DNA from: an uncultured Bacteroides sp.
GTDB taxonomy: Bacteria > Bacteroidota > Bacteroidia > Bacteroidales > JACABE01
Length of the DNA stretch: 63,641 bases
Assembly (NCBI GenBank): GCA_964646395.1
Contig: CAZYEM010000001.1
Span: 1-63,641 of the forward strand
Direction: 5' to 3'
The notes under the pieces are model-generated. The model was not told the DNA's origin. It saw only the letters and a program-made list of their open reading frames with translations, and made no database searches. Numbering within the stretch: the first letter of the stretch is position 1; each line of letters opens with the position of its first letter. This document shows positions 1-63,641 of this stretch, one piece after another. Made by a program: the position numbers and the translations under genes.

Positions 1-55
1 GTGGTCAGGTCAGGCAGTTGTATGTATGTGGTTAGGGGGATGTGTTGGTATTGGT
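1..55. repeat. Left terminal inverted repeat (55 bp), exact reverse complement of 63587..63641
   Basis: Reverse-complementing the last 55 nt reproduces nt 1-55 exactly. Identity breaks at nt 56-57. By my count the top strand has 24 G, 20 T, 8 A and 3 C (80% G+T, 49% G+C), unlike the AT-rich interior. Confidence 0.9.
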
Positions 56-98
56 TAGAATGTGATAAGCGGTAATATAACTTGATGAATGGTAGCTT

Positions 99-134
99 AT
101 TATTTTGCGGTATCAAAATTACGTCTTATCTTTG
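99..134 (+). promoter_or_regulatory. Bacteroidota-type early promoter (conserved 21-nt box with -33 TTTG, plus -7 TATCTTTG)
   Basis: TTTG at 104-107, a 19-nt spacer, then TAnnTTTG (TATCTTTG) at 127-134. The 21-nt box ATTATTTTGC[G/A]GTATCAAAAT at 99-119 recurs at 3819-3839. The first ORF follows 34 nt downstream. Confidence 0.55.
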
Positions 135-167
135 TGTTATATTAATTAATCAAAATATTAAAAAGAC

Positions 168-377
168 ATGAAAAACATTTTTAAAATCAATTATGACGGA
201 ATGTACTCAAGTATTGAAGAAATAAGCCCAATTAACTTGCTAGGAGAGACAATAAAATTTGACAACTACAATTATTTTCCGACCAAAGTAAAAGCAAAAA
301 AACAATTGATACAAGAATTGACAAACCGAATGAACCATTTAAAGGAAGCTATTAAATATATTAAACAATCATATTAA
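168..377 (+). CDS. hypothetical early protein (69 aa), first gene after the left end
   Basis: ATG ORF directly downstream of the promoter box and followed by a hairpin terminator. No recognisable motif. Confidence 0.55.
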   Translation: MKNIFKINYDGMYSSIEEISPINLLGETIKFDNYNYFPTKVKAKKQLIQELTNRMNHLKEAIKYIKQSY

Positions 378-382
378 TAAAA

Positions 383-408
383 GGGGCTTGAAATATAGCC
401 CCACTTTT
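383..408 (+). terminator. intrinsic terminator-like hairpin
   Basis: GGGGCT (383-388), an 8-nt loop, AGCCCC (397-402), then ACTTTT. It lies 6 nt after the stop codon of 168..377. Confidence 0.5.
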
Positions 409-444
409 AAAAACCTCAATTTGCTTAAACAAAATAAAACAACA

Positions 445-1020
445 ATGAAAAACACAACTACAACAATCGCAAGAAACTCAAGTTACTTTAACCCTTATTT
501 TTTTGAAGGGAAACAAATTAGCCGTTTAGTATTTTTTAAGGACGGCAATGAACTTGCTAGGGTTAATTGGTTTACGTTAAACGTATCAAATAACCGAGTG
601 CCATTAATTGATTTTGAAACCCCTATTTTGAACAAAAGAAAAATAGACTTAAATACAAAGCAAGTTTACTATTTTTCGGGTAATATATATATTCACGCCG
701 ATATCGTGGAATTTAAATTCGTGGAAAGCGAAACCATTGATATGGAAAACGAATATAGAATAAGACACAAATTTCAAATAAATGTACTTTGTCAAATTGA
801 AGAAGGTTACATTAATGAACAAGAGCAATACCGCACAAGATTGACAGACCTACAAAAGCGAGATTTAGTAGAAAGCTATGCCGTAGATTTTGAACCTAAA
901 CCGCAACAAATTCAAGCAAATAAATTAGCAGAAGAATTTAAAAGCGTTTTAAATGTAGATATAAGCAAATACGATATTTATAAGCTACTAAACAAGTACC
1001 AAATCATTAATAAAATATAA
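445..1020 (+). CDS. hypothetical early protein (191 aa from the ATG at 445)
   Basis: The ORF-track start at 388 is a TTG inside the terminator hairpin. The first in-frame ATG is at 445 (MKNTTTT...). Confidence 0.55.
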   Translation: MKNTTTTIARNSSYFNPYFFEGKQISRLVFFKDGNELARVNWFTLNVSNNRVPLIDFETPILNKRKIDLNTKQVYYFSGNIYIHADIVEFKFVESETIDMENEYRIRHKFQINVLCQIEEGYINEQEQYRTRLTDLQKRDLVESYAVDFEPKPQQIQANKLAEEFKSVLNVDISKYDIYKLLNKYQIINKI

Positions 1021-1036
1021 ACCCCAAAGGACGTTT

Positions 1037-1064
1037 GGCGGTAACGTATAACCGCCCATTTTTT
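1037..1064 (+). terminator. rho-independent terminator
   Basis: GGCGGT (1037-1042), an 8-nt loop, ACCGCC (1051-1056), then CATTTTTT. It lies 17 nt after the stop at 1020. Confidence 0.6.
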
Positions 1065-1082
1065 AAATTTAAATCTAATCAA

Positions 1083-1373
1083 ATGCAAGTAAAAGTAAAA
1101 TTTTTGTACCACGAAGGAAATAGCGACCTATATGCCTATTTTCCAGAATTAAATTGGAACAACACCTCAAAGAGATGCTATTCGGGTAATGAACAACACG
1201 CCGGATGCAGTCCTTTCTATGCAATGGAAAGTAGAGAAGCCACGAAAGATGAATGTAGAAGCCTAAAAATTGAGTTAATTCATATCGGTTACCAATTGGA
1301 TATACTTAATAATTGGGACGAGCCAACGCAATTTGAAAGAGATATAAACGAAATTTATTTTAATATTATTTAA
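1083..1373 (+). CDS. hypothetical early protein (96 aa from the ATG at 1083)
   Basis: The ORF-track TTG start at 1035 overlaps the terminator hairpin. The in-frame ATG at 1083 (MQVKVKF...) is more plausible. Confidence 0.5.
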   Translation: MQVKVKFLYHEGNSDLYAYFPELNWNNTSKRCYSGNEQHAGCSPFYAMESREATKDECRSLKIELIHIGYQLDILNNWDEPTQFERDINEIYFNII

Positions 1374-1385
1374 AAATTTAATACA

Positions 1386-1577
1386 ATGAAAAAATATTCA
1401 CTTTGGACGATTGAACACGAAAGTGTTTATATGGTAATGGCATATAAAGTAAAAGACACCAATAGCAGTAAAGAAGTAGATAAATGGCTAGATGAAAGTC
1501 TTGACAATGGTGCATCCTTTTATAGAGAAGAAAACGAAGTAAATGCAAATTATATTCAATTATTTCAAAATTATTAA
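1386..1577 (+). CDS. hypothetical early protein (63 aa)
   Basis: ATG ORF, co-oriented and tightly packed with its neighbours. Confidence 0.45.
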   Translation: MKKYSLWTIEHESVYMVMAYKVKDTNSSKEVDKWLDESLDNGASFYREENEVNANYIQLFQNY

Positions 1578-1578
1578 T

Positions 1579-1743
1579 ATGAAAAATAAACTATACAAAA
1601 TAGCTTTTTATATCCTTTGCTTTATGCTCGGATGCCTGATATTAATTAGCTTGGCAATGCCTGAAAATGGCAAAATATATGCCGTAATTATAGCCATAAT
1701 ATCGGTAACTTTTTTAACAATATTAAAATTTGATGAAAATTAA
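1579..1743 (+). CDS. small membrane protein (54 aa, two hydrophobic helices)
   Basis: The ATG at 1579 lies 1 nt after the upstream stop. The sequence MKNKLYKIAFYILCFMLGCLILISLAM...YAVIIAIISVTFLTIL has two TM-like segments. Confidence 0.45.
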   Translation: MKNKLYKIAFYILCFMLGCLILISLAMPENGKIYAVIIAIISVTFLTILKFDEN

Positions 1744-1785
1744 TTTGCTTAATCAAAATAATATAATTAACTTTAATTTGCTATA

Positions 1786-1941
1786 ATGAAAAAGACCGAC
1801 CACATACGCAACCAAATTAGGGCAATAGAACGCCAAATTACGCTAGGCAAATTTAAAAACATATATGCCACGCAAAACAAGTTAAAAACCCTTAAAATAA
1901 GGCTAGAACAGGCAAAACAATATGAATTTTTAGCACAATAA
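1786..1941 (+). CDS. hypothetical small basic protein (51 aa)
   Basis: Hand-translated ORF MKKTDHIRNQIRAIERQITLGKFKN...EFLAQ, below the track cutoff. It fills an otherwise empty gap in the operon. Confidence 0.35.
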   Translation: MKKTDHIRNQIRAIERQITLGKFKNIYATQNKLKTLKIRLEQAKQYEFLAQ

Positions 1942-1968
1942 TTATAAACAAAAAAACAAACAAATCTT

Positions 1969-2469
1969 ATGAAAATTGAATTAAAAAACTTTAAACACTA
2001 TGACCGATTGAGTGAAGAAACTTTATGCTTTGTCGGTAACATTTGGGTAAATGGGATTAAATGTGGATATGCCGAAAATTCGGGTAAAGGTGGATGCAGT
2101 AGTTACCACCACGAAGGAACTGAAATAAGCAGGGAACTAATTAGAGATGCAGAAGGATTTTGTGAATCTAATGGAACTACCTTATGGGATTTTTTAGACC
2201 AATTAGCTTGTGAAATAGCATCCAAAAAAGAAAAGGATGCCATTGCTAAAAAACTAAATAAAGAGATGCAGAAAGCTATTTTAATAGGGATTGATAATGG
2301 CAGTGAAATTGCATACCAAACAATAACCTTTAAATTACCATTGAGAGATATGTGGGAAAAACACCCCGATTTTTTCAAAAAAACTTTGGTTGAAAAACTT
2401 GACAAGTACAAGCCTAAAGGATATAAGCTACTTAATACTAACATACCACAACAATTTTTAAACTTTTAA
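1969..2469 (+). CDS. hypothetical early protein (166 aa)
   Basis: ATG ORF, co-oriented with the operon. No motif recognised. Confidence 0.55.
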   Translation: MKIELKNFKHYDRLSEETLCFVGNIWVNGIKCGYAENSGKGGCSSYHHEGTEISRELIRDAEGFCESNGTTLWDFLDQLACEIASKKEKDAIAKKLNKEMQKAILIGIDNGSEIAYQTITFKLPLRDMWEKHPDFFKKTLVEKLDKYKPKGYKLLNTNIPQQFLNF

Positions 2470-2479
2470 ATTAAATTTT

Positions 2480-2653
2480 ATGCAACAAAAATTTCTTACA
2501 ATTTATCCTGATGATTTCAGGAATATAAACGATTGGTATGCAGTATGCGACCAATTAAAAATTGATTACAACGCCCTTGTAATTGATATTTACTACAATA
2601 AAGTGGTATATGAAACACAAAAAGAAACTAACATTTTAGAACAATTAAATTAA
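2480..2653 (+). CDS. hypothetical small protein (57 aa)
   Basis: Hand-translated ORF (MQQKFLTIYPDDFRNINDWYAV...). It is preceded by the same TTAAATTTTATG leader seen before 2659, 2956 and 3228. Confidence 0.35.
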   Translation: MQQKFLTIYPDDFRNINDWYAVCDQLKIDYNALVIDIYYNKVVYETQKETNILEQLN

Positions 2654-2658
2654 ATTTT

Positions 2659-2949
2659 ATGAACGATTACAACGCAACATTATTACAAGATGAACAACGC
2701 TACGAAATGAAGAAAGAATTTAAACTTGAAAGAACTTATGATGCCTATATTACTATTGAAATAGTTGAAAGGAATGGCAGGTACTATGCAGAAGTAGATA
2801 GAAATATAGACGATTTATGGCAAGAAAATGATGAATATGAATGTTGGATTGATGAACCTGATAATTTAATGACTGAAGAAAATTTGAATGAAGAAGAATA
2901 TGATGCAATCATTGAAACATTTATACAATATCTTAAAACTAAAAAATAA
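2659..2949 (+). CDS. highly acidic early protein (96 aa), DNA-mimic candidate
   Basis: By my count 27 D/E against 11 K/R residues. It has acidic runs such as NLMTEENLNEEEYD. Confidence 0.5.
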   Translation: MNDYNATLLQDEQRYEMKKEFKLERTYDAYITIEIVERNGRYYAEVDRNIDDLWQENDEYECWIDEPDNLMTEENLNEEEYDAIIETFIQYLKTKK

Positions 2950-2955
2950 AAATTT

Positions 2956-3216
2956 ATGAGATTTAATTTAACATTTGAAAGCCACACAAATTTAACACCA
3001 ACTTGCAAAACTTATATTAAAAACAATATAAATCCAACATTTTGGAATGATGATGAAGAAGTATATTCTTTATCATATACCCTTGAAATGCTTGAAGAAG
3101 AAATTGCATTAAACTTTGGAAACGAAATTTTTGGAATAACCAACAACGACATTGATTTGCTTAAAAAATTAAGTGATGAAAATGTAGATTATATAACCTT
3201 ATACAATAAACTATAA
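2956..3216 (+). CDS. acidic hypothetical early protein (86 aa)
   Basis: ATG ORF, co-oriented, with acidic stretches (WNDDEEVY, LEMLEEE). Confidence 0.5.
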   Translation: MRFNLTFESHTNLTPTCKTYIKNNINPTFWNDDEEVYSLSYTLEMLEEEIALNFGNEIFGITNNDIDLLKKLSDENVDYITLYNKL

Positions 3217-3227
3217 AACTAAATTTT

Positions 3228-3806
3228 ATGCCAAATTGGTGCAGTAACACCCTACAAATTAGTGGGGACAAAGAACAACTTGAAATGTTCAAGCAAAAGT
3301 CAATCATTAAAAGTGGAATGGATGTAGATATATTTGTTATGGACGGATGTATCCCTATGCCCAAAGAACTTAATACAATGGAAGGGATAAGTGATGAAGT
3401 AAAAGCCGAAAGGATACAAAAATATGGCTATTGTGGTTGGTACGATTGGCGATATCATAATTGGGGAACAAGAACGGATGCACACGATAGCGAAATAATA
3501 GAAGAAGATGAAAATGGTATGTCTATTGTTTTTACAACCTCTTGGTGCAGTCCGATAGATTATGTTGAAAAAGTAGCTTTGATGTATCCCGACCTTATTT
3601 TTGACCTCTATTATATGGAAACAGGTGAATGGTTTGCCGGAAGATTAACCGCCAAAGGTGAGCATATAAACCACGAAGTAGGTGAGCCAAAAATGGTAGA
3701 CGAATGGGGAAACGAAGTCGAATATGATGATGAAAAAGATATGTACAAACGTATGGATGCCGAAGAATGGACGGAAGATGCCTATGAAATTAACCCATTT
3801 GAATAA
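3228..3806 (+). CDS. DUF1281 / Api92-like ferredoxin-domain family protein
   Basis: The N-terminus is MPNWCSN. The motifs GWYDWRYHNWGTRTDA and FTTSWCSP match the MPNWC...WY.W...NWGTKWDA...F.TAWSPP pattern I recall for this plasmid/phage family. Confidence 0.55.
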   Translation: MPNWCSNTLQISGDKEQLEMFKQKSIIKSGMDVDIFVMDGCIPMPKELNTMEGISDEVKAERIQKYGYCGWYDWRYHNWGTRTDAHDSEIIEEDENGMSIVFTTSWCSPIDYVEKVALMYPDLIFDLYYMETGEWFAGRLTAKGEHINHEVGEPKMVDEWGNEVEYDDEKDMYKRMDAEEWTEDAYEINPFE

Positions 3807-3818
3807 TAATTAAATTAA

Positions 3819-3854
3819 ATTATTTTGCAGTATCAAAATAGTTTTATACTTTTA
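3819..3854 (+). promoter_or_regulatory. second copy of the early promoter box (-33 TTTG, -7 TACTTTTA)
   Basis: The 21-nt box ATTATTTTGCAGTATCAAAAT at 3819-3839 matches 99-119 at 20 of 21 positions. TTTG is at 3824-3827, followed by a 19-nt spacer and TACTTTTA at 3847-3854. The ATG at 3874 follows. Confidence 0.5.
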
Positions 3855-3873
3855 AATTCTAAAACATTAACAA

Positions 3874-4455
3874 ATGAACAACACAACAAACTTGTTTGCA
3901 ACCGCAACAAAAGTAAAAGAAACAATTAAAAAGACCGACAAGAAGGTCATTAAAGCGCCTTTACTAACCGATAAGGTTAAAAGGTATGCAGAACTTAAAC
4001 AAGCTATTGACACCGCAACGGGAGAGCTTAAAATGATTGAAGGCGACATTAAAAATGTAGGCAAAGACTTGTTTATGAAAGAATATAGACAAGTAAAAAG
4101 CACACCTGATAATTTTAAGATACAAGATGAAGCCGGTTTTACTTGTATGTTTATAGTAATGGATAAGTACACTAGTGTAGATGAAACTAAAGCGGGTATT
4201 TTAAGCCAATTTGAAGGGTTATTATCCGAGAATGTAGTTTACAAGTTCAATGCCGACCTAGTTGAGAAATATGGCGCAGTATTGAGTGAATTGATACTTA
4301 ATTGTCCTGATATTGAAGAAGAAGATAAAGGTAACCTGATTAGTGGAGAAAAGACTTTTTCAGTAACTAAAGGAAGTATTGACCGCCTGATGCAGTATGA
4401 TAGTCCTGAAGCAGTATTTGAATTAATTAACCCTATTGTAGCACTTAAAAAATAA
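3874..4455 (+). CDS. hypothetical protein (193 aa)
   Basis: ATG ORF directly downstream of the second promoter box. No motif recognised. Confidence 0.55.
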   Translation: MNNTTNLFATATKVKETIKKTDKKVIKAPLLTDKVKRYAELKQAIDTATGELKMIEGDIKNVGKDLFMKEYRQVKSTPDNFKIQDEAGFTCMFIVMDKYTSVDETKAGILSQFEGLLSENVVYKFNADLVEKYGAVLSELILNCPDIEEEDKGNLISGEKTFSVTKGSIDRLMQYDSPEAVFELINPIVALKK

Positions 4456-4459
4456 AGTT

Positions 4460-4627
4460 ATGCTTATAAATACTTGTTGTGGATATGGAAGCCATATAGC
4501 ACACGAACTATGCCCTGATTGTAAAGAACATTGCGATTGGGAAGTAATTGATAGTGAGGAATGGGAATTGCGAGATGAAGCAGAAAATCAAATTGATGAA
4601 TTATTAATAAACTCAAAAAATAACTAA
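4460..4627 (+). CDS. small Cys-rich protein (55 aa), possible zinc ribbon
   Basis: Hand-translated as MLINTCCGYGSHIAHELCPDCKEHCDWEV..., with a CC...CxxCxxxC pattern. Confidence 0.35.
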   Translation: MLINTCCGYGSHIAHELCPDCKEHCDWEVIDSEEWELRDEAENQIDELLINSKNN

Positions 4628-4629
4628 AA

Positions 4630-4827
4630 ATGAAAGTTAAAGAATTAATACAAGCGCTTTATGAATTTAATGATGACGATTATGTTGTATTGTCCGCTTG
4701 TGATGAAAATGGGGATGAAACCGACCTATTTAATTTCTACATTGATACACTTGCAAGTGAAGATATGGACGGTATACCATTTACCGAAGTAAGAATATGT
4801 CAATTACCTAACCAAAAAATAGATTAA
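4630..4827 (+). CDS. acidic hypothetical protein (65 aa)
   Basis: ATG ORF 3 nt after the upstream stop. It is rich in D/E (FNDDDYVV, CDENGDETD). Confidence 0.45.
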   Translation: MKVKELIQALYEFNDDDYVVLSACDENGDETDLFNFYIDTLASEDMDGIPFTEVRICQLPNQKID

Positions 4828-4829
4828 AA

Positions 4830-4982
4830 ATGAACGAATTAACTAAAAGGGAATTTATTGCTACGGAACTAATGAAAGCATTAATATCAAAGTACACGTT
4901 AAATAAACCAGCAGACCAAGTAACCCTTGCTGAATTGTCTATTCAATTAGCAGATACATTGTTAAACCAATTAAATGATTAA
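4830..4982 (+). CDS. hypothetical small protein (50 aa)
   Basis: Hand-translated as MNELTKREFIATELMKALISKYTLNKPADQ.... It fills the gap between flanking ORFs. Confidence 0.3.
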   Translation: MNELTKREFIATELMKALISKYTLNKPADQVTLAELSIQLADTLLNQLND

Positions 4983-4984
4983 TT

Positions 4985-5218
4985 ATGCCTGAAGTAACTA
5001 AAACAAGAATGTTAAGAGAAACTATGTATCATATGTTTAAGAATGATACTTTGCCATACCTTGATATGGAAGATTTTATCCTAATGTGGGAAACATTAGC
5101 AGATAGTTGGAATGTCCGTATGATTGATAACAATTGGGAAGATTTTGCTGAAGAAATCAATAGTCAAGCATCCAATAGAGAATCTGTTTTTAATGAAATT
5201 TTTGACAAATATTTTTAA
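4985..5218 (+). CDS. acidic hypothetical protein (77 aa)
   Basis: ATG ORF, co-oriented with the operon. Confidence 0.45.
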   Translation: MPEVTKTRMLRETMYHMFKNDTLPYLDMEDFILMWETLADSWNVRMIDNNWEDFAEEINSQASNRESVFNEIFDKYF

Positions 5219-5219
5219 T

Positions 5220-5879
5220 ATGATACCATACTTGAATTTTAATTACATATATCCACCAAGACCTGAATTTAAAATACCGCACACCGAATTGCATAAATTT
5301 GAAGGTCAGGAGTACCTAGCACAACCAAAGTACAATGGAACTTGTTGCCTTGTTTTTACCAATGGAGATGATGTTTATGTATATAATAGGCATAAGAATC
5401 CATTAAGTAATTTAGATGTAAACATTGAATTTAACCAATTAGCTAAAACTAACCAATGGTATGTCTATGCGGGAGAATATTTAAACAAAGGAAAGATAGG
5501 TGAAAATGGAATTAAAGAGAAAGACAAATTTATTATATGGGATGTCCTTGTATGGCAAGATATGTACCTGATAGGTGAAACCCTTGCAGATAGACTGATA
5601 CTACTTGAAGAAGAATACCCGTCAAATAGAATGATAGTTACACCTGAAGGAGTAGAAAGCTATGAACATATATGTTTTACCAATATAGATAACATATACA
5701 AAGCCCCAACATATACGGGTGGATTTACTAAACTATATAATGAAATAGTAGAGGTAGACCTATATGAAGGATTGGTGCTTAAAAAAGCACACTCTAAACT
5801 AAATTTTGGCTTTAACGAATTAAACAACAACGATTGGCAAGTAAAATGCCGTAAAGAAACTAAAATATATAAATTTTAA
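5220..5879 (+). CDS. ATP-dependent nucleic-acid ligase, nucleotidyltransferase domain only (219 aa)
   Basis: Motif I is AQPKYNGT (the KxxG adenylation lysine). Motif III is VYAGEYL. FIIWDVL is also present. Motif IV is EGLVLKK and a motif V-like WQVKCRK follows. The ATG at 5220 avoids overlap with 4985..5218. The protein is too short to hold an OB domain. Confidence 0.7.
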   Translation: MIPYLNFNYIYPPRPEFKIPHTELHKFEGQEYLAQPKYNGTCCLVFTNGDDVYVYNRHKNPLSNLDVNIEFNQLAKTNQWYVYAGEYLNKGKIGENGIKEKDKFIIWDVLVWQDMYLIGETLADRLILLEEEYPSNRMIVTPEGVESYEHICFTNIDNIYKAPTYTGGFTKLYNEIVEVDLYEGLVLKKAHSKLNFGFNELNNNDWQVKCRKETKIYKF

Positions 5880-5882
5880 AAT

Positions 5883-6065
5883 GTGTTAAAAAAAATATTT
5901 GCCTTATTTAAACAAGACGAGTACACAAAATCAATTAAAAACAACCTAAAACAAATAGACAAAAAGATAGCAAGATCAAAAAATTATGATGAAATAGTAT
6001 CATTAACTAAAGAATATAACTTGCTACAAAAAAAATTAAAGCAGTATGAAAACCAAACAAATTAG
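5883..6065 (+). CDS. hypothetical protein (60 aa, GTG start)
   Basis: ORF with a non-ATG start. It is lysine-rich and helical. Confidence 0.3.
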   Translation: MLKKIFALFKQDEYTKSIKNNLKQIDKKIARSKNYDEIVSLTKEYNLLQKKLKQYENQTN

Positions 6066-6249
6066 CCTACAAGAGTATGCAGACAAAGTAGATAGAGATT
6101 ATTTTAGACTAAACAAAAAGAACCCTTATGAAAAAATAACCCAACAAGCAATCAAATACCGAATTAAAACAGGTTTGCCATTGCCAGAAGTTATAAAGCA
6201 TAATAAAGTAGGTAGAATTCATGTATTAGTCGTAAGACATGATTTTTAA
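6046..6249 (+). CDS. hypothetical protein, possible small DNA-binding protein (67 aa)
   Basis: ATG ORF. The stretch ITQQAIKYRIKTGLPLPEV weakly resembles an excisionase/MerR-type HTH. Confidence 0.4.
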   Translation: MKTKQISLQEYADKVDRDYFRLNKKNPYEKITQQAIKYRIKTGLPLPEVIKHNKVGRIHVLVVRHDF

Positions 6250-6267
6250 ACAAACTAAATAACCCAA

Positions 6268-6498
6268 ATGGAAACACAAACTATTAGAGAATTACCAGCT
6301 TTTGAAAGACAATTGCTATTGGCTAGAGTATATCATTTTTCTTGGTATTCGGATGAAGCGTATGCTGAATTATTAGAGTACATTAACAAATGGGAAAATG
6401 AATGTGAAGTAAAAGCAATACTTGCTCAACCTGAGGAACAAACGGAAGAAGAAAAAGAAGCAATGAAAGAAATTATTAGTAAAATTAAAACAATTTAA
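6268..6498 (+). CDS. acidic hypothetical protein (76 aa)
   Basis: ATG ORF with an EEQTEEEKEAMKE tract. Confidence 0.45.
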   Translation: METQTIRELPAFERQLLLARVYHFSWYSDEAYAELLEYINKWENECEVKAILAQPEEQTEEEKEAMKEIISKIKTI

Positions 6499-6499
6499 A

Positions 6500-6610
6500 A
6501 TGTATTTACCTGAATGGCTAGAAATTATAGTTAAAATAATGATTTTTGCACTTTGTATAGTAGCAAATAAATATATTTATCAACTTATTAAAATTTTTAA
6601 AAATGATTAA
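6500..6610 (+). CDS. mini-ORF, single-pass membrane peptide (36 aa)
   Basis: Hand-translated as MYLPEWLEIIVKIMIFALCIVANKYIYQLIKIFKND. The start lies 2 nt after the upstream stop. Confidence 0.35.
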   Translation: MYLPEWLEIIVKIMIFALCIVANKYIYQLIKIFKND

Positions 6611-6725
6611 AGAAACACTTATTTTCATATATGAATTATTATATTTTATTTTAATATCCCTTCCGTTAGCTATAACTATTTATTTAATTGCAATAACTAT
6701 AAGTAAATTTAAAAAAAATGTATGA
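6603..6725 (+). CDS. mini-ORF, membrane peptide (40 aa)
   Basis: Hand-translated as MIKETLIFIYELLYFILISLPLAITIYLIAITISKFKKNV. Its start overlaps the previous stop (AATGATTAA). Confidence 0.35.
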   Translation: MIKETLIFIYELLYFILISLPLAITIYLIAITISKFKKNV

Positions 6726-6855
6726 ACTGAAACAGTCCACAATACTTGAATGTGAAATTGAAGTATTAAGAGAAAAAATTAAAAAACTTAACCAAGAAAT
6801 TAAAGAATTAAAAGAAAAGATATGCGAAAGAGAACAACAAAAAATGGCAAATTAG
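6718..6855 (+). CDS. mini-ORF, coiled-coil peptide (45 aa)
   Basis: Hand-translated as MYELKQSTILECEIEVLREKIKKLNQEIKELKEKICEREQQKMAN. Its start overlaps the previous stop (AATGTATGA). Confidence 0.35.
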   Translation: MYELKQSTILECEIEVLREKIKKLNQEIKELKEKICEREQQKMAN

Positions 6856-6919
6856 TCGTTTCTGCTAATAGCAATGAACAACAGAAAGTAAAGTTTTACG
6901 ATAAGAAAGCAATAAAAAA

Positions 6920-6940
6920 GGAGGACGTTTTAAGTCCTCC
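6920..6940. terminator. bidirectional terminator hairpin between convergent blocks
   Basis: GGAGGAC (6920-6926), a 7-nt loop, GTCCTCC (6934-6940). It is flanked by an A-run upstream. It sits between the end of the rightward early block (6855) and the end of the leftward block (6968). Confidence 0.55.
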
Positions 6941-6967
6941 AATTATCGCTTATAAACCAAAAAAAAA

Positions 6968-7270
6968 TTAACCAAAAACTTTTAAAACAAATTGTATTAA
7001 TATAGCTAATGCAGTACCTACTGAAATAACACCTAACCAAAACCATTTTACTTTTTTTAAGGATTGGTCGTGGTCGTCAACCTTTTCTTTCATTGACTTA
7101 ACATCCTCTACAAGACCATTACTTTTGGTCAAAGGATTGCCTATTAATGCTTCTATTACTTGATTCAATTTTTTATCCATTGAGTCTAATTTTGACTCAA
7201 CATCATCAAGTTTATTTTCCATAATTGATAGTCTTTGATCCATCAGGCTTATTTCGGTTTGTATATCCAT
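6968..7270 (-). CDS. tail-anchored coiled-coil membrane protein (100 aa)
   Basis: The N-terminal heptad-like region is LSIMENKLDDVESKLDSMDKKLNQV. The C-terminal TM segment is WFWLGVISVGTALAILIQFVLKVFG. It lies adjacent to the endolysin. Confidence 0.5.
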   Translation of the reverse strand: MDIQTEISLMDQRLSIMENKLDDVESKLDSMDKKLNQVIEALIGNPLTKSNGLVEDVKSMKEKVDDHDQSLKKVKWFWLGVISVGTALAILIQFVLKVFG

Positions 7271-7346
7271 TTTAGAACCATTAATATTTAGATAAAATTA
7301 ACTAACTATTTCAATTAATTAATTATTTTTTTTTACACATATATAA

Positions 7347-7853
7347 TTAGATTAATACAAAACCATTCTTGTCAACTTTACCTGCTTTATGTAATGCTTG
7401 TAATTCTGCAATAGATTTACCAAGTGTTTTTTGGAAATGAGGTGCATCATTAAACTTCCAGTCGCCACCCCACTCGTAGCCATATCTTTTAAAAATAGCT
7501 ACAATCTCTTGCCAATCACTCTTGCCATCGCCATCAAAGTCAGTCTTTAAGTCCCAACTTGCAGTTTCAAAAGTGCCATTCTTATCCTTATCAACTAACA
7601 AAACAATATCAATAGCTAACCCGTAATTATGATATGACTGACCGCCTTTAGCCTTAGTAACAATAGCACCCGGCTTCGTTCTGCCTTGTGCAAACAATCC
7701 GTCTTGTTCTGCAAATGTTCTTAGGGTGTAAGCAAAACGACAAGCTGCTGTGCCTGTTAAAGCTGCAACAATCTCATCATACATAGTTAACGCTTCTTCT
7801 CTTAATTTAGGGTGGAGCAATTGTATTCTCTCCAACGTTTTTTGGTCTTTCAT
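7347..7853 (-). CDS. endolysin, peptidase M15 (VanY / L-alanyl-D-glutamate peptidase-like)
   Basis: SYHNYGLAIDIV matches the SxHxxGxAxD zinc motif. YEWGGDWKFNDAPHF matches the WGGxW...D.PHF motif. Confidence 0.85.
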   Translation of the reverse strand: MKDQKTLERIQLLHPKLREEALTMYDEIVAALTGTAACRFAYTLRTFAEQDGLFAQGRTKPGAIVTKAKGGQSYHNYGLAIDIVLLVDKDKNGTFETASWDLKTDFDGDGKSDWQEIVAIFKRYGYEWGGDWKFNDAPHFQKTLGKSIAELQALHKAGKVDKNGFVLI

Positions 7854-7931
7854 TTTTATAACATTTTAATTGTAAAATATGTCAATAATATTACCCAGAG
7901 GGTTGCCCCTATAAGTAATGCTCTTTTTTCA

Positions 7932-8156
7932 TTATTCGGCATTTTCTTTCTTTTTAAATATCTTTTCAACTGATGTTAAGCCTAAAGTGCCAAAGGCTAA
8001 CAAAGATACCGCTTCTACAAGTACTGTACTTGGAGCTATGTGTTCTTCACTAAAGCTATTGTGGTACATGGTAGCACATAAAGTTACTACACATAATAAA
8101 CCACATAAACGCTTCATACTAAATCTGCCATTGTCTTCTTGAAAAAATTGTTTCAT
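7932..8156 (-). CDS. holin-like protein (74 aa, two TM segments, charged C-terminus)
   Basis: Two TM-like segments (LCGLLCVVTLCATMY and VLVEAVSLLAFGTLGLT) and a KKKENAE tail. It sits immediately upstream of the endolysin. Confidence 0.5.
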   Translation of the reverse strand: MKQFFQEDNGRFSMKRLCGLLCVVTLCATMYHNSFSEEHIAPSTVLVEAVSLLAFGTLGLTSVEKIFKKKENAE

Positions 8157-8157
8157 A

Positions 8158-8559
8158 TTATTTTGCTATTTGTGTGAATTGTAAAATTATAACTCCGATG
8201 AGGATGATTTTTTGGAGGAGGTGGAACGCTTCTTCTTTTTCGTAGTTGATATTTCTGTATCCGGTATAAAGCTCTCTACTTGCTTCGTATTTACCTTTCC
8301 AATAAAAGATTGTATCATTTTTAACAAGTAATTTTTTATAAAGTTCTTCATTTGTTTTGTTTTTAATTGCTACTGAATCGGTTAGTGAATCTATTTTTTG
8401 AGAATAAAACTTGTAAAGCATATTGATTGTATCTGCTTGTGATACTTTCATTATAACCACCGAATCACCTCTAAATATCCTTTTTACGGGGTACTGGCAA
8501 TAAGACGTATGGCACAAGAGTATCAAGACTGATGCTATCAAACTTTGCTTTAGTTTCAT
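8158..8559 (-). CDS. secreted/membrane protein (133 aa), N-terminal signal peptide and C-terminal TM
   Basis: The signal-like N-terminus is MKLKQSLIASVLILLCHTSYCQ. The C-terminal TM is LLQKIILIGVIILQF. The 5-prime 89 nt overlap the upstream lipoprotein gene in another frame. Confidence 0.45.
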   Translation of the reverse strand: MKLKQSLIASVLILLCHTSYCQYPVKRIFRGDSVVIMKVSQADTINMLYKFYSQKIDSLTDSVAIKNKTNEELYKKLLVKNDTIFYWKGKYEASRELYTGYRNINYEKEEAFHLLQKIILIGVIILQFTQIAK

Positions 8560-8797
8560 TTAATTCTATTTTTAATTCTTTGTTTTCTTCTTTTAATCCT
8601 ACTATTTGGCTTATAGTTTGCGTTACTATCTTCTTTTGTTCTTTTGTAGCGGCATCTTGCAATGTGGCTTGGACTTGGATATTGGACTGCGCCTTTTTTA
8701 AAAGCATATCCAATTCTTGATCTTCTTTAGACTCCTCACTTACACCTTGAGCCGTAACACCACAACCAAATAAAAATATGAATACTAAGTATTTCAT
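8471..8797 (-). CDS. lipoprotein, o-spanin-like (108 aa)
   Basis: MKYLVFIFLFGCGVTAQ carries a lipobox (LFGC). The rest is helical and charged. The start codon overlaps the upstream stop (TAATG). Confidence 0.5.
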   Translation of the reverse strand: MKYLVFIFLFGCGVTAQGVSEESKEDQELDMLLKKAQSNIQVQATLQDAATKEQKKIVTQTISQIVGLKEENKELKIELNETKAKFDSISLDTLVPYVLLPVPRKKDI

Positions 8798-9117
8798 TAT
8801 TTAAGGGATTTTATAGCTCCTAAATCATTTAACATTTTTAATTGAGATGCCGTTACTGCGCCTGATGAATCGCTTCTTCTCAATGCATCTTGCACTGCGT
8901 CTAATCTTGTTTCCACTTTATCAACCCTTCTGTCTTGCTTATCTGCATTTGTCTGGAATGTGCTTCTTATATCTACATACAAATATCCCATAGCTATAAT
9001 AGCTAAAAATGCAATTGCTTCTTTTGGATGCTTGACAAAATCTTTAAAGCTGACCGGCAATGGATTTGCAGATACATTTACATCTTTTTTTTCATCTGTC
9101 TTTTTTGTTGTTGCCAT
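8797..9117 (-). CDS. type II membrane coiled-coil protein, i-spanin-like (106 aa)
   Basis: One TM segment (AIAFLAIIAMGYLYV) is followed by a helical region (DKQDRRVDKVETRLDAVQDALRR). It sits directly upstream of the lipoprotein gene. Confidence 0.45.
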   Translation of the reverse strand: MATTKKTDEKKDVNVSANPLPVSFKDFVKHPKEAIAFLAIIAMGYLYVDIRSTFQTNADKQDRRVDKVETRLDAVQDALRRSDSSGAVTASQLKMLNDLGAIKSLK

Positions 9118-9119
9118 TG

Positions 9120-9677
9120 TTAAAATATTTTAGAGTAGTATCCTAATTGGAACTGTTTGTTGTTAGTAATATTTAATTGGATAATTCCTTTGTTAGCTGA
9201 TTTGTAAATCAAGCCTCCTCCGTATCCAAAATTGTTTTCTTGCTTTGTTGCCATTACTCCCCAATACAATGATGCTTTTGGTGGTGGCGGTGGCGTGCGT
9301 ATCTCTCTTACCTTCACAATAGTTTTTTGTGTTAAGCTAGCGTTAAAACTTCTGCCATATATCTTGTTTTGTGATATAGTGTCATTTATAGCTACTATTC
9401 CCTCTGGTAATGATAAAGTATCTTTGAATACATTCTTGGCAAAGAAATCTTTTAAAATAGCGCTGGTATCTACATTTAGAAAACTGATTGTTGTATCGTA
9501 TATTGTAGTATCATGCACTATGTCTTTTCCTTTCTTCCATTTATATATGGTGGTATCTTGTCTTAAAGTATCTACCTTTTCTATTACGACAGGCTGTATG
9601 TCTTTTAAAGAAATAGCAGATTTTGTCATTAAAAAAATGATAAACAATAATACGACTATAAATATGTTCTTATACAT
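9120..9677 (-). CDS. exported protein with beta-barrel-like C-terminus ending in Phe (185 aa)
   Basis: The signal/TM N-terminus is MYKNIFIVVLLFIIFLMTKSA. A PPPPP linker is present. The C-terminal alternating-hydrophobic strands GIIQLNITNNKQFQLGYYSKIF end in F, as in OMP barrels. Confidence 0.45.
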   Translation of the reverse strand: MYKNIFIVVLLFIIFLMTKSAISLKDIQPVVIEKVDTLRQDTTIYKWKKGKDIVHDTTIYDTTISFLNVDTSAILKDFFAKNVFKDTLSLPEGIVAINDTISQNKIYGRSFNASLTQKTIVKVREIRTPPPPPKASLYWGVMATKQENNFGYGGGLIYKSANKGIIQLNITNNKQFQLGYYSKIF

Positions 9678-9765
9678 ATGTCAAATATACTGATGTTTGA
9701 TATTTTTTATGCGATTTTTTACGTTAACTTTTTTATATTAATTTTTTAAATTAAATTTATTAATA

Positions 9766-9773
9766 TAAATTTG
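9766..9773 (+). promoter_or_regulatory. candidate -7 promoter element (TAAATTTG) for the glycosyltransferase gene
   Basis: It matches TAnnTTTG and lies 20 nt upstream of the ATG at 9794. It sits in the 116-bp divergent intergenic region. No clear -33 TTTG was found. Confidence 0.3.
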
Positions 9774-9793
9774 CTGAATACTAAAATCGGATT

Positions 9794-12667
9794 ATGAAAA
9801 TATTATATCTAATGTCGCATATCTCAACGGGCGGTATGCCTCAATTTGTACTTAAACGTATTCAAACTTTACTTGACTATGCTGAATCGTTTGAAATTTT
9901 TGTTGTGGAATACGAGGATTATGGAAAGTTATTCCCGGTACAAAGGGATCAAATAATCTCTTTATTGGGTAATAACTTTTATAGTCTTGATAGCGACAAA
10001 ATGCGAGCTATGGATATAATTAGGGATAACGGAATAGATATTGTTCATTTGGATGAAATGCCAGAATCAATGGGCAATGACACACTTTTTAATGAATTGT
10101 ATTGCAATGATAGGACTTGGCGCATAGTAGAAACTTGTCATAACTCTAATTTTAGACCTCTTGATAGTAAACGATACCATCCTGATATGTATGCTTTTTG
10201 CACCTCTTGGCACGAAGATATATTTGCAGGGATGGATAGTAAGTTTGTAACCATACCTTACCCAATAGATTTAAAGCTTAATTTATGGATAGAAAAAATA
10301 CACGCTAAGAAGGATTTAGGCATGGATTTAAAGAAGAAGCATGTTATAAATGTAGGGCTTTGGACTTCGGGCAAGAATCAAGCTGAAGGGTTAGAAATTG
10401 CTCGTAAGTACCCTGATATGATGTTTCATTTTATCGGCAATCAAGCGGGGAACTTTATGGACTATTGGGAGCCACTAATGAAGGATTTACCTAGCAATGT
10501 GAAAGTGTGGGGGGAAAGGACTGATATATCTACCTTTATGTCTGCGGCTGATATTTTTATGTTTAATTCTACTTGGGAGCTAAATCCATTGGTACTTCGT
10601 GAAGCTATTGGTTACAAACTGCCCATTATTGCCCGTAATTTGCCTCAATATGATGGTATGTATGATAAGTATATTAATCCAATAGATACTGATTTAAGTA
10701 CCTTAGAATGTAATTACAACGTACCTACCGATAACAATTCATTGATTTTTGGATTAAGGCATGAAGAAGCCTATTTAAAGTTACTTGAACTACCAATTAA
10801 GGAGCAAAAGCCTATTATAATACAACATTTTGTAGATAATCCATACTTGGAGATTAAAGGAATTAATGTTAGTGCTAAAAAAGATAAGGATTCTGTATCA
10901 ATTGTTTTAGCCCACCCTAATAACGATTTCAGGAAACAACTGCTTAAAAATTGCTTATCTAGTTTAAACACGAATATCATTTTGTCTGCGAATTTTCCAA
11001 TAGAGGAAGATGCACAAGAGCTTTGTGATTATGTTATTTATACAAAAGAGAATCCTTTGTTGTTTAAGAGTGAATTTGCTAAATACAATGTGGCATATTA
11101 TCATTGGTTTACAAATAAAAAAGGAGAAAAAGAGTACCAATTATTTGAAAAAGAACATGGGTATTGCGTGTATACCTTAATGCGTAATGGAATAGAATTG
11201 GCTAAAAAACTAGGCTATAAGAAGGTAAACATAATCAATTACGACTACCAGCTTACTAAAGCAACAATAAACAACAATTTAAAGGAATTAGATACAAATG
11301 ATTTTGTAGTCTATAAATACACTAACCTGTCTTATGAAGAAGATTCATATTGCTCTGCTTTTTTATCAGCCAAAACAGATGCTATCTTATCATTTGTAAC
11401 CAAATTTAAAGACAAAAAAGATTACTACACAAATGGCACATCTTTCAATATACTTGAAGTTAAGTTCTATAACTTTTTAAAAGAAAACAACTACAAGGTT
11501 AAAGAGTTGTTAATGGCTGACTTGAAAAAGGATAACAAAGTTGACATTGAAGGAATAGACTATACAAATGATGTCCAACGAGATAAGGTTCTTTTAGACA
11601 AAAGATTTTATGTTGAATTTTACGAAAATGGTAATTGTGTCTATAATAATCATTTAGATGTTAATAATTGGGTAAAACTAAATAGACAATGGTTTACTGA
11701 ATGGGAGGTTAAAATATGGGATCAAGGTAATTTGATATTTGAAAACAAGCTAAACCTTGAAAGCAAGAGAGTCTTTATAACGCTTGAAAGTAAATCACTA
11801 GGGGACACTTTAGCTTGGATGCCATATGCTTTGGAGTTTAAAAAGAAACATAATTGCCATGTCATTGTATCTACTTTCTGGAATCATATGTTTGATTACC
11901 CTGAATTAGAATTTGTAAGTCCGGGTGATGTGGTTCAAAACGTATATGCTTTATACAGAGTCGGGTGGTTTTATGATGAAAATAAAGAACCTGAAGTGCC
12001 TCATACAATTTCAATGCAAAAGGCTGCTACTAACATACTAGGGTTAGAGTACAAGGAGGTAAGACCTAGATTAAAGATAAAACCTGTTGAAAAAATTAAG
12101 CAAGTAGTCATTGCTATACATTCTACCGCACAAGCTAAATATTGGAATAATCCAAAAGGATGGCAAGAAGTGGTAGACTATTTGATTAGCAAAGGATATG
12201 TGGTTAAACTTATATCCAAAGAAGGCGTTGACTATATGGGCAATATAGCCCCAAATGGCGTAGTTGTCCACCCGAATGGTAGTATTGAGTCAGTTATGGA
12301 AGAAATGCTTAAATCGGAGTTCTTTATAGGTATAGGGAGCGGTTTAAGTTGGCTATCTTGGTCTTTAAATATCCCAACCGTTATTATTAGTGGTTTTTCT
12401 GAACCTTTTGCTGAGATGGAAGATTGTATAAGAGTATCTGCACCTCAAGGAAAGTGTAGTGGTTGCTTTAATAGGCATAGATTAAACGCAGGAGATTGGA
12501 ATTGGTGTCCTGATCATAAAGGGACTGAAAGACAATTTGAATGCACTAAATCAATTACTGCACAAATGGTTATAGATAAAATAAAAGATTTTATGGGCAA
12601 GATCCATCAATGGCAACTATTGGGGAAAACTGCGCCATCTAACAATTTCCATCACCAGATTCAATAA
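9794..12667 (+). CDS. three-domain glycosyltransferase: N-terminal GT-B (GT4-like, EX7E), central unknown domain, C-terminal TibC/Aah-like (BAHT family) protein O-glycosyltransferase domain
   Basis: The N-terminal domain has KKHVINVGLWTSGKN and STWELNPLVLREAIGYKLPIIA, which carries the EX7E motif. In the C-terminal domain, EWEVKIWDQGNLIF and VFITLESKSLGDTLAWMPYALEFKKKHNCHV resemble the TibC/Aah N-terminal beta-domain and the TLGDxxAWxxYAExF segment. A CX2CX13CX11C cluster (C888, C891, C905, C917; nt 12455-12544) resembles the BAHT iron-finger. Confidence 0.7.
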   Translation: MKILYLMSHISTGGMPQFVLKRIQTLLDYAESFEIFVVEYEDYGKLFPVQRDQIISLLGNNFYSLDSDKMRAMDIIRDNGIDIVHLDEMPESMGNDTLFNELYCNDRTWRIVETCHNSNFRPLDSKRYHPDMYAFCTSWHEDIFAGMDSKFVTIPYPIDLKLNLWIEKIHAKKDLGMDLKKKHVINVGLWTSGKNQAEGLEIARKYPDMMFHFIGNQAGNFMDYWEPLMKDLPSNVKVWGERTDISTFMSAADIFMFNSTWELNPLVLREAIGYKLPIIARNLPQYDGMYDKYINPIDTDLSTLECNYNVPTDNNSLIFGLRHEEAYLKLLELPIKEQKPIIIQHFVDNPYLEIKGINVSAKKDKDSVSIVLAHPNNDFRKQLLKNCLSSLNTNIILSANFPIEEDAQELCDYVIYTKENPLLFKSEFAKYNVAYYHWFTNKKGEKEYQLFEKEHGYCVYTLMRNGIELAKKLGYKKVNIINYDYQLTKATINNNLKELDTNDFVVYKYTNLSYEEDSYCSAFLSAKTDAILSFVTKFKDKKDYYTNGTSFNILEVKFYNFLKENNYKVKELLMADLKKDNKVDIEGIDYTNDVQRDKVLLDKRFYVEFYENGNCVYNNHLDVNNWVKLNRQWFTEWEVKIWDQGNLIFENKLNLESKRVFITLESKSLGDTLAWMPYALEFKKKHNCHVIVSTFWNHMFDYPELEFVSPGDVVQNVYALYRVGWFYDENKEPEVPHTISMQKAATNILGLEYKEVRPRLKIKPVEKIKQVVIAIHSTAQAKYWNNPKGWQEVVDYLISKGYVVKLISKEGVDYMGNIAPNGVVVHPNGSIESVMEEMLKSEFFIGIGSGLSWLSWSLNIPTVIISGFSEPFAEMEDCIRVSAPQGKCSGCFNRHRLNAGDWNWCPDHKGTERQFECTKSITAQMVIDKIKDFMGKIHQWQLLGKTAPSNNFHHQIQ

Positions 12668-13196
12668 CAACACCAACACTTGTATTGATTACTTGACTTG
12701 AGAATGTTACATAATAAGGTCCTGGACCTAATGAAGAAAATCCATCTATACAGGCAGTATTATATTCAGAATCTTCTATACGCATATAATTGTCAAGGTT
12801 AGTAGCATCTGCATAATAAACCAATATATCGTATGTACCTATTTGTGTAGTGTAACCTGTTGTGCCATTACCTATATCTAATGGGAATGAAGCACCTGTA
12901 ATACTAACTCCATTAACTGTAACGTTTGTTATAGTTCCTGTAAAGAAATTATTTGTAATGTATAAAGTGGCTTCATTATTTTGTAAATCTTGTTTTACAA
13001 CTAATTGATTATCTGCTTTTGCTGCAAAAGAAGGATATGAGGGGTTTACAGTTACATACGTATTACAAGCAGACTTTGTAGCCATTTTGTTGGTAGAGGG
13101 TATAGTAGTTTTTGCACTAAAGTATCCTTGAGACACTCCACTGATTAAGCTATTAAAAGATACACCTTGATTATTTGCTAAGTCACTATATGCCAT
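12639..13196 (-). CDS. hypothetical virion/fibre-associated protein (185 aa)
   Basis: It is the last gene of the leftward late block, directly after a fibre gene. It is Ser/Thr/Asn-rich and beta-type in composition. The 3-prime 29 nt overlap the convergent GT gene. Confidence 0.5.
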   Translation of the reverse strand: MAYSDLANNQGVSFNSLISGVSQGYFSAKTTIPSTNKMATKSACNTYVTVNPSYPSFAAKADNQLVVKQDLQNNEATLYITNNFFTGTITNVTVNGVSITGASFPLDIGNGTTGYTTQIGTYDILVYYADATNLDNYMRIEDSEYNTACIDGFSSLGPGPYYVTFSSQVINTSVGVVIESGDGNC

Positions 13197-13198
13197 GT

Positions 13199-14725
13199 TT
13201 ATTTTAATTTAGCTTCTAATTCTGCAATACGTTTTTCTAATGCTGCTATTTTTAATGTATGAACATCCATGTAATTTACGGATAACTTTTCACCACCTGA
13301 AACTGCCTCTGGAAGATATGATTGCACTTGTTGAGCCGAATAACCATATCTTACTGCATTGTTATCATCATCTGTTCTAGTAAATTTAATTACATCTATT
13401 GGTAAGTCTATTGATGGATTTGTTTCTAATACATTCTTAAATCTTATATCTGAACTTTCAAAAAATGCAGCAGCAGTTAGATTAGAACCGCTAATTGTTA
13501 CTCCTGTATTTGCTGTTGCACTATTAGATGTACCATTGGCTGTAAGCACAGCTCCTGCAGTTGTTGGAGAAATAGAATTAAATCCAGTTCCATTTACCCC
13601 ACTTGTGCCTGAAGAACCATTGCCTCCGTTTGCACCTGAAGTACCTGACGAACCCGAAACACCACTTGTACCATTACCACCTTGCGCGCCACTTGTACCT
13701 GACGAACCGGCACCTCCGTTTACTCCTGAAGAACCTGATGAGCCAGAAACGCCGCTTGTACCTGACGAGCCATTTGCGCCAGATGTGCCACTAATACCAG
13801 CCGTTCCGTTTACTCCACTTGTTCCAGAAGATCCGTTATTCCCATTTACACCGCTTGTGCCTGAAGATCCGTTATTCCCATTTACACCGCTTGAACCGCT
13901 TGAGCCACTTGTTCCGTTCACTCCGCTTGAGCCGCTTGAGCCGCTTGAACCGCTTGAACCGCTTGAGCCACTTGTACCATTTGCGCCAGATGTGCCATTT
14001 ATTCCCGATGTGCCATTTGCCCCCGAAGTCCCTGAACTACCATCGCCACCACTAGCACCGGCTAGGTTTACTAACCATGCATTGTATGTGCCTGAACCAA
14101 CTGTTGTGATTGGCGCACCAAATACTAAACTGCCTGTGCCGTTGTTATAAGATGTTACAACTGATTCTTGATAGTTGCTAGGATTAAAAGATATGATAAC
14201 TGTTTGACTAGGACTATAAGCTAATCCAACGCCGACAGTAATAGTTCCAGCATTGCCTAATGTGAATGAAGTAGCTGATGATGTTAAATATCTGTCCCCG
14301 CTAATGCCGCTTGTACCTGAAGTACCAGTAGTTCCTGAAGTTCCAGTAGTACCGCTTGTACCGGTAGTTCCTGAAGATCCTGATGAACCTGAAGATCCTG
14401 AAGATCCTGACGAGCCAGAAGATCCTGATGTTCCCGTAGTACCACTTGAGCCTGACGAGCCAGAAGATCCACTACTACCACTTGATCCAGAAGATCCACT
14501 ATTACCACTAGTACCTGAAGTACCCGTAGTACCACTTGATCCATAAATAGGTATATTTAATACATTGCTACTAAAAGTAGCCGGTCCAGTTGTGCCAAAT
14601 GTGGTTAAGCTAATTGGTAGTTGATAATCCACATTAGGGGTTGCAGTTGCAAAACCACTTGTACCAACTTGCTTTATTATGCCTGATACATTAGGTATTT
14701 CACTAAGGACTGTATTTTTGCTCAT
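13199..14725 (-). CDS. collagen-like tail fibre with C-terminal intramolecular-chaperone (peptidase S74-like) domain
   Basis: Two uninterrupted Gly-X-Y tracts of 28 and 53 triplets. The C-terminus is SDIRFKNV...YGYSAQQVQSYLPEAV...LKIAALEKRIAELEAKLK, typical of endosialidase-chaperone domains. Confidence 0.8.
   Translation of the reverse strand: MSKNTVLSEIPNVSGIIKQVGTSGFATATPNVDYQLPISLTTFGTTGPATFSSNVLNIPIYGSSGTTGTSGTSGNSGSSGSSGSSGSSGSSGSSGTTGTSGSSGSSGSSGSSGSSGSSGTTGTSGTTGTSGTTGTSGTSGISGDRYLTSSATSFTLGNAGTITVGVGLAYSPSQTVIISFNPSNYQESVVTSYNNGTGSLVFGAPITTVGSGTYNAWLVNLAGASGGDGSSGTSGANGTSGINGTSGANGTSGSSGSSGSSGSSGSSGVNGTSGSSGSSGVNGNNGSSGTSGVNGNNGSSGTSGVNGTAGISGTSGANGSSGTSGVSGSSGSSGVNGGAGSSGTSGAQGGNGTSGVSGSSGTSGANGGNGSSGTSGVNGTGFNSISPTTAGAVLTANGTSNSATANTGVTISGSNLTAAAFFESSDIRFKNVLETNPSIDLPIDVIKFTRTDDDNNAVRYGYSAQQVQSYLPEAVSGGEKLSVNYMDVHTLKIAALEKRIAELEAKLK
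13583..14059 (-). repeat. collagen-like tract (53 Gly-X-Y triplets, proline-free)
   Basis: I counted the triplets GAS GGD GSS GTS GAN ... GVN GTG (aa 223-381 of the 508-aa fibre). The degenerate 9-nt DNA periodicity creates long shadow ORFs on the opposite strand. Confidence 0.85.
14291..14542 (-). repeat. collagen-like tract (28 Gly-X-Y triplets, proline-free)
   Basis: The triplets GSS GTT GTS ... GIS GDR cover aa 62-145 of the 508-aa fibre. Confidence 0.85.
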
Positions 14726-14735
14726 TTTCTATTTT

Positions 14736-14915
14736 TTATTCTGTTTCAACAGGAACTTCTTTTGCTTTTTCTAATTCAATAGCTATTTTTTCAATAAATC
14801 CTAGTATCTCTTTGCCATATTTTGTTGGCAATTGCTCATTAGCATAATTCATTAATACTTGAACTTGTTCAGCGTTCAATGATGGTACCGGTAGTTGTTT
14901 TGTTTCTTGGTTCAT
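14736..14915 (-). CDS. hypothetical small protein (59 aa)
   Basis: Hand-translated as MNQETKQLPVPSLNAEQVQVLMNYANEQLPTKYGKEILGFIEKIAIELEKAKEVPVETE. It fills the gap upstream of the fibre gene. Confidence 0.35.
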   Translation of the reverse strand: MNQETKQLPVPSLNAEQVQVLMNYANEQLPTKYGKEILGFIEKIAIELEKAKEVPVETE

Positions 14916-14938
14916 TTTTTTAGTTTTTATTTTATATA

Positions 14939-14946
14939 CAAATATA
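14939..14946 (-). promoter_or_regulatory. candidate internal -7 promoter element (TATATTTG on the minus strand)
   Basis: The reverse complement of CAAATATA is TATATTTG, which matches TAnnTTTG. It lies about 24 nt upstream of the ATG at 14915. Confidence 0.25.
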
Positions 14947-14965
14947 GTTAAATACTTGAAATTTC

Positions 14966-15292
14966 CTATGGGTTAGAAAAAGGTAGCGGAAGTACCACAA
15001 TAGGAGGGTTAACTTGATTCTCTATTTGAGCATCTAAATTAAGGTCTAAAGCTGCAACATCTATTGAAGCATCAAGCCAACCACAAACGATTTCATAAGT
15101 TAAGTCCTCATAAGGGATAAAGTTTGTAACATCATCCTTTGAGAAGGATTGAGTACTATATACACTTGCGGTGTATTCTTTATCATTTACTACTTCATTT
15201 GCGATTCTTGACCAATGTGCAACCACAACAAAGTCAGTTAAATTTCCGTCTTGTGGAACGCAGTCTAATTGATTGATAAAAAAATACTTCAT
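14966..15292 (-). CDS. hypothetical protein (108 aa)
   Basis: ATG ORF, co-oriented, lying between the homing endonuclease and the fibre genes. Confidence 0.5.
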   Translation of the reverse strand: MKYFFINQLDCVPQDGNLTDFVVVAHWSRIANEVVNDKEYTASVYSTQSFSKDDVTNFIPYEDLTYEIVCGWLDASIDVAALDLNLDAQIENQVNPPIVVLPLPFSNP

Positions 15293-15298
15293 ACTATT

Positions 15299-15988
15299 TT
15301 AAATTTTATATTTCCAAATACATTTTCTATGTGTTTTACCTAAGCCATTGCAACATTTCCATATATTGCTTTCATTATATCCATTTTTAGCAGCTTCTTT
15401 CTTAGAAGACCACTCTTTTATAAAGTTCCCATCTAAATCAAATTGTAAAATTGCTCGTTTAATCTTTGATTCAGACATTTTCTTTTTTCTTTCTTCGCTA
15501 TATTTCTGACCATAATTAGCACTATTAACACCAGAATATTTTAACCTTTTATACATTTTTTGTTCTTCAGTCCTTTTCTTACCAGTATTGGCTAAAGATA
15601 TTTTTCTTTTCATTTCCTCAGTAACAACTCTATTCTTCCAATTTGTATTACCCTTTTGAGAATTACTCATTTTTTGTCTTGCAGCATCTGATAATTTATA
15701 ACCATCAAATCCTTCGCCTCCATTAGTTAAATTACAAAGCGTACCTGTTTTCAAGTCCCTTCTGCCATATAATGATATAAACTCTCTTTCTTTGGCTTGT
15801 GCTTCCTCCCAAGTCAATTCTTGAATTAGAATTTCAACTTCAAATTCAGTCTTGTTTGTAATCCTTTTCCATTGAGTACTTCTATCGTATGTAGAATATG
15901 CTCTCTTATATTCATCATTAGTATTGCTTATGCCAATATAAAAAGGCATATTTGTATCAATTCTTATATGTCTATAAATGTAAGCCAT
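15299..15988 (-). CDS. free-standing GIY-YIG homing endonuclease with NUMOD3 repeats and a NUMOD1-like C-terminal DNA-binding domain
   Basis: The N-terminus is YIYRHIRIDTNMPFYIGIS (GIY...YIG). Repeated basic motifs follow (ARQKMSNSQKG, EEMKRKISLANTGKK, EERKKKMSESK). The C-terminus is ILQFDLDGNFIKEWSSKKEAAK...CIWKYK. Confidence 0.8.
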   Translation of the reverse strand: MAYIYRHIRIDTNMPFYIGISNTNDEYKRAYSTYDRSTQWKRITNKTEFEVEILIQELTWEEAQAKEREFISLYGRRDLKTGTLCNLTNGGEGFDGYKLSDAARQKMSNSQKGNTNWKNRVVTEEMKRKISLANTGKKRTEEQKMYKRLKYSGVNSANYGQKYSEERKKKMSESKIKRAILQFDLDGNFIKEWSSKKEAAKNGYNESNIWKCCNGLGKTHRKCIWKYKI

Positions 15989-16003
15989 ACTACAAATTTA
16001 ACA

Positions 16004-17410
16004 TTATTTAGCTGCAATCATTGCTTTTAATTCTTCTATTTGTGCTTGTTGCTCTTGAATACACTTTGTCAAAATAGCAAACTCCATTCCAACCTTTAAA
16101 CCTAATGAATCTTCATACCCACTTATTAAGTTTCCGTCATCATCATATTTTCTTGTGTCATTTTGATATACAAAAGATGGGAATACCTCCTGCATTTCTT
16201 GTGCTATAAATCCTATGTGCTTGTCCTCATTACCTATCAAATTAAAATTTACCACATTCAACCTCATTATGTCATAAAGTTTAGGTGTAGCAGATACGAT
16301 GTTTTCTTTTAATCTTCTATCAGATGCAAGTGTACCATAAGAACCATTAGTGTTTACTATATTTCCATTACCATAAACAAACATTCTGTCTGACCCATCT
16401 GTGACTGCTATGTAATGATAATTAGATGCATTATTACTTGTACTTCCTAATACAGTGATTATTGCAACATTATCAGTAGCGCTTGTATTTGTATTTCTAA
16501 ATTCGTGATACGCACCATTTACTCCAATATAACTACCGTTATTACTTGCCTTAATAAAACCCCCCGATGTGATTCTCATTCGTTCGGTAGGTCCAGTATA
16601 AAAACTTAAAAATCCAGTACTAGTAAATGATTGTTGCATTCTAAACTCTTCAGTTTGAGCATCACTATATAATCTTGGACCATTAGTTGATTCATTAAAT
16701 CTTAAACTTGATTGATATGTAGATTCAGCTTTAAATATTAAATTTTGATATGCACCAATATAAACATCTAATTTACCTGCAGGGCTACTCGTTCCGATTC
16801 CAACGTTACCTGAAGCGTCAAGACGCATTTTAGCAGTAGGAGTAGTTGAGCCACTATTTGATGTTCTAAAATCAATATAACCTCCATCTGCTCCTGTTGT
16901 TGTTTGCTCAATATGAATAGCACCTAAAGAACCTCTATTGCTTTGACCCGTAAATCTTCCACCTGCCGTTGCAACGTCTAATGCTTGTTTAGAAATAACT
17001 TGTCCATTGGTATCTATTAAAAAAGAACCTCCTGTTTGTGTAAATGTAGCAGCACCGGTATAAGCTAATGCTAAGCCAGATGTTCCATTAGGCATAATAT
17101 TTAATCCTGCATCTGTTCCTTCTGCAGCAGTTGAAATTGTCCATAAAGGAGTACCAGCAGTTAATTTAAAATCTAACGCTTTAATTTGATTAGATGCATT
17201 TCTACCAGACATTCTTATAACTGTCTGTACTGCATCTTGCGTAAGACCACTAAACGTAGCACTTGTACCACTTAAAGCACCAGTAAGGTTAGTAGCTCCT
17301 GTTACTTGTAGTTTAAATGAGGCATTGGCTGCTGCACCTATACCCACATTATTAGAGGAGTCTGTAAAGACGCAATTATTTAAAAAACCGGTATCCCTTG
17401 TTTTGCCCAT
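16004..17410 (-). CDS. tail fibre protein with C-terminal intramolecular-chaperone (S74-like) domain (468 aa)
   Basis: It has NVGIGAAANASFKLQVTG and GNVGIGTSSPAGKLDV repeats and the ERMRITSGG module. The C-terminus is SDRRLKENI...HIGFIAQEMQEVFPSFV...IEELKAMIAAK. Confidence 0.75.
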   Translation of the reverse strand: MGKTRDTGFLNNCVFTDSSNNVGIGAAANASFKLQVTGATNLTGALSGTSATFSGLTQDAVQTVIRMSGRNASNQIKALDFKLTAGTPLWTISTAAEGTDAGLNIMPNGTSGLALAYTGAATFTQTGGSFLIDTNGQVISKQALDVATAGGRFTGQSNRGSLGAIHIEQTTTGADGGYIDFRTSNSGSTTPTAKMRLDASGNVGIGTSSPAGKLDVYIGAYQNLIFKAESTYQSSLRFNESTNGPRLYSDAQTEEFRMQQSFTSTGFLSFYTGPTERMRITSGGFIKASNNGSYIGVNGAYHEFRNTNTSATDNVAIITVLGSTSNNASNYHYIAVTDGSDRMFVYGNGNIVNTNGSYGTLASDRRLKENIVSATPKLYDIMRLNVVNFNLIGNEDKHIGFIAQEMQEVFPSFVYQNDTRKYDDDGNLISGYEDSLGLKVGMEFAILTKCIQEQQAQIEELKAMIAAK

Positions 17411-17415
17411 GATCT

Positions 17416-18933
17416 TTATCTATTAATAAGTGAGTTTATTGTTTGTTGTTGTTCGTTTACTTTTTGGTTTAGTTCTTGGATTGCTTTAACTAATAAAGAT
17501 ACCATATTTGCATAATAAATGGCATCTGGAGTTTTATCTTCTGCATATTGTACAAATTCAACCAAGCCTAAATCATTTATTTCCTCTGCTATTAAACCTG
17601 CATATTGTGTATCTCCATCATTTTTGCCTTTATAATAAACAGGTCTTAATTGCATTACCTTCTCTAAGCCTTTATCATAATTTCTTACATCGGTTTTATA
17701 TTTTATTGATGAAGTTGACCTTTGTAAAGTTCCGTCATTAGCAAATATTGCATTTGCCCCTGCTCCTGTTGTATTGTTATAAGGTGAATTTGGTCTTGTT
17801 CCTGTACTTGTTAATCCATCATTTCTTACATAAAACAAATCTTGAACATTTGAGTTTGCTATCCCTAATGCAAAAGCTGTACTATCCGATGTTGCTGCAG
17901 TTATTTGTAGCCTAAAATTAGAATAACCAGTTGAGCCTATCCCAACCATACCCCCCGATGTGATTACCATTCTTGCAGCAGCAGCAGTTTCATCATATAT
18001 TATATAACTATTTGAAAAGTCAAAAGATAATCCAGTAATATATGATTTAGCAGTACTTTTAAAAACAGCATAAGCATTTGCATTTGCAATTGAAGATTCT
18101 AAAACTAATGTTTGAGTATTTGCTGCGCCACCTAAAACGTGCAACTTTTGACTTGGACTACTCGTTCCAATTCCAACGTTACCACCTAATGGTTGTAATA
18201 ATAAATTATAAGCAGCCGTATTTCCATCTGTTCTTTGGCTTTGTAAATATGTATTACCATTTGTTAAAACGTCTGCCACCATTCCATAAACGCCACCATT
18301 CAATAACTGAAATTTTGCAGTTGATGTTCCTAATGCAGCCGGTGAGCCTGAATTATTACTTCCATAAACTATAATACCACCACTTGCCGTTATATTACCC
18401 GAAAAATTAGCAGCACCAGTATTGGCTAATGTAAATAATGTAGCAGTATCTGCTTGGTTAAGAATTGTAAGATTTGTTGAGCCAGTATATAAATAATTTA
18501 TAGAGCCGCTTGCAGCAGCAAAAAATCTATTTGCACCAATAAAATTATATACACCACCCGCAAAAGTTACACCACCCGTCAAAGTTCCACCCGCTAAAGG
18601 TAAGTAAGCAGATAGGTTACTTGTAAGGGCTATTGTACCACTTGCATCTGGTAATGTATATGTTCTATCTACTGATAAGGCAGCTGGTTGAATAAACCCA
18701 TTTGAACCATTTCTTAAATTTAATACACCAAATCCTGAACCAGTTAAATCTCTTGATAACGAGGCCAATAAACCATAACCAGTTGGTTGAATAATAAAAT
18801 TATCTGCATTTACATTTCCAGTAACTTGTAATTTATAACTACCAGAAGCTGCTCCTCCTATACCTACATTATAAGATGAATTTACTGCTATTGCATTTGA
18901 TAAAATTGCGTTACCTGTATTTAATGATGGCAT
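17416..18933 (-). CDS. tail fibre protein with C-terminal intramolecular-chaperone (S74-like) domain (505 aa)
   Basis: It has NVGIGGAASGSYKLQVTG and GNVGIGTSSPSQKLHV repeats and an ARMVITSGG module. The C-terminus is SSIKYKTDV...YAGLIAEEINDLGLVEFV... Confidence 0.75.
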   Translation of the reverse strand: MPSLNTGNAILSNAIAVNSSYNVGIGGAASGSYKLQVTGNVNADNFIIQPTGYGLLASLSRDLTGSGFGVLNLRNGSNGFIQPAALSVDRTYTLPDASGTIALTSNLSAYLPLAGGTLTGGVTFAGGVYNFIGANRFFAAASGSINYLYTGSTNLTILNQADTATLFTLANTGAANFSGNITASGGIIVYGSNNSGSPAALGTSTAKFQLLNGGVYGMVADVLTNGNTYLQSQRTDGNTAAYNLLLQPLGGNVGIGTSSPSQKLHVLGGAANTQTLVLESSIANANAYAVFKSTAKSYITGLSFDFSNSYIIYDETAAAARMVITSGGMVGIGSTGYSNFRLQITAATSDSTAFALGIANSNVQDLFYVRNDGLTSTGTRPNSPYNNTTGAGANAIFANDGTLQRSTSSIKYKTDVRNYDKGLEKVMQLRPVYYKGKNDGDTQYAGLIAEEINDLGLVEFVQYAEDKTPDAIYYANMVSLLVKAIQELNQKVNEQQQTINSLINR

Positions 18934-18945
18934 TTTACTTTTGTT

Positions 18946-19689
18946 TTATTCGTTACGTTTTTTTCTTTTAACTACCTTTTCTGGATGTTTATACTTCCAA
19001 ATATACCCACATACTTCTTTTAATTTACCTTGACAACACTTTGTAATATTTGTTGATGTCCCATATTGCTTAACAGCATCAATTATTCCTTCCCATTCTT
19101 TGATAAAGTTACCGTTTAAATCGTATTGTAAAATAATGGTTTTTTTACATTTAGACATCCTATTCTTTGTTTCATCAGTAATAACACGATTTTTGTTATT
19201 TTCAGATATTTTAATCCTATGTTCCAAAGACATTGGATTTTTATGCTTTATGCCAATTCTTGATTCTTTATGCTTTTTAAGCATTTCTGGGTCTTGCAAT
19301 CTTTTTTTGTGATATTCTGATAGCCTTTTTTTACATTCTTCAGTATGTTTTTTACCTTTATGAGAATCTGACATCTTTTTTGCTACTTCTTTAGTTATAA
19401 TTTTATTCAAACAGCCATCTCCGCCATCTGTTAAATTAACCAAACATCCTGTTCCTAAATCAACTCTACCATACAATTTAATAAATTCTATTTCTTTTGC
19501 CCTTGCGCTGTCATCATCAAGATTATCAAACAAAATATCAACTTCGTAATTCGTATTTTTTACAATATTATGCCAATGTTTGTTTCTATTATCTTTTCCA
19601 TAAGCCCTATAGTAATTTTTAGCACTACCAATACCTATGTAAAACGGTTCGTTTTTGTCTAATCTGATATGTCTATAAACGTATGGCAT
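18946..19689 (-). CDS. free-standing GIY-YIG homing endonuclease (paralogue of 15299..15988)
   Basis: The N-terminus is YVYRHIRLDKNEPFYIGIG. NUMOD3-like repeats follow (AKKMSDSHKGKKHTEE, SLEHRIKISENNKN). The C-terminus is ILQYDLNGNFIKEWEGIIDAVK...GYIWKYK. The start overlaps the stop of the upstream fibre gene (TAATG). Confidence 0.8.
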   Translation of the reverse strand: MPYVYRHIRLDKNEPFYIGIGSAKNYYRAYGKDNRNKHWHNIVKNTNYEVDILFDNLDDDSARAKEIEFIKLYGRVDLGTGCLVNLTDGGDGCLNKIITKEVAKKMSDSHKGKKHTEECKKRLSEYHKKRLQDPEMLKKHKESRIGIKHKNPMSLEHRIKISENNKNRVITDETKNRMSKCKKTIILQYDLNGNFIKEWEGIIDAVKQYGTSTNITKCCQGKLKEVCGYIWKYKHPEKVVKRKKRNE

Positions 19690-22600
19690 TATTTTGTAGC
19701 TACAATTTTATGAAGTTCGTCTATTTCTGCTTTTAACTCTTGTATTGCTTTTACTAAAACTGCAGTTAATTGTCCATAAGATAATCCCTTCATACCTCTA
19801 TTGTCTGTTGATACTAATTCTTTAATTACTTCTTCAACTTCCTGTGCTATAAAACCAACTTGTTCTAAATTATCTTCTTTCATTTTATAACTTCTTGGCT
19901 TTAACTTTAATACTGCATCTAAGCCATATTCAATATCCTTAACATCTTTTTTAATAGAAATATCTGATGCATCAGTCCATACCCCTGCACTTGATAAAGT
20001 TCCTTGATTACTACCATTCCACCATGCCATTGTGCTACCATTCATATAGCATTGTCTATAATTACCACCATCATAAACTGCCATACCAATTGCATCAAGT
20101 GCTAATCTTGCACTTGCAGAATTTGTTCCAATTCCCATTAATACACTACCCCCCGATGTGATTCTCATTCTTTCTGAATTGCCTGTTCTTATACTAAAAT
20201 CACTTGCACTTGTTGTTCCTACAAAAGAATCACTACTAACTCCACACTCAAGCATCACTGTTGTACCAGCAGGATTTGTTATTTTTACACCTTTCGTTCC
20301 ATCTACTGCTGCATTTGCAACCGCTAAATGTAATAAAGCACTTGGACTTGCAGTTCCAATTGCAACTGATCCTCCTAATGGTTGTAATAAAATAGGGTAA
20401 TTAATATTACTATTATTAGCATCTTTAACTTGTAACCACATACCATAAGATGCACCATTATAACCACCGATATTTAATTGTGGCCCTAAATTACCCGTAA
20501 TTGAAAATAAGTTATTTGTATCAGCAGTCATTGATGGATTACCAGAAGTTCCAAATACACTTAATCTTGCTATGTCATTTGCATTATTAACTCTTACACT
20601 ACTTGAGAATGTAGCAGCACCAGTAGTGCCTATTGTAAGTCTTGCAGTAGCATTTGTGCCTAAAATTAATTCTTTTGAATTTGGGGTATATATTTCTAAT
20701 CCTTCAGCACCCGTTGCACTTATTATTTGTGCCATAAAATTAGTTCCACTTATACCAGCAGATGCACCTTTTTGTCTAACTGCAACTGCATATAAATCAG
20801 CAGAATATCCAGTTATAGTATTATTTGCAGATGTTGAATTTGTGCCAACAACAGTTAATGCTTGATTACTATTAAACGTAGCACTTGTACCAGCTAAAGC
20901 TCTAGATACTAAAGTAACAGTTGTTCCATCATCTGTAATTGCACTATCTCCTATTGATGCGGATGCGGTGAACTTTGGTATGGTATTAATTGTACCACTA
21001 CCAGCAATACCACTATAAGCTCCTACTGCATAAGAATAAGCATATACTACTACTATATCATTTACTTGACAAGCAGTAGCTAATATTATACTTGTACCAT
21101 TGGTCGCAGTATATTCTGATTGAGCTAAATTAGAACCATTATAAAATACATCTATTAACCCTTGAGTATATGTAACTGCAAATGTGGTCTGACCAGCAGT
21201 CGCAGTAAATGTAGTTATTGTTCTAAGTGCATTGGTTGGTAAAAATGCAGTCAAATAGTTATCAATTTCAACAATCTGACCAACTGTTAAAGCATCTGTT
21301 AATACCACAGTAGTACCATTGGTTGCCGTATAATCCACGCCATTAACCAATTTAACTCCATTTACAAACACATCTACCATTCCTACGCTATAACCATTGG
21401 TTACAGTGAAAGTTGTTTGACTTGCTGTTGCAGTAAATACTTGAACTGCTCTTGCAGAAGTGGTTGCGTTACCCGAAGTGCCTGATGAACCAGAAGTACC
21501 TTGCGCCCCTGATGTACCTGAAAGACCGCTAGTACCTGACGTACCAGTTTCGCCTGACGAACCAGTGCCGCCAGATGTACCAGAGCTACCGCTAGTTGCA
21601 CTTGTTCCAGAAGAACCGGAAGTACCAGTTTCCCCTGATGAACCGGTTGCGCCAGATGTTCCACTTGATCCGCTAGTACCTGATGAACCAGAAGTGCCTG
21701 CTATTTGACCTACTGAAGTTATTACATAAGAATAGTTTGTTGATCCTTCGGTATACCAATTTATATTGTGAGTTCCTGATCCAAAATTTGTAACGTAAAT
21801 CTTTACAATAATGCGATCTGTATCAAGAATCGCAGTTGTTGGAAGCACTAAGTCTGTAAGTACCTCAACCGGTGTTGAAGCATCTAAAAAGTCTACTTCT
21901 GAAGCATTTGTAGGTATTATTGTACCATAACCAACGCCCGCAGAGTTTGCTAATTCTATTGTTACATATGCTTCAAAAGCGTTACCATTTGCTTGTTTTA
22001 GAAAATGTAAATGAAATCTTTGTACTCCGCCCGGTATAATGGTAAATCCTAATTCTGGAGTTAGAAATGAACTAACTAAAGCAGTTGATCCTGAACTTAC
22101 CCCAGAAACAGTTACAGTTTGCTGTGCTGCTGTTGAAGGTTCGGTAGCTAATACCTTATAAGGAGATACATCAGAAGATGCACTTTGGTTAAAATAATAA
22201 GTCTGTCCTGCTGAAATGCCGCTTACTCCGCTTGTTCCTGCTGTTCCTGAAGTACCCGTTGTTCCACTTGTGCCTGTTGTACCACTTGTACCGCTTGAAC
22301 CAGAGGTGCCTGCCGTTGCAGAAGTACCTGATGTACCTGCTGTTGCAGAAGTACCAGAAGTACCGCTTGAACCATCGCCACCACTCGCGCCATCCAAGTT
22401 CACTGTCCATGCGCTATAAGTACCACTACCCACTGTTCTAGTAGGGGCTAAAAATGTTAAAGAACCTGTATTTGCATCATATGATACTACCTCGCACTCT
22501 TGAAAGTTTGAAGCATCATAAACTATAATTATTGATTGAGCAGGGCTATATCCCAATAGTGTTCCTATTGTTATAGTACCTGCATTGCCTAAAGTAAATG

Positions 22601-23702
22601 TTGTAGTAGATGTTGTTCTATATCTATCTCCTGAAAGACCTGATGTACCTGTTGTACCCGAAGTGCCACTAGTTCCAGTTGTACCGCTAGTTGCGCTTGT
22701 ACCTGATGAACCACTAGTACCTGTTGTGCCTGAAGTACCATTTATACCTGAAGTACCTGACGAACCGCTTGAACCACTGCTTCCACTTGTTGCAGATGTT
22801 CCGGAGGAGCCGGAAGTACCACTAGAACCGCTTGAACCACTTGAGCCAGATGAACCGCTAGAGCCACTTGAACCTGAGCTTCCTGAACTACCAGAAGTAC
22901 CAGTAGTACCGCTAGTACCACTTGTAGCAGAGCTACCACTTGAACCAGAGCTTCCACTTGTACCAGAAGAACCATCACCACCAGAAGCTCCATCTAAGTT
23001 CACTACCCAATTAGAGAATGTTCCACCGCCTACAACTCTATTAGGATCACCAAATACTAATTCTCCTGTAACAACATTATAAGAAACTACCTCACATTCT
23101 TGAAAGTGAGTATTATCATGTACTACAATAATTGATTGAGCAGGAGAGTATGATAAGCCGGGAGAAACCATAAGATATCCACCAGTTCCTAATGTAAAAA
23201 TAGATACAGATATTGTATAATACTTATCCCCACCAATACCTGAAGTACCAGTTGTTCCAGAAGTTCCTGCGGTGCCTGCCGTCCCTGATGAACCAGAAGA
23301 AGAAACATAGCTAGATACAAAATTATCTATCTCTACATTATCGCCTACTTTTAAAGGATTATTAAGTATTACATTAAATCCATCTGTGGCTGTAAAATCG
23401 CTTGGGAATAATTTTACTCCATTAACAAAAACATCCACCATCCCATTATCATATCCGCTAGGAATATAAAAAGTAGTTTGTCCTGCTGTTGCTACAAAAT
23501 TATTTACAAGTCTACCTGCCGTACCTGCAAAACCAGAAGTACCAGCAGAGCCGGAAGTACCAGCAGTGCCAGATGAACCAGAAGTACCGGCTGTTCCTGA
23601 AGTAATATTACCAACAGAATCTACAACACCATTGGCGGCAATTAACACACCATTTAATTCTCTTATTTTTACTTCACCCGTAAAAAGACCTTGTATTGCC
23701 AT
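19689..23702 (-). CDS. large modular collagen-like tail fibre (1337 aa) with S74-like C-terminal chaperone domain
   Basis: It has at least five Gly-X-Y tracts. A roughly 60-aa F(V/T)ATAGQTTF...VDVFVNGVKL domain occurs three times. A roughly 77-aa GD(R/K)Y...W.VNL(D/A)GASGGDGSSG domain occurs twice. The C-terminus is SDISIKKDV...QVGFIAQEVEEVIKELV... Confidence 0.8.
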   Translation of the reverse strand: MAIQGLFTGEVKIRELNGVLIAANGVVDSVGNITSGTAGTSGSSGTAGTSGSAGTSGFAGTAGRLVNNFVATAGQTTFYIPSGYDNGMVDVFVNGVKLFPSDFTATDGFNVILNNPLKVGDNVEIDNFVSSYVSSSGSSGTAGTAGTSGTTGTSGIGGDKYYTISVSIFTLGTGGYLMVSPGLSYSPAQSIIVVHDNTHFQECEVVSYNVVTGELVFGDPNRVVGGGTFSNWVVNLDGASGGDGSSGTSGSSGSSGSSATSGTSGTTGTSGSSGSSGSSGSSGSSGSSGSSGSSGTSGSSGTSATSGSSGSSGSSGTSGINGTSGTTGTSGSSGTSATSGTTGTSGTSGTTGTSGLSGDRYRTTSTTTFTLGNAGTITIGTLLGYSPAQSIIIVYDASNFQECEVVSYDANTGSLTFLAPTRTVGSGTYSAWTVNLDGASGGDGSSGTSGTSATAGTSGTSATAGTSGSSGTSGTTGTSGTTGTSGTAGTSGVSGISAGQTYYFNQSASSDVSPYKVLATEPSTAAQQTVTVSGVSSGSTALVSSFLTPELGFTIIPGGVQRFHLHFLKQANGNAFEAYVTIELANSAGVGYGTIIPTNASEVDFLDASTPVEVLTDLVLPTTAILDTDRIIVKIYVTNFGSGTHNINWYTEGSTNYSYVITSVGQIAGTSGSSGTSGSSGTSGATGSSGETGTSGSSGTSATSGSSGTSGGTGSSGETGTSGTSGLSGTSGAQGTSGSSGTSGNATTSARAVQVFTATASQTTFTVTNGYSVGMVDVFVNGVKLVNGVDYTATNGTTVVLTDALTVGQIVEIDNYLTAFLPTNALRTITTFTATAGQTTFAVTYTQGLIDVFYNGSNLAQSEYTATNGTSIILATACQVNDIVVVYAYSYAVGAYSGIAGSGTINTIPKFTASASIGDSAITDDGTTVTLVSRALAGTSATFNSNQALTVVGTNSTSANNTITGYSADLYAVAVRQKGASAGISGTNFMAQIISATGAEGLEIYTPNSKELILGTNATARLTIGTTGAATFSSSVRVNNANDIARLSVFGTSGNPSMTADTNNLFSITGNLGPQLNIGGYNGASYGMWLQVKDANNSNINYPILLQPLGGSVAIGTASPSALLHLAVANAAVDGTKGVKITNPAGTTVMLECGVSSDSFVGTTSASDFSIRTGNSERMRITSGGSVLMGIGTNSASARLALDAIGMAVYDGGNYRQCYMNGSTMAWWNGSNQGTLSSAGVWTDASDISIKKDVKDIEYGLDAVLKLKPRSYKMKEDNLEQVGFIAQEVEEVIKELVSTDNRGMKGLSYGQLTAVLVKAIQELKAEIDELHKIVATK
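21465..21705 (-). repeat. collagen-like tract in the 1337-aa fibre (approximate limits)
   Basis: The region translates as GTSGSSGTSGSSGTSGATGSSGETGTSGSS...GAQGTSGSSGTSG. Limits are estimated from the extent of the shadow ORF. Confidence 0.6.
22212..22391 (-). repeat. collagen-like tract (about 20 triplets, with Gly-to-Ala interruptions)
   Basis: Covers aa 438-497: GAS GGD GSS GTS GTS ATA GTS GTS ATA GTS ... GIS. Confidence 0.7.
22623..22991 (-). repeat. collagen-like tract (about 41 triplets, three ATS interruptions)
   Basis: Covers aa 238-360: GAS GGD GSS GTS GSS GSS GSS ATS GTS ... GLS GDR. Confidence 0.7.
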
Positions 23703-23721
23703 CTGATTATTTTTATGTGTT

Positions 23722-24240
23722 TTAGTACACTAATATTTTAACATATTCTCCTGTAACAAACGGAACGGCTGAAGCCACCGTTAAAGTTGCAGTTGCACTA
23801 TCCCATTTAACTTGATTTAAAACCGGAACACCTGATGTTATAATTTCTCCAACATCAATACCACCTCTACTCGCATACAACAATGATTTATTTAACGCTT
23901 GACTAAATGAAATTACAACAGAACCACTACTAGCAAATTTGCCAAATTGTTCTGGGAATCTTCCGTTGCCACCACTTGAAGGATTTACAACAACACCAGC
24001 AACACCCATCAATGCTTCAGCCTCAAACGCATACCCACCGCACATTCCATACACATAGTCTGTAAATCCATTTAAATTTATTCCTGTGTATCCTGTTGTG
24101 TTCACCCACTCTAATGCATTTGCTTCAATGCGAATTTTATTAGGCAATTCAAGATCATTTTCTTGATTTTGTTCAATTGCTTTTATAACAACTGCAACAG
24201 TTACTCTTGCTATATCAATTACCTCTGCTGTCGTTGGCAT
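23722..24240 (-). CDS. hypothetical virion protein (172 aa)
   Basis: ATG ORF lying between the capsid-proximal genes and the fibre genes, abutting its neighbour. Confidence 0.5.
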   Translation of the reverse strand: MPTTAEVIDIARVTVAVVIKAIEQNQENDLELPNKIRIEANALEWVNTTGYTGINLNGFTDYVYGMCGGYAFEAEALMGVAGVVVNPSSGGNGRFPEQFGKFASSGSVVISFSQALNKSLLYASRGGIDVGEIITSGVPVLNQVKWDSATATLTVASAVPFVTGEYVKILVY

Positions 24241-24759
24241 CTAGAATACTAATTTAGGATTATCAATAATAAATTTTGCTTTGTTTAATGATAATTGCGC
24301 AATTGTAATTCCTGCACCTAAAGCGACAGCGTTATCGGCTGCATCAATGTATGTATTTAAATTACATTTTGTACTTAACCAATTATCTCTATCTAACAAA
24401 CTTGGACTTGATACTTGTGCTTTTGATAATTTTACATTATATATTTTAGCATAAGTTGAAAAACAATAAGACACAGTTTTATTATATAATACTGCGCTAT
24501 TACTTCTCCACTCAACCGTAATTGTTAATGCATAATCTTTATCTAAAACATTTAAACTAATTGTATTACCAGAAGCCAATGTCCATATTTCATAATTAGT
24601 TGTTGTTCCTTCTTCAACTAAATATGATCCATCTGCTTTTTGCAAATAAACATATCTTACTGTAATACCTGCATCACTTCCTGTGCTTGTATCATCCAAT
24701 ACAAGTAAATTTGGAGTAGCTACATATTGTGTGGCGGTAAAATTTTCTACTAAAGGCAT
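24241..24759 (-). CDS. hypothetical virion protein (172 aa from the ATG at 24759)
   Basis: The ORF-track start at 24816 lies inside a terminator hairpin. The internal start MPLVENFTATQ at 24759 is preferred. Confidence 0.45.
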   Translation of the reverse strand: MPLVENFTATQYVATPNLLVLDDTSTGSDAGITVRYVYLQKADGSYLVEEGTTTNYEIWTLASGNTISLNVLDKDYALTITVEWRSNSAVLYNKTVSYCFSTYAKIYNVKLSKAQVSSPSLLDRDNWLSTKCNLNTYIDAADNAVALGAGITIAQLSLNKAKFIIDNPKLVF

Positions 24760-24808
24760 AAAAAAACGTTTATCAAAAATACCAATAAATAATAACACAA
24801 ATACAAAA

Positions 24809-24834
24809 AGCCCCATTATTTTTTTAATGGAGCT
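24809..24834 (-). terminator. rho-independent terminator after the 295-aa gene
   Basis: On the minus strand: AGCTCCATTA, a 6-nt A loop, TAATGGGGCT (10 bp with one G-U pair), followed by TTTTTGT. Confidence 0.6.
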
Positions 24835-24857
24835 TTTTTGCTAAAAATTAAATTAAA

Positions 24858-25745
24858 TTATTTTAACTGACTCTTGATGTTTTCCAAGACTTCTTTTCCG
24901 TTTTTAGCGGACAAAATGAATTGTGTTAGAGCATCAGTTACATTACCTCTGTCTTGTTTTGCAATAGTTGTAATCTCCTGACTGCCTATGTTTACCTTAC
25001 CGGTTGCCATGTCAAAATTTAAAATATTAGTATCTAAAGCCTTTCTAATGGCTGCCTTTGTTTCTAAATTTGGATCTTTATAAACCTTCAAAAATTCTTC
25101 TGGATTTGATCTTGCCAAGTTTGCCGCTTCAGCCAAAATAGCATCATCATCAGTAAATTCGTTCCAGTTTAGAGCTGCGCCAATTTTTCTTGCTTCTGCT
25201 GCTGTCAATGTAGAAATAATGCTTACTGCTTCTTTCAATGTAGCAAATCCTGTCAAGGTTTTTTGGCTTGCTGCCTTTGTATTTACCAACTTAAATAAAG
25301 GTATTTTGCTTGTATCTCTACCTTCGCCTAAGATTGAATCTTGATTGAAATTTGTAATCATTAAGTACTCGTACAACTCCTCATCTCTTTGATTACCACC
25401 GACTAATGAGAATTTACCTCCAAATTGGAAGTTAGTAACTCCATCACTTAATCCGGGTACAAAAAGTCTTTCAATAGGTCTTTCCTTATCCCAATAATCC
25501 GCTACCACGATTTCTACCCACGCATCTTTGCCTTGCTTGGCTAAGTATGGATCTTTGATTCTATCTCTTGTAGGAATGTTTGCTTTTGGATAAAGCACTG
25601 GGTTTCTTTGTCTTTCTTTTTCATCTGGATCATTGTTTTTAACCCCTGTAAGCATTTCAAACGTAACCGCTTGACCTACCTCTAGTTGTGGGATTGATTT
25701 CATCAGATCTTCAGAAATTGTGTTAAATTTTCCGACTGTTTGCAT
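24858..25745 (-). CDS. abundant virion protein candidate (295 aa; decoration or second major structural protein)
   Basis: It lies immediately downstream of the capsid gene and is bracketed by two intrinsic terminators. No motif recognised. Confidence 0.5.
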   Translation of the reverse strand: MQTVGKFNTISEDLMKSIPQLEVGQAVTFEMLTGVKNNDPDEKERQRNPVLYPKANIPTRDRIKDPYLAKQGKDAWVEIVVADYWDKERPIERLFVPGLSDGVTNFQFGGKFSLVGGNQRDEELYEYLMITNFNQDSILGEGRDTSKIPLFKLVNTKAASQKTLTGFATLKEAVSIISTLTAAEARKIGAALNWNEFTDDDAILAEAANLARSNPEEFLKVYKDPNLETKAAIRKALDTNILNFDMATGKVNIGSQEITTIAKQDRGNVTDALTQFILSAKNGKEVLENIKSQLK

Positions 25746-25772
25746 TTTTTGTTGTTTTAGTTATGAAAAGAA

Positions 25773-25792
25773 AGGGTGGCCGAAACCACCCT
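25773..25792 (-). terminator. rho-independent terminator after the major capsid gene
   Basis: AGGGTGG (25773-25779), a 6-nt loop, CCACCCT (25786-25792). On the minus strand it is followed by TTCTTTTC. Confidence 0.65.
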
Positions 25793-25811
25793 CTCATAAT
25801 TGTTGCAAATT

Positions 25812-27164
25812 TTATGCCAAAACTTGTTGACGAAGGAAATGCTGTACTCCCAAACACTCAAGGCCTTGCGCAGTAGTCCAAGAACATGTCCAGTTCATTG
25901 CATCTCCGTTAGGGTTAACTGGAGATAATGCACCTGTATGGATTTCTCCGATCATGTCATTACCATACTTAGTTTGAGTTGGTACATAACGTACTCTCAT
26001 TGCAGAATCAAACCCACCACCTTCAACTTTTACTCTGTTGTTGTACGGGATGTAGTAAACAGACTTGTTGATAGTTGTTTGGCTAAACAACACTGGTTGG
26101 TCTTGGATTGGCATTGCCATGTAATGCAATTGGAATCCGCCGTAAGATACTTTATCTACTGTCAAATCTAATTCTTTACCGTCTACAACGATACGAACTG
26201 ATTGAACACCAGAAGAACCTAAAGCCTTCCAATATGTATCATGCGCACGCTTAGCTGCACTTGATCCAAACACTAAATAATCTTTAGGAGAACGGTTAGC
26301 AATTAACACGTCTAAAGCGTTATCAATGTTTGTTTGTTGTACTGTACCTAAAGTACCATTAACTAATGTAGAACCAAACATTTCAATGTATTTGTTCAAA
26401 CCACGAGTTGTTTGTACCGGTCCACCACCATTTGAACCTTCTGTGTTAGCATCAGTTAAGATAGGGTTAGTATCGCTGAATGTTGTAACAGACATATCAC
26501 CAGCAATAAATGCTGCGTTGATTTGACCTTTCAAACGGATTGCTTTCTCTAAGTGATCCTTAACGATAAATTTGTTTTGACCGTTAAATTCTACTTCGAT
26601 TGTTGCTGCGTTTTGAACGTCAGTGATCTTAGAGATTTCTCTAAAGATTTGATACTTGTTAGTATACTTAGTTAAACCGAAACGTAAGTTACTTTGAGAA
26701 ACTGAGTTCTCACCTACTGCTACTGAGAACAAACTTAATTTGTCGCCAGCAGTTAAAGTAGCGTTAGCGCCAGATACAGTCTTAATATAAACTGTGTCAA
26801 CGCCTGAAGTTGTTACTACGTTAGTTACGATTGCAGAAATAGCACCAGTTGGAACCAACACTAAATCATCTTTACGAGCTTGACCTGAAGTCGCTGCTGT
26901 ACAAGTGAAGTTTAATGAAGTTGTACCAGAACCGTTTACTGAACCGCCAGTTGTATCTAACAACTTAAATAAACTTTCGTTTACAAAAGTGTAGTACAAA
27001 GGTTGACCAGTTGCGATTGGTTTTTTTCTATCGCCTAACCATAAGATGTCTGTAAGAGCATCTTCGTTTTGAATGTCAGTCACTAATTTATTGATCTCTC
27101 TTGTATCTAATACTGGATCAATAGAGCTGACGTAGGATTTACTAATTGCACCTATGCTTGCCAT
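25812..27164 (-). CDS. major capsid protein (450 aa)
   Basis: It follows the portal and scaffold genes. Its G+C content and codon bias are visibly higher than those of neighbouring genes. A strong terminator lies downstream. Size is typical of an HK97-fold coat protein. No motif-level proof. Confidence 0.7.
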   Translation of the reverse strand: MASIGAISKSYVSSIDPVLDTREINKLVTDIQNEDALTDILWLGDRKKPIATGQPLYYTFVNESLFKLLDTTGGSVNGSGTTSLNFTCTAATSGQARKDDLVLVPTGAISAIVTNVVTTSGVDTVYIKTVSGANATLTAGDKLSLFSVAVGENSVSQSNLRFGLTKYTNKYQIFREISKITDVQNAATIEVEFNGQNKFIVKDHLEKAIRLKGQINAAFIAGDMSVTTFSDTNPILTDANTEGSNGGGPVQTTRGLNKYIEMFGSTLVNGTLGTVQQTNIDNALDVLIANRSPKDYLVFGSSAAKRAHDTYWKALGSSGVQSVRIVVDGKELDLTVDKVSYGGFQLHYMAMPIQDQPVLFSQTTINKSVYYIPYNNRVKVEGGGFDSAMRVRYVPTQTKYGNDMIGEIHTGALSPVNPNGDAMNWTCSWTTAQGLECLGVQHFLRQQVLA

Positions 27165-27195
27165 TGTTTTATTTTTTTATTGTGGTAAAATATTT

Positions 27196-28344
27196 TTACC
27201 TGCCTAATACACCCACCTTAGCCCTGTTTTTAATAGCTTCGGCGAATGATTCATTAGGTTGGGCAGGTGTGCTACCGACAGGTCTGCGAGCATTTTGCCC
27301 TTCCTCTACGATAGTTTTCAATCCTAATGATTTGCCATAGTTCACCAAGTCTTTTTCATAGTTTGGATTCAAAGCTACTAATGCAATTTTTTGCAATTTT
27401 GCGACATCTGGAATCAATTTGCTTGGATCTGCCTCTTGCGGATTAACAGCTATTGCCCTTTGCCATTTCTCTGAATCTAAAGCTACTGCCATCAAATTTT
27501 CAGGCTTATCAACAGTGAAGTTGAATTTACCATTATCGCCTAAATCAATAGCAACTCTCTTGCTTTCCATTAGGTTTCTAGTGGCTTCATGTTCCTTGAA
27601 AAATTGAAGTGCTTGTTGAACTTGTTGGACTTGTTGAGCTTGTATTTCTTGCTGTTCTGCCATCCTGTTCTGAGTATCAATCGCCTCTTGCGATCTAGCC
27701 ACGTCTGGAATCTGAAAAGCCTTCTGTTCTACAATTCTTTTTTGTCTTATTAATTCAGCATCAGCTTCTAATTGGATTAAACCAACCTCCTTATCTTCTT
27801 CAGATGCATATTCTGATAACTTATACTTTGCTTGGTATAATTTCTCAATCTTATCATCTGCTAAATGAGGGTATTGTAACTTTAATTCATCAAGAACTAA
27901 ATCTTGGTGATTTACCGTTTCCCAATCAAATGCCTTTGCTTCTAAATATTTGTAAGCATCTCCCCCATTCTTTCTAAATTCAGCAAATTCAGCTACAAAA
28001 TCATCATAGCCCAATTCCTTTAGAATATCTTTTGGATTTGCCTTTTTTAATTCTTCTTTCCAATCTATAATGTTTGCTGCGGCTTCGCCTTCTTCACCTT
28101 CATTACTTTCACCATCAAATGATGGCATAGAAAAAGATGCTTGATTTTCTTCTAATGGGGCTGGCTCGCCTTGAACTTGATCATTACTTTGTTCTTGCGC
28201 TTCAACCGGCTCTGCCTCTACGGGTGCAGGTGCAAACGATTGTGCTTCATATTCTTCCGGTGTTGGAATGCCAGAACTAACCTTATAGGTTGGTCTAGCT
28301 GGTTCTTGTTGTTGCTCTTGTTGTCCGTTTTGTTCTTCTGTCAT
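27196..28344 (-). CDS. scaffolding protein (382 aa)
   Basis: It is very acidic and Gln-rich, with low-complexity helical composition (QQEQQQEP..., QEIQAQQVQQVQQALQ). It sits directly upstream of the capsid gene. Confidence 0.6.
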   Translation of the reverse strand: MTEEQNGQQEQQQEPARPTYKVSSGIPTPEEYEAQSFAPAPVEAEPVEAQEQSNDQVQGEPAPLEENQASFSMPSFDGESNEGEEGEAAANIIDWKEELKKANPKDILKELGYDDFVAEFAEFRKNGGDAYKYLEAKAFDWETVNHQDLVLDELKLQYPHLADDKIEKLYQAKYKLSEYASEEDKEVGLIQLEADAELIRQKRIVEQKAFQIPDVARSQEAIDTQNRMAEQQEIQAQQVQQVQQALQFFKEHEATRNLMESKRVAIDLGDNGKFNFTVDKPENLMAVALDSEKWQRAIAVNPQEADPSKLIPDVAKLQKIALVALNPNYEKDLVNYGKSLGLKTIVEEGQNARRPVGSTPAQPNESFAEAIKNRAKVGVLGR

Positions 28345-28399
28345 ATAGTTGATTTTCGTTTACGAAATTATGTAAAATTAATTAAAAAAATAAATTTAA

Positions 28400-28885
28400 T
28401 TAATTAATGTGTTGATCAAATTCTAAAAGCTCTTTAGTGTATTCAGCAACTTTATACTTAGCTAACAAATCTCCGTAATGACCGACTGCTTTTACTTGAA
28501 TTGTAACGAATTGTTGTAAGAAAATGCCAACTGCGCAATCTTCTTCTTGGGCTTTCTTTTGTAGCTCTTTGTACATATTTAATACATCTAGCTCTGTTTC
28601 GTACCCAATTTCTAATGCATCGCCAATTGATTCAACTTTATCCTTCATTGCTTCAATTTCAGGCAAACTAGCGCAATCCCCCATATCATTCATAAAATCA
28701 ACGATAATTTGGTAATGCGTCAATTCTTCCGCACTTTCATCTAAAAAATATTTCTGACTACCAAAGTAACCTAATCTTTGTAATTGATTAGCTAAGTGCT
28801 TCCAAAGGTTAGATTGATATAATTCCATTTGAAGTGCCTCTTGCAAACCTTTTCTCAAGTTTGCTGACAATAAAGACTTTACCAT
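28400..28885 (-). CDS. ferritin-like protein (161 aa) with conserved ferroxidase-centre ligands
   Basis: It aligns by eye to FtnA/H-ferritin. ALQMELYQS supplies the E17 equivalent. ESAEELTHYQ supplies the ExxH pair. GYETELDVL supplies the E94 equivalent. FLQQFVTIQ supplies the Q127/Q141 equivalent. The FtnA site-C glutamates are absent, and the conserved Tyr is replaced by Trp. Confidence 0.75.
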   Translation of the reverse strand: MVKSLLSANLRKGLQEALQMELYQSNLWKHLANQLQRLGYFGSQKYFLDESAEELTHYQIIVDFMNDMGDCASLPEIEAMKDKVESIGDALEIGYETELDVLNMYKELQKKAQEEDCAVGIFLQQFVTIQVKAVGHYGDLLAKYKVAEYTKELLEFDQHIN

Positions 28886-28886
28886 T

Positions 28887-31241
28887 TTATTTTTCTGTTT
28901 TTGGTGTTTGTAATTGTTTCTTTTCGCTTACTACTATTCTAGCATCTGCTTGTATTCTTTGAGCAATAACTTTTGCTTCTTTTTGAATTTCTGCTTCTTG
29001 AATATCTTTATCCTTCTTGCCCATTTGGATAATGTAATCCCATTGCTTTTCAGCATTGATACGGGCAACATCGACTTCTAATTGAGTTTGTAATGTAACA
29101 CGCTTCTCTTGCTCTGCAACCTGTACTGCCATAGCATTACCTTGAGATGCTTCCTGAATTTTTTGTAATTCAAATTCTTGCAATTTCTCTCTGCGCTTTT
29201 TAATTCTATAAGCTAGAATCATAGAAGCCATTTTTAAATTTTTGGTACTCATTACCAAAATCTTATCTTCTGGCTCTATCAATCCTTGACTATCTCTTAT
29301 GTTTAATTCTTGAATTAACTGTTGTCTTTCAAAGTCAGATGGCACATCTTCAATAAAGATACCGAACTCATGAATTGAAATATCAGGATTAATTTGGAAA
29401 AATTTAACAGTTTCTTCACCTAATGATCTAGCGTAACCTTCTACCTTGCCTAATTTAACTGCAATTTGAACTTTGCTAACAATGGCATCTGCTAAATCTT
29501 GTATTAATTGTTTATCTGCAAAACTTAATAGATACAAAGCATTATTTGTACTTTCCATTGCTGCATTTGCAACTGGTACTAATGTTTTAGCATTTGGAGT
29601 AGATCCGTCTGTTAATTCATTTAATCCAGATACTTGGCGCATCATATCCAAAGTGTTTTGCAACTCTTGATATAATTGACCAAACACGGCTAACTGACCT
29701 GATGCTTCAATAGATACAGGCTTATAATTAGGATTTTGACTTAGTAAGTCTGTTGATCTGTAAGGCACAACAAAGTTTGAGAAAATAAAATCCATAACTT
29801 TTGTAGGATTCATTTTTTCTCCACCACCACCAAAGTCAACTCCTTCAAGTGCATTTAAGTCTATGTTAATCAAATAAGGGATTAGCTTATTTGACATATT
29901 TTGTAATTTAAACCAAGTAAGGCTAGCTTTATCTTCAAGCGGGATTAGCCTTTCAGTGATTCCAGCAAAACGCATTTTATAAAAATTCCAAGAATAAAGC
30001 TGAATATTCAATTTAGTATCCCACCAAGATGATGGTTTTCTAATTTGATTCTCTGACATACCCCAATCATACATATAGTCTGTTTGGATAAGCCACTTGC
30101 ACTTATAAACTACCTTACGAGTAACCGGCATAAAAATAGGTTCTGCTTGACCTTTCATGCTAAAATCTATCATGTTAGGTATAGTCCCCATTTTATCAAT
30201 AACACCTTCTTTGGTTACAGATAGTTTAGTTGCGTCTTGGTATTTTGTCTTACCAAATCTTACATTACCTCTATTGTCGACTTCTTCTTTGTATGTATAA
30301 TCGTTCCAAGATAAAAATTCAAAATCTAAAACAAGTACTTTGAATCTATTCCAATATTTAGAATAATCAGTACCATACATAAAGTTTGATGGATTACCAA
30401 AACGACCTGCTACGCTTTGTACGATTTGATTCATTTGCTCTACTGTAAACCATGGCGCAAGATCTCCTACATATACTTCTCTAACTTCGCCCCAATGTAC
30501 TAAATCTGAAAAATCATTTTTAGCACAATAAGATAACACCATGTTTTCAGGGTTAATCTCTCTTAATTTTACTTGACCATTTTCATCAATATATTCTGTA
30601 TAACCGCCCATTCCAAAATCAAAAAGATTTTCTATTGTGCGTTTTCTTTTTTCTTCAAATTTATTTTGATACATAGCTAAAGATGCTGCCATCTCTGCTT
30701 CCATAGACATAACGTGCTTGTATCCAAATTGCTCCTCCATCTTTAATTGCTCTAAGTCTTGAGCTTCGCCCGGCTGAGGCGCTAACACTGGGCTGTTAAG
30801 TAATTCTTGATTACCTGCCTTTTGTGCCGCTTCTCTCATTAAAATCTTTACCTTCATTTCGGTAAAGTAATTATCTTCTTCACTTTTAGCAATTGGATCT
30901 ACTGCAAATGCATTTATCGCATATCTTCTTTGAACTAATTTTGATATTGCTATCTCTCTAAACTTTGTTAAAAAAGATGGCGGAGTCCAATCAATGTTCA
31001 ACCAAGTTTTATCTTGTTGCTCATCTACGTTTAAAAGTTTTTTATATTTAGTTGTACTTTGTCTACCTAATGCATATTCTCTAATTTCGTTCATTTTGGA
31101 TTGACCAAAATTTAACATATTGTTAGGAACATACCCTCTTGAATCACCCCAAGCAGCTTTGCAGTATTGTAGTATCCAATCGTATCCTTTTTCTCTAGGA
31201 TCTATCTGCTGGTTAGGGTATGTGTTGGTGGCCTGTTGCAT
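28887..31241 (-). CDS. portal protein (784 aa)
   Basis: The call rests on size and on position upstream of the scaffold and capsid genes. The C-terminus is a charged helical tail. No specific motif was verified. Confidence 0.6.
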   Translation of the reverse strand: MQQATNTYPNQQIDPREKGYDWILQYCKAAWGDSRGYVPNNMLNFGQSKMNEIREYALGRQSTTKYKKLLNVDEQQDKTWLNIDWTPPSFLTKFREIAISKLVQRRYAINAFAVDPIAKSEEDNYFTEMKVKILMREAAQKAGNQELLNSPVLAPQPGEAQDLEQLKMEEQFGYKHVMSMEAEMAASLAMYQNKFEEKRKRTIENLFDFGMGGYTEYIDENGQVKLREINPENMVLSYCAKNDFSDLVHWGEVREVYVGDLAPWFTVEQMNQIVQSVAGRFGNPSNFMYGTDYSKYWNRFKVLVLDFEFLSWNDYTYKEEVDNRGNVRFGKTKYQDATKLSVTKEGVIDKMGTIPNMIDFSMKGQAEPIFMPVTRKVVYKCKWLIQTDYMYDWGMSENQIRKPSSWWDTKLNIQLYSWNFYKMRFAGITERLIPLEDKASLTWFKLQNMSNKLIPYLINIDLNALEGVDFGGGGEKMNPTKVMDFIFSNFVVPYRSTDLLSQNPNYKPVSIEASGQLAVFGQLYQELQNTLDMMRQVSGLNELTDGSTPNAKTLVPVANAAMESTNNALYLLSFADKQLIQDLADAIVSKVQIAVKLGKVEGYARSLGEETVKFFQINPDISIHEFGIFIEDVPSDFERQQLIQELNIRDSQGLIEPEDKILVMSTKNLKMASMILAYRIKKRREKLQEFELQKIQEASQGNAMAVQVAEQEKRVTLQTQLEVDVARINAEKQWDYIIQMGKKDKDIQEAEIQKEAKVIAQRIQADARIVVSEKKQLQTPKTEK

Positions 31242-31317
31242 TATACTAATGAAGATTTAATTAACCAAAATTAATTAAAAGTAAATAAAAAAAACAAATT
31301 AAATTATATTAATTAAT

Positions 31318-31863
31318 TTAATATAATTTTCTGCCTTCCAATAAACTATCATAATTCATTTCCATTTTTGTGTTATATGAAAATCCGTTGTATTGAATAG
31401 CAATAAAAGGATCGGAAACCACATACTTCCCTAACCCCCCTAACGCACGGTCTATATGCTCATCTAAAGGCGTATTTAGGTATGTATCGTAAAACTTGCT
31501 GTTGACTATGTAGCAATGAAAACCAGTAAAATTATCTACTGTTTGATCTTCACGAATCTCCCCAATGTATATGCCACTCAAATAAATATCAAAATCTAAT
31601 GGCTTATTTCTTAAAAAGTACGAAAAACTATCCGGATTGGTAAAATGAACGTCATCCTCCATTATGCATATTTCAGGCAAACCTGTGTCTTTGGCATACT
31701 GAACGCATTGTTTATGAGCTAAATTAATTGCTTTTTTAACTGAATGAGAATCATATACGGCAGGGAAAAAAGAAAAGTCTTTGATGCCCTGCTCTTTAAA
31801 TTCATTCATTAACCTGTCAAATCGATCACCAGCATCAAAATTATGAATTACCGCTATCTTCAT
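31318..31863 (-). CDS. glycosyltransferase, GT25-like (181 aa)
   Basis: MKIAVIHNFDAGDRFDRL...ICIMEDDVHF shows the family-25 pattern of an N-terminal beta-strand, an R-rich helix and an EDD motif. Confidence 0.45.
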   Translation of the reverse strand: MKIAVIHNFDAGDRFDRLMNEFKEQGIKDFSFFPAVYDSHSVKKAINLAHKQCVQYAKDTGLPEICIMEDDVHFTNPDSFSYFLRNKPLDFDIYLSGIYIGEIREDQTVDNFTGFHCYIVNSKFYDTYLNTPLDEHIDRALGGLGKYVVSDPFIAIQYNGFSYNTKMEMNYDSLLEGRKLY

Positions 31864-32662
31864 TTAGATTCTGTATTATGTTGTTTAAAGCCCCTTGGTA
31901 AGTATAATACTTATTGTATATTTCTTTTATTTTTAGTTGCTTTTCAACTATGTCTATACTTGGGATACTGTTTAAAATTGGTACTATCCTATGAGCATCT
32001 TCAGCTTTTATGACTACCCCATAATCTTCAAAATTGGCATCAAAGCAATTAATAAACTCATCGCTAATATACACAGGTATAGTTTCGTACTGGATGCACT
32101 CGGCGATTCTAAAGCTGTTTAAACCATACCCTCTAGGGCATAATCCGAATATAGATTGACTAATAATACCACAAAACTTATTTACATCATGCTGCTCTTG
32201 GGATATGTAATAATCTGAATTTTGAATATTAAATACATAATTTCTTATTGGGTGAGTATTAGTGCCAATAAAAGAAGCAAAAATTGTTTTTTTACCATTC
32301 CATTTAAAACTATGTGGCATACAAAGCAAAGGTATCTCTATCCCTTCTTTCTTACTCATATTGAATACCAATATATCTAAATCTTTAAAGTCAACCAAAA
32401 CCCCATCATCGTATTGGCAAATTGTCCAATATCGTTGATTTCTAGGCAATGCATCTACATAGTCTTGCAGGCTTTTTCTAGCTACCGGATCATTCCCATA
32501 ATTGTTATTTACATGATATGATGTCCAATGGATTCTTAAATAAGCCCTCCCATTAAAATCTGGTATAAACCTAGAAGATACCCATTCTTCAAAAATAGTA
32601 TAATTTTCAAAAGGATAAACCGTGTTTATGGTAGGCATAAACTCCTTTGGTACGTCTATCAT
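31841..32662 (-). CDS. exostosin-like glycosyltransferase (GT47 family)
   Basis: GLCPRGYGLNSFRIAECIQYETIPVYISD matches the exostosin C-terminal motif CPxGxxxxSxRxxExxxxGxIPV. Confidence 0.65.
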   Translation of the reverse strand: MIDVPKEFMPTINTVYPFENYTIFEEWVSSRFIPDFNGRAYLRIHWTSYHVNNNYGNDPVARKSLQDYVDALPRNQRYWTICQYDDGVLVDFKDLDILVFNMSKKEGIEIPLLCMPHSFKWNGKKTIFASFIGTNTHPIRNYVFNIQNSDYYISQEQHDVNKFCGIISQSIFGLCPRGYGLNSFRIAECIQYETIPVYISDEFINCFDANFEDYGVVIKAEDAHRIVPILNSIPSIDIVEKQLKIKEIYNKYYTYQGALNNIIQNLNEDSGNS

Positions 32663-33294
32663 ATATTAAATTTTCTTACATAAAGGGCATCAGTCCACGT
32701 TTCGGCAACCCAATCGCCTGTTTCAACTCTTTCAAATCCGCGCTGCATCATGAAATAATCTAAATCAGGAATAAGCATACATCCTTTATAAGTTTCCTTC
32801 ATATTAACCTCTAGCAATGCGTAATCTATATTTTTAATCAAATCACCCATACCTTCAATAGCCAAATGCTCTGCACCTTGAAGATCTACGTTAAGAAAGT
32901 TTATATTTTTAAAACTATAACCCTTAAACAGAGTATCAACTCTCTTAGTTTTCATTGTTATCTGTTCTATGTAATGCACTTCTGGATGGATTAAAAGATG
33001 AGTACCAAGCTCAAACATTGATGAACTCTGGCTTTCATTATTTGATACATTAAAAACCACTTCTTCATTGTCTACATTACTTAGACAAGCGTTAAAAGCT
33101 CTTTGCTTTTCATAAGGTTCTATGTTTTTTACTAATTCTAAATAAACAGATGGTATTGCTTCGACCCACAAAACATCGCCCTTACAATAATTATCGTATT
33201 CTTTTCTTTCTTGCCCTGTTGATGCGCCTAAGTGAAGAACGCCTTTTATATCTAACTTATGCTTGCTGACTAAGTAATCAAATGATATCATCAT
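32659..33294 (-). CDS. FkbM-family SAM-dependent methyltransferase
   Basis: VLHLGASTGQE, VLWVEAIPSVY, VVFNVSNNESQSSSMF and NFLNVDLQGAEHLAIEG follow the FkbM (Methyltransf_21) pattern. Confidence 0.7.
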   Translation of the reverse strand: MMISFDYLVSKHKLDIKGVLHLGASTGQERKEYDNYCKGDVLWVEAIPSVYLELVKNIEPYEKQRAFNACLSNVDNEEVVFNVSNNESQSSSMFELGTHLLIHPEVHYIEQITMKTKRVDTLFKGYSFKNINFLNVDLQGAEHLAIEGMGDLIKNIDYALLEVNMKETYKGCMLIPDLDYFMMQRGFERVETGDWVAETWTDALYVRKFNI

Positions 33295-34304
33295 ATACTT
33301 TTGCTTTTATGTTTATTAACTTCTAATTCAATCCAATTATATAATTTAACCATGCCTTCCTCAAGTGGCTTTGTTGGACGCCAACCTGTTACCTTTTCTA
33401 CCAACTCATTGTTTGAATTTCTACCTCTAACACCTAATGCGTTTGATTCAACATTATTAATTGTTAAAGTTTTGCCTGAAATTTTAATAACCATTTTAGC
33501 CAAGTCATTAATTGATATCATTTCATCTGAGCCAATATTAACAGGATAAACATAATCCGATTGCATCAATGCTTTTATACCATCTAAACACTCGTCAATA
33601 AATAAAAAACTACGCTGTTGTAAACCATCACCAAATATTTCAATTTCTCCACCATCTGTTGCTTCTGCTACCTTTCTACACACTGCTGCTGGAGCTTTTT
33701 CTCTGCCGTCCTTGTAAGTACATTCAGGAGAAAATATGTTATGGAAACGACCAATTCTTACATCTAACCCTTTGTTTCTTCTGAAAGAATCATAAATCTG
33801 TTCTGATAGTAGCTTCTCAATGCCGTACACACTATCTGGCTTGCCATCCCAAGCTGAATCTTCTTTTAATGATGCGCTATCTAATGACTCTTGTAGTCTT
33901 TCGCTATAAGCACAAGCACTTGATGAAAAGAATAATTTCTTAACTCCACATTCTGACGCAGCCTTTGCCACATTTAAATTAATCATTGTTGAATCATAAA
34001 TAATATCTGCATCATTAACGCCTGTAAATACATACAAAGCGCCCCCCATATCGGCAGCTAATTGATACACTTCATCAAATGCATTAACGTTATCATGCCA
34101 TGTTGTTTGTTGGGGGTTCCATAAAGCCTTTGATACACTTGATGGATTACGCAAATCTAAAATAAATGCTTCATCTGCTTCAGACTTTGAAAATTCAGGC
34201 TGTTTGACATCTACTGATCTTACCCAATAACCTTCGCTTTTTAATCTTTTTACTAATTGCATCCCAATCATTCCATGACCGCCTAATACGCAAGCTGTTT
34301 TCAT
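33291..34304 (-). CDS. gme: GDP-mannose 3,5-epimerase-like SDR (GDP-L-galactose / GDP-L-gulose forming)
   Basis: There is a GGHGMIGMQL Rossmann motif and a YGIEK YxxxK motif. Long blocks match plant/bacterial GME as I recall it: LAADMGG, SSACAY, RIGRFHNIFSP, GREKAPAAVCRK, GDGLQQRSFLFIDECLDG, PVNIGSDEMISINDLAKMV and GVRGRNSNN. Confidence 0.8.
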   Translation of the reverse strand: MKTACVLGGHGMIGMQLVKRLKSEGYWVRSVDVKQPEFSKSEADEAFILDLRNPSSVSKALWNPQQTTWHDNVNAFDEVYQLAADMGGALYVFTGVNDADIIYDSTMINLNVAKAASECGVKKLFFSSSACAYSERLQESLDSASLKEDSAWDGKPDSVYGIEKLLSEQIYDSFRRNKGLDVRIGRFHNIFSPECTYKDGREKAPAAVCRKVAEATDGGEIEIFGDGLQQRSFLFIDECLDGIKALMQSDYVYPVNIGSDEMISINDLAKMVIKISGKTLTINNVESNALGVRGRNSNNELVEKVTGWRPTKPLEEGMVKLYNWIELEVNKHKSKSI

Positions 34305-34305
34305 A

Positions 34306-34908
34306 TTAAAATTTATTTAGTTTTAAATACCATTGTTTTTTAAACCACCATAATCCCCATCCGTTAGCAGTTTCTTCTGAATGTAAAACTTTTTCTGCCT
34401 CAAATTCTCTATCTGCAATATCTGATCTGATAAATATTTTTGGCACAATTTGACTTACTGCTCTATTTACTTCATCTGCATTAAAATCATGGCCTGCTAG
34501 TACGCCCTCATCTTTTACTTTATTATACCATTCAATTACTTCTTGCTTTGTTTCTTTGTATGTGTGTGATGAATCAATATAAACAAAATCTAAAAAACCA
34601 TCATTAAACATTTTAGCACACTCTAAACTTGGGTAAGGCATTACTTCTATATAATCACCCAAACCGCTTTTTATAATGTTTTCGTATATGGTTTTCATTT
34701 GGAAAAAACCACCGTAGCCCATATTATCTATTGCATAAATTTTAAAATCTTTACCCAAGTTTTTTAATTCTTGTGCTAGATATATAACACTATCGCCATT
34801 TGCAATACCGACTTCTGCTAGTCGTGCGTTGTTGGGTAACTCTTTTGCAATTCTTTGATAGAAATGCTGAAAATCAAACATAATTAAATCATTCATAATT
34901 TTATCCAT
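34306..34908 (-). CDS. class I SAM-dependent methyltransferase (Methyltransf_24 / CmcI-like sugar O-methyltransferase type)
   Basis: AEVGIANGDS is the SAM motif I. IYAIDN, FVYIDSSHTYKETKQE and GVLAGHDF are also present. Confidence 0.65.
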   Translation of the reverse strand: MDKIMNDLIMFDFQHFYQRIAKELPNNARLAEVGIANGDSVIYLAQELKNLGKDFKIYAIDNMGYGGFFQMKTIYENIIKSGLGDYIEVMPYPSLECAKMFNDGFLDFVYIDSSHTYKETKQEVIEWYNKVKDEGVLAGHDFNADEVNRAVSQIVPKIFIRSDIADREFEAEKVLHSEETANGWGLWWFKKQWYLKLNKF

Positions 34909-35630
34909 TCAGGTTTAACAATATCGCTAGTGTCTAATCCGCACCATCCTTCACTAAACCAAAACTGCGGAAAGATTACTTTTTTATCTTCATTTTTATT
35001 TAAATACGCACCCCACCAAGAGAATGTAGATGGAGAACATACTTGATGCTCACACCAGCTCATTTCTACAAGATCGGATTGCTCGTCTGTATTTCCAGAA
35101 TATTCACAATCGCTTCTATGCGCAAATGTTTCCATACACCAACTAATGTCATCTGAAAAGAATTTAAACTTATAGTTAGGGAACATAGCCATTGCCTTTT
35201 CATACCATTCTATTGTTACCTCCGGATGTTTATCTCTTAATGTTACATAATCGCCTCGTCTTACATGGATAGAAACATAGCCATCCATTTTTTTATATGG
35301 AAAATTTAACAAGTAAAGTATTTCATTACGATAGTTGTCAAAGTATTTAGCTGTTTGTCTGTACCCTTCAATTATTATATTCTTATCTTTCCATGATGAA
35401 TCGTATGGTAATTCTTCGTAAGAATGTTTTGTTTCCCATAAGTGAACTTTTTCAAGTCCGGGATTATAGCTATCATTAATTAAATGCGAGCAATAGATGG
35501 GGTTCCATTTTGGGTTGCTAGTTTCGTTTGGAACGGTAAAATTTAAGTCATGCCGTAACGCATAGGCCATAGCCGTAGCACACTCAAAAAGCCAGTTGCC
35601 CATTCTTCCCGCGTTGTTGAAGGTTACCAT
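34893..35630 (-). CDS. GT11 alpha-1,2-fucosyltransferase-family glycosyltransferase
   Basis: GRMGNWLFECATAMAYA corresponds to GGLGNQMFQYA. SIHVRRGDYV corresponds to HxRRGDY. FSDDISWC and SPSTFSWWGAYLN are the other family motifs. Confidence 0.8.
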   Translation of the reverse strand: MVTFNNAGRMGNWLFECATAMAYALRHDLNFTVPNETSNPKWNPIYCSHLINDSYNPGLEKVHLWETKHSYEELPYDSSWKDKNIIIEGYRQTAKYFDNYRNEILYLLNFPYKKMDGYVSIHVRRGDYVTLRDKHPEVTIEWYEKAMAMFPNYKFKFFSDDISWCMETFAHRSDCEYSGNTDEQSDLVEMSWCEHQVCSPSTFSWWGAYLNKNEDKKVIFPQFWFSEGWCGLDTSDIVKPEWIKL

Positions 35631-35650
35631 AGGGGATAAAGTTAATTAAT

Positions 35651-36346
35651 TTAATTTAATTCCCTAATTTTTTCTATTAATTTTTCTCTAAAATCTCCTG
35701 TTCTTTGCACATTATTTATATAATGCGATTGATTGTGGACTAAATGATTGTATCTTAACCCTTCAACTATATGGATAATTCGACCTGACATTAGCCAATT
35801 GTAATTCTGAAATAAGCTATCGCTGGTTACCGGATCTATTTCCGCATCCCATACTTCACAATAAGAATTTTTATTTACAAAATAGTTCATGCAATTCAAG
35901 CAAGTTTCAAACATTGACTTGTCTATATATTCCGGTAAGTTGTCTTTGGTTACAATTAGGTTAGCGTATTCTGTGTAATTAAACATTGGCATAGCCCAAT
36001 CTGGTGCCAATACCGTGTCTTTATCCCATTCTTGCTCATATATCTTGTCCAAATAGTCTGTGTCTATTTCATTGTCAGAATCAAGTATGATACAATAGTC
36101 TGTTGTTGATAGGCTTATAGCCACATACTTGTTTGCATAACAATCTCTGTTGCTTAGGTTTCTAAATAGTTTAACCTTTTTTAGCTTATCACATTCTTGC
36201 TTTAATTGGTTATAAATAGGCAAATCACTCATGTCGTCCACTATTACAATGTTTTTAACACGAGGATCGTCATATACCTTACTAAAACTTTTCAATGTCA
36301 TTTCTACCCTATTCCAAGTTGGTATACATATACAAATTTCTCTCAT
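35651..36346 (-). CDS. GT2-family glycosyltransferase
   Basis: ICICIPTWNRVEMT, VIVDDMSD and ILDSDNE (the DxD motif) are present. Confidence 0.7.
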   Translation of the reverse strand: MREICICIPTWNRVEMTLKSFSKVYDDPRVKNIVIVDDMSDLPIYNQLKQECDKLKKVKLFRNLSNRDCYANKYVAISLSTTDYCIILDSDNEIDTDYLDKIYEQEWDKDTVLAPDWAMPMFNYTEYANLIVTKDNLPEYIDKSMFETCLNCMNYFVNKNSYCEVWDAEIDPVTSDSLFQNYNWLMSGRIIHIVEGLRYNHLVHNQSHYINNVQRTGDFREKLIEKIRELN

Positions 36347-36963
36347 AAATTTCCTAGTTTTTGATAATATCTTTGTTCTATAAATGGCTGCCAGTCAATA
36401 AAGGTATTGCCTATATCTGATACGCCCGGCCTTTGAGTGCATAAAAGTGGATAAGTAATGTAAGTTGTGCCATGGCATTGTATCTTATTTACAATGCAAT
36501 TGTCTATTGGAGCTTCTAAAACTGCCATCAATATCTCCTTCATCCCATGTAATGATATTGCCCAAGCATGGGTGGCATATGCGTTTTCTACTAATAAAAG
36601 GTTAGGTGATGCTCTTAATTTAAACCCCGTAGTACATTGCGCCCCAAGATAAAGGATATCCCATGTAAGAGGCAATTGCTTTACAACTTCATTCATTGTA
36701 TCGTTAGGGTTACCACAAGAATCAACAAACATAGCGTCATCTTCAAATATCAAGACTGACTCCCATTCGTTCTTTATCGCTTCTCTAAATATGTTCTCTA
36801 CTGTAATGCGCAAGCCTTCTGCTCCATTTTCATGCTTTGTGGCATTAATCAATTCGTATGGGATATTCCATTTGTAAAGTTGTTCTGCAATCTCTATTAG
36901 TCTATCTGTTCTTTCCGGCAAGTTTATGACAAATATTTTAGTAAAAAAGTTAGTCCAAGACAT
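36343..36963 (-). CDS. GT25-family glycosyltransferase (LgtB/Lic2B-like)
   Basis: KIFVINLPERTDRL and VLIFEDDAMF are present. The start codon shares nt 36963 with the TerL stop. Confidence 0.7.
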   Translation of the reverse strand: MSWTNFFTKIFVINLPERTDRLIEIAEQLYKWNIPYELINATKHENGAEGLRITVENIFREAIKNEWESVLIFEDDAMFVDSCGNPNDTMNEVVKQLPLTWDILYLGAQCTTGFKLRASPNLLLVENAYATHAWAISLHGMKEILMAVLEAPIDNCIVNKIQCHGTTYITYPLLCTQRPGVSDIGNTFIDWQPFIEQRYYQKLGNL

Positions 36964-39011
36964 TACGCTAGTTTAGTTTGTGGGAAAAAGTCAGTCAGTT
37001 TGAATTTGGCTTCCGGTTTTTTAAAGTTTGCTCTTTTATAATAATCTGCAAATAAAGTCCATCCGCCTCCCATTACTAAGTCAGATACCTCTGTTTCGTT
37101 TACATTAAACTTAATCAATCCATCATATTTATCGTCTATTAATTCTGGGTATATTATCTTTCCTTCCTTACCATGCGTTAAAATGTATTGTTCCCAAAGG
37201 TTCACCATTAGGGCTTTATTGTCCGCATTAGGGTCTACCCCGTAATTTGATTTTTCTGGCAATCTTATCAGAAACGCTTCGCAATAATTGTCAACAAAAA
37301 ACTTTCGCAATCCGCCATCCATTTTCGCCTCTATTAGCATTTGGCCTCCATAAGCAAAGCATTGCAGTACCATATCCATATGGAAAAGCTCTACCATCTT
37401 AGGTCTTGCGTGATACTTGGAAACAAACATCATATTATAAACCGGATCGTTTATGCCTATATCATATCTATTCAAAACTAAGCTAGTTGCCTTTGAACCC
37501 TCTCCATGTTCAACCACTGAGTTTTGGAATGGATCGCATCCCATTATAAACTGCACTGAATTTTTAGGTAAAAATAAATTACCCCTTCTTGTGTATGTTT
37601 CGCCTTTTGTTATCTTAAAATTCTTAGCTCTAGTCCATCTTGCTGCTTCTTTGCTAGTCGTTTCCCATACTGCTTCTGTAAATGGCACTCCGTCTTTCCA
37701 AGTCCAATTACCATATTCAAGCACTTCTTTCTCATTAATTTTGGCTATTTCATAAAGGTCGTTAAGCAATACCGCATCAAAATGGCAATTGGTATTTCTA
37801 AGCATGAACATCTCCCTTTCATCAAAAGGATTCATTCTTATCTCCTCCTCTAACTGAACGGCTTCTAATTGCTTACGCTTGGCTAATAAGTATTCTTTAG
37901 CTCCCAACCTAACATCTTCTTCATTCAAATCGCCTGCACCAACGTAATTATCAACTAAATATTTATATTGTTCTTCTGTTGGTGGCCCGATTACACTCAT
38001 GCCATATCGATCAATAAAGCCCAGATAACCATCATACGCGGGCGAGAAATATTTAACCAAACGATTTGGCGTCTTGGGATATTTCAAATGATCGGCAGCA
38101 TCCCATACTATCTTGAACTCCTCACCCCCGCTAGTCATACTATTCGAGGTTGATGGACATTCAATAAATCCTACTCTCTTGGCACCTTTTACCAATGTTT
38201 TACTTACAATGGATAAGAATGTCGAGAATGGCGTTTCTTTTGCCCATTTTCCGCCTTCATCAAATAAACCACGACTAAGACGACCAGAGTCATAAGAGTT
38301 CAAGGAAGGCGCACGATAATCAATTCTAGACCTATGTCCGGTATCATTATCTATTGCATTGCCTTTTGTGCCTCTAATGTCTACTGACTTATGGGCAAAC
38401 ACAAGTTCGCTTACACTGTCCTTATTGTTTAATTGCTTGGGCTTTAGGAATACCGGGAGCTGTCTGTAACCAAATGAAATCATGTTGGTAAAGGCTGCCT
38501 TGGCATCTATCTGCGTTTTACTCGTCAAACCGCAAAAGCTGTTCTTATAGAAAATACACTCGTAAATTATATTTGATGTCGCTTGGGAGGTCGCACCCTC
38601 ACGGCGTTTCTTACCCCTGACAACACCTAAACACCACGGCGTCTTTTCCCAATGGTCTAAAAATAAAAAGTATCTTTTATCCGCATCCCTGAAATCACCA
38701 TAGATATCATCCTCTAGCTTCCACCATTGAAGGTAAAAATAATGCTTACCTGTAATATATGTGGCTTTACCATTGTTGTAAAACCAAAACCCTTTCTTGC
38801 ATCTATCTACTTCTCTTGTGGCAAAAGCTGCCTGTTGTGCATCAAGCAAAGCGTTGCCCTCCTTATCGTATTCTACTGCCTGAAAAATATTAGGCAGTTC
38901 TTTTCTTCTCCAATACTGCTCGGCAGGATTAGATTCACCCCAATCTTCTATTTCAGTATCACATTCAGGTAGGGTAATGTTGGTTCCGTATATACTTATT
39001 ACTTCAGCCAT
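36963..39011 (-). CDS. terL: terminase large subunit
   Basis: The protein is 682 aa. The N-terminal ATPase region has a Walker-B-like GLFDEGGKW. The C-terminal nuclease region has FIMGCDPFQ. It is preceded by a small helical protein whose stop overlaps the start. Confidence 0.7.
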   Translation of the reverse strand: MAEVISIYGTNITLPECDTEIEDWGESNPAEQYWRRKELPNIFQAVEYDKEGNALLDAQQAAFATREVDRCKKGFWFYNNGKATYITGKHYFYLQWWKLEDDIYGDFRDADKRYFLFLDHWEKTPWCLGVVRGKKRREGATSQATSNIIYECIFYKNSFCGLTSKTQIDAKAAFTNMISFGYRQLPVFLKPKQLNNKDSVSELVFAHKSVDIRGTKGNAIDNDTGHRSRIDYRAPSLNSYDSGRLSRGLFDEGGKWAKETPFSTFLSIVSKTLVKGAKRVGFIECPSTSNSMTSGGEEFKIVWDAADHLKYPKTPNRLVKYFSPAYDGYLGFIDRYGMSVIGPPTEEQYKYLVDNYVGAGDLNEEDVRLGAKEYLLAKRKQLEAVQLEEEIRMNPFDEREMFMLRNTNCHFDAVLLNDLYEIAKINEKEVLEYGNWTWKDGVPFTEAVWETTSKEAARWTRAKNFKITKGETYTRRGNLFLPKNSVQFIMGCDPFQNSVVEHGEGSKATSLVLNRYDIGINDPVYNMMFVSKYHARPKMVELFHMDMVLQCFAYGGQMLIEAKMDGGLRKFFVDNYCEAFLIRLPEKSNYGVDPNADNKALMVNLWEQYILTHGKEGKIIYPELIDDKYDGLIKFNVNETEVSDLVMGGGWTLFADYYKRANFKKPEAKFKLTDFFPQTKLA

Positions 39012-39322
39012 TATCTTCTAGATTCAGCTATACTTTCTACAAATGGCTTTTTGACTACATCCTTTTGCTCATCGCCAGTAACACCAGCAGATATACCTAG
39101 ATCCTTAATTGCCGTTGACAAAGCAGAGCTATCATTCCAAATAGCTTTTAATCTTTCAAAAGTCTTGTCTTTTGGATCTTCTAAAAGCAAATGGGACAAG
39201 TTGGTTTTGTTAAGCAAATCAGCCATTTCGTTTGCCTTTCTATTTAAAGCGTAAAACAACTTGGCAGCCCCGTTTTGTTCATATAGGGCTACCTTTTGTC
39301 TTAATTCTTCTAATGTTTCCAT
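39011..39322 (-). CDS. putative small terminase subunit (103 aa)
   Basis: It is a small all-helical protein immediately upstream of TerL and translationally coupled to it. The call is positional only. Confidence 0.35.
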   Translation of the reverse strand: METLEELRQKVALYEQNGAAKLFYALNRKANEMADLLNKTNLSHLLLEDPKDKTFERLKAIWNDSSALSTAIKDLGISAGVTGDEQKDVVKKPFVESIAESRR

Positions 39323-39352
39323 TATAAGTTAGTTTTAGTTGTAACAAAGATA

Positions 39353-42300
39353 TTATTCTTCATCTTCATTATCAAATTCTAATTCACTTTTGGCTTCTTT
39401 TGTTGCTTTACGCTTTATTAAAAGTATAGCTTTTGCAATTTCTTCATTAGTCAATTCCTTTAAAGGAGTATCATTGTAACCTTCTTCATATAATTCTTTC
39501 ATTTTTTCCTCAATCAAAGAATCTCTAAGTTTTACAAATTGCTTAAATTCATCTTTGGTAATATTCTTTTTAACTGATTCAGGATTCATTTCGTCAGAGT
39601 TTTTAGCTCTCATTATTATTTCATCCATAGGTTTTAAAGCGCTTTCTCTGTAATAACTAGAATAACCCAATCCAACTATATTTGGCAACAATACAGTAAG
39701 TAAAGAAATAAAACCATCTTCTTTTGCCGCCTCATATGCATCATCTGCATACATTGGGTATATTTTAACTATTTCCATTGGATCAAAATCTTCACCAATC
39801 GAATTTTTACCAACAATTGCGCTAACAACATATGAATTATTTGGAGCTAATTTGTTTCTAAAAAATCTCAATGTGCTATTCCAAGCAAATGATGCCGATT
39901 CGCTTGCCTCAAATTTACTTTTTGCTGCCCTTGCATATCCCGCTTCTACCAATCTTAAAAAAGTTCTAATATATGCAGCTTGACCAGATGTAATATCATA
40001 TACTTTTTTACCAAACCTAAGCTGTAAAAAATCAGGCTCATCCGGATCAAACGATATCTTAGCTCCTGCTGCTGCTGCTGCTAAACCCAATGCAAGTATT
40101 GTAGACGTATTTGCTGCTAAATCTCGAAATGCCATTTTTTGCACCTCTTTTGGCATTTTTAAAAAATAAACAGGGTTTAGCATGTTTATATTTGAAGCCA
40201 TTAATCTAGCACCATAAAAAACAGACGAAGCTACTTTTTCTCCAGATTTTGTTTCCAAAACTTTTAACATATTACCACTACCAGTCATGTTCATGACATA
40301 TTTTGCCATTTCTTTATATTCATTTGGATCTGACTCTCTGGTAATACCCTTGCTTAAAAGATTTTTTGTTAATTTCGTATAAAGCTCATATCTAGCTATG
40401 TTTAGCGAAGCATCGGCTAACCTTTGAGATACAAGCAATGGTTCTTTCAAAATAGGAATTTCGAAAATAAAACTCTTTGGCAAAAGTTCATTTACATTTT
40501 CTTTGTTAATATCGTTATATCTAATACCATCTTCAACAGAATCCTTATATTCAGGAGCCTGATTAAGATTATACATTAATCTGTCATAATTTTTTTGACT
40601 AAATGCAGATTTGCCACTAGCATTTAAAAATTTTAAAGCAACGTCCCAATGAAGTGGGTTAAAGGTAATTTTAGACAATTGTCTTAACCAAATAGAAGCA
40701 TCAATTGATGTTTGAATTATTCTTCTAATACCCAAAACACTTTGCGCTTTATCCCAACCTTTTTCCCATTTACTTAACTTTGATTGTCTATCCTTATATC
40801 TTTCTAAAGTAATTTTCTTTTCAAGATCAATTAATTTTTCATATAATTCTTTAGTTTTTTTAGACTCTTTGTACTTTGGTTTTTCTACTACTTCTTTTTC
40901 AAAGTTTTTATTTTTTAAATCATCTTCAAGTTTGGCAATTTTTTTTCTAATAAATTTCTGCCTTTTTTCATTATAAGTTTTATCAGAATCATCTTTACCA
41001 ATGCTCGGAGATTGCTCCGACACTCCTTCTTCTGCAACTTCTTTTGATCTGTTTAATTCTCTTACTTCTTTTATTTTTCTTTCAAGTTCAACTATTCTTC
41101 TGCTCTTTGTAGCTAATTCTTTTTCTGTTTTAGCTTCTTCTTCGCCTTTTCTTGCAAGTTCTAATTGACCTAGTAAATCTGCTTCTCTTTTCAATAATCT
41201 TAAACCAGCATTAATTGTGTTTTCTGTTCTTTTTTGAGTATTATACTTTCCTGCAATAACATCAATGACATCTCTTTTTGTAAGACCATCTATTATACTT
41301 GAAAATTCTTTTTGAATTTCTGTTACAATATCATCTAATTTAGAAACACCTTCAGAAAATAAACTTCTTGCATATTTATTAATATGTGGTGCCGCTGCAT
41401 ATAATTGAGGAACCCCAAAGGTAGGCACTGCAAACAACCCGTAATCTCCCCTATTAACCTTTTTTATGGCTTCTCTTGCTGCTTCTAAAGCCTCTTTTCT
41501 TTCTTTTGCATATTCTTCCTTAGTTTTTTTAGGCTCTTTTTTAGCTTCGTATGAAAGCTGTTTCTCAATATCTTGCTCTATTGAAATTTCAAGATCTTCT
41601 TTTGCTTTTTGAACTTTTTCAAATTTAGATGTTTCTACAGATATCATTTTATCTGTTAATGCGAAACCCTTATCTTCTTGCCTTGAAAGCAAGAAATTAG
41701 ACAACGTATTAGCTTCGTTTATTTTTTTTACTATTTGAAAACTTTGCAATGATTTACCTGATAATGATCCTGCAGTTTGAGAATTGTCAACAAATTCTTT
41801 TACTTTTTCAAGCAATTCTTTTGAAGGATTATTCTTTAATTCCAAATCTAAAGCAGCTCTATATTCAGCCATGAATGCTACTTCATAATTTTTAAGAGGC
41901 TGACCATTTCTGATTTTTTTGTACAGATTTTCTATGCTTGCTTTCTTTTTAATCATCTTAGCAGCAATTTCTCTTAACATTTCATGTGTTTCAATCTCTG
42001 TTCCAGTATATTCTGGCAATCCTAAAGATTCTCTTAATTGATTCAATTCTTTATTTGTAATACCAAGATAATCTACATCTTCATTATCTAAACCTACATT
42101 TTCAATTTCCTCAGAGATTTCCTCAAAATCTTCGGCTTGTGTTGTTTTACCTTCTCCGGCAACTGCTTGCCCTTCGATTCTTGGTTCCACTCGTCTACGT
42201 TCACCCCTTCTTTCTCCAATTTTGCGCGGTTGGCTTGGAAGTACCTCCTCTGCGCTTCGCTTTTGTACGGCATCTTTTATATTTTTAAATGTTTGTAAAT

Positions 42301-45300
42301 CATAATCTGCTTTGATTAACTTAACCATATCATCTATCTCAAAATCATCTATTGCTCTTTTATTAGCTTCTCCCCTTATCTTGTTTTTTACAAATTCTTT
42401 CTTTTTCTTTATTGATCTTGCAGCTTGGAACTGGTCTAAGTCATTCTCTACCCCTAAAATCTCCTTAACAGCCATTTTAGAAAATTCTTCAAATGTAAGA
42501 TCTTGAAACTCTTGATCTGTCAAATCTTTAAATCCTGTTAAACTTTTTATTTTAGTCCATAATGCTTTTAACCAATCCTTAAACGACTCTTTCTTAGACT
42601 CTACAACGAATTGCGCACCTTTATCTCCAATAGCCATAGCCAATGCCTCGTTCTTAAAATATTCCGCCTTTTCAGCATCATTCATATTTTCTGTTTGCTG
42701 CTGATAGAACTTGCTTTCTTTTGCTTTTGCTAAATATGGAGAACCTTCAACCAATTGCATACCTTTTGCATAAATCTTTGGATCGTTTGTTTTTGTCCAC
42801 TCAACCCATATATGCCCTGCTTCGTGTATTGGAGTATTTGGATTTAATTTTTCTCCATTTAAATACATTTTGTTTTTGTAAGTAAATCCAAGTATATCCG
42901 CATCAGGCGTAGCCATAAACTTTGTAAACTTATCTACGTCTTTATTTTCAATTTTTGCCTTTTTGCTTTTATTATAGATATCTCTAAATTCAGGATCACT
43001 TAATGGTTTTTGACCTTTAAATTTATCTAGCATTTGCAATCCACCAAATGAACCTCCATCTAAATGCAATGGCTGCCCGTCTTTTAATCCCCAATTTCGC
43101 TTAGCCTTAAAATCATTCCACAATAAATCGTAATTGAATATATCTGACATCTCGTATTCTTCAATTACTTCTTGCAATTCTGGAACATGGTTATCAAAGT
43201 CTTTTTGAGAGAACTTTTGTATTTTATTTAAAAGGTCATTTAACTTATCAGAACCTTTAGTTGCTTTCAATGGTGGCTCTATCTTTTCAACTACAACATA
43301 GTTTAATCCTCTTTCAAATACCTCTGGTATAATAGATCCTGACAAATAATAATCACCTTCATGTATATTTTGCTCTAATCCTCTAGGCGTTTTTGCAACT
43401 TTTAATACTTTACCATCACCAAGATCAAATACCACCCTGTCGCTTCCTGCACCTATTTGTTTTAATTTAGGTATATCAAATCTTTCTCTAGCCACTTTAT
43501 CTGTATCGTATCTATATGCAACTGGCATATCGTTTGTGCCTCTGAACCCTGCTTCAATTTGAAATCTCACATCATCTTTTATATCATTTAATTTTGCTTC
43601 TAACGCTTTTGAGTCTTTTGCTATAAAAGGCTTTTGAGCATCTTTTCCAAACATCTTTTTCAATGCGTTCCCAATTCTGCCAATAACACCGCTTGTTACT
43701 TCTGCCGGAGCTGCTTTTTTTGTTGCTGTGTATTTATTAAAAGCATCATCTATTGTCTGTCTTAGTTTCTTGGTATTGTATCCAAGTTCTTTAGCAATGG
43801 CTTTTTTAATTTCAGTTAAAGACGTAGTTCCATCATCAATATAGTCTTTTACTATATCTTGCATTTGGGCTACTTCTTCTGTTGTTGGTTCTTCTACTGC
43901 AAATGGCAAATCTTCTTCACCTTCTACAAATGGAACAAATCCGCCCTCAAATTCAATTGGAATCGTTTTAACTTCTGTTTCATAATCTTTACTAAAAATA
44001 AATGTTCTATCATCTGAAACCGGAACCTGATATCCGCCTTCTATTTCGCCTCTAGAATCAACTATTGGAATTGTTTTCATTTCTTCAATTCCCTTACCTT
44101 CTTCATATTTAGCCCTTTGTTGATCTAAACTTAAATCTTCTCCAGCATATTGAACAAGGGCTGCTGCTGCTGCTTTTTTAGTTGGATATTCAGAAATAAG
44201 CATTTCTAATTGATCTCTAATTTGAGAACTAGAAATTTTATCTTCTAACCCTTCTGGTAAATTATCCCAAATATTATCTGCAATTGTATCTATTTCTTGT
44301 CCTTGATTATCAACATAATCCCTTGTTGATGCTTCTTGTGTTTTTTTTGTTTTACCAACGTTAAGAGATGCCCTAAACGATCCAAGTAATTTATTTACTG
44401 AATCTGAACTTATCTTTTCACCACTATTGGCTAGCCAAGACAAAGCAAATCCTCGAGCATCCTTTGGCATTACCTTCCCGGCTTCTTCTTTAATTTTTCT
44501 AGTTTCTGCGCCTTTCGCACCACTTATTGAAACCTCTTTAGGCTGTGGAGCAAACTTAGTTTTAAACGCTTCTAATTTAGATTTAACTTCTGGCTTTGCT
44601 TCAGTTGGTTTAACTTCTGCTTGAGCTTTTGATAATCTTTCTTCGGCAATAGCCTTATATTTATTATAGTTATCTTGTAGTGCCTTTTGAGCATCCTCTT
44701 TTGAATCAAAAATTGTTGTTTCAACGGTAGCGGCTTTGGTCATTTTGCCATTTTCATCTACTTGAGCTGGCTCTATAATTTTAGAAATAACTACAACGCC
44801 TTCTGCGTTACGATTTGTTCTGTTATCTGTTGCATTGCTAACGATATATCTATTCCCGTCATTATGGACTTGCCCCACATTGAACAATGGGAATCCTGCA
44901 TCAGGATTAAGCCTTTCAACCCTTTCTAATTGTTTTTGCCTTTTATCTACTTCAGTTGGTTTAACTGCAACTTCAGGAGCTACATTAGCTTCTGGCATTA
45001 TAACAGAAGGAGCTTTGCCTTGTTGTTGTGCGCCTACTACTGTTGTTTCTGCTGCAATATTCCCCTCTGGCATGATAACGGCAGCGCCTTTGCTTGGCTC
45101 TACTACTTGAGGAGCTACGTTTTCTTCTGGCATTACAACAGCAGGTTTTGTTTCTTCTGCCTTTGTTTTTAACGCCTTTTCAATCTCTGTCTTGTTATTT
45201 TCGTAGAATTGTAAATCTTCAGGAGTTTGCATTCTTTCCCCTTCTACAATTCTATTTACAAATTGGTCAAACTGTTGCTTTTCTTTTACTTTATCTTCAT

Positions 45301-46984
45301 CACGAATAGACGTAGCTAAATCATAGGTTTCCTTATTTATAGGCGTTTCATTGCCTTCAGAATCTACTTTAAAGTACATTCCTCTTTTCTCTTTATATTC
45401 AGGTTTTTTACCACTTACAATGCCTTCTAAATAATCATTTGTTTCGTCTATCTTAGCCTGAATTAAATCAATTTGATCTTGCTTTTCTTTTTTAAATACA
45501 GGATCTAAATCAGTTAATTCTTCATATGCTTGTTGTTTTTTTATATTTAAAGCCTCTCTTTGTTCAATACCGCCAATAATCTTATACTTATCTTGAGGAG
45601 TTACTGTTGACGGTATTTTACTAGCTATATCTGCATATTGTTTTGCTGTAATATTTGCAGCTTGCGCTTCTTCTGGAGTTATATTTCCTTCTTCAACTTG
45701 TTTGTTTATTTCACTTTGAATAGTATTAACATCCTTTTCGTTTGCGATTTCTTCCCTAATTGCTTTTTTTGTATTTTGAAATGAGCCTACAAATCCTCCA
45801 CCAATAGCTCCGGGGCCGGTTGCCATTGCAGCAGAATTAATCATATTTTTACCTAAATTAGCAATTATATCTTCTTCATTAAAAACATCTGTTTTTGAAA
45901 TTTTATTTGTTAATAATTTAACCCCTTCTGCGGCACCTGTTTGCAATGCCTCTGTGCCGGGTTCTACCGCTGCTCCAGTTGCAGCTTTGATTCCAATTCT
46001 TTTTGCTTTAGACGCCATAGAGCTAGCCAATCGTATTGCTTCTTTTTCTACATCTTCAGCAGTTGCCTTAACACCTTTTGCAACAAATTTATCTACTATT
46101 TCATTGGCAATTTTTTGTTTTGCAGCTTTTCCTAATCCTGTATTTTTTAATATTAAATCTAAAGAAACCTTTTCTAAAGCATACTGAGCTGCTGCTTGCG
46201 TAAATATATAAGCCGCTTTTTGGCCATCATTTAATTTATTACCTTTATCTGTTTCATAAATTTCATTTGATGCATCACTAATTGACTGAGGTATATATGT
46301 AGTACCAGCAGTGTATGCCCCCATTATAAAACTTAATAATTGTCCCGGAGTTTGGAAAGCCATTGATTTTACATCTTTAGCGTCAACTCCACTGAAAATT
46401 GAAGATGGCTTTTCTTTTCCTTTATTTTTTACTAAAATTTCATTATATTTTTTTAATTGAATAGGAGTTAATTTTTCCGGATCAATCATTGTCAGCGTCA
46501 GTGCATCTTCTCTGGACATTTGATTTTCCTTCTGCACAGGTGTAACATCAAATTCTTTCGCTTGCTTTTGCTCGTATTCTTTTGATGATTTTTCAGATCT
46601 TAATTTATCAAAAAAAGATTCAGTTGATTTTTGAAATTCTCTTGCAGATGCAAGACGAGTAACCATAGCTTCTGGCCTACCCCCCAACACAGCTTCTGCC
46701 AAATATGCGGTTCCTCCTGCAAGGGATGATATAGGTTTAACAAGATTGTTATACATTCCAGCAAACCAATTATTGTCTTTTTGTGTATCTTTATTTACAG
46801 CAGAAGCTATTGGGCTTTTAGCCATAGCTAACCCTTGCTGAAACTTATCTTGAGATGGTAATGGTGTAACCGAAGATCCTAAAGGTGTAGATTCTTTTTT
46901 TTTTAAGATACCTAATGGATCTTGATCATTTTTAGGTTTTGACAATATACCTAAAGGATCGTTATTTAAAATTTCTTCTGCCAT
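39353..46984 (-). CDS. giant multidomain internal virion (ejection/core) protein, T7 gp16-analogue by position (2543 aa)
   Basis: It follows two smaller Gly/Ala/Gln-rich proteins in a gp14-gp15-gp16-like size series. It contains a kinase-like segment (aa about 1170-1330) and an HEAGH zinc motif (aa 1387-1391). It also has long Lys/Glu coiled coils and C-terminal hydrophobic segments (ANTSTILALGLAAAAAGA, GFISLLTVLLPNIVGLG). Confidence 0.5.
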   Translation of the reverse strand: MAEEILNNDPLGILSKPKNDQDPLGILKKKESTPLGSSVTPLPSQDKFQQGLAMAKSPIASAVNKDTQKDNNWFAGMYNNLVKPISSLAGGTAYLAEAVLGGRPEAMVTRLASAREFQKSTESFFDKLRSEKSSKEYEQKQAKEFDVTPVQKENQMSREDALTLTMIDPEKLTPIQLKKYNEILVKNKGKEKPSSIFSGVDAKDVKSMAFQTPGQLLSFIMGAYTAGTTYIPQSISDASNEIYETDKGNKLNDGQKAAYIFTQAAAQYALEKVSLDLILKNTGLGKAAKQKIANEIVDKFVAKGVKATAEDVEKEAIRLASSMASKAKRIGIKAATGAAVEPGTEALQTGAAEGVKLLTNKISKTDVFNEEDIIANLGKNMINSAAMATGPGAIGGGFVGSFQNTKKAIREEIANEKDVNTIQSEINKQVEEGNITPEEAQAANITAKQYADIASKIPSTVTPQDKYKIIGGIEQREALNIKKQQAYEELTDLDPVFKKEKQDQIDLIQAKIDETNDYLEGIVSGKKPEYKEKRGMYFKVDSEGNETPINKETYDLATSIRDEDKVKEKQQFDQFVNRIVEGERMQTPEDLQFYENNKTEIEKALKTKAEETKPAVVMPEENVAPQVVEPSKGAAVIMPEGNIAAETTVVGAQQQGKAPSVIMPEANVAPEVAVKPTEVDKRQKQLERVERLNPDAGFPLFNVGQVHNDGNRYIVSNATDNRTNRNAEGVVVISKIIEPAQVDENGKMTKAATVETTIFDSKEDAQKALQDNYNKYKAIAEERLSKAQAEVKPTEAKPEVKSKLEAFKTKFAPQPKEVSISGAKGAETRKIKEEAGKVMPKDARGFALSWLANSGEKISSDSVNKLLGSFRASLNVGKTKKTQEASTRDYVDNQGQEIDTIADNIWDNLPEGLEDKISSSQIRDQLEMLISEYPTKKAAAAALVQYAGEDLSLDQQRAKYEEGKGIEEMKTIPIVDSRGEIEGGYQVPVSDDRTFIFSKDYETEVKTIPIEFEGGFVPFVEGEEDLPFAVEEPTTEEVAQMQDIVKDYIDDGTTSLTEIKKAIAKELGYNTKKLRQTIDDAFNKYTATKKAAPAEVTSGVIGRIGNALKKMFGKDAQKPFIAKDSKALEAKLNDIKDDVRFQIEAGFRGTNDMPVAYRYDTDKVARERFDIPKLKQIGAGSDRVVFDLGDGKVLKVAKTPRGLEQNIHEGDYYLSGSIIPEVFERGLNYVVVEKIEPPLKATKGSDKLNDLLNKIQKFSQKDFDNHVPELQEVIEEYEMSDIFNYDLLWNDFKAKRNWGLKDGQPLHLDGGSFGGLQMLDKFKGQKPLSDPEFRDIYNKSKKAKIENKDVDKFTKFMATPDADILGFTYKNKMYLNGEKLNPNTPIHEAGHIWVEWTKTNDPKIYAKGMQLVEGSPYLAKAKESKFYQQQTENMNDAEKAEYFKNEALAMAIGDKGAQFVVESKKESFKDWLKALWTKIKSLTGFKDLTDQEFQDLTFEEFSKMAVKEILGVENDLDQFQAARSIKKKKEFVKNKIRGEANKRAIDDFEIDDMVKLIKADYDLQTFKNIKDAVQKRSAEEVLPSQPRKIGERRGERRRVEPRIEGQAVAGEGKTTQAEDFEEISEEIENVGLDNEDVDYLGITNKELNQLRESLGLPEYTGTEIETHEMLREIAAKMIKKKASIENLYKKIRNGQPLKNYEVAFMAEYRAALDLELKNNPSKELLEKVKEFVDNSQTAGSLSGKSLQSFQIVKKINEANTLSNFLLSRQEDKGFALTDKMISVETSKFEKVQKAKEDLEISIEQDIEKQLSYEAKKEPKKTKEEYAKERKEALEAAREAIKKVNRGDYGLFAVPTFGVPQLYAAAPHINKYARSLFSEGVSKLDDIVTEIQKEFSSIIDGLTKRDVIDVIAGKYNTQKRTENTINAGLRLLKREADLLGQLELARKGEEEAKTEKELATKSRRIVELERKIKEVRELNRSKEVAEEGVSEQSPSIGKDDSDKTYNEKRQKFIRKKIAKLEDDLKNKNFEKEVVEKPKYKESKKTKELYEKLIDLEKKITLERYKDRQSKLSKWEKGWDKAQSVLGIRRIIQTSIDASIWLRQLSKITFNPLHWDVALKFLNASGKSAFSQKNYDRLMYNLNQAPEYKDSVEDGIRYNDINKENVNELLPKSFIFEIPILKEPLLVSQRLADASLNIARYELYTKLTKNLLSKGITRESDPNEYKEMAKYVMNMTGSGNMLKVLETKSGEKVASSVFYGARLMASNINMLNPVYFLKMPKEVQKMAFRDLAANTSTILALGLAAAAAGAKISFDPDEPDFLQLRFGKKVYDITSGQAAYIRTFLRLVEAGYARAAKSKFEASESASFAWNSTLRFFRNKLAPNNSYVVSAIVGKNSIGEDFDPMEIVKIYPMYADDAYEAAKEDGFISLLTVLLPNIVGLGYSSYYRESALKPMDEIIMRAKNSDEMNPESVKKNITKDEFKQFVKLRDSLIEEKMKELYEEGYNDTPLKELTNEEIAKAILLIKRKATKEAKSELEFDNEDEE

Positions 46985-46986
46985 TA

Positions 46987-48513
46987 TTATTGTTTAATTG
47001 TACCTAATTTAATAGCCTCTTTTATTTGATCATCAGTATAACCCATCTTATTTAAATCAGATTTTGTATACTTTTTACCTCCTGCAATATAAGTTTTTTC
47101 ATCTGATTTTTCCCCTTTTCGAGCTATTTCTGTTTTCCCAGCAGCGGTTGCTTGTCCCTCTATATTCACATCCTGCTCATTCAGTGGAACAATCATATCA
47201 CCCAATAATTGCTTTTTACTATTATATTTATATATAGCTATTTCTCCTTGTGGATTTTTCTTTAAAACTATATTAGTTTGATTTAATTCATCTTTACCTT
47301 TTCCACTTGCATCTCTTGCAAAATCTAATAATATACCTTGAGTTTTTGCTGAAAGTTCATTAAAAGGTGTAGCAAATCCTTCTTTTGTAGATTCTACTAA
47401 ATTTTTAATACCAGACCATAAATCAACTGTTGGCGTACCTTCTTTTGGAATATTTATATTAGTATCTGCTTTTACCTTTCTTTCTTTGCTTGTAAAACCG
47501 CTTACATTTTTTTTGGTTATATAATCATAAAGTGCATTTTTTTGAGCATTATACTTTTCAACAGGTGTAAAATTTTTGTATGTAGGAAACTTTTGCTTTG
47601 CTAATGCAATGACATTTGTTTTCCCAATTGGATCGTCTGCGAAATTGCTATATACATCATCAGGAACTACTTTAAAATCAAGTCCTGTTAATTTTTTTAT
47701 TTCAGGAATGATTTCTGACTTAACCCTTGTTTCGGGTACAAATCCTTTTGGCAAATAATCCCCCTCTATATACCCTTCTGGTAATACCGCTTCAGCAAAA
47801 AATGGAACTTTACCTTCAAATGGAACAAAGTCTTTTGAAGAACCTACTGCCAAATTCATTTCTCTTACAGATTTGGGGCTTACTACTTGCTTTTCTAAAT
47901 CGCTTATATCTGTTAAATAATCACTTAAGTTATCCGGATCTAATAAGTTAGTAGCAAATTCAGATTGCTGAACCTCTAGTGGATTTTTAAATGAAACTCC
48001 ATCTTCTATTCTTCTATTAACTACATCTTTTCTATAATCTCGCAATATTCTTGGCGCATCTAATTTTGGCATTATCTGCTTCATATTTTTTAGTTCATTT
48101 TCAAAATTTTCGCCTTCCGCTTTTAATGCGTTCATTCCTTGTGCAGTAGAAGCTATTTCTTTATTAATTCCCTCAAAAATATCAGCATCGTTAACCTTAC
48201 CCTGCCTTGCAAGGTCTATATATTTTTTTCTTATTTCAAAAGCATTTTTATTTCCAATAGCATTTGCTACATCATTTGCTGTTTGATATTTTGACAAATC
48301 AGAAAGCTCTTGTATAGTTTGCATTTTTCTATACAATTGAGCTTCATCTCTTTCAGCTTTTCTTTCAGCAATTTCCTGTTGACGCATTTGCATTTGAGCA
48401 AGATTTTCACCTTGTCTTTGCACTTGTTCAGTTGCAGACTGCAAAGCCTGTCCCGGAGCTTGAAACACATTTGGAAGCGTTACCGCATAACTACCTAAAT
48501 TTCCGTTTGCCAT
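46987..48513 (-). CDS. internal virion protein candidate (508 aa, gp15-like by position)
   Basis: It is co-oriented and abuts the giant gene. The N-terminus is helical and Gln-rich. No motif recognised. Confidence 0.4.
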   Translation of the reverse strand: MANGNLGSYAVTLPNVFQAPGQALQSATEQVQRQGENLAQMQMRQQEIAERKAERDEAQLYRKMQTIQELSDLSKYQTANDVANAIGNKNAFEIRKKYIDLARQGKVNDADIFEGINKEIASTAQGMNALKAEGENFENELKNMKQIMPKLDAPRILRDYRKDVVNRRIEDGVSFKNPLEVQQSEFATNLLDPDNLSDYLTDISDLEKQVVSPKSVREMNLAVGSSKDFVPFEGKVPFFAEAVLPEGYIEGDYLPKGFVPETRVKSEIIPEIKKLTGLDFKVVPDDVYSNFADDPIGKTNVIALAKQKFPTYKNFTPVEKYNAQKNALYDYITKKNVSGFTSKERKVKADTNINIPKEGTPTVDLWSGIKNLVESTKEGFATPFNELSAKTQGILLDFARDASGKGKDELNQTNIVLKKNPQGEIAIYKYNSKKQLLGDMIVPLNEQDVNIEGQATAAGKTEIARKGEKSDEKTYIAGGKKYTKSDLNKMGYTDDQIKEAIKLGTIKQ

Positions 48514-48516
48514 TTG

Positions 48517-49215
48517 TTATTGATTTGAAAAATTTAAACCGTATGGGTTACCCATCATTCTATTTATTTGCTTTTGCGATAAATTGCTTCCTATTGTTGG
48601 AGCAACTGAACCAACCCCCTTCCCAATCAATCCGCGCAATGCCTCATTGTAATCCTGAGCATTTTGATAATTACCATATTGCATTAATCCTCCTGCGATA
48701 TCGCTTGCCCCACCGAATATATTACTAATACCAGATTGACGTAATGCATTTTGTGCATTTGCATCAAATTGGAATTTCATCATTTTATTTTGTTGTACTT
48801 TATCTCCTTCTCCAATAGACATTGCATATGCTCTACTTAAATTATCAAACATACCCATTTTTTGTTGAGCTTCTTGCGCTGCAAGGTTTGATAGTGCTGC
48901 ATTAGTTGCGCCTTGTGATCCTGCGCCTAGTGCTAATAATGTTGCAGAGTCAGTTGCGCCTCTTTGACCTGCTGCCAATTGATTTGCTTGAGCTGCTTGA
49001 ATATTGGCTTGAGCTTGACTCATGCCCGGCGTTCTGCCATAAAATAATTGTTGAGCTACACCTAAATTTTGTTTAGCTAAAGGATTTTCTTTATACTCTG
49101 CAAATTGAGGATTTAATCTGTTTGCTTTACTCATCTGAGTTGCACCGAATATCCCTTTACCTAAAGCGCTTACACCGCTTACTATGAGGCCAGCTGTCAT
49201 TGGATCTATTGGCAT
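48517..49215 (-). CDS. internal virion protein candidate (232 aa, gp14-like by position)
   Basis: The composition is Gly/Ala/Gln/Asn-rich (AGLIVSGVSALGKGIFGATQ, LALGAGSQGATNAALSNLAAQEAQQ), typical of ejected core proteins. Confidence 0.4.
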   Translation of the reverse strand: MPIDPMTAGLIVSGVSALGKGIFGATQMSKANRLNPQFAEYKENPLAKQNLGVAQQLFYGRTPGMSQAQANIQAAQANQLAAGQRGATDSATLLALGAGSQGATNAALSNLAAQEAQQKMGMFDNLSRAYAMSIGEGDKVQQNKMMKFQFDANAQNALRQSGISNIFGGASDIAGGLMQYGNYQNAQDYNEALRGLIGKGVGSVAPTIGSNLSQKQINRMMGNPYGLNFSNQ

Positions 49216-49245
49216 AATGTTCTATTTAAATTAAAATTAATACTT

Positions 49246-52200
49246 TTATTGATTACCTAAAATAAAATTTTGACCTCTTGACAGGTTAAATCCTACATCT
49301 ACAAAATTAACATAAATTATTGAGTCGTAAGACTGCCATTCAGCCATAATTTGAGGAATTTGAGAAAGAATTACATCTCCGTTTAACATCTTCTGATCCG
49401 GCGTACCTGTTGCATTGGGCGATAGTCTATCTCTCAAAAACCTTCCGTAGTATATTCCTTCTTGGCTTACAAACTCTGTTTCTGTCAAATCTGTAATTTG
49501 TGTGTTTGGAAGCGTAGTGTACAAAACCGTGTAATCTGGGGCTTGATTACCCTCAACTACCAATTCTGCCATATCTTTTAATCCGCTTAATGGTTGATTA
49601 ACCACCCAACAAATCCTAACGGGGTATTGAGTACCAAACCAAGTGTTCCACGTGGAAGTATTAGTATTAAACTCATATAAAGCCCCGTTTTTAAAGCCAA
49701 ACATTCTGTTTTCAAAATATTCGTATTGTTCAGCTATAAATTGATAGTCGCTTTTCCATTGGTTATCTTGCAAATGAAAAACTACGGTCTTAGACAAGTT
49801 ATCAGACATATCAAATCTATTTATAATAGAACTTGCGTATGCTGGTACAGTTGGATAACTAGGCAATGTGTCTGCATAGTTCTCATAAATCAAGCCCGGC
49901 AATGATATTCCAAATTCTTTATGGAATGGATCAATGTAGGTTGGAATATGATGAAATCCGTTTATATTATCTAAGTTATTAGAATTAGCTGCTAAATAGC
50001 CTTTTGCATAATTTTTAAATAGTCTTTCCATTTTGAAAGAACTAATTGGGAATACTCCATTTGAGCTATATTGAGCTATTTGGCCGTTATTAAGGTCATA
50101 CCAAAAAATAACCCCAAGATACTCAACTACCGTTTCTGGCTGTGTTGTGCCTAGCATACCCTTTAATACATTAATTGTACCTATTACAGCCACATCTTGA
50201 GCTAAGAAGGCATTTTGAGATGCTCCTACCACTTGAACCTCGCCAAGATAACAAGATGCCGTCTGGAACGATCCAATGGCTAACATAACAACCCCCTGCT
50301 CTGTTGTTTTAGATGCAAGTTGTAATTTTTGTATATTACCCATGCCAAGTGGCACTGTTTTAAAATTTAATACTTCAAACGTACTTAAGCCGTTGTTAGA
50401 TGCGCCGGTTGTATAAACATTAGAATATCTTATTTCATATTCATTTCTAGCTTGCCCTAAATTTGTTATAAAATTAGGCCATCCAGAATTTGTATTCCAA
50501 TATTGCCATGCTCTGTCAAATGGCGACATATTTTCAGTAAAATAATTTGTACTAGCCGCATCGATTCTTTGTAAAATATAAACATCCCCTATTAATTGTC
50601 CGTTAATTGTACTAAATTCCCTATTTGATTGAGTAGGATTTTCTATTTCATAAACCTGACTTACCTCATAATAAGGCTCTTGAGTAGAACTTTTTTTAGG
50701 CGTATATAATTCTATTATTTTATAATCCGAAGTAGAAACAGTACCAAAATCAAACGCTTCTATCAATACATATTCACCATCTTGGCCTAAGACTTGGACA
50801 TTGTAACTTGCACTTGTGTCTGTTATTCTGCACATATCTCCTTCTTTATAATTATACCCTAAACCCACAGATGTTAAACTTGAAATATTTAAGCCAATTG
50901 CATAAACACCTATTGAATATGTATTACCATAAGTATACCCGCCTCCAGAAGCAATATCTTGCTTTGTTGCATATTGAATACCATTTGTAGCTATTTGTAC
51001 AAAATCGGATTGTATTAAATTTTTAGTTTGAACTATTTGGTAATAATATGCCCAATTAGGTATTTCATTTATGGCATTTGTATTACTTAATGTCCAATTT
51101 AAATATTGAATAAAAGAATTTTGATCTTCTGTTAAATTAGCTAATGTGTAATTAATTGGTTTGTCAACTACACCAGATCTTCTTCTAAATCTATCATAAA
51201 ATACCACAGATATATTATATGTAGCACTACTTTTAAATACGGTTTGCGCACTAAAAGCGTCTACGTTATTAACTATTGTAACATAATAAGATGGAGTTGA
51301 TCCAGAGGTAAATGTAAATGCGGGATTACCAAAAAAAGGAGGATACCATTCATAATTTGTATTTGCTGGATTGTAATTTGCAACATACCATGTTAAAAAA
51401 TTACCTTCGTTCGCAAATTCCCCATCTGCATCAGACAAATCTAGTGTTGCTGGGAAACCATTATAATAACTATTTTTATAGGCATTGTAAAAATAAGTAG
51501 TATTTACCTCTCCTGCAGCGTAAAGATACCCTACAACTTCTGATCTTATATCTCCTGTATCATATTTATTTCTAATAGCGATGCTATATGTTTTAACAAC
51601 TGATATAAAACTATTACTTGAAGGTGTAGTTGATGTTGTGGACGCAATGGCTAAACTTGTAGTTAATGGGGTGTCATACCCTGCTAAATTATTTGCTAAA
51701 AATAACCTAGCTGTTGCTGTTTCCAATGTTGTACTTTTTAATGGTACTAAATCATACGGAACAGAAGTTTCACTTGAACTTAAAGGAATACCAACTATAT
51801 CATTATAAAAATCAAATTCAAGTTGATTTGTTCCTTCGTTATGTTCAAATATCGCTAAAGCATCATCCGGATTATTTCTATCAAATGTTTTTACAATATA
51901 AATAACATTAGTAACAACATCCTTAGCACAAATATTTATTTTTTCAATTTCGCTTTCTATGTATTCAGATAAAGGAACGCTACACGCTATGTAATTATTT
52001 GTTTCGCCCGGCGTATTAAAATTCATCAAATTACTAAAAGCAGATAGTCTAGATCTTTCATTATCTACAAAATCATAAAAATAACACATTTGAAATGCGG
52101 AATTTTCAATAAAATTATTATCAAAACTTACATTTTCGGCTTTATTTACATTTAATGCATAAAAAGGCGGACGTCTAATTATTGTAAAAGTAGTATATGG

Positions 52201-52719
52201 GATGCCGCCAGATGGAATTTCATACGCAGTTTCGTTTGTATTATATTCAGCTTGGTTGGTCTTAATCCCCTTATCAATGTTGATTTTCTTGGGTTCGTTG
52301 TAGTTGTCTGACCAATACAACACCCCATTTATTACCTTACAATTACGATCTATTCTGTAATCTTTATTAAAATTTAATCCGCCTTCTATTTGACTATCGT
52401 ATATTACTGCATAAACCTGATTTGCTACCATGTCATAACAATAAATACCATGATCTCCAATAGTATTATAAACAAACCACGCCATTCGTTCGTTTTCTAT
52501 ATCTATACAGCTTCCGATTGTAATATTTGATCCATATGGAGGATATTTTGATTGAGGTATTGAAGTTGTACCCGGCACACCCTCGACACGATTATTTCTA
52601 CCGTATTGAGTTACACCGACTCTGCCGTTCATTACTCTCAAATATTGAGCATCTTGAATTAAGTGTAAACTATCATCTTGATTTGCTCCTCCTGTAAAAA
52701 TCTTTTTGTTTCTGATCAT
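49246..52719 (-). CDS. large tail structural protein (1157 aa), tail-tubular-B/nozzle-like by position, beta-propeller-like N-terminus
   Basis: The N-terminal region has YWTD-like blades (GVLYWSDNYNEPKKINI, HGIYCYDMVANQVYAV). The call rests on size and on position upstream of the core proteins. Confidence 0.45.
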   Translation of the reverse strand: MIRNKKIFTGGANQDDSLHLIQDAQYLRVMNGRVGVTQYGRNNRVEGVPGTTSIPQSKYPPYGSNITIGSCIDIENERMAWFVYNTIGDHGIYCYDMVANQVYAVIYDSQIEGGLNFNKDYRIDRNCKVINGVLYWSDNYNEPKKINIDKGIKTNQAEYNTNETAYEIPSGGIPYTTFTIIRRPPFYALNVNKAENVSFDNNFIENSAFQMCYFYDFVDNERSRLSAFSNLMNFNTPGETNNYIACSVPLSEYIESEIEKINICAKDVVTNVIYIVKTFDRNNPDDALAIFEHNEGTNQLEFDFYNDIVGIPLSSSETSVPYDLVPLKSTTLETATARLFLANNLAGYDTPLTTSLAIASTTSTTPSSNSFISVVKTYSIAIRNKYDTGDIRSEVVGYLYAAGEVNTTYFYNAYKNSYYNGFPATLDLSDADGEFANEGNFLTWYVANYNPANTNYEWYPPFFGNPAFTFTSGSTPSYYVTIVNNVDAFSAQTVFKSSATYNISVVFYDRFRRRSGVVDKPINYTLANLTEDQNSFIQYLNWTLSNTNAINEIPNWAYYYQIVQTKNLIQSDFVQIATNGIQYATKQDIASGGGYTYGNTYSIGVYAIGLNISSLTSVGLGYNYKEGDMCRITDTSASYNVQVLGQDGEYVLIEAFDFGTVSTSDYKIIELYTPKKSSTQEPYYEVSQVYEIENPTQSNREFSTINGQLIGDVYILQRIDAASTNYFTENMSPFDRAWQYWNTNSGWPNFITNLGQARNEYEIRYSNVYTTGASNNGLSTFEVLNFKTVPLGMGNIQKLQLASKTTEQGVVMLAIGSFQTASCYLGEVQVVGASQNAFLAQDVAVIGTINVLKGMLGTTQPETVVEYLGVIFWYDLNNGQIAQYSSNGVFPISSFKMERLFKNYAKGYLAANSNNLDNINGFHHIPTYIDPFHKEFGISLPGLIYENYADTLPSYPTVPAYASSIINRFDMSDNLSKTVVFHLQDNQWKSDYQFIAEQYEYFENRMFGFKNGALYEFNTNTSTWNTWFGTQYPVRICWVVNQPLSGLKDMAELVVEGNQAPDYTVLYTTLPNTQITDLTETEFVSQEGIYYGRFLRDRLSPNATGTPDQKMLNGDVILSQIPQIMAEWQSYDSIIYVNFVDVGFNLSRGQNFILGNQ

Positions 52720-52724
52720 TTCAA

Positions 52725-53513
52725 TTATGATTTTGGTGCGCCCATTGTATTTTTCTGAACAATTCTCTTAATCTTCTCTACACTCCAATCTGATTTTCTA
52801 GCTCTTAATATTTTTCTTTCTTTAATATAATAATTTTCAGCTAATTGCCTTTCTCCCATATTGTAAGTTCTGTTATGAGCTTTCATTTGGTATTCAATAT
52901 AAGCCTGAATTGTTCTAATAGCATATGGATCTACTTGTGATGCGGCGTCTGCTGATTGACCATCAGAAACATATTGTAAAACAATATTTTCTACATAAAA
53001 TTTTTGATCTAATTGGATTTGGTTTCTTTCTTTAAATACTTGAAACGTATCCTCTTGATAGCCTGCTCCTAAACCAAAAAATCTACCAATGTTTTCACCA
53101 TAATCATTATACCTTACGGTAAACCATTGAGCATATGGCAAAGCTCCGTAATAAAGTTGATTTTCATTAGATCCGGGTGGCACCACATTGTCAGTCCATT
53201 CTTGCTCCGAAAAATTTTGATTTACATCTAAACTAATCAATGGGTTTAATGTACTTGTAGGTACTAGAGGTCTTATTCTTTGACCAATCATAACTCCAAC
53301 AGTTACATAATCTTGATAATCTTCTGGTAGCTCTGCTGCGTTAATTTTTTGATTTACTGGCAATATCTTTGTGTTAATTACTCTTAAGTCATCAAAAGTA
53401 ATTTCACGCAAGCAATCTGCCGCGTATACCATAAACTGCATATACCAATGAAGTGGGTATCCTTTTTTAAGTAAATAGTTTTTTACTATAAAATCTAAAC
53501 TAGCTGTTGTCAT
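52725..53513 (-). CDS. virion structural protein (262 aa), tail-tubular-A/adaptor-like by position
   Basis: Positional only. It is tightly packed in the late block. Confidence 0.35.
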   Translation of the reverse strand: MTTASLDFIVKNYLLKKGYPLHWYMQFMVYAADCLREITFDDLRVINTKILPVNQKINAAELPEDYQDYVTVGVMIGQRIRPLVPTSTLNPLISLDVNQNFSEQEWTDNVVPPGSNENQLYYGALPYAQWFTVRYNDYGENIGRFFGLGAGYQEDTFQVFKERNQIQLDQKFYVENIVLQYVSDGQSADAASQVDPYAIRTIQAYIEYQMKAHNRTYNMGERQLAENYYIKERKILRARKSDWSVEKIKRIVQKNTMGAPKS

Positions 53514-53515
53514 CT

Positions 53516-54157
53516 TTAATTAGTTTTGCTTTGTAATTCACTATAACTATTAACAATTCCTGTTTCTGGAACTATTGGAGCAAATTTAGCGAATACTTTT
53601 TCTATAATTTCTTCTTCCATATTAGCTGGTATTGGTAATGGATCTGTGTTTGAATATAATGATATATCCATAACAACTAAATACATATTTACCTCTGATA
53701 CATCAAGAAGTGTAATATCTTTTGAAAATATAACCTCATTCTTTCTTACCTCATAATAAACGCTTCCTAAAAGGTCATTTAACAATTTATCTGCTTTTAA
53801 TAATGCTCCTTGTCCTAATGGAACAGGAATAAAATCAATATCGTTTGTATTTACTACTCTATAAATACCCATGTTTCTTGGTAAGGAAATTGGAACTATT
53901 GGCAATTCTGCCTTTGCTCTATCGCCATACGAAGTAACCTGAATATTTTCGTAAAACGCCACCATTAAATTGTCTGGTATTGTTTCGCCGGTTGGCAATA
54001 CTGCGCTGTAATATTGCGTTTGAAACATGGTATTAATAACCTGCTCAATTGCTTTTACTACATCTTCCATTTGAACAGATTGAGCTACATCTCTGTAACC
54101 ACCTGCTAATCTTAGCAAAACCTGCTCGGCCATTAAAAATTTAGTACTATTAGCCAT
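53516..54157 (-). CDS. virion structural protein (213 aa)
   Basis: Positional only. Confidence 0.35.
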   Translation of the reverse strand: MANSTKFLMAEQVLLRLAGGYRDVAQSVQMEDVVKAIEQVINTMFQTQYYSAVLPTGETIPDNLMVAFYENIQVTSYGDRAKAELPIVPISLPRNMGIYRVVNTNDIDFIPVPLGQGALLKADKLLNDLLGSVYYEVRKNEVIFSKDITLLDVSEVNMYLVVMDISLYSNTDPLPIPANMEEEIIEKVFAKFAPIVPETGIVNSYSELQSKTN

Positions 54158-54159
54158 TT

Positions 54160-54801
54160 TTATTTAGTTTCTTGTGTTTGTAATTGAGCAAATTGCTGAA
54201 TGTCTTGTTCAGCCATATTAATACCCCAAAATTTCAATGCACGCGCTATAATGTTATTGATGTAAACATCTGTAAATTCTAATTGAGTGCTAGTGTTTGG
54301 ATTGTAAGTTATTGTTCTACCTGCCTGAGTATATCCTAAAACCGGAGTGGCTGGTCTGCGTAAATAATTGTAAAAGCCTGTTTGAGTTGATTGAGGATAT
54401 ATTTGAAATCCGACAGCCGTGTCTTTTGCAATTGGTTTGGCAGTTGAAACAGGTCTTAATTGACTTGTTAATGCAAAAGGTAATTCATCTTCGTTAACAA
54501 ATCTTACTGCGTTAATCGTGCTTCCTGTAACCGTATATGGGTTACCAATCATATGCAAATAATCAGATCCAAATGTTACCTGTCCGTCTGATGCAGATGT
54601 AAACTGAACCTGTGATCTTAGTTTCCTAATTGCATCATGAATTATTTGAGTAACGCCATATTGAGAAAACCAATCTTCGGTTGCCTCAAGCTGTGCGTTA
54701 TCAATAGTCTGCATCGCTTCGGGTATTGTTATAAATACCCCTCTTTCTTTTCTTACGATAAAGACTAAGAAATTATATACATCATTAATGTTGTATGCCA
54801 T
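54160..54801 (-). CDS. virion structural protein (213 aa)
   Basis: Positional only. Confidence 0.35.
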   Translation of the reverse strand: MAYNINDVYNFLVFIVRKERGVFITIPEAMQTIDNAQLEATEDWFSQYGVTQIIHDAIRKLRSQVQFTSASDGQVTFGSDYLHMIGNPYTVTGSTINAVRFVNEDELPFALTSQLRPVSTAKPIAKDTAVGFQIYPQSTQTGFYNYLRRPATPVLGYTQAGRTITYNPNTSTQLEFTDVYINNIIARALKFWGINMAEQDIQQFAQLQTQETK

Positions 54802-55651
54802 TGTTTGTGTCCTCCCAAATTCCTAAAGCTCGATAGGATTTTATTAAATAATATTGTTTATTGTTATATTCATATTTCTCAAGAAATTGTGGTTCAAAAC
54901 CAACAACATCTCCTTTTTTTAAATTCACCCCCTCTGGCACAGATAAAACTTTAGCTCTATCTCCTAGTCTTACTTTTGCATTGATTGTATCTACTACACC
55001 CATTTCTTTAATAACATCTTGTGGCAAATCAATATCAATTGGTTCAAGAATAATTCTATTGCCAACTGTTATTAATTCATCATTTTCTACTTTTGCAAAT
55101 ATATCTCTATAATCCGCTTTCCATACACCTTTTGTTCCTGTGTCAACAAGATTTTTAAAGAAAAAAGATTGAGTATTACCAAAGTTAAACTGAGCTTTCC
55201 ATCTACTAATATTATGTTCTGCTCCTTGGCAACCATCAATAAAATTTCCTCTTTTATCATGATAAGTACCTACCCAAATATGAGAAATCTTACCCGGCAT
55301 AGCAACAATCAATAATGATTCTCCTTTGCCATTAGTAAATTTTTGGTAATAAGGACTATCTTTTGTAATCTCAGTAAAATAATCTCCATCGGATTCAAAT
55401 TTTCTTTCAGCTACAACAGAATAATCAAATAACACCTTGTCCCCTTCTTTTAATTTAGAAACAACTTTGCCATCTGTGCCTTTTGGGTTTTTTGGCAAAG
55501 AATATACTTCCCCGACAACAGTTGCGTTCCATTCTGGTCGATACGATCCATCAAGATATAGCTCTAAATCTCCCAATTTTATAGTATCCTGAATTGGCTT
55601 TTCTAGATTAAGAAATATATGATTTATTGGTTTTGCTTTCATAGTTAGCAT
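54785..55651 (-). CDS. hypothetical protein with two GroES-like segments (288 aa)
   Basis: In the N-terminal half, KPINHIFLNLEKP...VVGEVYSLPKN...LKEGDKVLFDY resembles the GroES pattern KPL.DRVLV...G.VVAVG...VKVGD.VLF. In the C-terminal half, NRIILEPIDID...LGDRAKVLSVPEG..LKKGDVVGFE resembles the same pattern. Confidence 0.4.
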   Translation of the reverse strand: MLTMKAKPINHIFLNLEKPIQDTIKLGDLELYLDGSYRPEWNATVVGEVYSLPKNPKGTDGKVVSKLKEGDKVLFDYSVVAERKFESDGDYFTEITKDSPYYQKFTNGKGESLLIVAMPGKISHIWVGTYHDKRGNFIDGCQGAEHNISRWKAQFNFGNTQSFFFKNLVDTGTKGVWKADYRDIFAKVENDELITVGNRIILEPIDIDLPQDVIKEMGVVDTINAKVRLGDRAKVLSVPEGVNLKKGDVVGFEPQFLEKYEYNNKQYYLIKSYRALGIWEDTNNGIQH

Positions 55652-55681
55652 AAAATTAGGTTTTTTATAGTATTTAAATTA

Positions 55682-55711
55682 AAAATGCCCTCATATTTTT
55701 GAAGGCATTTT
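55682..55711 (-). terminator. terminator-like hairpin after the GroES-like gene
   Basis: AAAATGCC (55682-55689) pairs with GGCATTTT (55704-55711), with two extra inner pairs. Both flanks are T/A-rich. Confidence 0.45.
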
Positions 55712-55716
55712 AAAAA

Positions 55717-55977
55717 TTAAACGATTGCGTCAATATAGCCTTCGTCCGGAATTAACCTATAAGGGCTGCCATCGACCTCAATATCTACCCCAACACTGTG
55801 GGCAAACATGATTTTGTGATCAACTTTTACAAGCTCGGCTTCATCGCCAACCGCAACTACAACGCCTGTTGCAAAGTCCTTTTGAACCGATTCGGGTAAA
55901 AATATACCGGCATCGGTTTGTTTTTTCTCTTTATCTACTTTTACTAATACTCTTTTGTTTAGTGGCTTAAAATTCAT
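55717..55977 (-). CDS. groES: co-chaperonin GroES/Gp31-like (86 aa)
   Basis: It aligns along its full length with GroES: FKPLNKRVLVKVDKEKKQTDAGIFLPES...ATGVVVAVGDEAE.VKVDHKIMFAHSVGVDIEVDGSPYRLIPDEGYIDAIV. Confidence 0.75.
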   Translation of the reverse strand: MNFKPLNKRVLVKVDKEKKQTDAGIFLPESVQKDFATGVVVAVGDEAELVKVDHKIMFAHSVGVDIEVDGSPYRLIPDEGYIDAIV

Positions 55978-56262
55978 TTAATTTAATTTTTGTGTTTTTT
56001 TAATATAATCCTTCATTTTTTTTATTGCTTCCTTGTTTTTTGGATCTTTTGTATCTAATCTATACTTGTAATAAACCCCAACATGATTGTATCTTGACTT
56101 AAATGATACCTCCTGCCTTTCAACTGAAGCCCCAAACTTTCTTTCTACACCTCTGCCTATTTCTCTAGGCAAGTTAGTGCATCCAAAGTTATGGAAACCA
56201 TTCATTATTGATAATATTTCCCCTTTTAACAAAGATTGACAAATTGATGCTAATTGTGTCAT
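55978..56262 (-). CDS. hypothetical protein (94 aa)
   Basis: ATG ORF abutting the GroES-like gene. Confidence 0.45.
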   Translation of the reverse strand: MTQLASICQSLLKGEILSIMNGFHNFGCTNLPREIGRGVERKFGASVERQEVSFKSRYNHVGVYYKYRLDTKDPKNKEAIKKMKDYIKKTQKLN

Positions 56263-56265
56263 GAT

Positions 56266-56493
56266 TCATATTTTTGGTTTTTTAAAATAGTTGTGGTCGA
56301 TATTTCCTCCGTCCATTTTGTTGGGCAATACGAGGATGTCTGTGTCGTAAAAGTTCCGCACCATGCCAGATTCGTGCAATATGACCTTCCAAACAGTGTT
56401 AAGTTCTGTTCCGTAATCAATCCAAGCGATTGCTTTTCCGTTACCAAGCGGCGTTTTGACATAAATTATATTTCTTAATTCGTGAATATACAT
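56266..56493 (-). CDS. hypothetical protein (75 aa)
   Basis: I chose this over the two overlapping alternative ORFs because it begins 3 nt after the SSB stop and ends 3 nt before the next start. Confidence 0.4.
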   Translation of the reverse strand: MYIHELRNIIYVKTPLGNGKAIAWIDYGTELNTVWKVILHESGMVRNFYDTDILVLPNKMDGGNIDHNYFKKPKI

Positions 56494-56496
56494 ACA

Positions 56497-56883
56497 TTAC
56501 AACGGGTTTTCGTTTGTTGTTTCAAAACCATTTGGTTGGTTTAAAAAATCATCATTAGAGGCCGGTTTGCTACTTGACAGCAGGGTTAATGATGCTACTC
56601 TTATATTTAGTTGTGGCAACGTTTCGTTATTTTTGTTTGTGTAAGTTTTTGCTTCTGGCATTCCTTCTAAATACACTTGTGTTCCTTTTTTTAAATAAGG
56701 GGCAATAGCTGTTCTATCAGTCCAATAAGCTGCACTTACCCAAATAGACTTGTTTACTTCTAATCCATCTTTGTTTTTGTACTTTTCAGAATGGGCAACA
56801 GAAAAATTAATTACACTTTTGCCGTTTACATTGTTTACTGTGGCATCTTGTCCTAGATGCCCGATTACTTGCATTTTAATCAT
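56497..56883 (-). CDS. ssb: single-stranded DNA-binding protein
   Basis: OB-fold pattern: MQVIGHLGQDATV...INFSVA...WVSAAYW...APYLKKGTQVYLEG...LNIRVASLTLL. The tail is acidic/aromatic (NDDF). Confidence 0.8.
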   Translation of the reverse strand: MIKMQVIGHLGQDATVNNVNGKSVINFSVAHSEKYKNKDGLEVNKSIWVSAAYWTDRTAIAPYLKKGTQVYLEGMPEAKTYTNKNNETLPQLNIRVASLTLLSSSKPASNDDFLNQPNGFETTNENPL

Positions 56884-56900
56884 TGTTTATTGTTTTATAT

Positions 56901-58757
56901 TTAGAAAATTATTTCTTCTCCGTTTTCGTTTTCAAAAGGCACCCACCCTTGCGATGCTTCTTGTCCTGATTCGGTTTTAAATGTCATATTTTTTTCATTC
57001 AAAAGTTTTTGCATAGGATCTGAACCATTAAAAAAGAATCTTCTAGTTTTAAATAACATTTCAAATACAAAAAACCCCTTTTTACCAACTATTTTTTGTC
57101 TACGAATTTTTTTACTATGAAATTCGCAAGTGGGATTTTGAGGATCTGTTTGTCCAAATGGTCTATGATAAACTAAAATATTATCGAGTTTATTATTCCA
57201 TAATGCACCATCGGCAATGTCAAAAACATCAGGACAAGGATAGTTCCCATCTGTTGCTTTTTGCATTTTAACCGGATGTGCGATTATCCAAAAGTAAACA
57301 TTATTTGTTTGCGAAAATCTAGAAAATAAAGATAAAACCCATTCAAGATATTTATCTCTACCACCAAAGTTTTGGTAATTATTTGCTAATTGATTAAATG
57401 GATCAATGTCAACACCATCAACATTTTCCTTTACAATCAATTGTAAAAAAACTTCCATTATATACTGAGGAGTTGGAGTAACATTTTTAGGATAAACATA
57501 AAAAATGTGCTTACAAACAAAGTCGTATGTGTATTCGTAAATTTGTCTTGAAGGTCTATTTGGATTTGCAGGAGTACAATCGCAACCAAGTAAAATTTCT
57601 ACAAAATCGTGATAGTATTCTTCTGGTGGATTATCTTCTGGTGAGAAGGTAGCAAACTTTTCTCCATATAACAAAATTCGCATTGCCTGATACCATTTTT
57701 TCCAAGAAGATTTTCCGTAGTTACCTATACCGGTTAACACAGTTATCTCTCCCTTTTTTGGCTTGAAAGCAAAGTCCATTTCTTTTACGTTAATTCCACT
57801 CACTGCGGCGTAACCTTGCTCATACAATCCAAGTGCTTGCTCTTTTACATCAATTCCATAGATTACATCATTCAATCTTCCATCTTCGTCAATAACACCA
57901 TTTTCTACTTTAACTTCTAACTTAGAAGTCTTATCAACTAAAATTTCTTTATCAAAAGATGCACTGCTAAACCTACCCCTATTTGTTCTATAAGCAGATG
58001 AAATAGCATTATCTGATTCTCTTTTTGTAAACTCTGAATTACTTAAAAATTCATTGTTAATCATTGAATTAGCTGTCAATTCATCAATACCATAACGACA
58101 ACAAGCTGATGCTAATTTAAAAATAAAATTGTTTCTTTCTCCGGTTACAAATGCCTCGTTCTTGTTAGATAACCATGTTAAAAGTTTCTTAAAAATCTTG
58201 TCATCATCATCGGTTTTTTCATAAATAACAATTTTTTCGGTCTTTTTTATGGTTTTAAAAACCTCAGCTTTTTCGTTTATGTAAATATCGGGATCGTAGC
58301 TTTCGTAACATACTCTGCTTGGATTAACCCCACTTTTGTCAATATCGGGGAATATATCCTGCAATGCTTGAAAATGTTCTCTATGCTTACTACCATCTGC
58401 AATTTTAATCAAGGCTTTTAACCCATTACCTGAAGGGCTAACCCAACAAGCGTAAACGAATTTATTGCTGATAATCTCGGTTTGGCGATCTCTTAGTTCA
58501 AAAATGTTGTCAAAATCCAAGACTATGTATCCGCTATGCTGAATCAGGTCAGAATCCTTCCTTTCTGCACCAAATTTTCCAGAAAAACACACAGAGGGCA
58601 AATTCTTCTTTAAATTGGCAGATTTTTCTTTATCGATAGTATTCCTTATCTCGGACACAGATAGGCGACTCTTGCCCTCCCTAATGCGGTTTAAACCATA
58701 TTCTAGAGTTACATAGTTAGGCTCCTTGGAATAAATGTTTTTAAAGATCGTTATCAT
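56901..58757 (-). CDS. primase-helicase (BT4734/VirE-N-like AEP primase domain fused to a P-loop helicase)
   Basis: The N-terminal LPSVCFSGKFGAERKDSDLIQHSGYIVLDFDN is the VirE_N/BT4734 pattern. The Walker A motif is LTGIGNYGKSS. The Walker-B-like motif is VDGVDIDPFN. Confidence 0.75.
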   Translation of the reverse strand: MITIFKNIYSKEPNYVTLEYGLNRIREGKSRLSVSEIRNTIDKEKSANLKKNLPSVCFSGKFGAERKDSDLIQHSGYIVLDFDNIFELRDRQTEIISNKFVYACWVSPSGNGLKALIKIADGSKHREHFQALQDIFPDIDKSGVNPSRVCYESYDPDIYINEKAEVFKTIKKTEKIVIYEKTDDDDKIFKKLLTWLSNKNEAFVTGERNNFIFKLASACCRYGIDELTANSMINNEFLSNSEFTKRESDNAISSAYRTNRGRFSSASFDKEILVDKTSKLEVKVENGVIDEDGRLNDVIYGIDVKEQALGLYEQGYAAVSGINVKEMDFAFKPKKGEITVLTGIGNYGKSSWKKWYQAMRILLYGEKFATFSPEDNPPEEYYHDFVEILLGCDCTPANPNRPSRQIYEYTYDFVCKHIFYVYPKNVTPTPQYIMEVFLQLIVKENVDGVDIDPFNQLANNYQNFGGRDKYLEWVLSLFSRFSQTNNVYFWIIAHPVKMQKATDGNYPCPDVFDIADGALWNNKLDNILVYHRPFGQTDPQNPTCEFHSKKIRRQKIVGKKGFFVFEMLFKTRRFFFNGSDPMQKLLNEKNMTFKTESGQEASQGWVPFENENGEEIIF

Positions 58758-59466
58758 ACTGCTGAATTGGTTTAAATGCTTTTACGGCTTGGTTCACTTT
58801 ATCTTGATACGAATTACTAGTGGTAAGGCTTATTGGTTTTAAAAACGGAATAGTATTTCGTATTTTAGATTTCCATGATTTAATCGGCTTGTTATTCCCG
58901 TCTTTCCAATCATTTTCAACCCATGATAAAAATTTAGATTTTAACGAATACTCATACAAAGAAAAAATCATCCCGTTTTTTATCATATCATCCTTGCAAA
59001 AAGATAGAAACTCATCAATACTTGGTTTACTTTCTTTACTTTCCTTTCCTTTTATTTCCTTTCCTTTCCTTTCCTTTATAGCATTGCTATCGGATTGCGT
59101 TTGCAATGCGTTCGCATCAATTTTATTTTTATTCCATCTAGAATACGCGCTATCTCTAGCTTTTTGGCTTTTGTCTTGTCGGTTATTTATTCTATTTTGC
59201 ACAGATAAACTACCAAAATTATCACCATTAAAAACGAATAAATCAAAGTCGTGTAATACGCTTTTTATAATGTCGCTTTCCGTTCTTAAATCAAATGCAA
59301 TGCCATCGTAATCCAAATGCAATGCGTTCGCATTATTGTATAGTTCTTCCACAATAGCCCAAAAAATACCATACCCCTGCATCCCGTGTTTTCTAATTAG
59401 CTTTTTAATTTTTTCATCATTCCTACTATTGTAGTCATGTGAAAAATAAAATGTGTCCTTTGACAT
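58741..59466 (-). CDS. DUF4373 (Lin1244/Lin1753-like) replication-initiation-type protein
   Basis: FYFSHDYNSRNDEKIKKLIRKHGMQGYGIFWAIVEELY matches the DUF4373 N-terminal signature. It lies upstream of the primase-helicase and overlaps it. Confidence 0.7.
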   Translation of the reverse strand: MSKDTFYFSHDYNSRNDEKIKKLIRKHGMQGYGIFWAIVEELYNNANALHLDYDGIAFDLRTESDIIKSVLHDFDLFVFNGDNFGSLSVQNRINNRQDKSQKARDSAYSRWNKNKIDANALQTQSDSNAIKERKGKEIKGKESKESKPSIDEFLSFCKDDMIKNGMIFSLYEYSLKSKFLSWVENDWKDGNNKPIKSWKSKIRNTIPFLKPISLTTSNSYQDKVNQAVKAFKPIQQYDNDL

Positions 59467-59478
59467 TTTTTAGTTGAG

Positions 59479-59685
59479 TTATAAGTTTTTAAAATCAGTT
59501 CCAAGTACGTTGTTTATCTTGTCTAGATTTTTGTCAGACAAAGAAAAATGCTTCTGTTTAAACACAGAATAAAGAGTTGGATAAGGTATTTGCGTTTTCT
59601 CCGAAAGCCAAGATAAATTCCTCTCTATTTCTTCCAAATGTAATAAAACCGCATCTCTAGCGTCAAGCGTTGTTTCTTTTTCCAT
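59479..59685 (-). CDS. small HTH transcriptional regulator (68 aa), first gene of the leftward block
   Basis: NLSWLSEKTQIPYPTLYSVFKQK is an XRE/Cro-like helix-turn-helix. It faces a divergent promoter region. Confidence 0.55.
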   Translation of the reverse strand: MEKETTLDARDAVLLHLEEIERNLSWLSEKTQIPYPTLYSVFKQKHFSLSDKNLDKINNVLGTDFKNL

Positions 59686-59745
59686 AAATTTTAGTTGTTT
59701 ACAAGAGCAAAGTAAAAGTATTTAATTTAAATTCCAAAAATTTTT

Positions 59746-59775
59746 TTTGTTAAATTATTAAATTAATTATATTTG
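59746..59775 (+). promoter_or_regulatory. Bacteroidota-type promoter for the rightward right-end operon
   Basis: TTTG at 59746-59749, an 18-nt spacer, then TATATTTG at 59768-59775. The ATG at 59779 is only 3 nt downstream, so the transcript may be leaderless. Confidence 0.45.
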
Positions 59776-59778
59776 CCA

Positions 59779-59952
59779 ATGGAAAACAAAGAATTAATCT
59801 ATGAATTAGCCAAAAAACTTGATATGGTAATAGAGGTACATAAGAAAGGGGAGTATCAAGGAAAATATAGATTTATAGGCAATAAATTACATAAACTAAA
59901 AGAAAAACCAGAAAATGTCCCACAAAGAGAAAGCGGTAGAGATTTACACTAA
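59779..59952 (+). CDS. hypothetical small protein (57 aa)
   Basis: Hand-translated as MENKELIYELAKKLDMVIEVHKKGEYQGKYRFIGNKLHKLKEKPENVPQRESGRDLH. It overlaps the next ORF by 38 nt. Confidence 0.3.
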   Translation: MENKELIYELAKKLDMVIEVHKKGEYQGKYRFIGNKLHKLKEKPENVPQRESGRDLH

Positions 59953-60127
59953 GTTTTTTTTAAAATTAAAAAATATCCCATTTGAAGAACGTATAGACAA
60001 AGCAAAATTAGAAGCAGTTAAATATGCTGAAGATAAAATCTATAAATGTAAAGATCCAGATAATCATTTATACTGGGAATATGTAAAAGGATATATTAGT
60101 AAAATTAAAATAAAAAAAACACCATGA
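59915..60127 (+). CDS. hypothetical protein (70 aa)
   Basis: ATG ORF. Its stop overlaps the next start (ATGA). Confidence 0.45.
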   Translation: MSHKEKAVEIYTKFFLKLKNIPFEERIDKAKLEAVKYAEDKIYKCKDPDNHLYWEYVKGYISKIKIKKTP

Positions 60128-60744
60128 AATTAAATTCAAACATTCCAAGTTTTAAAGCATTTGTAAGAAAATCATATTTTACAAAAAATGAAGTTGATGC
60201 TGATGAGTTTTACAATGTATATGTATTTGCTTTACAATCTTGTGCAGGGAAAATAGTTACATTTCATGTTCTTACCGATTCTGGCATGCTAAGAAGCAGA
60301 GTACCTCTATCTGAAATTTACACTAAAATGCCAACAAAAGATATTCCTTATAATTACAAACAATTATGGGATTGTTTTAGTGAAAATGTATCTATAATTG
60401 AATATGATTTTTTAGCATTTCATAGATGTCAAGTTGTTTTAAGAGATAGCACAAAAGTTTGGGCAACATACATTTTTACAATTGATTGGTATAACAACCC
60501 ATATAGCGATGAGCCATCTGATTACAAGTGTGGACATGTTTTAGAGTCTGATGATGGGTACTTGTTATGTATGCCTAATAATAGAATATTTTGGAAAGAT
60601 TCTAATTGGGTAACAAAACAATTGCCAGAAGATTTAAAACAATTTAAGGTTGACACCAATTTAGATTCCGTTGAAAACCAGTCTGACAAATGGGTGGTAG
60701 AAGATACAAATTCTTTTTATTATGATATTAACGAAAATAAATGA
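60124..60744 (+). CDS. hypothetical protein (206 aa)
   Basis: ATG ORF coupled to both neighbours by ATGA overlaps. Confidence 0.55.
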   Translation: MKLNSNIPSFKAFVRKSYFTKNEVDADEFYNVYVFALQSCAGKIVTFHVLTDSGMLRSRVPLSEIYTKMPTKDIPYNYKQLWDCFSENVSIIEYDFLAFHRCQVVLRDSTKVWATYIFTIDWYNNPYSDEPSDYKCGHVLESDDGYLLCMPNNRIFWKDSNWVTKQLPEDLKQFKVDTNLDSVENQSDKWVVEDTNSFYYDINENK

Positions 60745-61289
60745 GAAACTCAACAATAATTGTAAAAAAGAAAAGATGCATTAATTGCAGTAAAATTGAT
60801 TATCATTTTTCAAAAAAAATGTGTAAACAATGCGCCACAATACATAGCACACAAAGGAGAATGGACGCACATGAAGAAGAAGATTTTGAAAGTTTCAAAA
60901 ATTTAACAGAAGATCTTGATCATGTTTTTAGCCAATACATTAGATGCAAATATGCTGATAAAGAAGGTATGGTTGAGTGTTTTACTTCAGGTAAAAAATA
61001 TCATTGGACTAAAATCCAAAATGGGCATTTTATCCCAAGAGCTAATTTAGGCACCAGATGGCTTGAGCAAAACTGTCGCCCGCAGTCTGAAAATGACAAT
61101 GTGTTTTTATCCGGTAATTTGGATGTATATGCTAAAAAATTAGACCAAGAAAGATCTGGGACAGTCGAATACCTTCAAGAATTAGCTAGGCAGGTTGCTA
61201 AACCAACAAAAGACGAGCTTAAAAGCCTAATTATTGAATATAGGGCTAAATTGGACTTGGTTAAAAAGAAATTTTTAAAAATAATTTAA
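60741..61289 (+). CDS. ninG: NinG/Rap-like recombination endonuclease
   Basis: There is an N-terminal CxxC...CxxC pair (CINCSK...CKQCA). FSQYIRCKYADKEGMVECFTSGKKYHWTKIQNGHFIPRANLGTRWLEQNCRPQS matches the NinG pattern (fs..iR.rD...C.tcG....w....aGHf.sR....R....N...QC). Confidence 0.65.
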   Translation: MRNSTIIVKKKRCINCSKIDYHFSKKMCKQCATIHSTQRRMDAHEEEDFESFKNLTEDLDHVFSQYIRCKYADKEGMVECFTSGKKYHWTKIQNGHFIPRANLGTRWLEQNCRPQSENDNVFLSGNLDVYAKKLDQERSGTVEYLQELARQVAKPTKDELKSLIIEYRAKLDLVKKKFLKII

Positions 61290-61345
61290 AAAACACATAA
61301 TTTTACATAGTTCCGTGTTTTTTTTTGGTTAGATTTTAGTTGAAG

Positions 61346-61373
61346 CCCCTGTTATTTATAACGGGGGTTTTTT
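61346..61373 (+). terminator. rho-independent terminator
   Basis: CCCCTGTT (61346-61353), loop ATTTAT, AACGGGGG (61360-61367) forms 8 bp including one G-U pair. TTTTTT follows. Confidence 0.7.
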
Positions 61374-61398
61374 GTAGTTTTAGTCTTAATTTTGAGAT

Positions 61399-62019
61399 AT
61401 GAGATACAATATCCCCGAAGAATATAAGCCTTTTATAACATCAGTAAAAAGACAATGTAAGAAATATGGGATAGAATTAATTTTATCGCCATCAAGGCGC
61501 GTAGTGCTAACAGATGATTATTTGCAAGAATGTAGTGGATATTTTTGTGATACAGACAAAGCGCTTGTGGTTGCTTGTGGGAAACCTTTTGAAGAATGGG
61601 TTGAAATACTTATCCATGAATTTTCACATATGGAACAATGGAAGTCTGACGAAAGGTGGAATGATTGGAATGATAATACAGGCAAAACATGGGATTGGCT
61701 AGCAGGTAATATTATGCTTAATAAAACACAAGTACTTAATATGCTTGACTCTATGGTTGAGCTAGAAAAAGATTGCGAAATAAGAGCTATTGAAAAAATA
61801 AAGAAATGGAATCTTCCAGTTAACCTAACTAGATATGTAAAAAAGGCAAATGTATATTTATACAGTTATCACATGATGCCTATTCTTAAAAGATTTCCTA
61901 CTGGAATATATACTGATAAAACTTTAATAGAAATGGCTCCCAAGGGTTTTAAAAAAACATATAGAAATGTTCCTAAAGATATGTCTGAATATATAATATT
62001 AAATTATTCTAAGAAATAA
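61399..62019 (+). CDS. HExxH-motif protein, putative zinc metallopeptidase-like (206 aa)
   Basis: The only recognisable motif is ILIHEFSHMEQW. Confidence 0.4.
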   Translation: MRYNIPEEYKPFITSVKRQCKKYGIELILSPSRRVVLTDDYLQECSGYFCDTDKALVVACGKPFEEWVEILIHEFSHMEQWKSDERWNDWNDNTGKTWDWLAGNIMLNKTQVLNMLDSMVELEKDCEIRAIEKIKKWNLPVNLTRYVKKANVYLYSYHMMPILKRFPTGIYTDKTLIEMAPKGFKKTYRNVPKDMSEYIILNYSKK

Positions 62020-62991
62020 TTATAAAATTTTATCATTAATAATTCTTTTATTTAGAACTTCAAATTCTCCATTTTTTTCTACCAAGATATGCGCGAATCC
62101 TACATTGTGTTTTGTATTGTGTGGATCATAGTCCGGAGCTAATGTGCATAAGCATCCAACACTCCAACAACTAATCTGTTCTTCTTTTATATTTGTTTCA
62201 GAATGATTTGAAGTAGCGTGAACATGACCAATAATCATTGAGCTTTTAGCTCTCATAAATACGCCTCTTGCAGCGTTTACGGGTGCCATGAATCCTCTCA
62301 CAATTGTGTGGCCATGTAGCATGTGCAACTTACCCGCGCGAACCACTACATGTTGTTCATAAAATTCTACGTTATATTTTTTTAAATCAAGTCTTTGCGG
62401 CAATCTGTAATATTCATCATTAAAAAATACAGGTGCTTTTTTCATTAAGTATCTTACATACCAATTATCATGATTTCCCTCTAGCCAAACTATATGTGCT
62501 TTTGGAAATTTTGTTCTTAAATGCGAAAGAAATATTTCACAATATTCAAACCACTCAACTACATCATCTTTTCCCGGAGGCGGTGCATCATGACTTGTAA
62601 ACGGGGTGTTGTCTAAAATATCTCCTCCCAATACAATACAATTAATTTTATTCTTAACCCCATACTCAATAGCTAACTTAATAGCATCGTTGTCTTGATT
62701 TGGAATGTGAATATCTGATAGCCAAAGAATATTATTAGAACTTGTTGGTAAATCTACAAATGCTCTGTTTTGCATTTTAGATGGAGGCAAATCCGGAGTA
62801 TGTGTAATTTTTATATATTTACTTGACTTTTTTCCGCAAGCACTTGAAACTCCTCTTATTGCAGTCCTTGCGTGTTCTACGCTGTTAAAAATATGTTCAT
62901 GATCATTGTAAAGTTTAGCCGCAATTGAGTGTTTACTAATAGACGGGAATTTTGCTAAATACTCGGCCGCTAGTTGCTGTTTTTGTGTCAT
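62020..62991 (-). CDS. calcineurin-like metallophosphoesterase
   Basis: All five signature blocks are present: LSDIHIP (DxH), GGDILDN (GDxxD), EGNHDNW (GNHD), LHGH and IGHVHAT (GHxH). Confidence 0.8.
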   Translation of the reverse strand: MTQKQQLAAEYLAKFPSISKHSIAAKLYNDHEHIFNSVEHARTAIRGVSSACGKKSSKYIKITHTPDLPPSKMQNRAFVDLPTSSNNILWLSDIHIPNQDNDAIKLAIEYGVKNKINCIVLGGDILDNTPFTSHDAPPPGKDDVVEWFEYCEIFLSHLRTKFPKAHIVWLEGNHDNWYVRYLMKKAPVFFNDEYYRLPQRLDLKKYNVEFYEQHVVVRAGKLHMLHGHTIVRGFMAPVNAARGVFMRAKSSMIIGHVHATSNHSETNIKEEQISCWSVGCLCTLAPDYDPHNTKHNVGFAHILVEKNGEFEVLNKRIINDKIL

Positions 62992-63218
62992 TAAAACATT
63001 TTAATATAAAATTAACAAATTAAATTGCTTTATTGAAAATAAATATCAAAATATTAACATTAAATTAATTTTTACCCCTAAAACCAATTACTACGCCCCA
63101 ATACCCCCATCTAATTGAAATTCCCATAAAATTTGAATTTTTTGATCTTATAAAAGACAAAGATGGAAATAAAAAAAACTCATTTGAATATTTACTTGAA
63201 TGAAAATCATTGAAAAAA

Positions 63219-63473
63219 CTAAACATAACCATATTTTTTTAAAATTTTAGATAATACTGTTTCGTGTTTTGGCGAAATAAGCCCCATTTTAAGACTTTTA
63301 TCAAAATTTGACCTATTGATACCCGCTTGCCTACAAAGTGCCGAAATATTGATTAATTCATGGGTTTTTAACCAATCTACCAAAGTATCCGCTTTGGCAA
63401 CTTCTTGTTTTGGCGACACATCAATTTTTACACTACCGCCAACTTCTTTTTTGTATAAAATCTCTCTTGACAT
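63219..63473 (-). CDS. small HTH DNA-binding protein (84 aa from the ATG at 63473)
   Basis: INISALCRQAGINRSNFDKSLK is HTH-like. The track start at 63500 is a TTG lying inside an operator-like TGGTACCA site, so the ATG at 63473 is preferred. Confidence 0.5.
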   Translation of the reverse strand: MSREILYKKEVGGSVKIDVSPKQEVAKADTLVDWLKTHELINISALCRQAGINRSNFDKSLKMGLISPKHETVLSKILKKYGYV

Positions 63474-63489
63474 ATCTATACCATTTTTT

Positions 63490-63539
63490 TGGTACCACAA
63501 ATATAGTATAAATAAAATATTGGTACCAAATATTTGGTA
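63490..63539. promoter_or_regulatory. operator-like palindromes (TGGTACCA twice; 16-bp TACCAAATATTTGGTA)
   Basis: TGGTACCA occurs at 63490-63497 and 63521-63528. A perfect 16-bp palindrome lies at 63524-63539. All sit upstream of the HTH gene, between it and the right ITR. Confidence 0.5.
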
Positions 63540-63586
63540 TGTTTTTTATATTATTAGCAAATCACCTACCCATTCCCCTCCTTCAT

Positions 63587-63641
63587 ACCAATACCAACAC
63601 ATCCCCCTAACCACATACATACAACTGCCTGACCTGACCAC
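63587..63641. repeat. Right terminal inverted repeat (55 bp)
   Basis: It is the exact reverse complement of nt 1-55. Confidence 0.9.

Follow-up and report, generated by a model that had tools for sequence, protein, structure and literature searches.

Ferritins are textbook iron stores of cells, and those of viruses have so far been noted just as occasional "auxiliary metabolic genes". The locus described here raises the question of what a ferritin does among the head genes of an uncultured aquatic phage. Within the window (the whole stretch of 63,641 nucleotides that was analysed), a 161-aa ORF with an ATG start (28400..28885, minus strand) lies between the gene for the 784-aa portal protein (28887..31241, minus strand; phrog_6547 'portal protein', E 1.5e-67) and that for a putative 382-aa scaffolding protein (27196..28344, minus strand), followed downstream by the gene for the 450-aa major capsid protein (MCP) of the HK97 fold and SU10_MCP family (25812..27164, minus strand). 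In the sequence itself, a single nucleotide separates the portal stop codon TAA from the ferritin ATG, one fewer than the preliminary description had given, and in close relatives the two codons overlap as TAATG. That description had placed both genes in one operon, with which their shared orientation and tight coupling agree. The GC content of the ferritin gene is 33.7% versus 33.6% for the genome, and no tRNAs were found in the window.

The neighbouring head genes are of a podophage type. Among 50,697 records of cultured phages, the portal was the sole head gene with a match, at 26% identity to the portals of Flavobacterium elemo phages and Cellulophaga podophages; megablast with the head region and tblastn with the ferritin and MCP returned no match in the same records, which include no carrier of this ferritin clade. 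The scaffolding protein is putative, named from its position between portal and MCP and its composition only (it is acidic, with a Gln-rich N-terminus); it had no Pfam, PHROG or NCBIfam match, and its position corresponds to that of a 339-aa 'structural protein' in the elemo phage elemoF. The MCP assignment draws on PF17236 (SU10_MCP), carried by its homologues, and on fold matches, 28 of the 29 best Foldseek matches being HK97 capsids or encapsulin shells (best E 4.6e-11); these were taken qualitatively only because the AlphaFold model is of low confidence (pLDDT 51).

The ORF itself was confirmed as a full-length ferritin. It matches Pfam PF00210 (Ferritin) over residues 12-144 with 62.2 bits, well above the gathering score of 24.5 (E 6.4e-17), and its nearest solved relatives are the ferritins of T. 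maritima, A. fulgidus and P. furiosus (E ~1e-10). In the AlphaFold2 monomer model (pLDDT 91.2), a four-helix bundle (residues 8-38, 41-67, 87-115 and 117-150) with a long B-C loop is followed by a short E helix (153-158). Foldseek aligned this model over 155-160 residues with 24-mer prokaryotic ferritins at TM 0.90-0.93 (T. maritima 1VLG/1Z4A, A. fulgidus 1S3Q, P. furiosus 2JD6, E. coli FtnA 1EUM), and all of the best 50 matches were ferritins, so that the model predicts a classical ferritin fold of the 24-mer type. The phage protein shares length, bundle, E helix and the ligands of sites A and B with these prokaryotic ferritins, from which it differs in its low identity (22-28%), the loss of three of the four site-C glutamates, a Trp in place of Tyr24 and its phage origin. 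An identity as Dps was rejected, since Pfam, PDB and Foldseek all point first to ferritins and Dps-like viral proteins are just weak matches (TM 0.57-0.67), and so was an identity as a prohead protease, as no peptidase family (S78/U35, S49/ClpP, S80) was matched. Fold matches in BFVD to multi-domain proteins labelled 'prohead protease' and 'Dps' are weak; four-helix bundles match loosely.

Metal ligands were assigned by aligning the phage protein with E. coli FtnA and the human H chain, whose numbering is self-consistent. In this alignment, E21 corresponds to E17 of FtnA and E27 of the H chain, E53 and E54 to E49 and E50 (E61 and E62), H57 to H53 (H65), E98 to E94 (E107) and Q130 to Q127 (Q141), and W28 stands at the position of Y24 (Y34). 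In a set of 38 relatives whose identity goes down to 23%, E21, E54 and H57 never vary and E98 and Q130 hardly do. An intact di-iron ferroxidase centre of the H-chain type is thus predicted from the ligands, and in this respect, as in the Trp substituted for the conserved Tyr, the preliminary description was borne out. Its statement that the third-site glutamates of FtnA are lost is correct for three of the four ligands: I129, K132 and A133 replace E126, E129 and E130 of site C, of which just the equivalent of E49 (E53) is kept. The E, ExxH, E and Q ligands and the Ala at the E130 position are shared with animal H-chain ferritins, and two local motifs are similar as well, IQVKAVG versus EQVKAIK and, in the E helix, LLEFDQHI versus YLFDKHTL (phage versus human). 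Identity to the human H chain is nevertheless about 25%, Tyr34 is replaced by Trp, and Gly120 and Leu123 occupy the positions of the threefold-channel residues D131 and E134 (human numbering).

The protein belongs to a phage-borne lineage whose protein clusters in aquatic metagenomes run into the hundreds, on phage contigs of 28% to 67% GC. Identity to solved cellular ferritins does not exceed 28%. A search of 185,579 species genomes gave no close cellular homologue; its two matches were both short MAG contigs with the phage arrangement 'giant-ferritin-giant'. These comparisons suggest that the family has long been separated from cellular ferritins. The names of the protein clusters give just 'ferritin' or 'bacterium', and we found no paper in the literature analysing phage ferritins. 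A distant relative (P0263) matches the 'putative ferritin' of Thermus phage phiLo, which has a 600-aa upstream neighbour. With the ferritins of giant viruses (PMC7136201), of a myxophage and of phiLo, the present case shares the viral encoding and a reading in terms of iron and oxidative stress; unlike those annotation-level mentions, it represents a large phage-specific clade that recurs in head or virion modules, a recurrence on which the papers found are silent.

The gene is patchily distributed among close relatives of the phage. About 30 loci with portals at least 78% identical carry ferritin in the portal slot, and it is missing from L132, in which the portal is 84% and the MCP 94% identical and the portal stop lies 7 nt from the scaffold ATG. 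Other relatives lacking ferritin in the slot span 58-72% MCP identity: L139-L142 (portal 63% identical) have portal, scaffold and MCP genes and nothing between the first two, L154-L156 (MCP 58-64% identical) show the same order, and in the cultured Flavobacterium elemo phages the portal is followed straight by the scaffold and then the MCP. The default order is therefore portal, scaffold, MCP, and the earlier suggestion that ferritin fills a 'protease slot' does not hold, even though no protease was found among the window ORFs scanned, as that description had also stated. In a 72-kb relative (L032/L140), the ferritin gene lies elsewhere, between homologues of window genes 54785..55651 and 54160..54801. 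Ferritin entered the portal-scaffold junction in a single sub-lineage of the SU10-MCP-type podophage family.

Within this lineage, ferritin diverges faster than its neighbours: identity to the window runs 100, 97, 86, 83 and 78% for the portal and 100, 98, 95, 90 and 87% for the MCP, and falls to 99, 90, 72, 69 and 51% for ferritin. The idea that ferritin is unusually conserved was rejected on this account. Nevertheless, the window ferritin is 83% and 80% identical to those of L055 and L011, phages of the G type (described below) in which BLAST detects no portal, scaffold or MCP related to those of the window, and just 73% and 51% identical to those of L062 and L040 of its own lineage. Because of exchange among co-occurring phages, identity to the G-type alleles is high, and in a neighbour-joining tree of ferritins (without bootstrap) the clades are interleaved and incongruent with the core genes. 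Comparison with the 90%-identical allele of L008 gave dN/dS of 0.10 at dS 0.63, which shows purifying selection. Taken with the at least six genomic contexts in which it was found, ferritin is an accessory, mobile cassette and no component of capsid assembly; the synteny survey shows patchy presence, variable location and recurrent adjacency to the portal.

This adjacency is seen in four head modules whose portals are not detectably related. Besides the window lineage with its phrog_6547 portal, members of the same ferritin family directly follow a lambda-B-like portal in phages of 61-67% GC (L057, L059, L093, L158, L159), an Mx8-like portal (L166/L167) and a phrog_113 portal accompanied by a MuF/gp7-like minor head protein (L049/L050). 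In the lambda-B-like clade, the S49 protease, D and E genes lie further downstream, so that L057, L059 and L093 possess both ferritin and an S49 prohead protease. The commonest and deepest-branching context is another one, in which ferritin sits between two giant polyvalent-like ORFs with overlapping stops and starts. The window encodes a counterpart of these giants in one piece, a 2543-aa ORF (39353..46984, minus strand) in which HEAGH occurs once, at residue 1387. G-type relatives have this giant protein split near residue 1530, with the ferritin gene in the gap; by blastp, their upstream giant ORFs match residues ~320-1511 and their downstream giant ORFs residues 1562-2535. The 2543-aa ORF had no Pfam, PHROG or PDB match, its HExxH motif is conserved, and its counterpart in L028 contains InPase, MORC-like HATPase and WLM domains. 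InPase, MORC-like ATPase and WLM/HExxH peptidase domains belong to phage polyvalent proteins, which are predicted to be packaged (PMC5512222), and the giant protein is probably of this packaged or injected type. These recurrent portal and giant-protein positions strengthen the case for a possible link of the ferritin family to the phage head.

What, then, is the ferritin for? Our tentative first choice, which we hold at somewhat less than even odds, is a late-made cytoplasmic buffer of iron and oxidative damage. As in other members of its family, 24 subunits would form a hollow cage, each oxidising Fe(II) at the two-iron centre of E21, E54/H57, E98 and Q130, with the ferric mineral stored inside. 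The gene is likely to share a transcript with the portal gene and to be translationally coupled to it, and would therefore be expressed late, a timing taken from gene order alone, when synthesis would coincide with DNA replication and packaging. The protein would most likely act in the cytoplasm of the infected cell, where it could remove free Fe(II) together with O2 or H2O2, lessen Fenton damage to phage DNA and hold iron freed by the dismantling of the host. A late-expressed auxiliary gene for iron or oxidative stress was the fallback of the preliminary description, and it fits most of the data, among them the patchy distribution, the mobility and the lack of a targeting signal. Ferritins of giant viruses (PMC7136201) and of a myxophage (bioRxiv 10.64898/2026.09.14.751636) have likewise been read as auxiliary genes for iron or oxidative stress. 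A purely cytoplasmic auxiliary role leaves the positions beside portals and giant proteins unexplained, which counts against it. So does the fact that genes in the portal-to-capsid interval usually encode prohead components. Among the annotated ORFs, no RNR, 2OG-Fe oxygenase, Fe-S protein or other iron-dependent phage enzyme or iron gene supplied a metabolic rationale, and the Trp-for-Tyr change might alter or lower catalysis. If the cytoplasmic reading is right, phages would provide a new example of the management of iron and oxidative damage late in infection, with a bearing on iron cycling in lakes and oceans.

The positional pattern is better accommodated if ferritin resides inside the head, a real possibility against which we lean on balance. 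One or a few cages or subunits would enter the procapsid near the portal together with internal or ejection proteins, stay in the virion or leave it, and protect packaged DNA from iron-catalysed oxidation or carry iron. This is a looser form of the packaging idea in the preliminary description, which had taken encapsulin cargo as its model. Encapsulin systems (EncFtn, Flp, IMEF) do offer a parallel in the nearby HK97-fold shell gene and the iron-oxidising four-helix-bundle chemistry. In its specific form, however, that analogy fails: EncFtn is a short two-helix protein of ~100 aa whereas the phage protein is a five-helix classical ferritin, the gene for the 382-aa putative scaffold intervenes between ferritin and shell, the shell is that of a DNA-packaging phage with portal and large terminase, and alleles are exchanged across unrelated heads. 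A cargo-loading peptide is lacking as well. Helix A starts at residue 8 and the C-terminus extends 3-5 residues past the canonical E helix (LLEFDQHI), leaving no N- or C-terminal extension and therefore no terminal targeting peptide.

Morons and head-internal proteins (T4 IPs, P1 Dar, MuF-linked toxins, polyvalent proteins) are a further parallel, being patchy, variable in location, exchanged, and encoded in late virion operons beside portal, MuF or polyvalent genes; unlike the known head-internal proteins, the phage ferritin has no recognised packaging signal, and a survey of polyvalent proteins lists no ferritin among their domains or neighbours (PMC5512222). In favour of a place in the head are the recurrence beside four portal families not detectably related, the commonest and deepest context between giant ORFs, one of them with polyvalent domains predicted to be packaged (PMC5512222), and the N-terminal extensions of 48-125 aa or the 520-aa N-terminal fusion of some relatives, which sit on the end that faces outward from the cage. 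Virions of phage G, moreover, were found to contain a Dps-like protein (PMC12484599). Set against this are, besides the missing terminal peptide, the relative with a 94% identical MCP that lacks ferritin, which is therefore dispensable for assembly, and the sharing of one allele group by phages whose portal, scaffold and MCP are unrelated, which speaks against any docking interface that has co-evolved. Moreover, the portal-to-scaffold junction may be merely a permissive insertion site, since other variable genes are found there in the lambda-like clade. It is conceivable, if somewhat doubtful, that ferritin is loaded at the portal with injected polyvalent and MuF-type proteins and that tailed-phage capsids carry an iron-oxidising nanocage. 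Such a capsid would be the first of a virus with ferritin, and phages would have their own natural equivalent of the encapsulins that are loaded with ferritin. It would connect phage procapsids with encapsulin nanocompartments through a living example and directly support enzymatic cargo in procapsids, an idea raised as speculation (bioRxiv 10.1101/2025.06.18.659913). Wherever the protein acts, the locus reveals a large, long-separated phage ferritin lineage that is under purifying selection, hops between phages and lies repeatedly beside portal or giant proteins.

The unusual features of the ferroxidase site could instead mean that the fold has been re-used for something other than storage, for example the enzymatic consumption of peroxide or O2, redox sensing or a part in anti-defence, with Trp28 and the lost site C as marks of changed chemistry. 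Trp28 is invariant in, and confined to, the clade of more than 60% identity, the score against the NCBIfam FtnA equivalog NF007638 (34.7 bits) is far below its cut-off of 178, and the separation from cellular ferritins, at no more than 28% identity, appears long. We nevertheless consider such re-use very unlikely: none of the di-iron ligands has been lost, the E helix is kept, Tyr is present in the more distant relatives within this phage family, and the human H chain likewise lacks site C, yet stores iron. In the cytoplasm or in the head alike, the Trp-for-Tyr variant is a ready natural experiment in ferritin chemistry. A depot of iron for iron-containing virion parts, such as tail-fibre iron or an Fe-S tail tip, would suit the late operon and the 'Ferrojan horse' hypothesis of the literature but is very improbable here, as no fibre or virion ORF of the window has HxH repeats, virion ORFs have at most one CxxC motif each, and the fibres are of the collagen-repeat type, with an S74 chaperone.

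Scans revealed no sigma-70 promoter or intrinsic terminator scoring above chance, and Bacteroidota-type promoters (TTG...TAnnTTTG) were likewise found at chance level. The 55-nt AT-rich spacer between ferritin and scaffold (28345..28399, minus strand) contains a small hairpin, TTTCG-TAAA-CGAAA (28354..28367), which occurs in no other intergenic region of the window. It is conserved across the lineage with the portal-ferritin-scaffold order, including one C-to-T change that retains G.U pairing, and is missing from L132 along with ferritin; it is possibly a regulatory or RNA element moving together with the ferritin cassette.

The 161-aa product of the ORF at 28400..28885 (- strand) is a genuine ferritin, as the preliminary description had proposed. 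It matches the Pfam Ferritin model with 62.2 bits (cut-off 24.5, E 6.4e-17), the Rubrerythrin match being weaker, and its AlphaFold2 model, built with 19 close homologues (pLDDT 91.2), has four long helices and a short fifth helix (153-158). Foldseek aligned 155-160 residues with 24-mer ferritins (TM 0.90-0.93, rmsd 1.4-1.6 Å), and all 50 of the top 50 matches were ferritins; the closest solved structures are the ferritins of T. maritima, A. fulgidus and P. furiosus and E. coli FtnA. In an alignment with FtnA and the human H chain, whose residue numbering is consistent, the di-iron ligands reported earlier are retained: E21 corresponds to E17 of FtnA and E27 of human H, E54 to E50 and E62 (with the adjacent E53 at E49 and E61), H57 to H53 and H65, E98 to E94 and E107, and Q130 to Q127 and Q141. 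The Trp noted in place of the conserved Tyr is W28 (Y24 and Y34, respectively), and the FtnA site-C glutamates E126, E129 and E130, likewise described as missing, are replaced by I129, K132 and A133. The protein is very probably catalytically competent. It is a divergent ferritin and not an FtnA orthologue, scoring 34.7 bits against the NCBI FtnA equivalog model, far under the cut-off of 178.

The protein belongs to a large phage-specific family. A word-indexed search retrieved 569 clusters. The 120 best have identities of 71-90% and lengths of 161-166 aa; all stem from contigs (up to ~76 kb) of aquatic metagenomes and bear the JGI name 'ferritin'. An exhaustive 50%-representative search gave 347 representatives, with identity grading from 59% to ~25%. 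Of the ligands, E21, E54 and H57 never vary among 38 diverse members, and E98 and Q130 hardly do; Trp28 occurs only in the >60% clade, other members keeping Tyr. Close homologues were absent from 50,697 cultured-phage records and, except for two short MAG contigs with phage context, from 185,579 species genomes. Between the window ferritin and a 90%-identical allele, dN/dS is 0.10 at a dS of 0.63.

The ferritin gene lies downstream of the gene for a 784-aa portal protein (28887..31241, - strand; phrog_6547, E 1.5e-67). A single base separates the portal stop TAA from the ferritin ATG, not 2 nt, the sole correction needed to the details given earlier, and in close relatives the stop and start share bases (TAATG). 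An AT-rich spacer of 55 nt follows the ferritin gene and precedes, on the same strand, an acidic 382-aa ORF without any family match, labelled putative scaffold by position alone, and then the 450-aa major capsid protein (MCP). Homologues of the latter have PF17236 (SU10_MCP); its own model is poor (pLDDT 51), and its top Foldseek matches are nearly all HK97-fold capsids or encapsulin shells. Almost all genes from ~59.5 kb down to 12.6 kb are on the - strand, so that "in the operon" fits most of the genome. The GC content of the ferritin gene is 33.7%, versus 33.6% for the genome. A hairpin, TTTCG-TAAA-CGAAA (28354..28367, - strand), lies ~10 nt upstream of the scaffold ATG and is conserved in the lineage with one pairing-preserving change; in one relative it looks like a Bacteroidota -7 box (TAnnTTTG), a reading without genome-wide support.

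The window portal has distant relatives in Flavobacterium elemo and Cellulophaga podophages. One of the former, elemoF, encodes terminase and portal, then a 339-aa structural protein and a 457-aa virion protein, with no gene between portal and scaffold; it also has a GroES-like gene just upstream of terminase. The order portal, ferritin, scaffold, MCP is found in ~30 loci with portals at least 78% identical. In locus L132 (portal 84%, MCP 94% identical), both the ferritin gene and the hairpin are missing and the portal stop is 7 nt from the scaffold ATG. Portal is directly followed by scaffold in four further loci (portal 63%, MCP 69-72% identical), and the slot is empty in three 63-74-kb genomes of the same synteny (MCP 58-64% identical), with no ferritin within 10 kb on either side. 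In a 72-kb relative (L032), the ferritin gene is relocated to the junction between the homologues of a 288-aa ORF with a weak Cpn10/GroES-like match (window 54785..55651, - strand) and of a 213-aa ORF (window 54160..54801, - strand). Capsids with a near-identical MCP are made without ferritin in cis, and relatives simply have no gene between portal and scaffold, so, contrary to the earlier supposition, there is no "protease slot" in this phage family for ferritin to fill. Ferritin is firmly an accessory, mobile gene, and its roles as a capsid-assembly factor or protease replacement are rejected.

In the vertical lineage, the portal is 100, 97, 86, 83 and 78% identical to that of the window, the MCP 100, 98, 95, 90 and 87%, the scaffold 96, 84, 70, 68 and 61%, and ferritin 99, 90, 72, 69 and 51%; ferritin is therefore among the faster-evolving genes. 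The window allele is also 83% and 80% identical to the ferritins of loci L055 and L011, which belong to the G-type phages (ferritin gene between two giant ORFs) and whose portal, scaffold and MCP are undetectable by BLAST. Virion proteins common to the two phage types are only 25-46% identical. In a neighbor-joining tree without bootstrap, portal-type and G-type clades are interleaved and the deep branches are G-type. Tail-fibre segments too are 70-84% identical between the two types, a mosaic exchange of host-recognition modules, which suggests that hosts are shared and that recombination occurs. Synonymous sites are saturated (dS ~1.9), so the exchange was not recent. The tail-fibre ORFs (19689..23702 and 13199..14725, - strand; also 17416..18933) carry collagen triple-helix repeats and, at the C-terminus, S74 intramolecular chaperone domains.

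Roughly 120 loci were surveyed for gene neighbourhood. The commonest context is the G-type (contigs of 33-56% GC), with ferritin between giant ORFs of 900-3000 aa and junctions from -16 to +11 nt; the window lineage has portal, ferritin, scaffold. In a clade with lambda-like heads (61-67% GC; L057, L059, L093, L158, L159), ferritin follows portal B (-4 to +12 nt); variable genes come next, and the genes for an S49 prohead protease, a decoration protein and MCP E lie beyond them, so ferritin and protease are present together. The gene directly 3' of ferritin in this clade encodes a 392-712-aa protein (L057 1894..4032, L158 4427..5959, L159 3026..4203) with an N-terminus like head decoration protein D (42-46% identity over ~100 aa). 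In L166/L167, a portal 42% identical to that of Mx8 is followed by ferritin and three further ORFs; in Mx8, a 109-aa ORF follows the portal. L049/L050 have the order portal (phrog_113), MuF/SPP1-gp7-like minor head protein, ferritin, Neck1-like protein, and in Thermus phage phiLo a distant 'putative ferritin' is encoded close to genes for the baseplate and tail. An IS605 OrfB gene also lies near the phiLo ferritin, and a TnpB/IS605 OrfB-type gene (Cas12f-like TNB domain; L026 1211..2389) lies in a G-type virion module a few genes upstream of ferritin.

The G-type giant ORF pair represents the N- and C-parts of a single 2543-aa ORF of the window (39353..46984, - strand); the division falls near residue 1530, and the gap holds the ferritin gene. 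This ORF has no Pfam, PHROG or PDB match. Its one HEAGH motif (residue 1387) falls within its sole strongly conserved segment, an HExxH segment that closes the N-part; window and L018 share 66% identity there, against ~25% elsewhere. The protein appears to be polyvalent-protein-like, because one counterpart bears InPase, MORC-like HATPase and WLM domains; ferritin is never mentioned in the survey of polyvalent proteins (PMC5512222).

The interest of this gene rests mostly on whether its product is packaged. Ferritin could quite plausibly be a late-made cytoplasmic buffer against iron and oxidative damage: phages can do without the gene, it has been exchanged between phages that have unrelated head proteins, the product lacks a targeting signal, and viral ferritins, already annotated by JGI and in UniProt ('uncultured marine phage non-heme ferritin'), have a precedent as auxiliary genes (PMC7136201; bioRxiv 10.64898/2026.09.14.751636). 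In a literature search, we did not find described the phage-specific clade, the Trp variant, the mobility of the gene or its recurrent siting by portal and polyvalent-protein genes. This siting bears on a second, somewhat less likely possibility, a head-internal protein. Ferritin is directly 3' of portal in four portal families without detectable relation, elsewhere it is flanked on both sides by proteins for which packaging is predicted, and the portal-to-capsid interval of phages normally codes for prohead components. Under random insertion, a position at most two genes downstream of portal in four of ~8 independent contexts has a roughly estimated probability of the order of 1e-4, taking ~75 junctions and independent contexts and ignoring insertion hot spots; other variable genes use the same junction in the lambda-like clade. 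No support was found in the window for iron-bearing fibres, Fe-S virion parts or iron-dependent phage enzymes. The specific analogy with encapsulin cargo drawn in the preliminary description fails: the ferritin is of the wrong type, the C-terminal LLEFDQHI is an ordinary E-helix motif with no added loading peptide, and the shell gene is not adjacent.

Some relatives (P0121, P0233 and P0263 among them) are N-terminally extended by a 520-aa domain or by acidic, disordered-looking additions of 48-125 aa. In L024 (2967..5024), a 685-aa protein, encoded next to an AAA ATPase, has a 520-aa N-part fused to ferritin, and one ferritin with an acidic extension adjoins a Laminin_G_3 virion protein. Because N-termini face out of ferritin cages, these additions could be tethers. 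Against BFVD, the ferritin model gave weak fold matches at TM 0.57-0.67; the matched proteins, from uncultured Caudovirales, are multi-domain (290-763 aa) and bear the annotation 'Prohead protease' or 'DNA-binding protein Dps'. If real, these matches would represent Dps-like domains in fusion with head-maturation proteins.

Between the large terminase (36963..39011) and portal genes, the window contains eight co-oriented glycan-modification genes (31318..36963, - strand): GT25-like, GT47/exostosin-like, FkbM methyltransferase, NAD-dependent epimerase/dehydratase, Methyltransf_24, GT11 fucosyltransferase-like, GT2 and GT25. This cluster may serve virion or host-surface glycosylation, and loci L154-L156 have variable glycan clusters at the same site. 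A 957-aa ORF (9794..12667, + strand), with a GT1-type region (171-284) and a GT9 heptosyltransferase-like region (767-870), runs opposite to the long late unit.

Follow-up and report, generated by a model that had tools for sequence, protein, structure and literature searches.

The window analysed here, the whole stretch of 63,641 nucleotides, carries at 31318..36963 on the minus strand an island of eight co-oriented genes that abut or overlap and lie between the genes for the large terminase subunit (TerL) and the portal protein. From the upstream to the downstream flank, the features are as follows.

36963..39011, minus strand: TerL, upstream flank (PHROG 6681, E 3.8e-70)
36343..36963, minus strand: g1, GT25-like GT-A glycosyltransferase, 206 aa (Pfam PF01755, 36.7 bits)
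35651..36346, minus strand: g2, GT2-family GT-A glycosyltransferase, 231 aa (Pfam PF00535, 48.7 bits)
34893..35630, minus strand: g3, GT11 (alpha-1,2-fucosyltransferase family), 245 aa (PF01531, 76.8 bits; PHROG 2644, E 6.7e-39)
34306..34908, minus strand: g4, class I SAM methyltransferase, Methyltransf_24 family, 200 aa (PF13578, 59.4 bits)
33291..34304, minus strand: g5, GDP-mannose 3,5-epimerase (GME) homologue, SDR epimerase, 337 aa (Pfam; phmmer against GME)
32659..33294, minus strand: g6, FkbM-family methyltransferase, 211 aa (PF05050, 52.7 bits)
31841..32662, minus strand: g7, GT47/exostosin-like GT-B glycosyltransferase, 273 aa (PF03016, 39.6 bits)
31318..31863, minus strand: g8, second GT25-like enzyme, paralogue of g1, 181 aa (PF01755, 23.5 bits, cut-off 24)
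28887..31241, minus strand: portal protein, downstream flank (PHROG 6547, E 1.5e-67)

All eight open reading frames were found where a preliminary description of this DNA had placed them, and every shared nucleotide that it had listed proved correct. The TerL stop and the g1 start form the sequence TAATG and share one nucleotide (nt 36963); overlaps of 4 nt join g1 to g2 (36343-36346), g5 to g6 (33291-33294) and g6 to g7 (32659-32662), and longer ones join g3 to g4 (16 nt, 34893-34908) and g7 to g8 (23 nt, 31841-31863). The g2/g3 and g4/g5 junctions are gaps of 20 nt and 1 nt, and the portal gene follows g8 after 76 nt. The PHROG matches confirm both flanks, and the island lies inside the packaging/morphogenesis block. 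The closest cultured relatives of TerL, at 29% identity, belong to Flavobacterium, Cellulophaga and Tenacibaculum phages; a Gram-negative member of the Flavobacteriia is the probable host. Gene order by itself suggests that the island would be expressed late, together with the packaging and head genes. Two weak candidates for a Bacteroidota-type promoter-like motif, TTTG-N-TAnnTTTG, were seen.

39345..39376, minus strand: promoter-like motif upstream of a 103-aa gene, TerL and the island
31266..31298, minus strand: the same promoter-like motif in the 76-nt g8/portal gap

Since the motif has seven matches in the window against 4.2 expected, both sites are leads only. Promoter and terminator scans of the window gave a signal not above chance, and the terminator scan found no terminator-like site on the coding strand within the island.

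The glycosyltransferase assignments draw on both sequence and structure comparisons. In g1 the FEDD motif is invariant (E74, D75 and D76); its profile retrieves COLGALT1 from the PDB (E 3.8e-9), and its AF2 model (pLDDT 94) is matched by Foldseek to COLGALT1 (2.6e-13), mimivirus R655 (1.4e-9) and a bacterial GT25 beta-1,4-galactosyltransferase (4e-8). The homology of g8 to the g1 family (hhalign, 97.6%, E 3.6e-12, 174 columns) shows the two to be paralogous GT25-like enzymes; g8 has an invariant MEDD motif of its own (E69, D70 and D71 unchanged). For g2, the matches to the NCBIfam models WcaA, EpsD and TuaG are weak and far under their cut-offs, and the sole match among PDB sequences, ppGalNAc-T4 (E 0.004), is not significant. 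The g3 translation contains both HVRRGDY, the HxRRGDY motif of the preliminary description, and STFSWW. The AF2 model of g7 (pLDDT 95.3) is matched by Foldseek to the GT47 domain of EXT1/EXT2 (E 2.5e-10) and to chlorovirus A075L (4e-5), its best viral model match being the exostosin-like protein of Synechococcus phage S-SKS1 (TM 0.86). No protein-priming enzyme was identifiable among the five island glycosyltransferases, a point against a virion-protein acceptor.

The epimerase g5 aligns with Arabidopsis thaliana GME (2c59) in phmmer at E 4.7e-78 and 266 bits, the next SDR class reaching 77 bits; the SSAC Cys, YxxxK and the GREKAPAA Lys, the catalytic residues, align with those of plant GME, and the motif blocks reported earlier are present in the translation. 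The FkbM assignment of g6 is backed by TIGR01444 as well (48.1 bits, cut-off 37.7). The methyltransferase g4 had been called CmcI-type, a label that fails: the CmcI family, PF04989, gives 17.3 bits, under its cut-off of 23.2, and Methyltransf_24 fits instead. The other seven family calls were upheld by the HMM, PDB, AlphaFold and Foldseek tests (g8 through its homology to g1), including those of GME, GT11 and FkbM, which such tests could have overturned.

All eight island proteins are acidic (pI 4.9-5.3) and none has a TM-like segment. The whole window was scanned for ORFs with more than three TM-like segments and none was found; the window thus encodes neither Wzx nor Wzy nor a polyprenyl-phosphate transferase, which agrees with the earlier observation that these and an exporter are missing. 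Across 2.4 Mb of related loci, no version of the island contains or adjoins a multi-TM ORF, a flippase, a polymerase, a priming transferase or a Gtr-type component. The O-antigen cassettes of temperate phages (GtrABC, Oac) are likewise phage-encoded sugar-modifying genes, but they specify integral-membrane proteins, lie next to an integrase or att site and are expressed from the prophage, whereas the island, without TM proteins or integrase, lies inside the late block. Lysogenic conversion is unlikely because neither integrase nor repressor was found among the window ORFs scanned.

From the missing exporter, the preliminary description had argued that the substrate is not a host glycan. This argument is weak, since an LOS-type route requires only the host lipid A-core, MsbA and Lpt and needs no phage-encoded flippase; missing exporters thus do not exclude a remodelling of the host envelope, which we consider the main rival explanation, possible but rather doubtful. 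Working on the cytoplasmic side of the inner membrane, soluble phage enzymes would modify host lipid-linked glycans, namely LOS-type lipid A-core, O-antigen or capsule units carried on undecaprenyl, or the general O-glycan precursor of Bacteroidota, and the altered product would then be exported by the MsbA/Lpt or Wzx machinery of the host. Bacterial GT25, GT11 and GT2 enzymes are typical of LOS, LPS and O-antigen synthesis, which counts against a virion glycan, and the bacterial GT25 galactosyltransferase is a clear structural match of g1. However, the five glycosyltransferases are acidic and without membrane-association features, Gtr-type, Wzx and Wzy components are absent from every version of the island in the 2.4 Mb of loci, and a late-gene placement leaves a short time for a surface change before lysis.

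The evolutionary record of the island bears on the same question. Conservation was scored over 33 distinct island-bearing relatives, down to about 50% (51%) portal identity, and the position and gene order were identical in 33/33; both are kept even in lineages with TerL only 23-32% identical. TerL adjoins the portal gene directly in island-less relatives (Elemovirus; L039-L043 and L047), and the island sits exactly at this junction. The five glycosyltransferases are present in all 33 variants, with Spearman coefficients against portal identity of 0.98 for g7, 0.96 for g8, 0.94 for g3, 0.92 for g2 and 0.82 for g1, so that the first four diverge closely in step with portal. The remaining members are swapped, lost or multiplied across relatives: g5, the most freely exchanged, has a coefficient of 0.36 and is missing in 3/33 variants, g4 is also variable (missing in 4/33, with swapped alleles), g6 is replaced in one clade by an FkbM gene 30% identical, and some variants carry extra FkbM genes. 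Homologues of the core g2-g3-g6-g7 recur at two other loci. In L198 an unrelated TerL lies immediately upstream of them and large structural genes lie downstream, and in L204 they adjoin a tape-measure-like gene and an ORF with a weak resemblance to TerL. The island is not a recent moron, the set having long been kept among relatives. Its vertical inheritance as a core of the packaging/head block in 33/33 variants, rather than as a variable module-boundary moron, speaks against envelope remodelling; the exchange of decorating genes, which resembles the diversification of O-antigen loci, speaks for it.

Peptide patterns derived from g7 gave three matches, all on MAG contigs, when run against one genome for each of 185,579 species. 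Among metagenome-derived proteins, 1476 homologues of g7 and 951 of g1 were found, and the best ones among the matches listed lie on contigs of at most 78 kb. This suggests that the g7 family may be phage-typical, and its near absence from bacterial genomes counts against a remodelling of the host envelope. The g1 homologues are named "involved in LPS biosynthesis" by JGI, an automatic naming that can be read in favor of an envelope target. Cyanophages S-SCSM1 and S-SKS1 encode true homologues, namely a GME-like epimerase (about 50% identity), a GT47-like enzyme (32% identity, TM 0.86) and, together in one cluster, alpha-1,2-fucosyltransferase and GT2 genes. Their clusters lie among auxiliary metabolic genes of large genomes, by tRNAs, hli, transaldolase and pstS, instead of among structural genes or between terminase and portal, and the S-SCSM1 paper takes the sugar genes in the usual way, as modifying the host cell wall and LPS, which again favors the host envelope. 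In contrast, the island forms a compact set that is coupled in translation to TerL and is passed on together with the structural module; the function of both sets is putative.

The adjacency to the terminase gene could also point to DNA, with the glycosyltransferases acting around packaging on hydroxymethylated phage bases as a defense against restriction. Phage GT-A and GT-B enzymes that place diverse glycans on 5hmC are known, and some of those mined from metagenomes lie near terminase and epimerase genes (bioRxiv 10.1101/2023.12.21.572611). Nevertheless, we find such hypermodification very improbable. Nearly all window ORFs of at least 100 aa were scanned with Pfam, and neither a thymidylate-synthase-like hydroxymethylase nor 5mYOX/TET nor a C5 cytosine methyltransferase turned up; no link to PADLOC or to DNA metabolism was seen for the island. 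Furthermore, the families reported for DNA glycans do not include GT11, GT25, GT47, GME or the two sugar-type methyltransferases, and the acidic island enzymes differ from DNA glycosyltransferases with their positively charged grooves.

Three genes elsewhere in the window are relevant to a protein acceptor.

9794..12667, plus strand: 957-aa multidomain glycosyltransferase, GT4-like domain, unknown middle and TibC/BAHT-like domain (Pfam Glycos_transf_1, Glyco_transf_9)
13199..14725, minus strand: collagen-like fibre protein, candidate acceptor (Pfam Collagen, 106.5 bits; 35% Ser+Thr, 21% Gly)
19689..23702, minus strand: 1337-aa fibre with collagen-like blocks and C-terminal S74 chaperone, candidate acceptor (Collagen, 107.8 bits; Peptidase_S74, 51.3 bits)

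Within the 957-aa protein, residues 614-928 align with TibC (4rap) at E 3.5e-52 (180 bits, 315 residues), and each of the four iron-finger cysteines has its aligned counterpart; judged by this homology, a protein O-glycosyltransferase domain of the TibC/BAHT type is indeed present, as had been described. Just as TibC adjoins TibA, its gene adjoins that of a long, repeat-rich and Ser-rich surface fibre (13199..14725), with a 185-aa ORF at 12639..13196 in between. Unlike the BAHT enzymes TibC and AAH, it is phage-encoded and fused to a GT4-like domain, most phage homologues being fused to a methyltransferase domain as well, and it is presumed to act on a tail fibre, not on an autotransporter. 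Both fibre proteins carry the collagen-like Gly-Ser/Thr-Ser/Thr repeats noted earlier. The two may be acceptors, and the BAHT-like gene may be functionally tied to the island.

The proposal that the BAHT-like enzyme, the fibres and the island form one pathway is not established. Apart from the window, only three contigs, all of a clade with 86% TerL identity, are documented to have both the BAHT-like gene and the island. Elsewhere, BAHT-like genes are mostly without nearby island genes. Near the lysin, 37/37 informative lysin-sharing relatives, which may or may not carry the island, have neither a BAHT nor a collagen-like ORF, and in several island-bearing clades the first fibre, as far as it is visible, has no collagen-like repeats. 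Mimivirus offers a parallel to the window in its GT25-fold enzymes (the GLT25D1-like L230, which goes with a lysyl hydroxylase, and R655) and collagen-like Gly-X-Y proteins, human COLGALT1 and R655 being the best structural matches of g1; L230 glycosylates viral collagen (PMC9614988). However, L230 acts on hydroxylysine, whereas the phage repeats are without lysine and no lysyl hydroxylase is encoded in the window; in contrast to the mimivirus pairing, the island is found in some clades without collagen-like repeats in the visible fibre as well.

The difference in fibre type between island-bearing clades would suit a further explanation, in which the product is a free or lipid-bound glycoconjugate, such as a small-molecule glycoside or a host cytoplasmic protein modified for takeover, or in which the members serve several pathways. 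FkbM and Methyltransf_24 enzymes also act in natural-product pathways. We hold this to be quite unlikely, as aglycone-forming enzymes are absent from the island, and five co-inherited glycosyltransferases with sugar-nucleotide and methylation enzymes in one coupled block fit a single oligosaccharide.

The best reading of the island is a phage-owned, soluble glycan-assembly cassette whose most likely acceptor is a virion protein, for which we estimate a probability of about 0.5. The gene families, the insertion site, the conservation, the recurrence of the core set, the TerL-g1 coupling, the solubility, the lack of membrane machinery, the apparently phage-typical g7 family and the viral precedents argue for it. 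So does the fact that the genome also encodes, near fibre genes, an enzyme of the TibC/BAHT type, a family that in many other phages is found immediately downstream of giant fibre-like genes. The preliminary description reached a similar interpretation, of which the families, the location, the lack of an export step, the BAHT-like enzyme and the fibres stand; apart from the CmcI label, its "complete pathway" was overstated, because the host has to supply GDP-mannose as well as all other nucleotide sugars.

Besides those compared above, two known systems come close to such a cassette. The capsid glycan of chloroviruses is built by soluble cytoplasmic glycosyltransferases, exostosin-like A075L among them. 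PBCV-1 (A064R, A075L, A071R, A111/114R, GMD/GMER) shares with the island soluble virus-encoded glycosyltransferases, among them one of about 280 aa that is exostosin/GT47-like, as well as methyltransferase activity and a GDP-sugar metabolism encoded by the virus. Its glycan is methylated and contains sugars of the fucose type, as is predicted for the product of the island. It differs in being a giant virus of a eukaryotic host, with an N-linked Vp54 glycan and scattered genes rather than an operon, and g7 and A075L, although matched by Foldseek, are only 14-16% identical with a low TM-score (0.32-0.37). In mycobacteriophages (Che8 gp110, Corndog gp38, Myrna), as described in accounts citing Freeman et al. 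2023 (PMC11600133, PMC12363180), tandem glycosyltransferases and an O-methyltransferase glycosylate the capsid and tail tube, in the cytoplasm, without export machinery and in phages without lysogeny genes. There the modification was shown by experiment, whereas for the island both a modification and its cytoplasmic site are putative. The island also differs in enzyme families and number (five glycosyltransferases of GT25, GT2, GT11 and GT47, a GDP-mannose 3,5-epimerase and two methyltransferases), in its place between TerL and portal, and in its probable Flavobacteriia host instead of an actinobacterium.

In our scheme, in which the substrates, the sequence of steps, the time of expression and most of all the acceptor are inferred, the soluble, cytoplasmic cassette would be expressed along with the genes for packaging and head. 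g5 would use host GDP-D-mannose to produce GDP-L-galactose and/or GDP-L-gulose, and the five Leloir glycosyltransferases would extend a single acceptor one sugar after another, g3 using GDP-L-fucose or its 6-hydroxy analogue GDP-L-galactose as donor; g4 and g6 would O-methylate sugars. Were the host envelope the target, the surface of the infected cell would be changed, for example so that superinfection is blocked or progeny are kept off debris. With the phage's own proteins as acceptor, be it the fibres rich in Ser/Thr or some other protein exposed on the virion, the result would be a glycosylated virion, in which the conserved glycosyltransferases may provide a constant backbone and the exchangeable epimerase and varying number of methyltransferases a lineage-specific decoration.

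The best-supported reading of the eight genes between the large terminase gene (TerL) and the portal gene is a soluble, phage-owned cassette for glycan assembly. In the scheme that we propose, the epimerase g5 would convert host GDP-mannose into GDP-L-galactose or GDP-L-gulose, the five glycosyltransferases would assemble an oligosaccharide, and the two SAM-dependent enzymes would methylate it. The ORF listing returned exactly the coordinates given in the preliminary description:

36343..36963, minus strand: g1, GT25 glycosyltransferase
35651..36346, minus strand: g2, GT2 glycosyltransferase
34893..35630, minus strand: g3, GT11 glycosyltransferase
34306..34908, minus strand: g4, methyltransferase
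33291..34304, minus strand: g5, homologue of GDP-mannose 3,5-epimerase (GME)
32659..33294, minus strand: g6, FkbM methyltransferase
31841..32662, minus strand: g7, GT47 (exostosin-like) glycosyltransferase
31318..31863, minus strand: g8, GT25-like glycosyltransferase

The stop codon of TerL and the start codon of g1 form TAATG, with nt 36963 common to both, and the remaining overlaps that had been described, of 4, 16, 4, 4 and 23 nt, are equally correct; g2 and g3 are separated by 20 nt, g4 and g5 by 1 nt, and g8 and the portal gene by 76 nt. The upstream flank is a terminase of PHROG 6681 (E = 3.8e-70) and the downstream flank a portal protein of PHROG 6547 (E = 1.5e-67). The island has the same GC content and skew as the adjoining late genes. 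A megablast search for near-identical DNA in cultured phages gave no match, and TerL is 29% identical to its counterparts in Flavobacterium (Elemovirus), Cellulophaga, Tenacibaculum and Maribacter phages, none of which is close; since these nearest cultured terminases come from phages of such hosts, a Flavobacteriia host is plausible. In Elemovirus, the portal gene directly follows TerL with no island between them, and the same holds, with gaps of 70-600 nt, for all IMG/VR relatives with a TerL identity of 54% or less. The eight genes are therefore an insertion at the TerL-portal junction.

We infer the timing of island expression from gene order only. Scans for sigma-70-type promoters and for terminators stayed at chance level, no better than shuffled sequences. 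A Bacteroidota-type promoter-like motif, TTTG-N18-21-TAnnTTTG, occurs on the minus strand upstream of the block formed by a 103-aa gene, TerL and the island (39345..39376) and again upstream of the portal gene (31266..31298), so that the two gaps carrying it bracket this block. The window holds 7 matches to the motif against 4.2 expected, which is no significant enrichment overall, and the two sites are a lead that may be due to chance. The 103-aa gene and TerL are closely preceded by a Lys/Glu-rich ORF of 2543 aa (39353..46984), with long predicted coiled regions and no Pfam match, possibly an ejected or internal virion protein. Inside the head module, between the portal gene and a scaffold-like gene, a ferritin/rubrerythrin-like protein is encoded (28400..28885; Pfam Ferritin, 62 bits). 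The gene of the major capsid protein is at 25812..27164.

Pfam and structural comparisons bore out most of the family assignments made from the sequence, namely GT25 for g1, GT2, GT11, FkbM, GT47 and GME. Protein g1 matches GT25 (PF01755) with 36.7 bits against a cut-off of 24, over residues 8-46 only, its profile matches the GT25 domain of COLGALT1 (E = 3.8e-9), and its AlphaFold model (AF2, pLDDT 94) recovered in Foldseek the human collagen galactosyltransferase COLGALT1 (E = 2.6e-13), mimivirus R655 (E = 1.4e-9) and a bacterial GT25 beta-1,4-galactosyltransferase (E = 4e-8); score, GT-A fold and an acidic DXD-type motif, here an invariant F-E-D-D, agree in placing it in this family. The second GT25-like enzyme, g8, falls just under the Pfam threshold (23.5 bits against 24), and its profile found only R655 in the PDB, non-significantly; the hhalign comparison (97.6%, E = 3.6e-12) nevertheless identifies g1 and g8 as paralogues, both of which have an E-D-D motif that is invariant, so that g8 is GT25-like by transitivity through its clear homology to the g1 family. 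A collagen-specific role of the GT25-like genes was rejected because the collagen-like repeats of the fibres contain no lysine and because, in several island-bearing clades, the visible part of the first fibre has no such repeats.

The GT2 enzyme g2 scores 48.7 bits (cut-off 23.3) and carries the DXD-containing ILDSDNE; a single-sequence PDB search with it gave an insignificant match to ppGalNAc-T4 only, and searches of the same kind with g3, g4 and g6 gave none. GT11, the alpha-1,2-fucosyltransferase family, is matched by g3 with 76.8 bits (cut-off 23.9), and the translation carries HVRRGDY (motif I, HxRRxD) and STFSWW (the C-terminal SxFSWW type); GDP-Fuc or GDP-L-Gal are candidate donors. 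The label of a CmcI-type methyltransferase for g4 had to be given up, as the protein scores 17.3 bits against a cut-off of 23.2 for the CmcI/rhamnosyl O-methyltransferase family (PF04989) and belongs instead to Methyltransf_24 (PF13578, 59.4 bits). The extended SDR (Pfam) g5 aligns to Arabidopsis thaliana GME with 266 bits (E = 4.7e-78), the next SDR class reaching 77 bits, and retains the catalytic residues of GME (the cysteine of SSAC, YxxxK and the lysine of GREKAPAA); NCBIfam holds no GME equivalog, the best match there being Fcl with 109 bits against a cut-off of 500. As judged from its sequence, g5 is a genuine GDP-mannose 3,5-epimerase homologue. FkbM membership of g6 is indicated by both PF05050 (52.7 bits against 22.7) and TIGR01444 (48.1 against 37.7). 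Finally, g7 matches Exostosin_GT47 with 39.6 bits (cut-off 33.4) and EXT2 in a profile search of the PDB (E = 2.6e-10); its AF2 model (pLDDT 95.3) superimposes on the GT47 domain of EXT1/EXT2 (Foldseek E = 2.5e-10, TMq ∼0.6) and more weakly on chlorovirus A075L (E = 4e-5), and its best match among predicted viral structures is an exostosin-like protein of Synechococcus phage S-SKS1 (TM 0.86, 32% identity).

Searching IMG/VR with TerL and with an alignment of g7 gave about 135 loci. The island has the same gene order and the same TerL-portal position in every contig with a TerL identity of at least 64%, and it is also present in lineages in which TerL is 23-32% identical and the portal and major capsid proteins are 57-72% identical. 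All five glycosyltransferases are kept in 33 of 33 distinct variants. Across these variants, the Spearman coefficient between the identity of a gene and that of the portal gene was 0.98 for g7, 0.96 for g8, 0.94 for g3, 0.92 for g2, 0.86 for g4, 0.82 for g1, 0.78 for g6 and 0.36 for the epimerase g5. Epimerase alleles are 98, 80, 62 or 48% identical independently of the backbone, and the gene is absent from 3 of the 33 variants; g4 is absent from 4, and one clade has a 30%-identical FkbM gene in place of g6. Some islands contain one or two extra FkbM genes or FkbM-Methyltransf_24 fusions. The pattern is thus one of a constant glycosyltransferase set with exchangeable sugar-modifying genes. An ORF of 214-236 aa with no significant Pfam match occurs in islands from which the epimerase is absent (L024:13424-14068 and L051:4079-4789) and may be an alternative sugar-modifying enzyme.

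Homing endonucleases also occur in some islands. Relatives carry HNH/NUMOD4 or GIY-YIG-like insertions either at the g2-g3 junction or in the gap from g8 to the portal gene (L003:13382-14086, L002:17755-18276 and L051:4786-5721), and in the window GIY-YIG-like genes with NUMOD motifs lie between fibre genes (15299..15988 and 18946..19689).

More distant contigs retain a core of g2, g3, g6 and g7 homologues with 30-45% identity. In one of them (L198), this core follows immediately after an unrelated TerL (PHROG 3717 / PHROG 2) and precedes the genes of large structural proteins, and in another (L204) its neighbors are a tape-measure-like gene and an ORF that weakly resembles TerL. Among bacterial and archaeal genomes, one for each of 185,579 species, a scan that depends on peptide patterns found only 3 relatives of g7, all on MAG contigs; it yielded no informative bacterial context and, within these bounds, evidence neither for an origin of the cassette in a host LPS locus nor fully against one. 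A collection of 5.8 billion proteins contained 1476 g7-like and 951 g1-like proteins, and among the top matches listed all were on contigs of 78 kb or less.

The eight island proteins have no TM-like segments and are all acidic (pI 4.9-5.3). Every ORF of the 63.6-kb window has at most 3 TM-like segments, so that Wzx, Wzy, a priming transferase and a transporter are all missing from the window, which confirms the absence of such genes noted in the preliminary description; nor was a multi-TM ORF found in or beside the island in any of its versions across 2.4 Mb of related loci. The island accordingly does not have the makeup of a Wzx/Wzy- or ABC-dependent polysaccharide locus, nor, its proteins being free of TM segments, that of a Gtr/Oac-type O-antigen modification system of temperate phages; no integrase was seen among the scanned window ORFs. 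It corresponds to virus-encoded, soluble glycosyltransferases that are independent of any encoded export pathway. Membership in a defence system was rejected, the island matching no known one. Glycosylation of DNA by the island is very improbable: phage pathways of this kind co-encode an enzyme that forms hydroxymethyl-pyrimidines, and Pfam detected no ThyS-like hydroxymethylase, C5-MT or 5mYOX/TET domain among the scanned window ORFs of at least 100 aa, which leaves these ORFs with no acceptor-forming enzyme, and the enzyme families and acidic charge of the island proteins do not fit such a role.

We consider it about as probable as not, with a probability near 0.5, that the acceptor is a virion protein. 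This is favored by the behavior of the cassette as a vertically inherited part of the packaging/head block, by its translational coupling to TerL, by its recurrence beside unrelated terminases, by its encoding only soluble acidic proteins, by the fact that lipid-carrier and export genes never travel with it, and by its near absence from the bacterial genomes scanned. The main alternative, which we consider less probable, is that the island remodels LOS, O-antigen or O-glycan precursors of the host and leaves export to the host. GT25, GT11 and GT2 enzymes are typical of LOS/O-antigen-type pathways, and cyanophages S-SKS1 and S-SCSM1 have the homologous genes in regions of auxiliary genes, the S-SCSM1 paper reading sugar genes like those of the island as an LPS-type modification of the host. 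A virion glycosylation system is suggested by context, namely position, conservation, solubility and precedents. The precedents have experimental support. Chloroviruses use soluble glycosyltransferases, including the exostosin-like A075L. For mycobacteriophages, two papers that summarize Freeman et al. 2023 describe tandem glycosyltransferases and an O-methyltransferase acting on the capsid and tail tube (PMC11600133, PMC12363180), and the GT25-like L230 of mimivirus acts on viral collagen (PMC9614988).

A second candidate for protein glycosylation is the 957-aa protein encoded on the plus strand at 9794..12667, which also has a GT4-like domain. The label of a BAHT-like enzyme that it had been given is right, because residues 614-928 match TibC strongly (E = 3.5e-52, 180 bits), all four iron-finger cysteines, in a CxxC...C...C pattern, align with those of TibC, and the generic GT9 Pfam model reaches only 25.7 bits. 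Enzymes of the BAHT family (TibC, AAH) are dodecameric, iron-containing proteins that transfer heptose from ADP-heptose to serine residues of proteins; no ADP-heptose pathway gene was seen in the window. The 3' end of the gene overlaps by 29 nt (12639..12667) a convergent, Ser/Thr/Asn-rich ORF of 185 aa (12639..13196, minus strand), which is directly followed by the gene of a collagen-like fibre of 508 aa with 35% Ser+Thr and 21% Gly (13199..14725). A second fibre, of 1337 aa (19689..23702), combines collagen-like Gly-Ser/Thr-Ser/Thr blocks with an S74 chaperone domain. The local GC content rises to 0.40-0.42 at 13000..15000 and 20000..24000, compared with about 0.33 in the rest of the window; the rises fall on the collagen-like Gly-Ser/Thr blocks of the two fibre genes and therefore reflect composition, not foreign DNA.

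BAHT-like proteins are widespread in viral contigs, in at least 257 stretches (the loci surveyed include L060-L138, L097 and L139). An architecture like that of the window lies beside collagen-like ORFs in 11 loci, and most BAHT-like proteins are GT4-methyltransferase-BAHT fusions that have no collagen-like ORF in their vicinity. Of 51 informative loci, 26 have as their next upstream gene one for a protein of at least 500 aa with 8-34% Ser+Thr; most of these proteins have 2000-3000 aa and 17-22% Ser+Thr, and 18 of the 26 end in an S74-like motif that marks them as giant fibres. Because such large fibre-like genes sit immediately upstream, it is reasonable, by guilt by association, that BAHT-like enzymes act on fibres. 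No description of phage BAHT homologues was found in the literature searched, and the wide occurrence of these protein glycosyltransferases next to giant fibre genes is a lead in itself. In two loci (L097:1183-13323 and L139, Microcystis phage Mel-JY01), a cytidylyltransferase-like gene and TerL follow the BAHT genes. In S-SKS1 (L221, 33079-57900), the g7 homologue shares a cluster with genes for a phosphoheptose isomerase, a fucosyltransferase and nucleotide-sugar epimerases; the isomerase belongs to the heptose pathway, and its presence in a phage is notable given the phage homologues of BAHT-type heptosyltransferases.

The neighborhood evidence does not tie the BAHT-like enzymes to the island. 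No island genes were found near BAHT genes elsewhere, and the two occur in one contig only in the window and in three contigs of the clade with 86% TerL identity. In the island-bearing clades with 79% and 73% TerL identity and in more distant ones, the first fibre is Ser/Thr-rich and its visible part is not collagen-like, the contig of the 79% clade ending 2.2 kb past the fibre match; the 10-kb flanks in which co-variation of island and collagen-like fibre was followed are too short for island-less relatives. The endolysin (Peptidase_M15_4, 7347..7853) is 77-98% identical in at least 278 viral stretches (loci L222-L301), and a BAHT or collagen-like ORF lies near it in 0 of 37 informative loci, which were retrieved by the endolysin irrespective of whether they carry the island. 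Most of these relatives carry different fibre modules beside the endolysin, a sign that the lysis and fibre region is strongly mosaic. We regard it as unlikely that uncultured aquatic Bacteroidota phages encode a complete two-tier system for the O-glycosylation of proteins in the cytoplasm, with priming by BAHT and extension by the island. Under this scheme, a TibC/BAHT-type enzyme fused to further glycosyltransferase domains would prime Ser/Thr residues of tail fibres, among them those in collagen-like Gly-Ser/Thr-Ser/Thr helices that lack proline, and the TerL-portal island would extend the primer into a methylated oligosaccharide with L-galactose or fucose. Lineage-specific swaps of epimerase and methyltransferases would diversify the decoration, and the glycan would stabilize or mask the fibres and contribute to host range.

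The island is not categorically new, since virus-encoded glycosylation machinery is known and similar cyanophage gene sets have been noted as "LPS" auxiliary genes. It differs from known viral systems in joining two GT25-type enzymes, GT2, GT11 and GT47 with GME and two methyltransferases in one coupled block, in its fixed terminase-portal site, in its long vertical history within a large uncultured clade and in the modular exchange of its decorating genes. No description of such a system in Flavobacteriia phages was found in the literature searched. To our knowledge, virion self-glycosylation by bacteriophages has been shown experimentally for only a few actinobacteriophages, and sugar genes of aquatic phages are routinely filed, without test, as auxiliary genes that modify host LPS. 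The cassette behaves like a core component of the structural module, at a fixed site and co-diverging with the portal gene across a large uncultured clade. Should the cassette indeed decorate virions, the phage particles of lakes and seas would commonly bear an evolvable coat of surface glycans, and this would bear on adsorption, host range, particle stability and grazing. Many genes now annotated as "LPS AMG" would then have to be re-examined, and the variable complement of epimerases and methyltransferases would provide a natural series linking genes to glycan structure.
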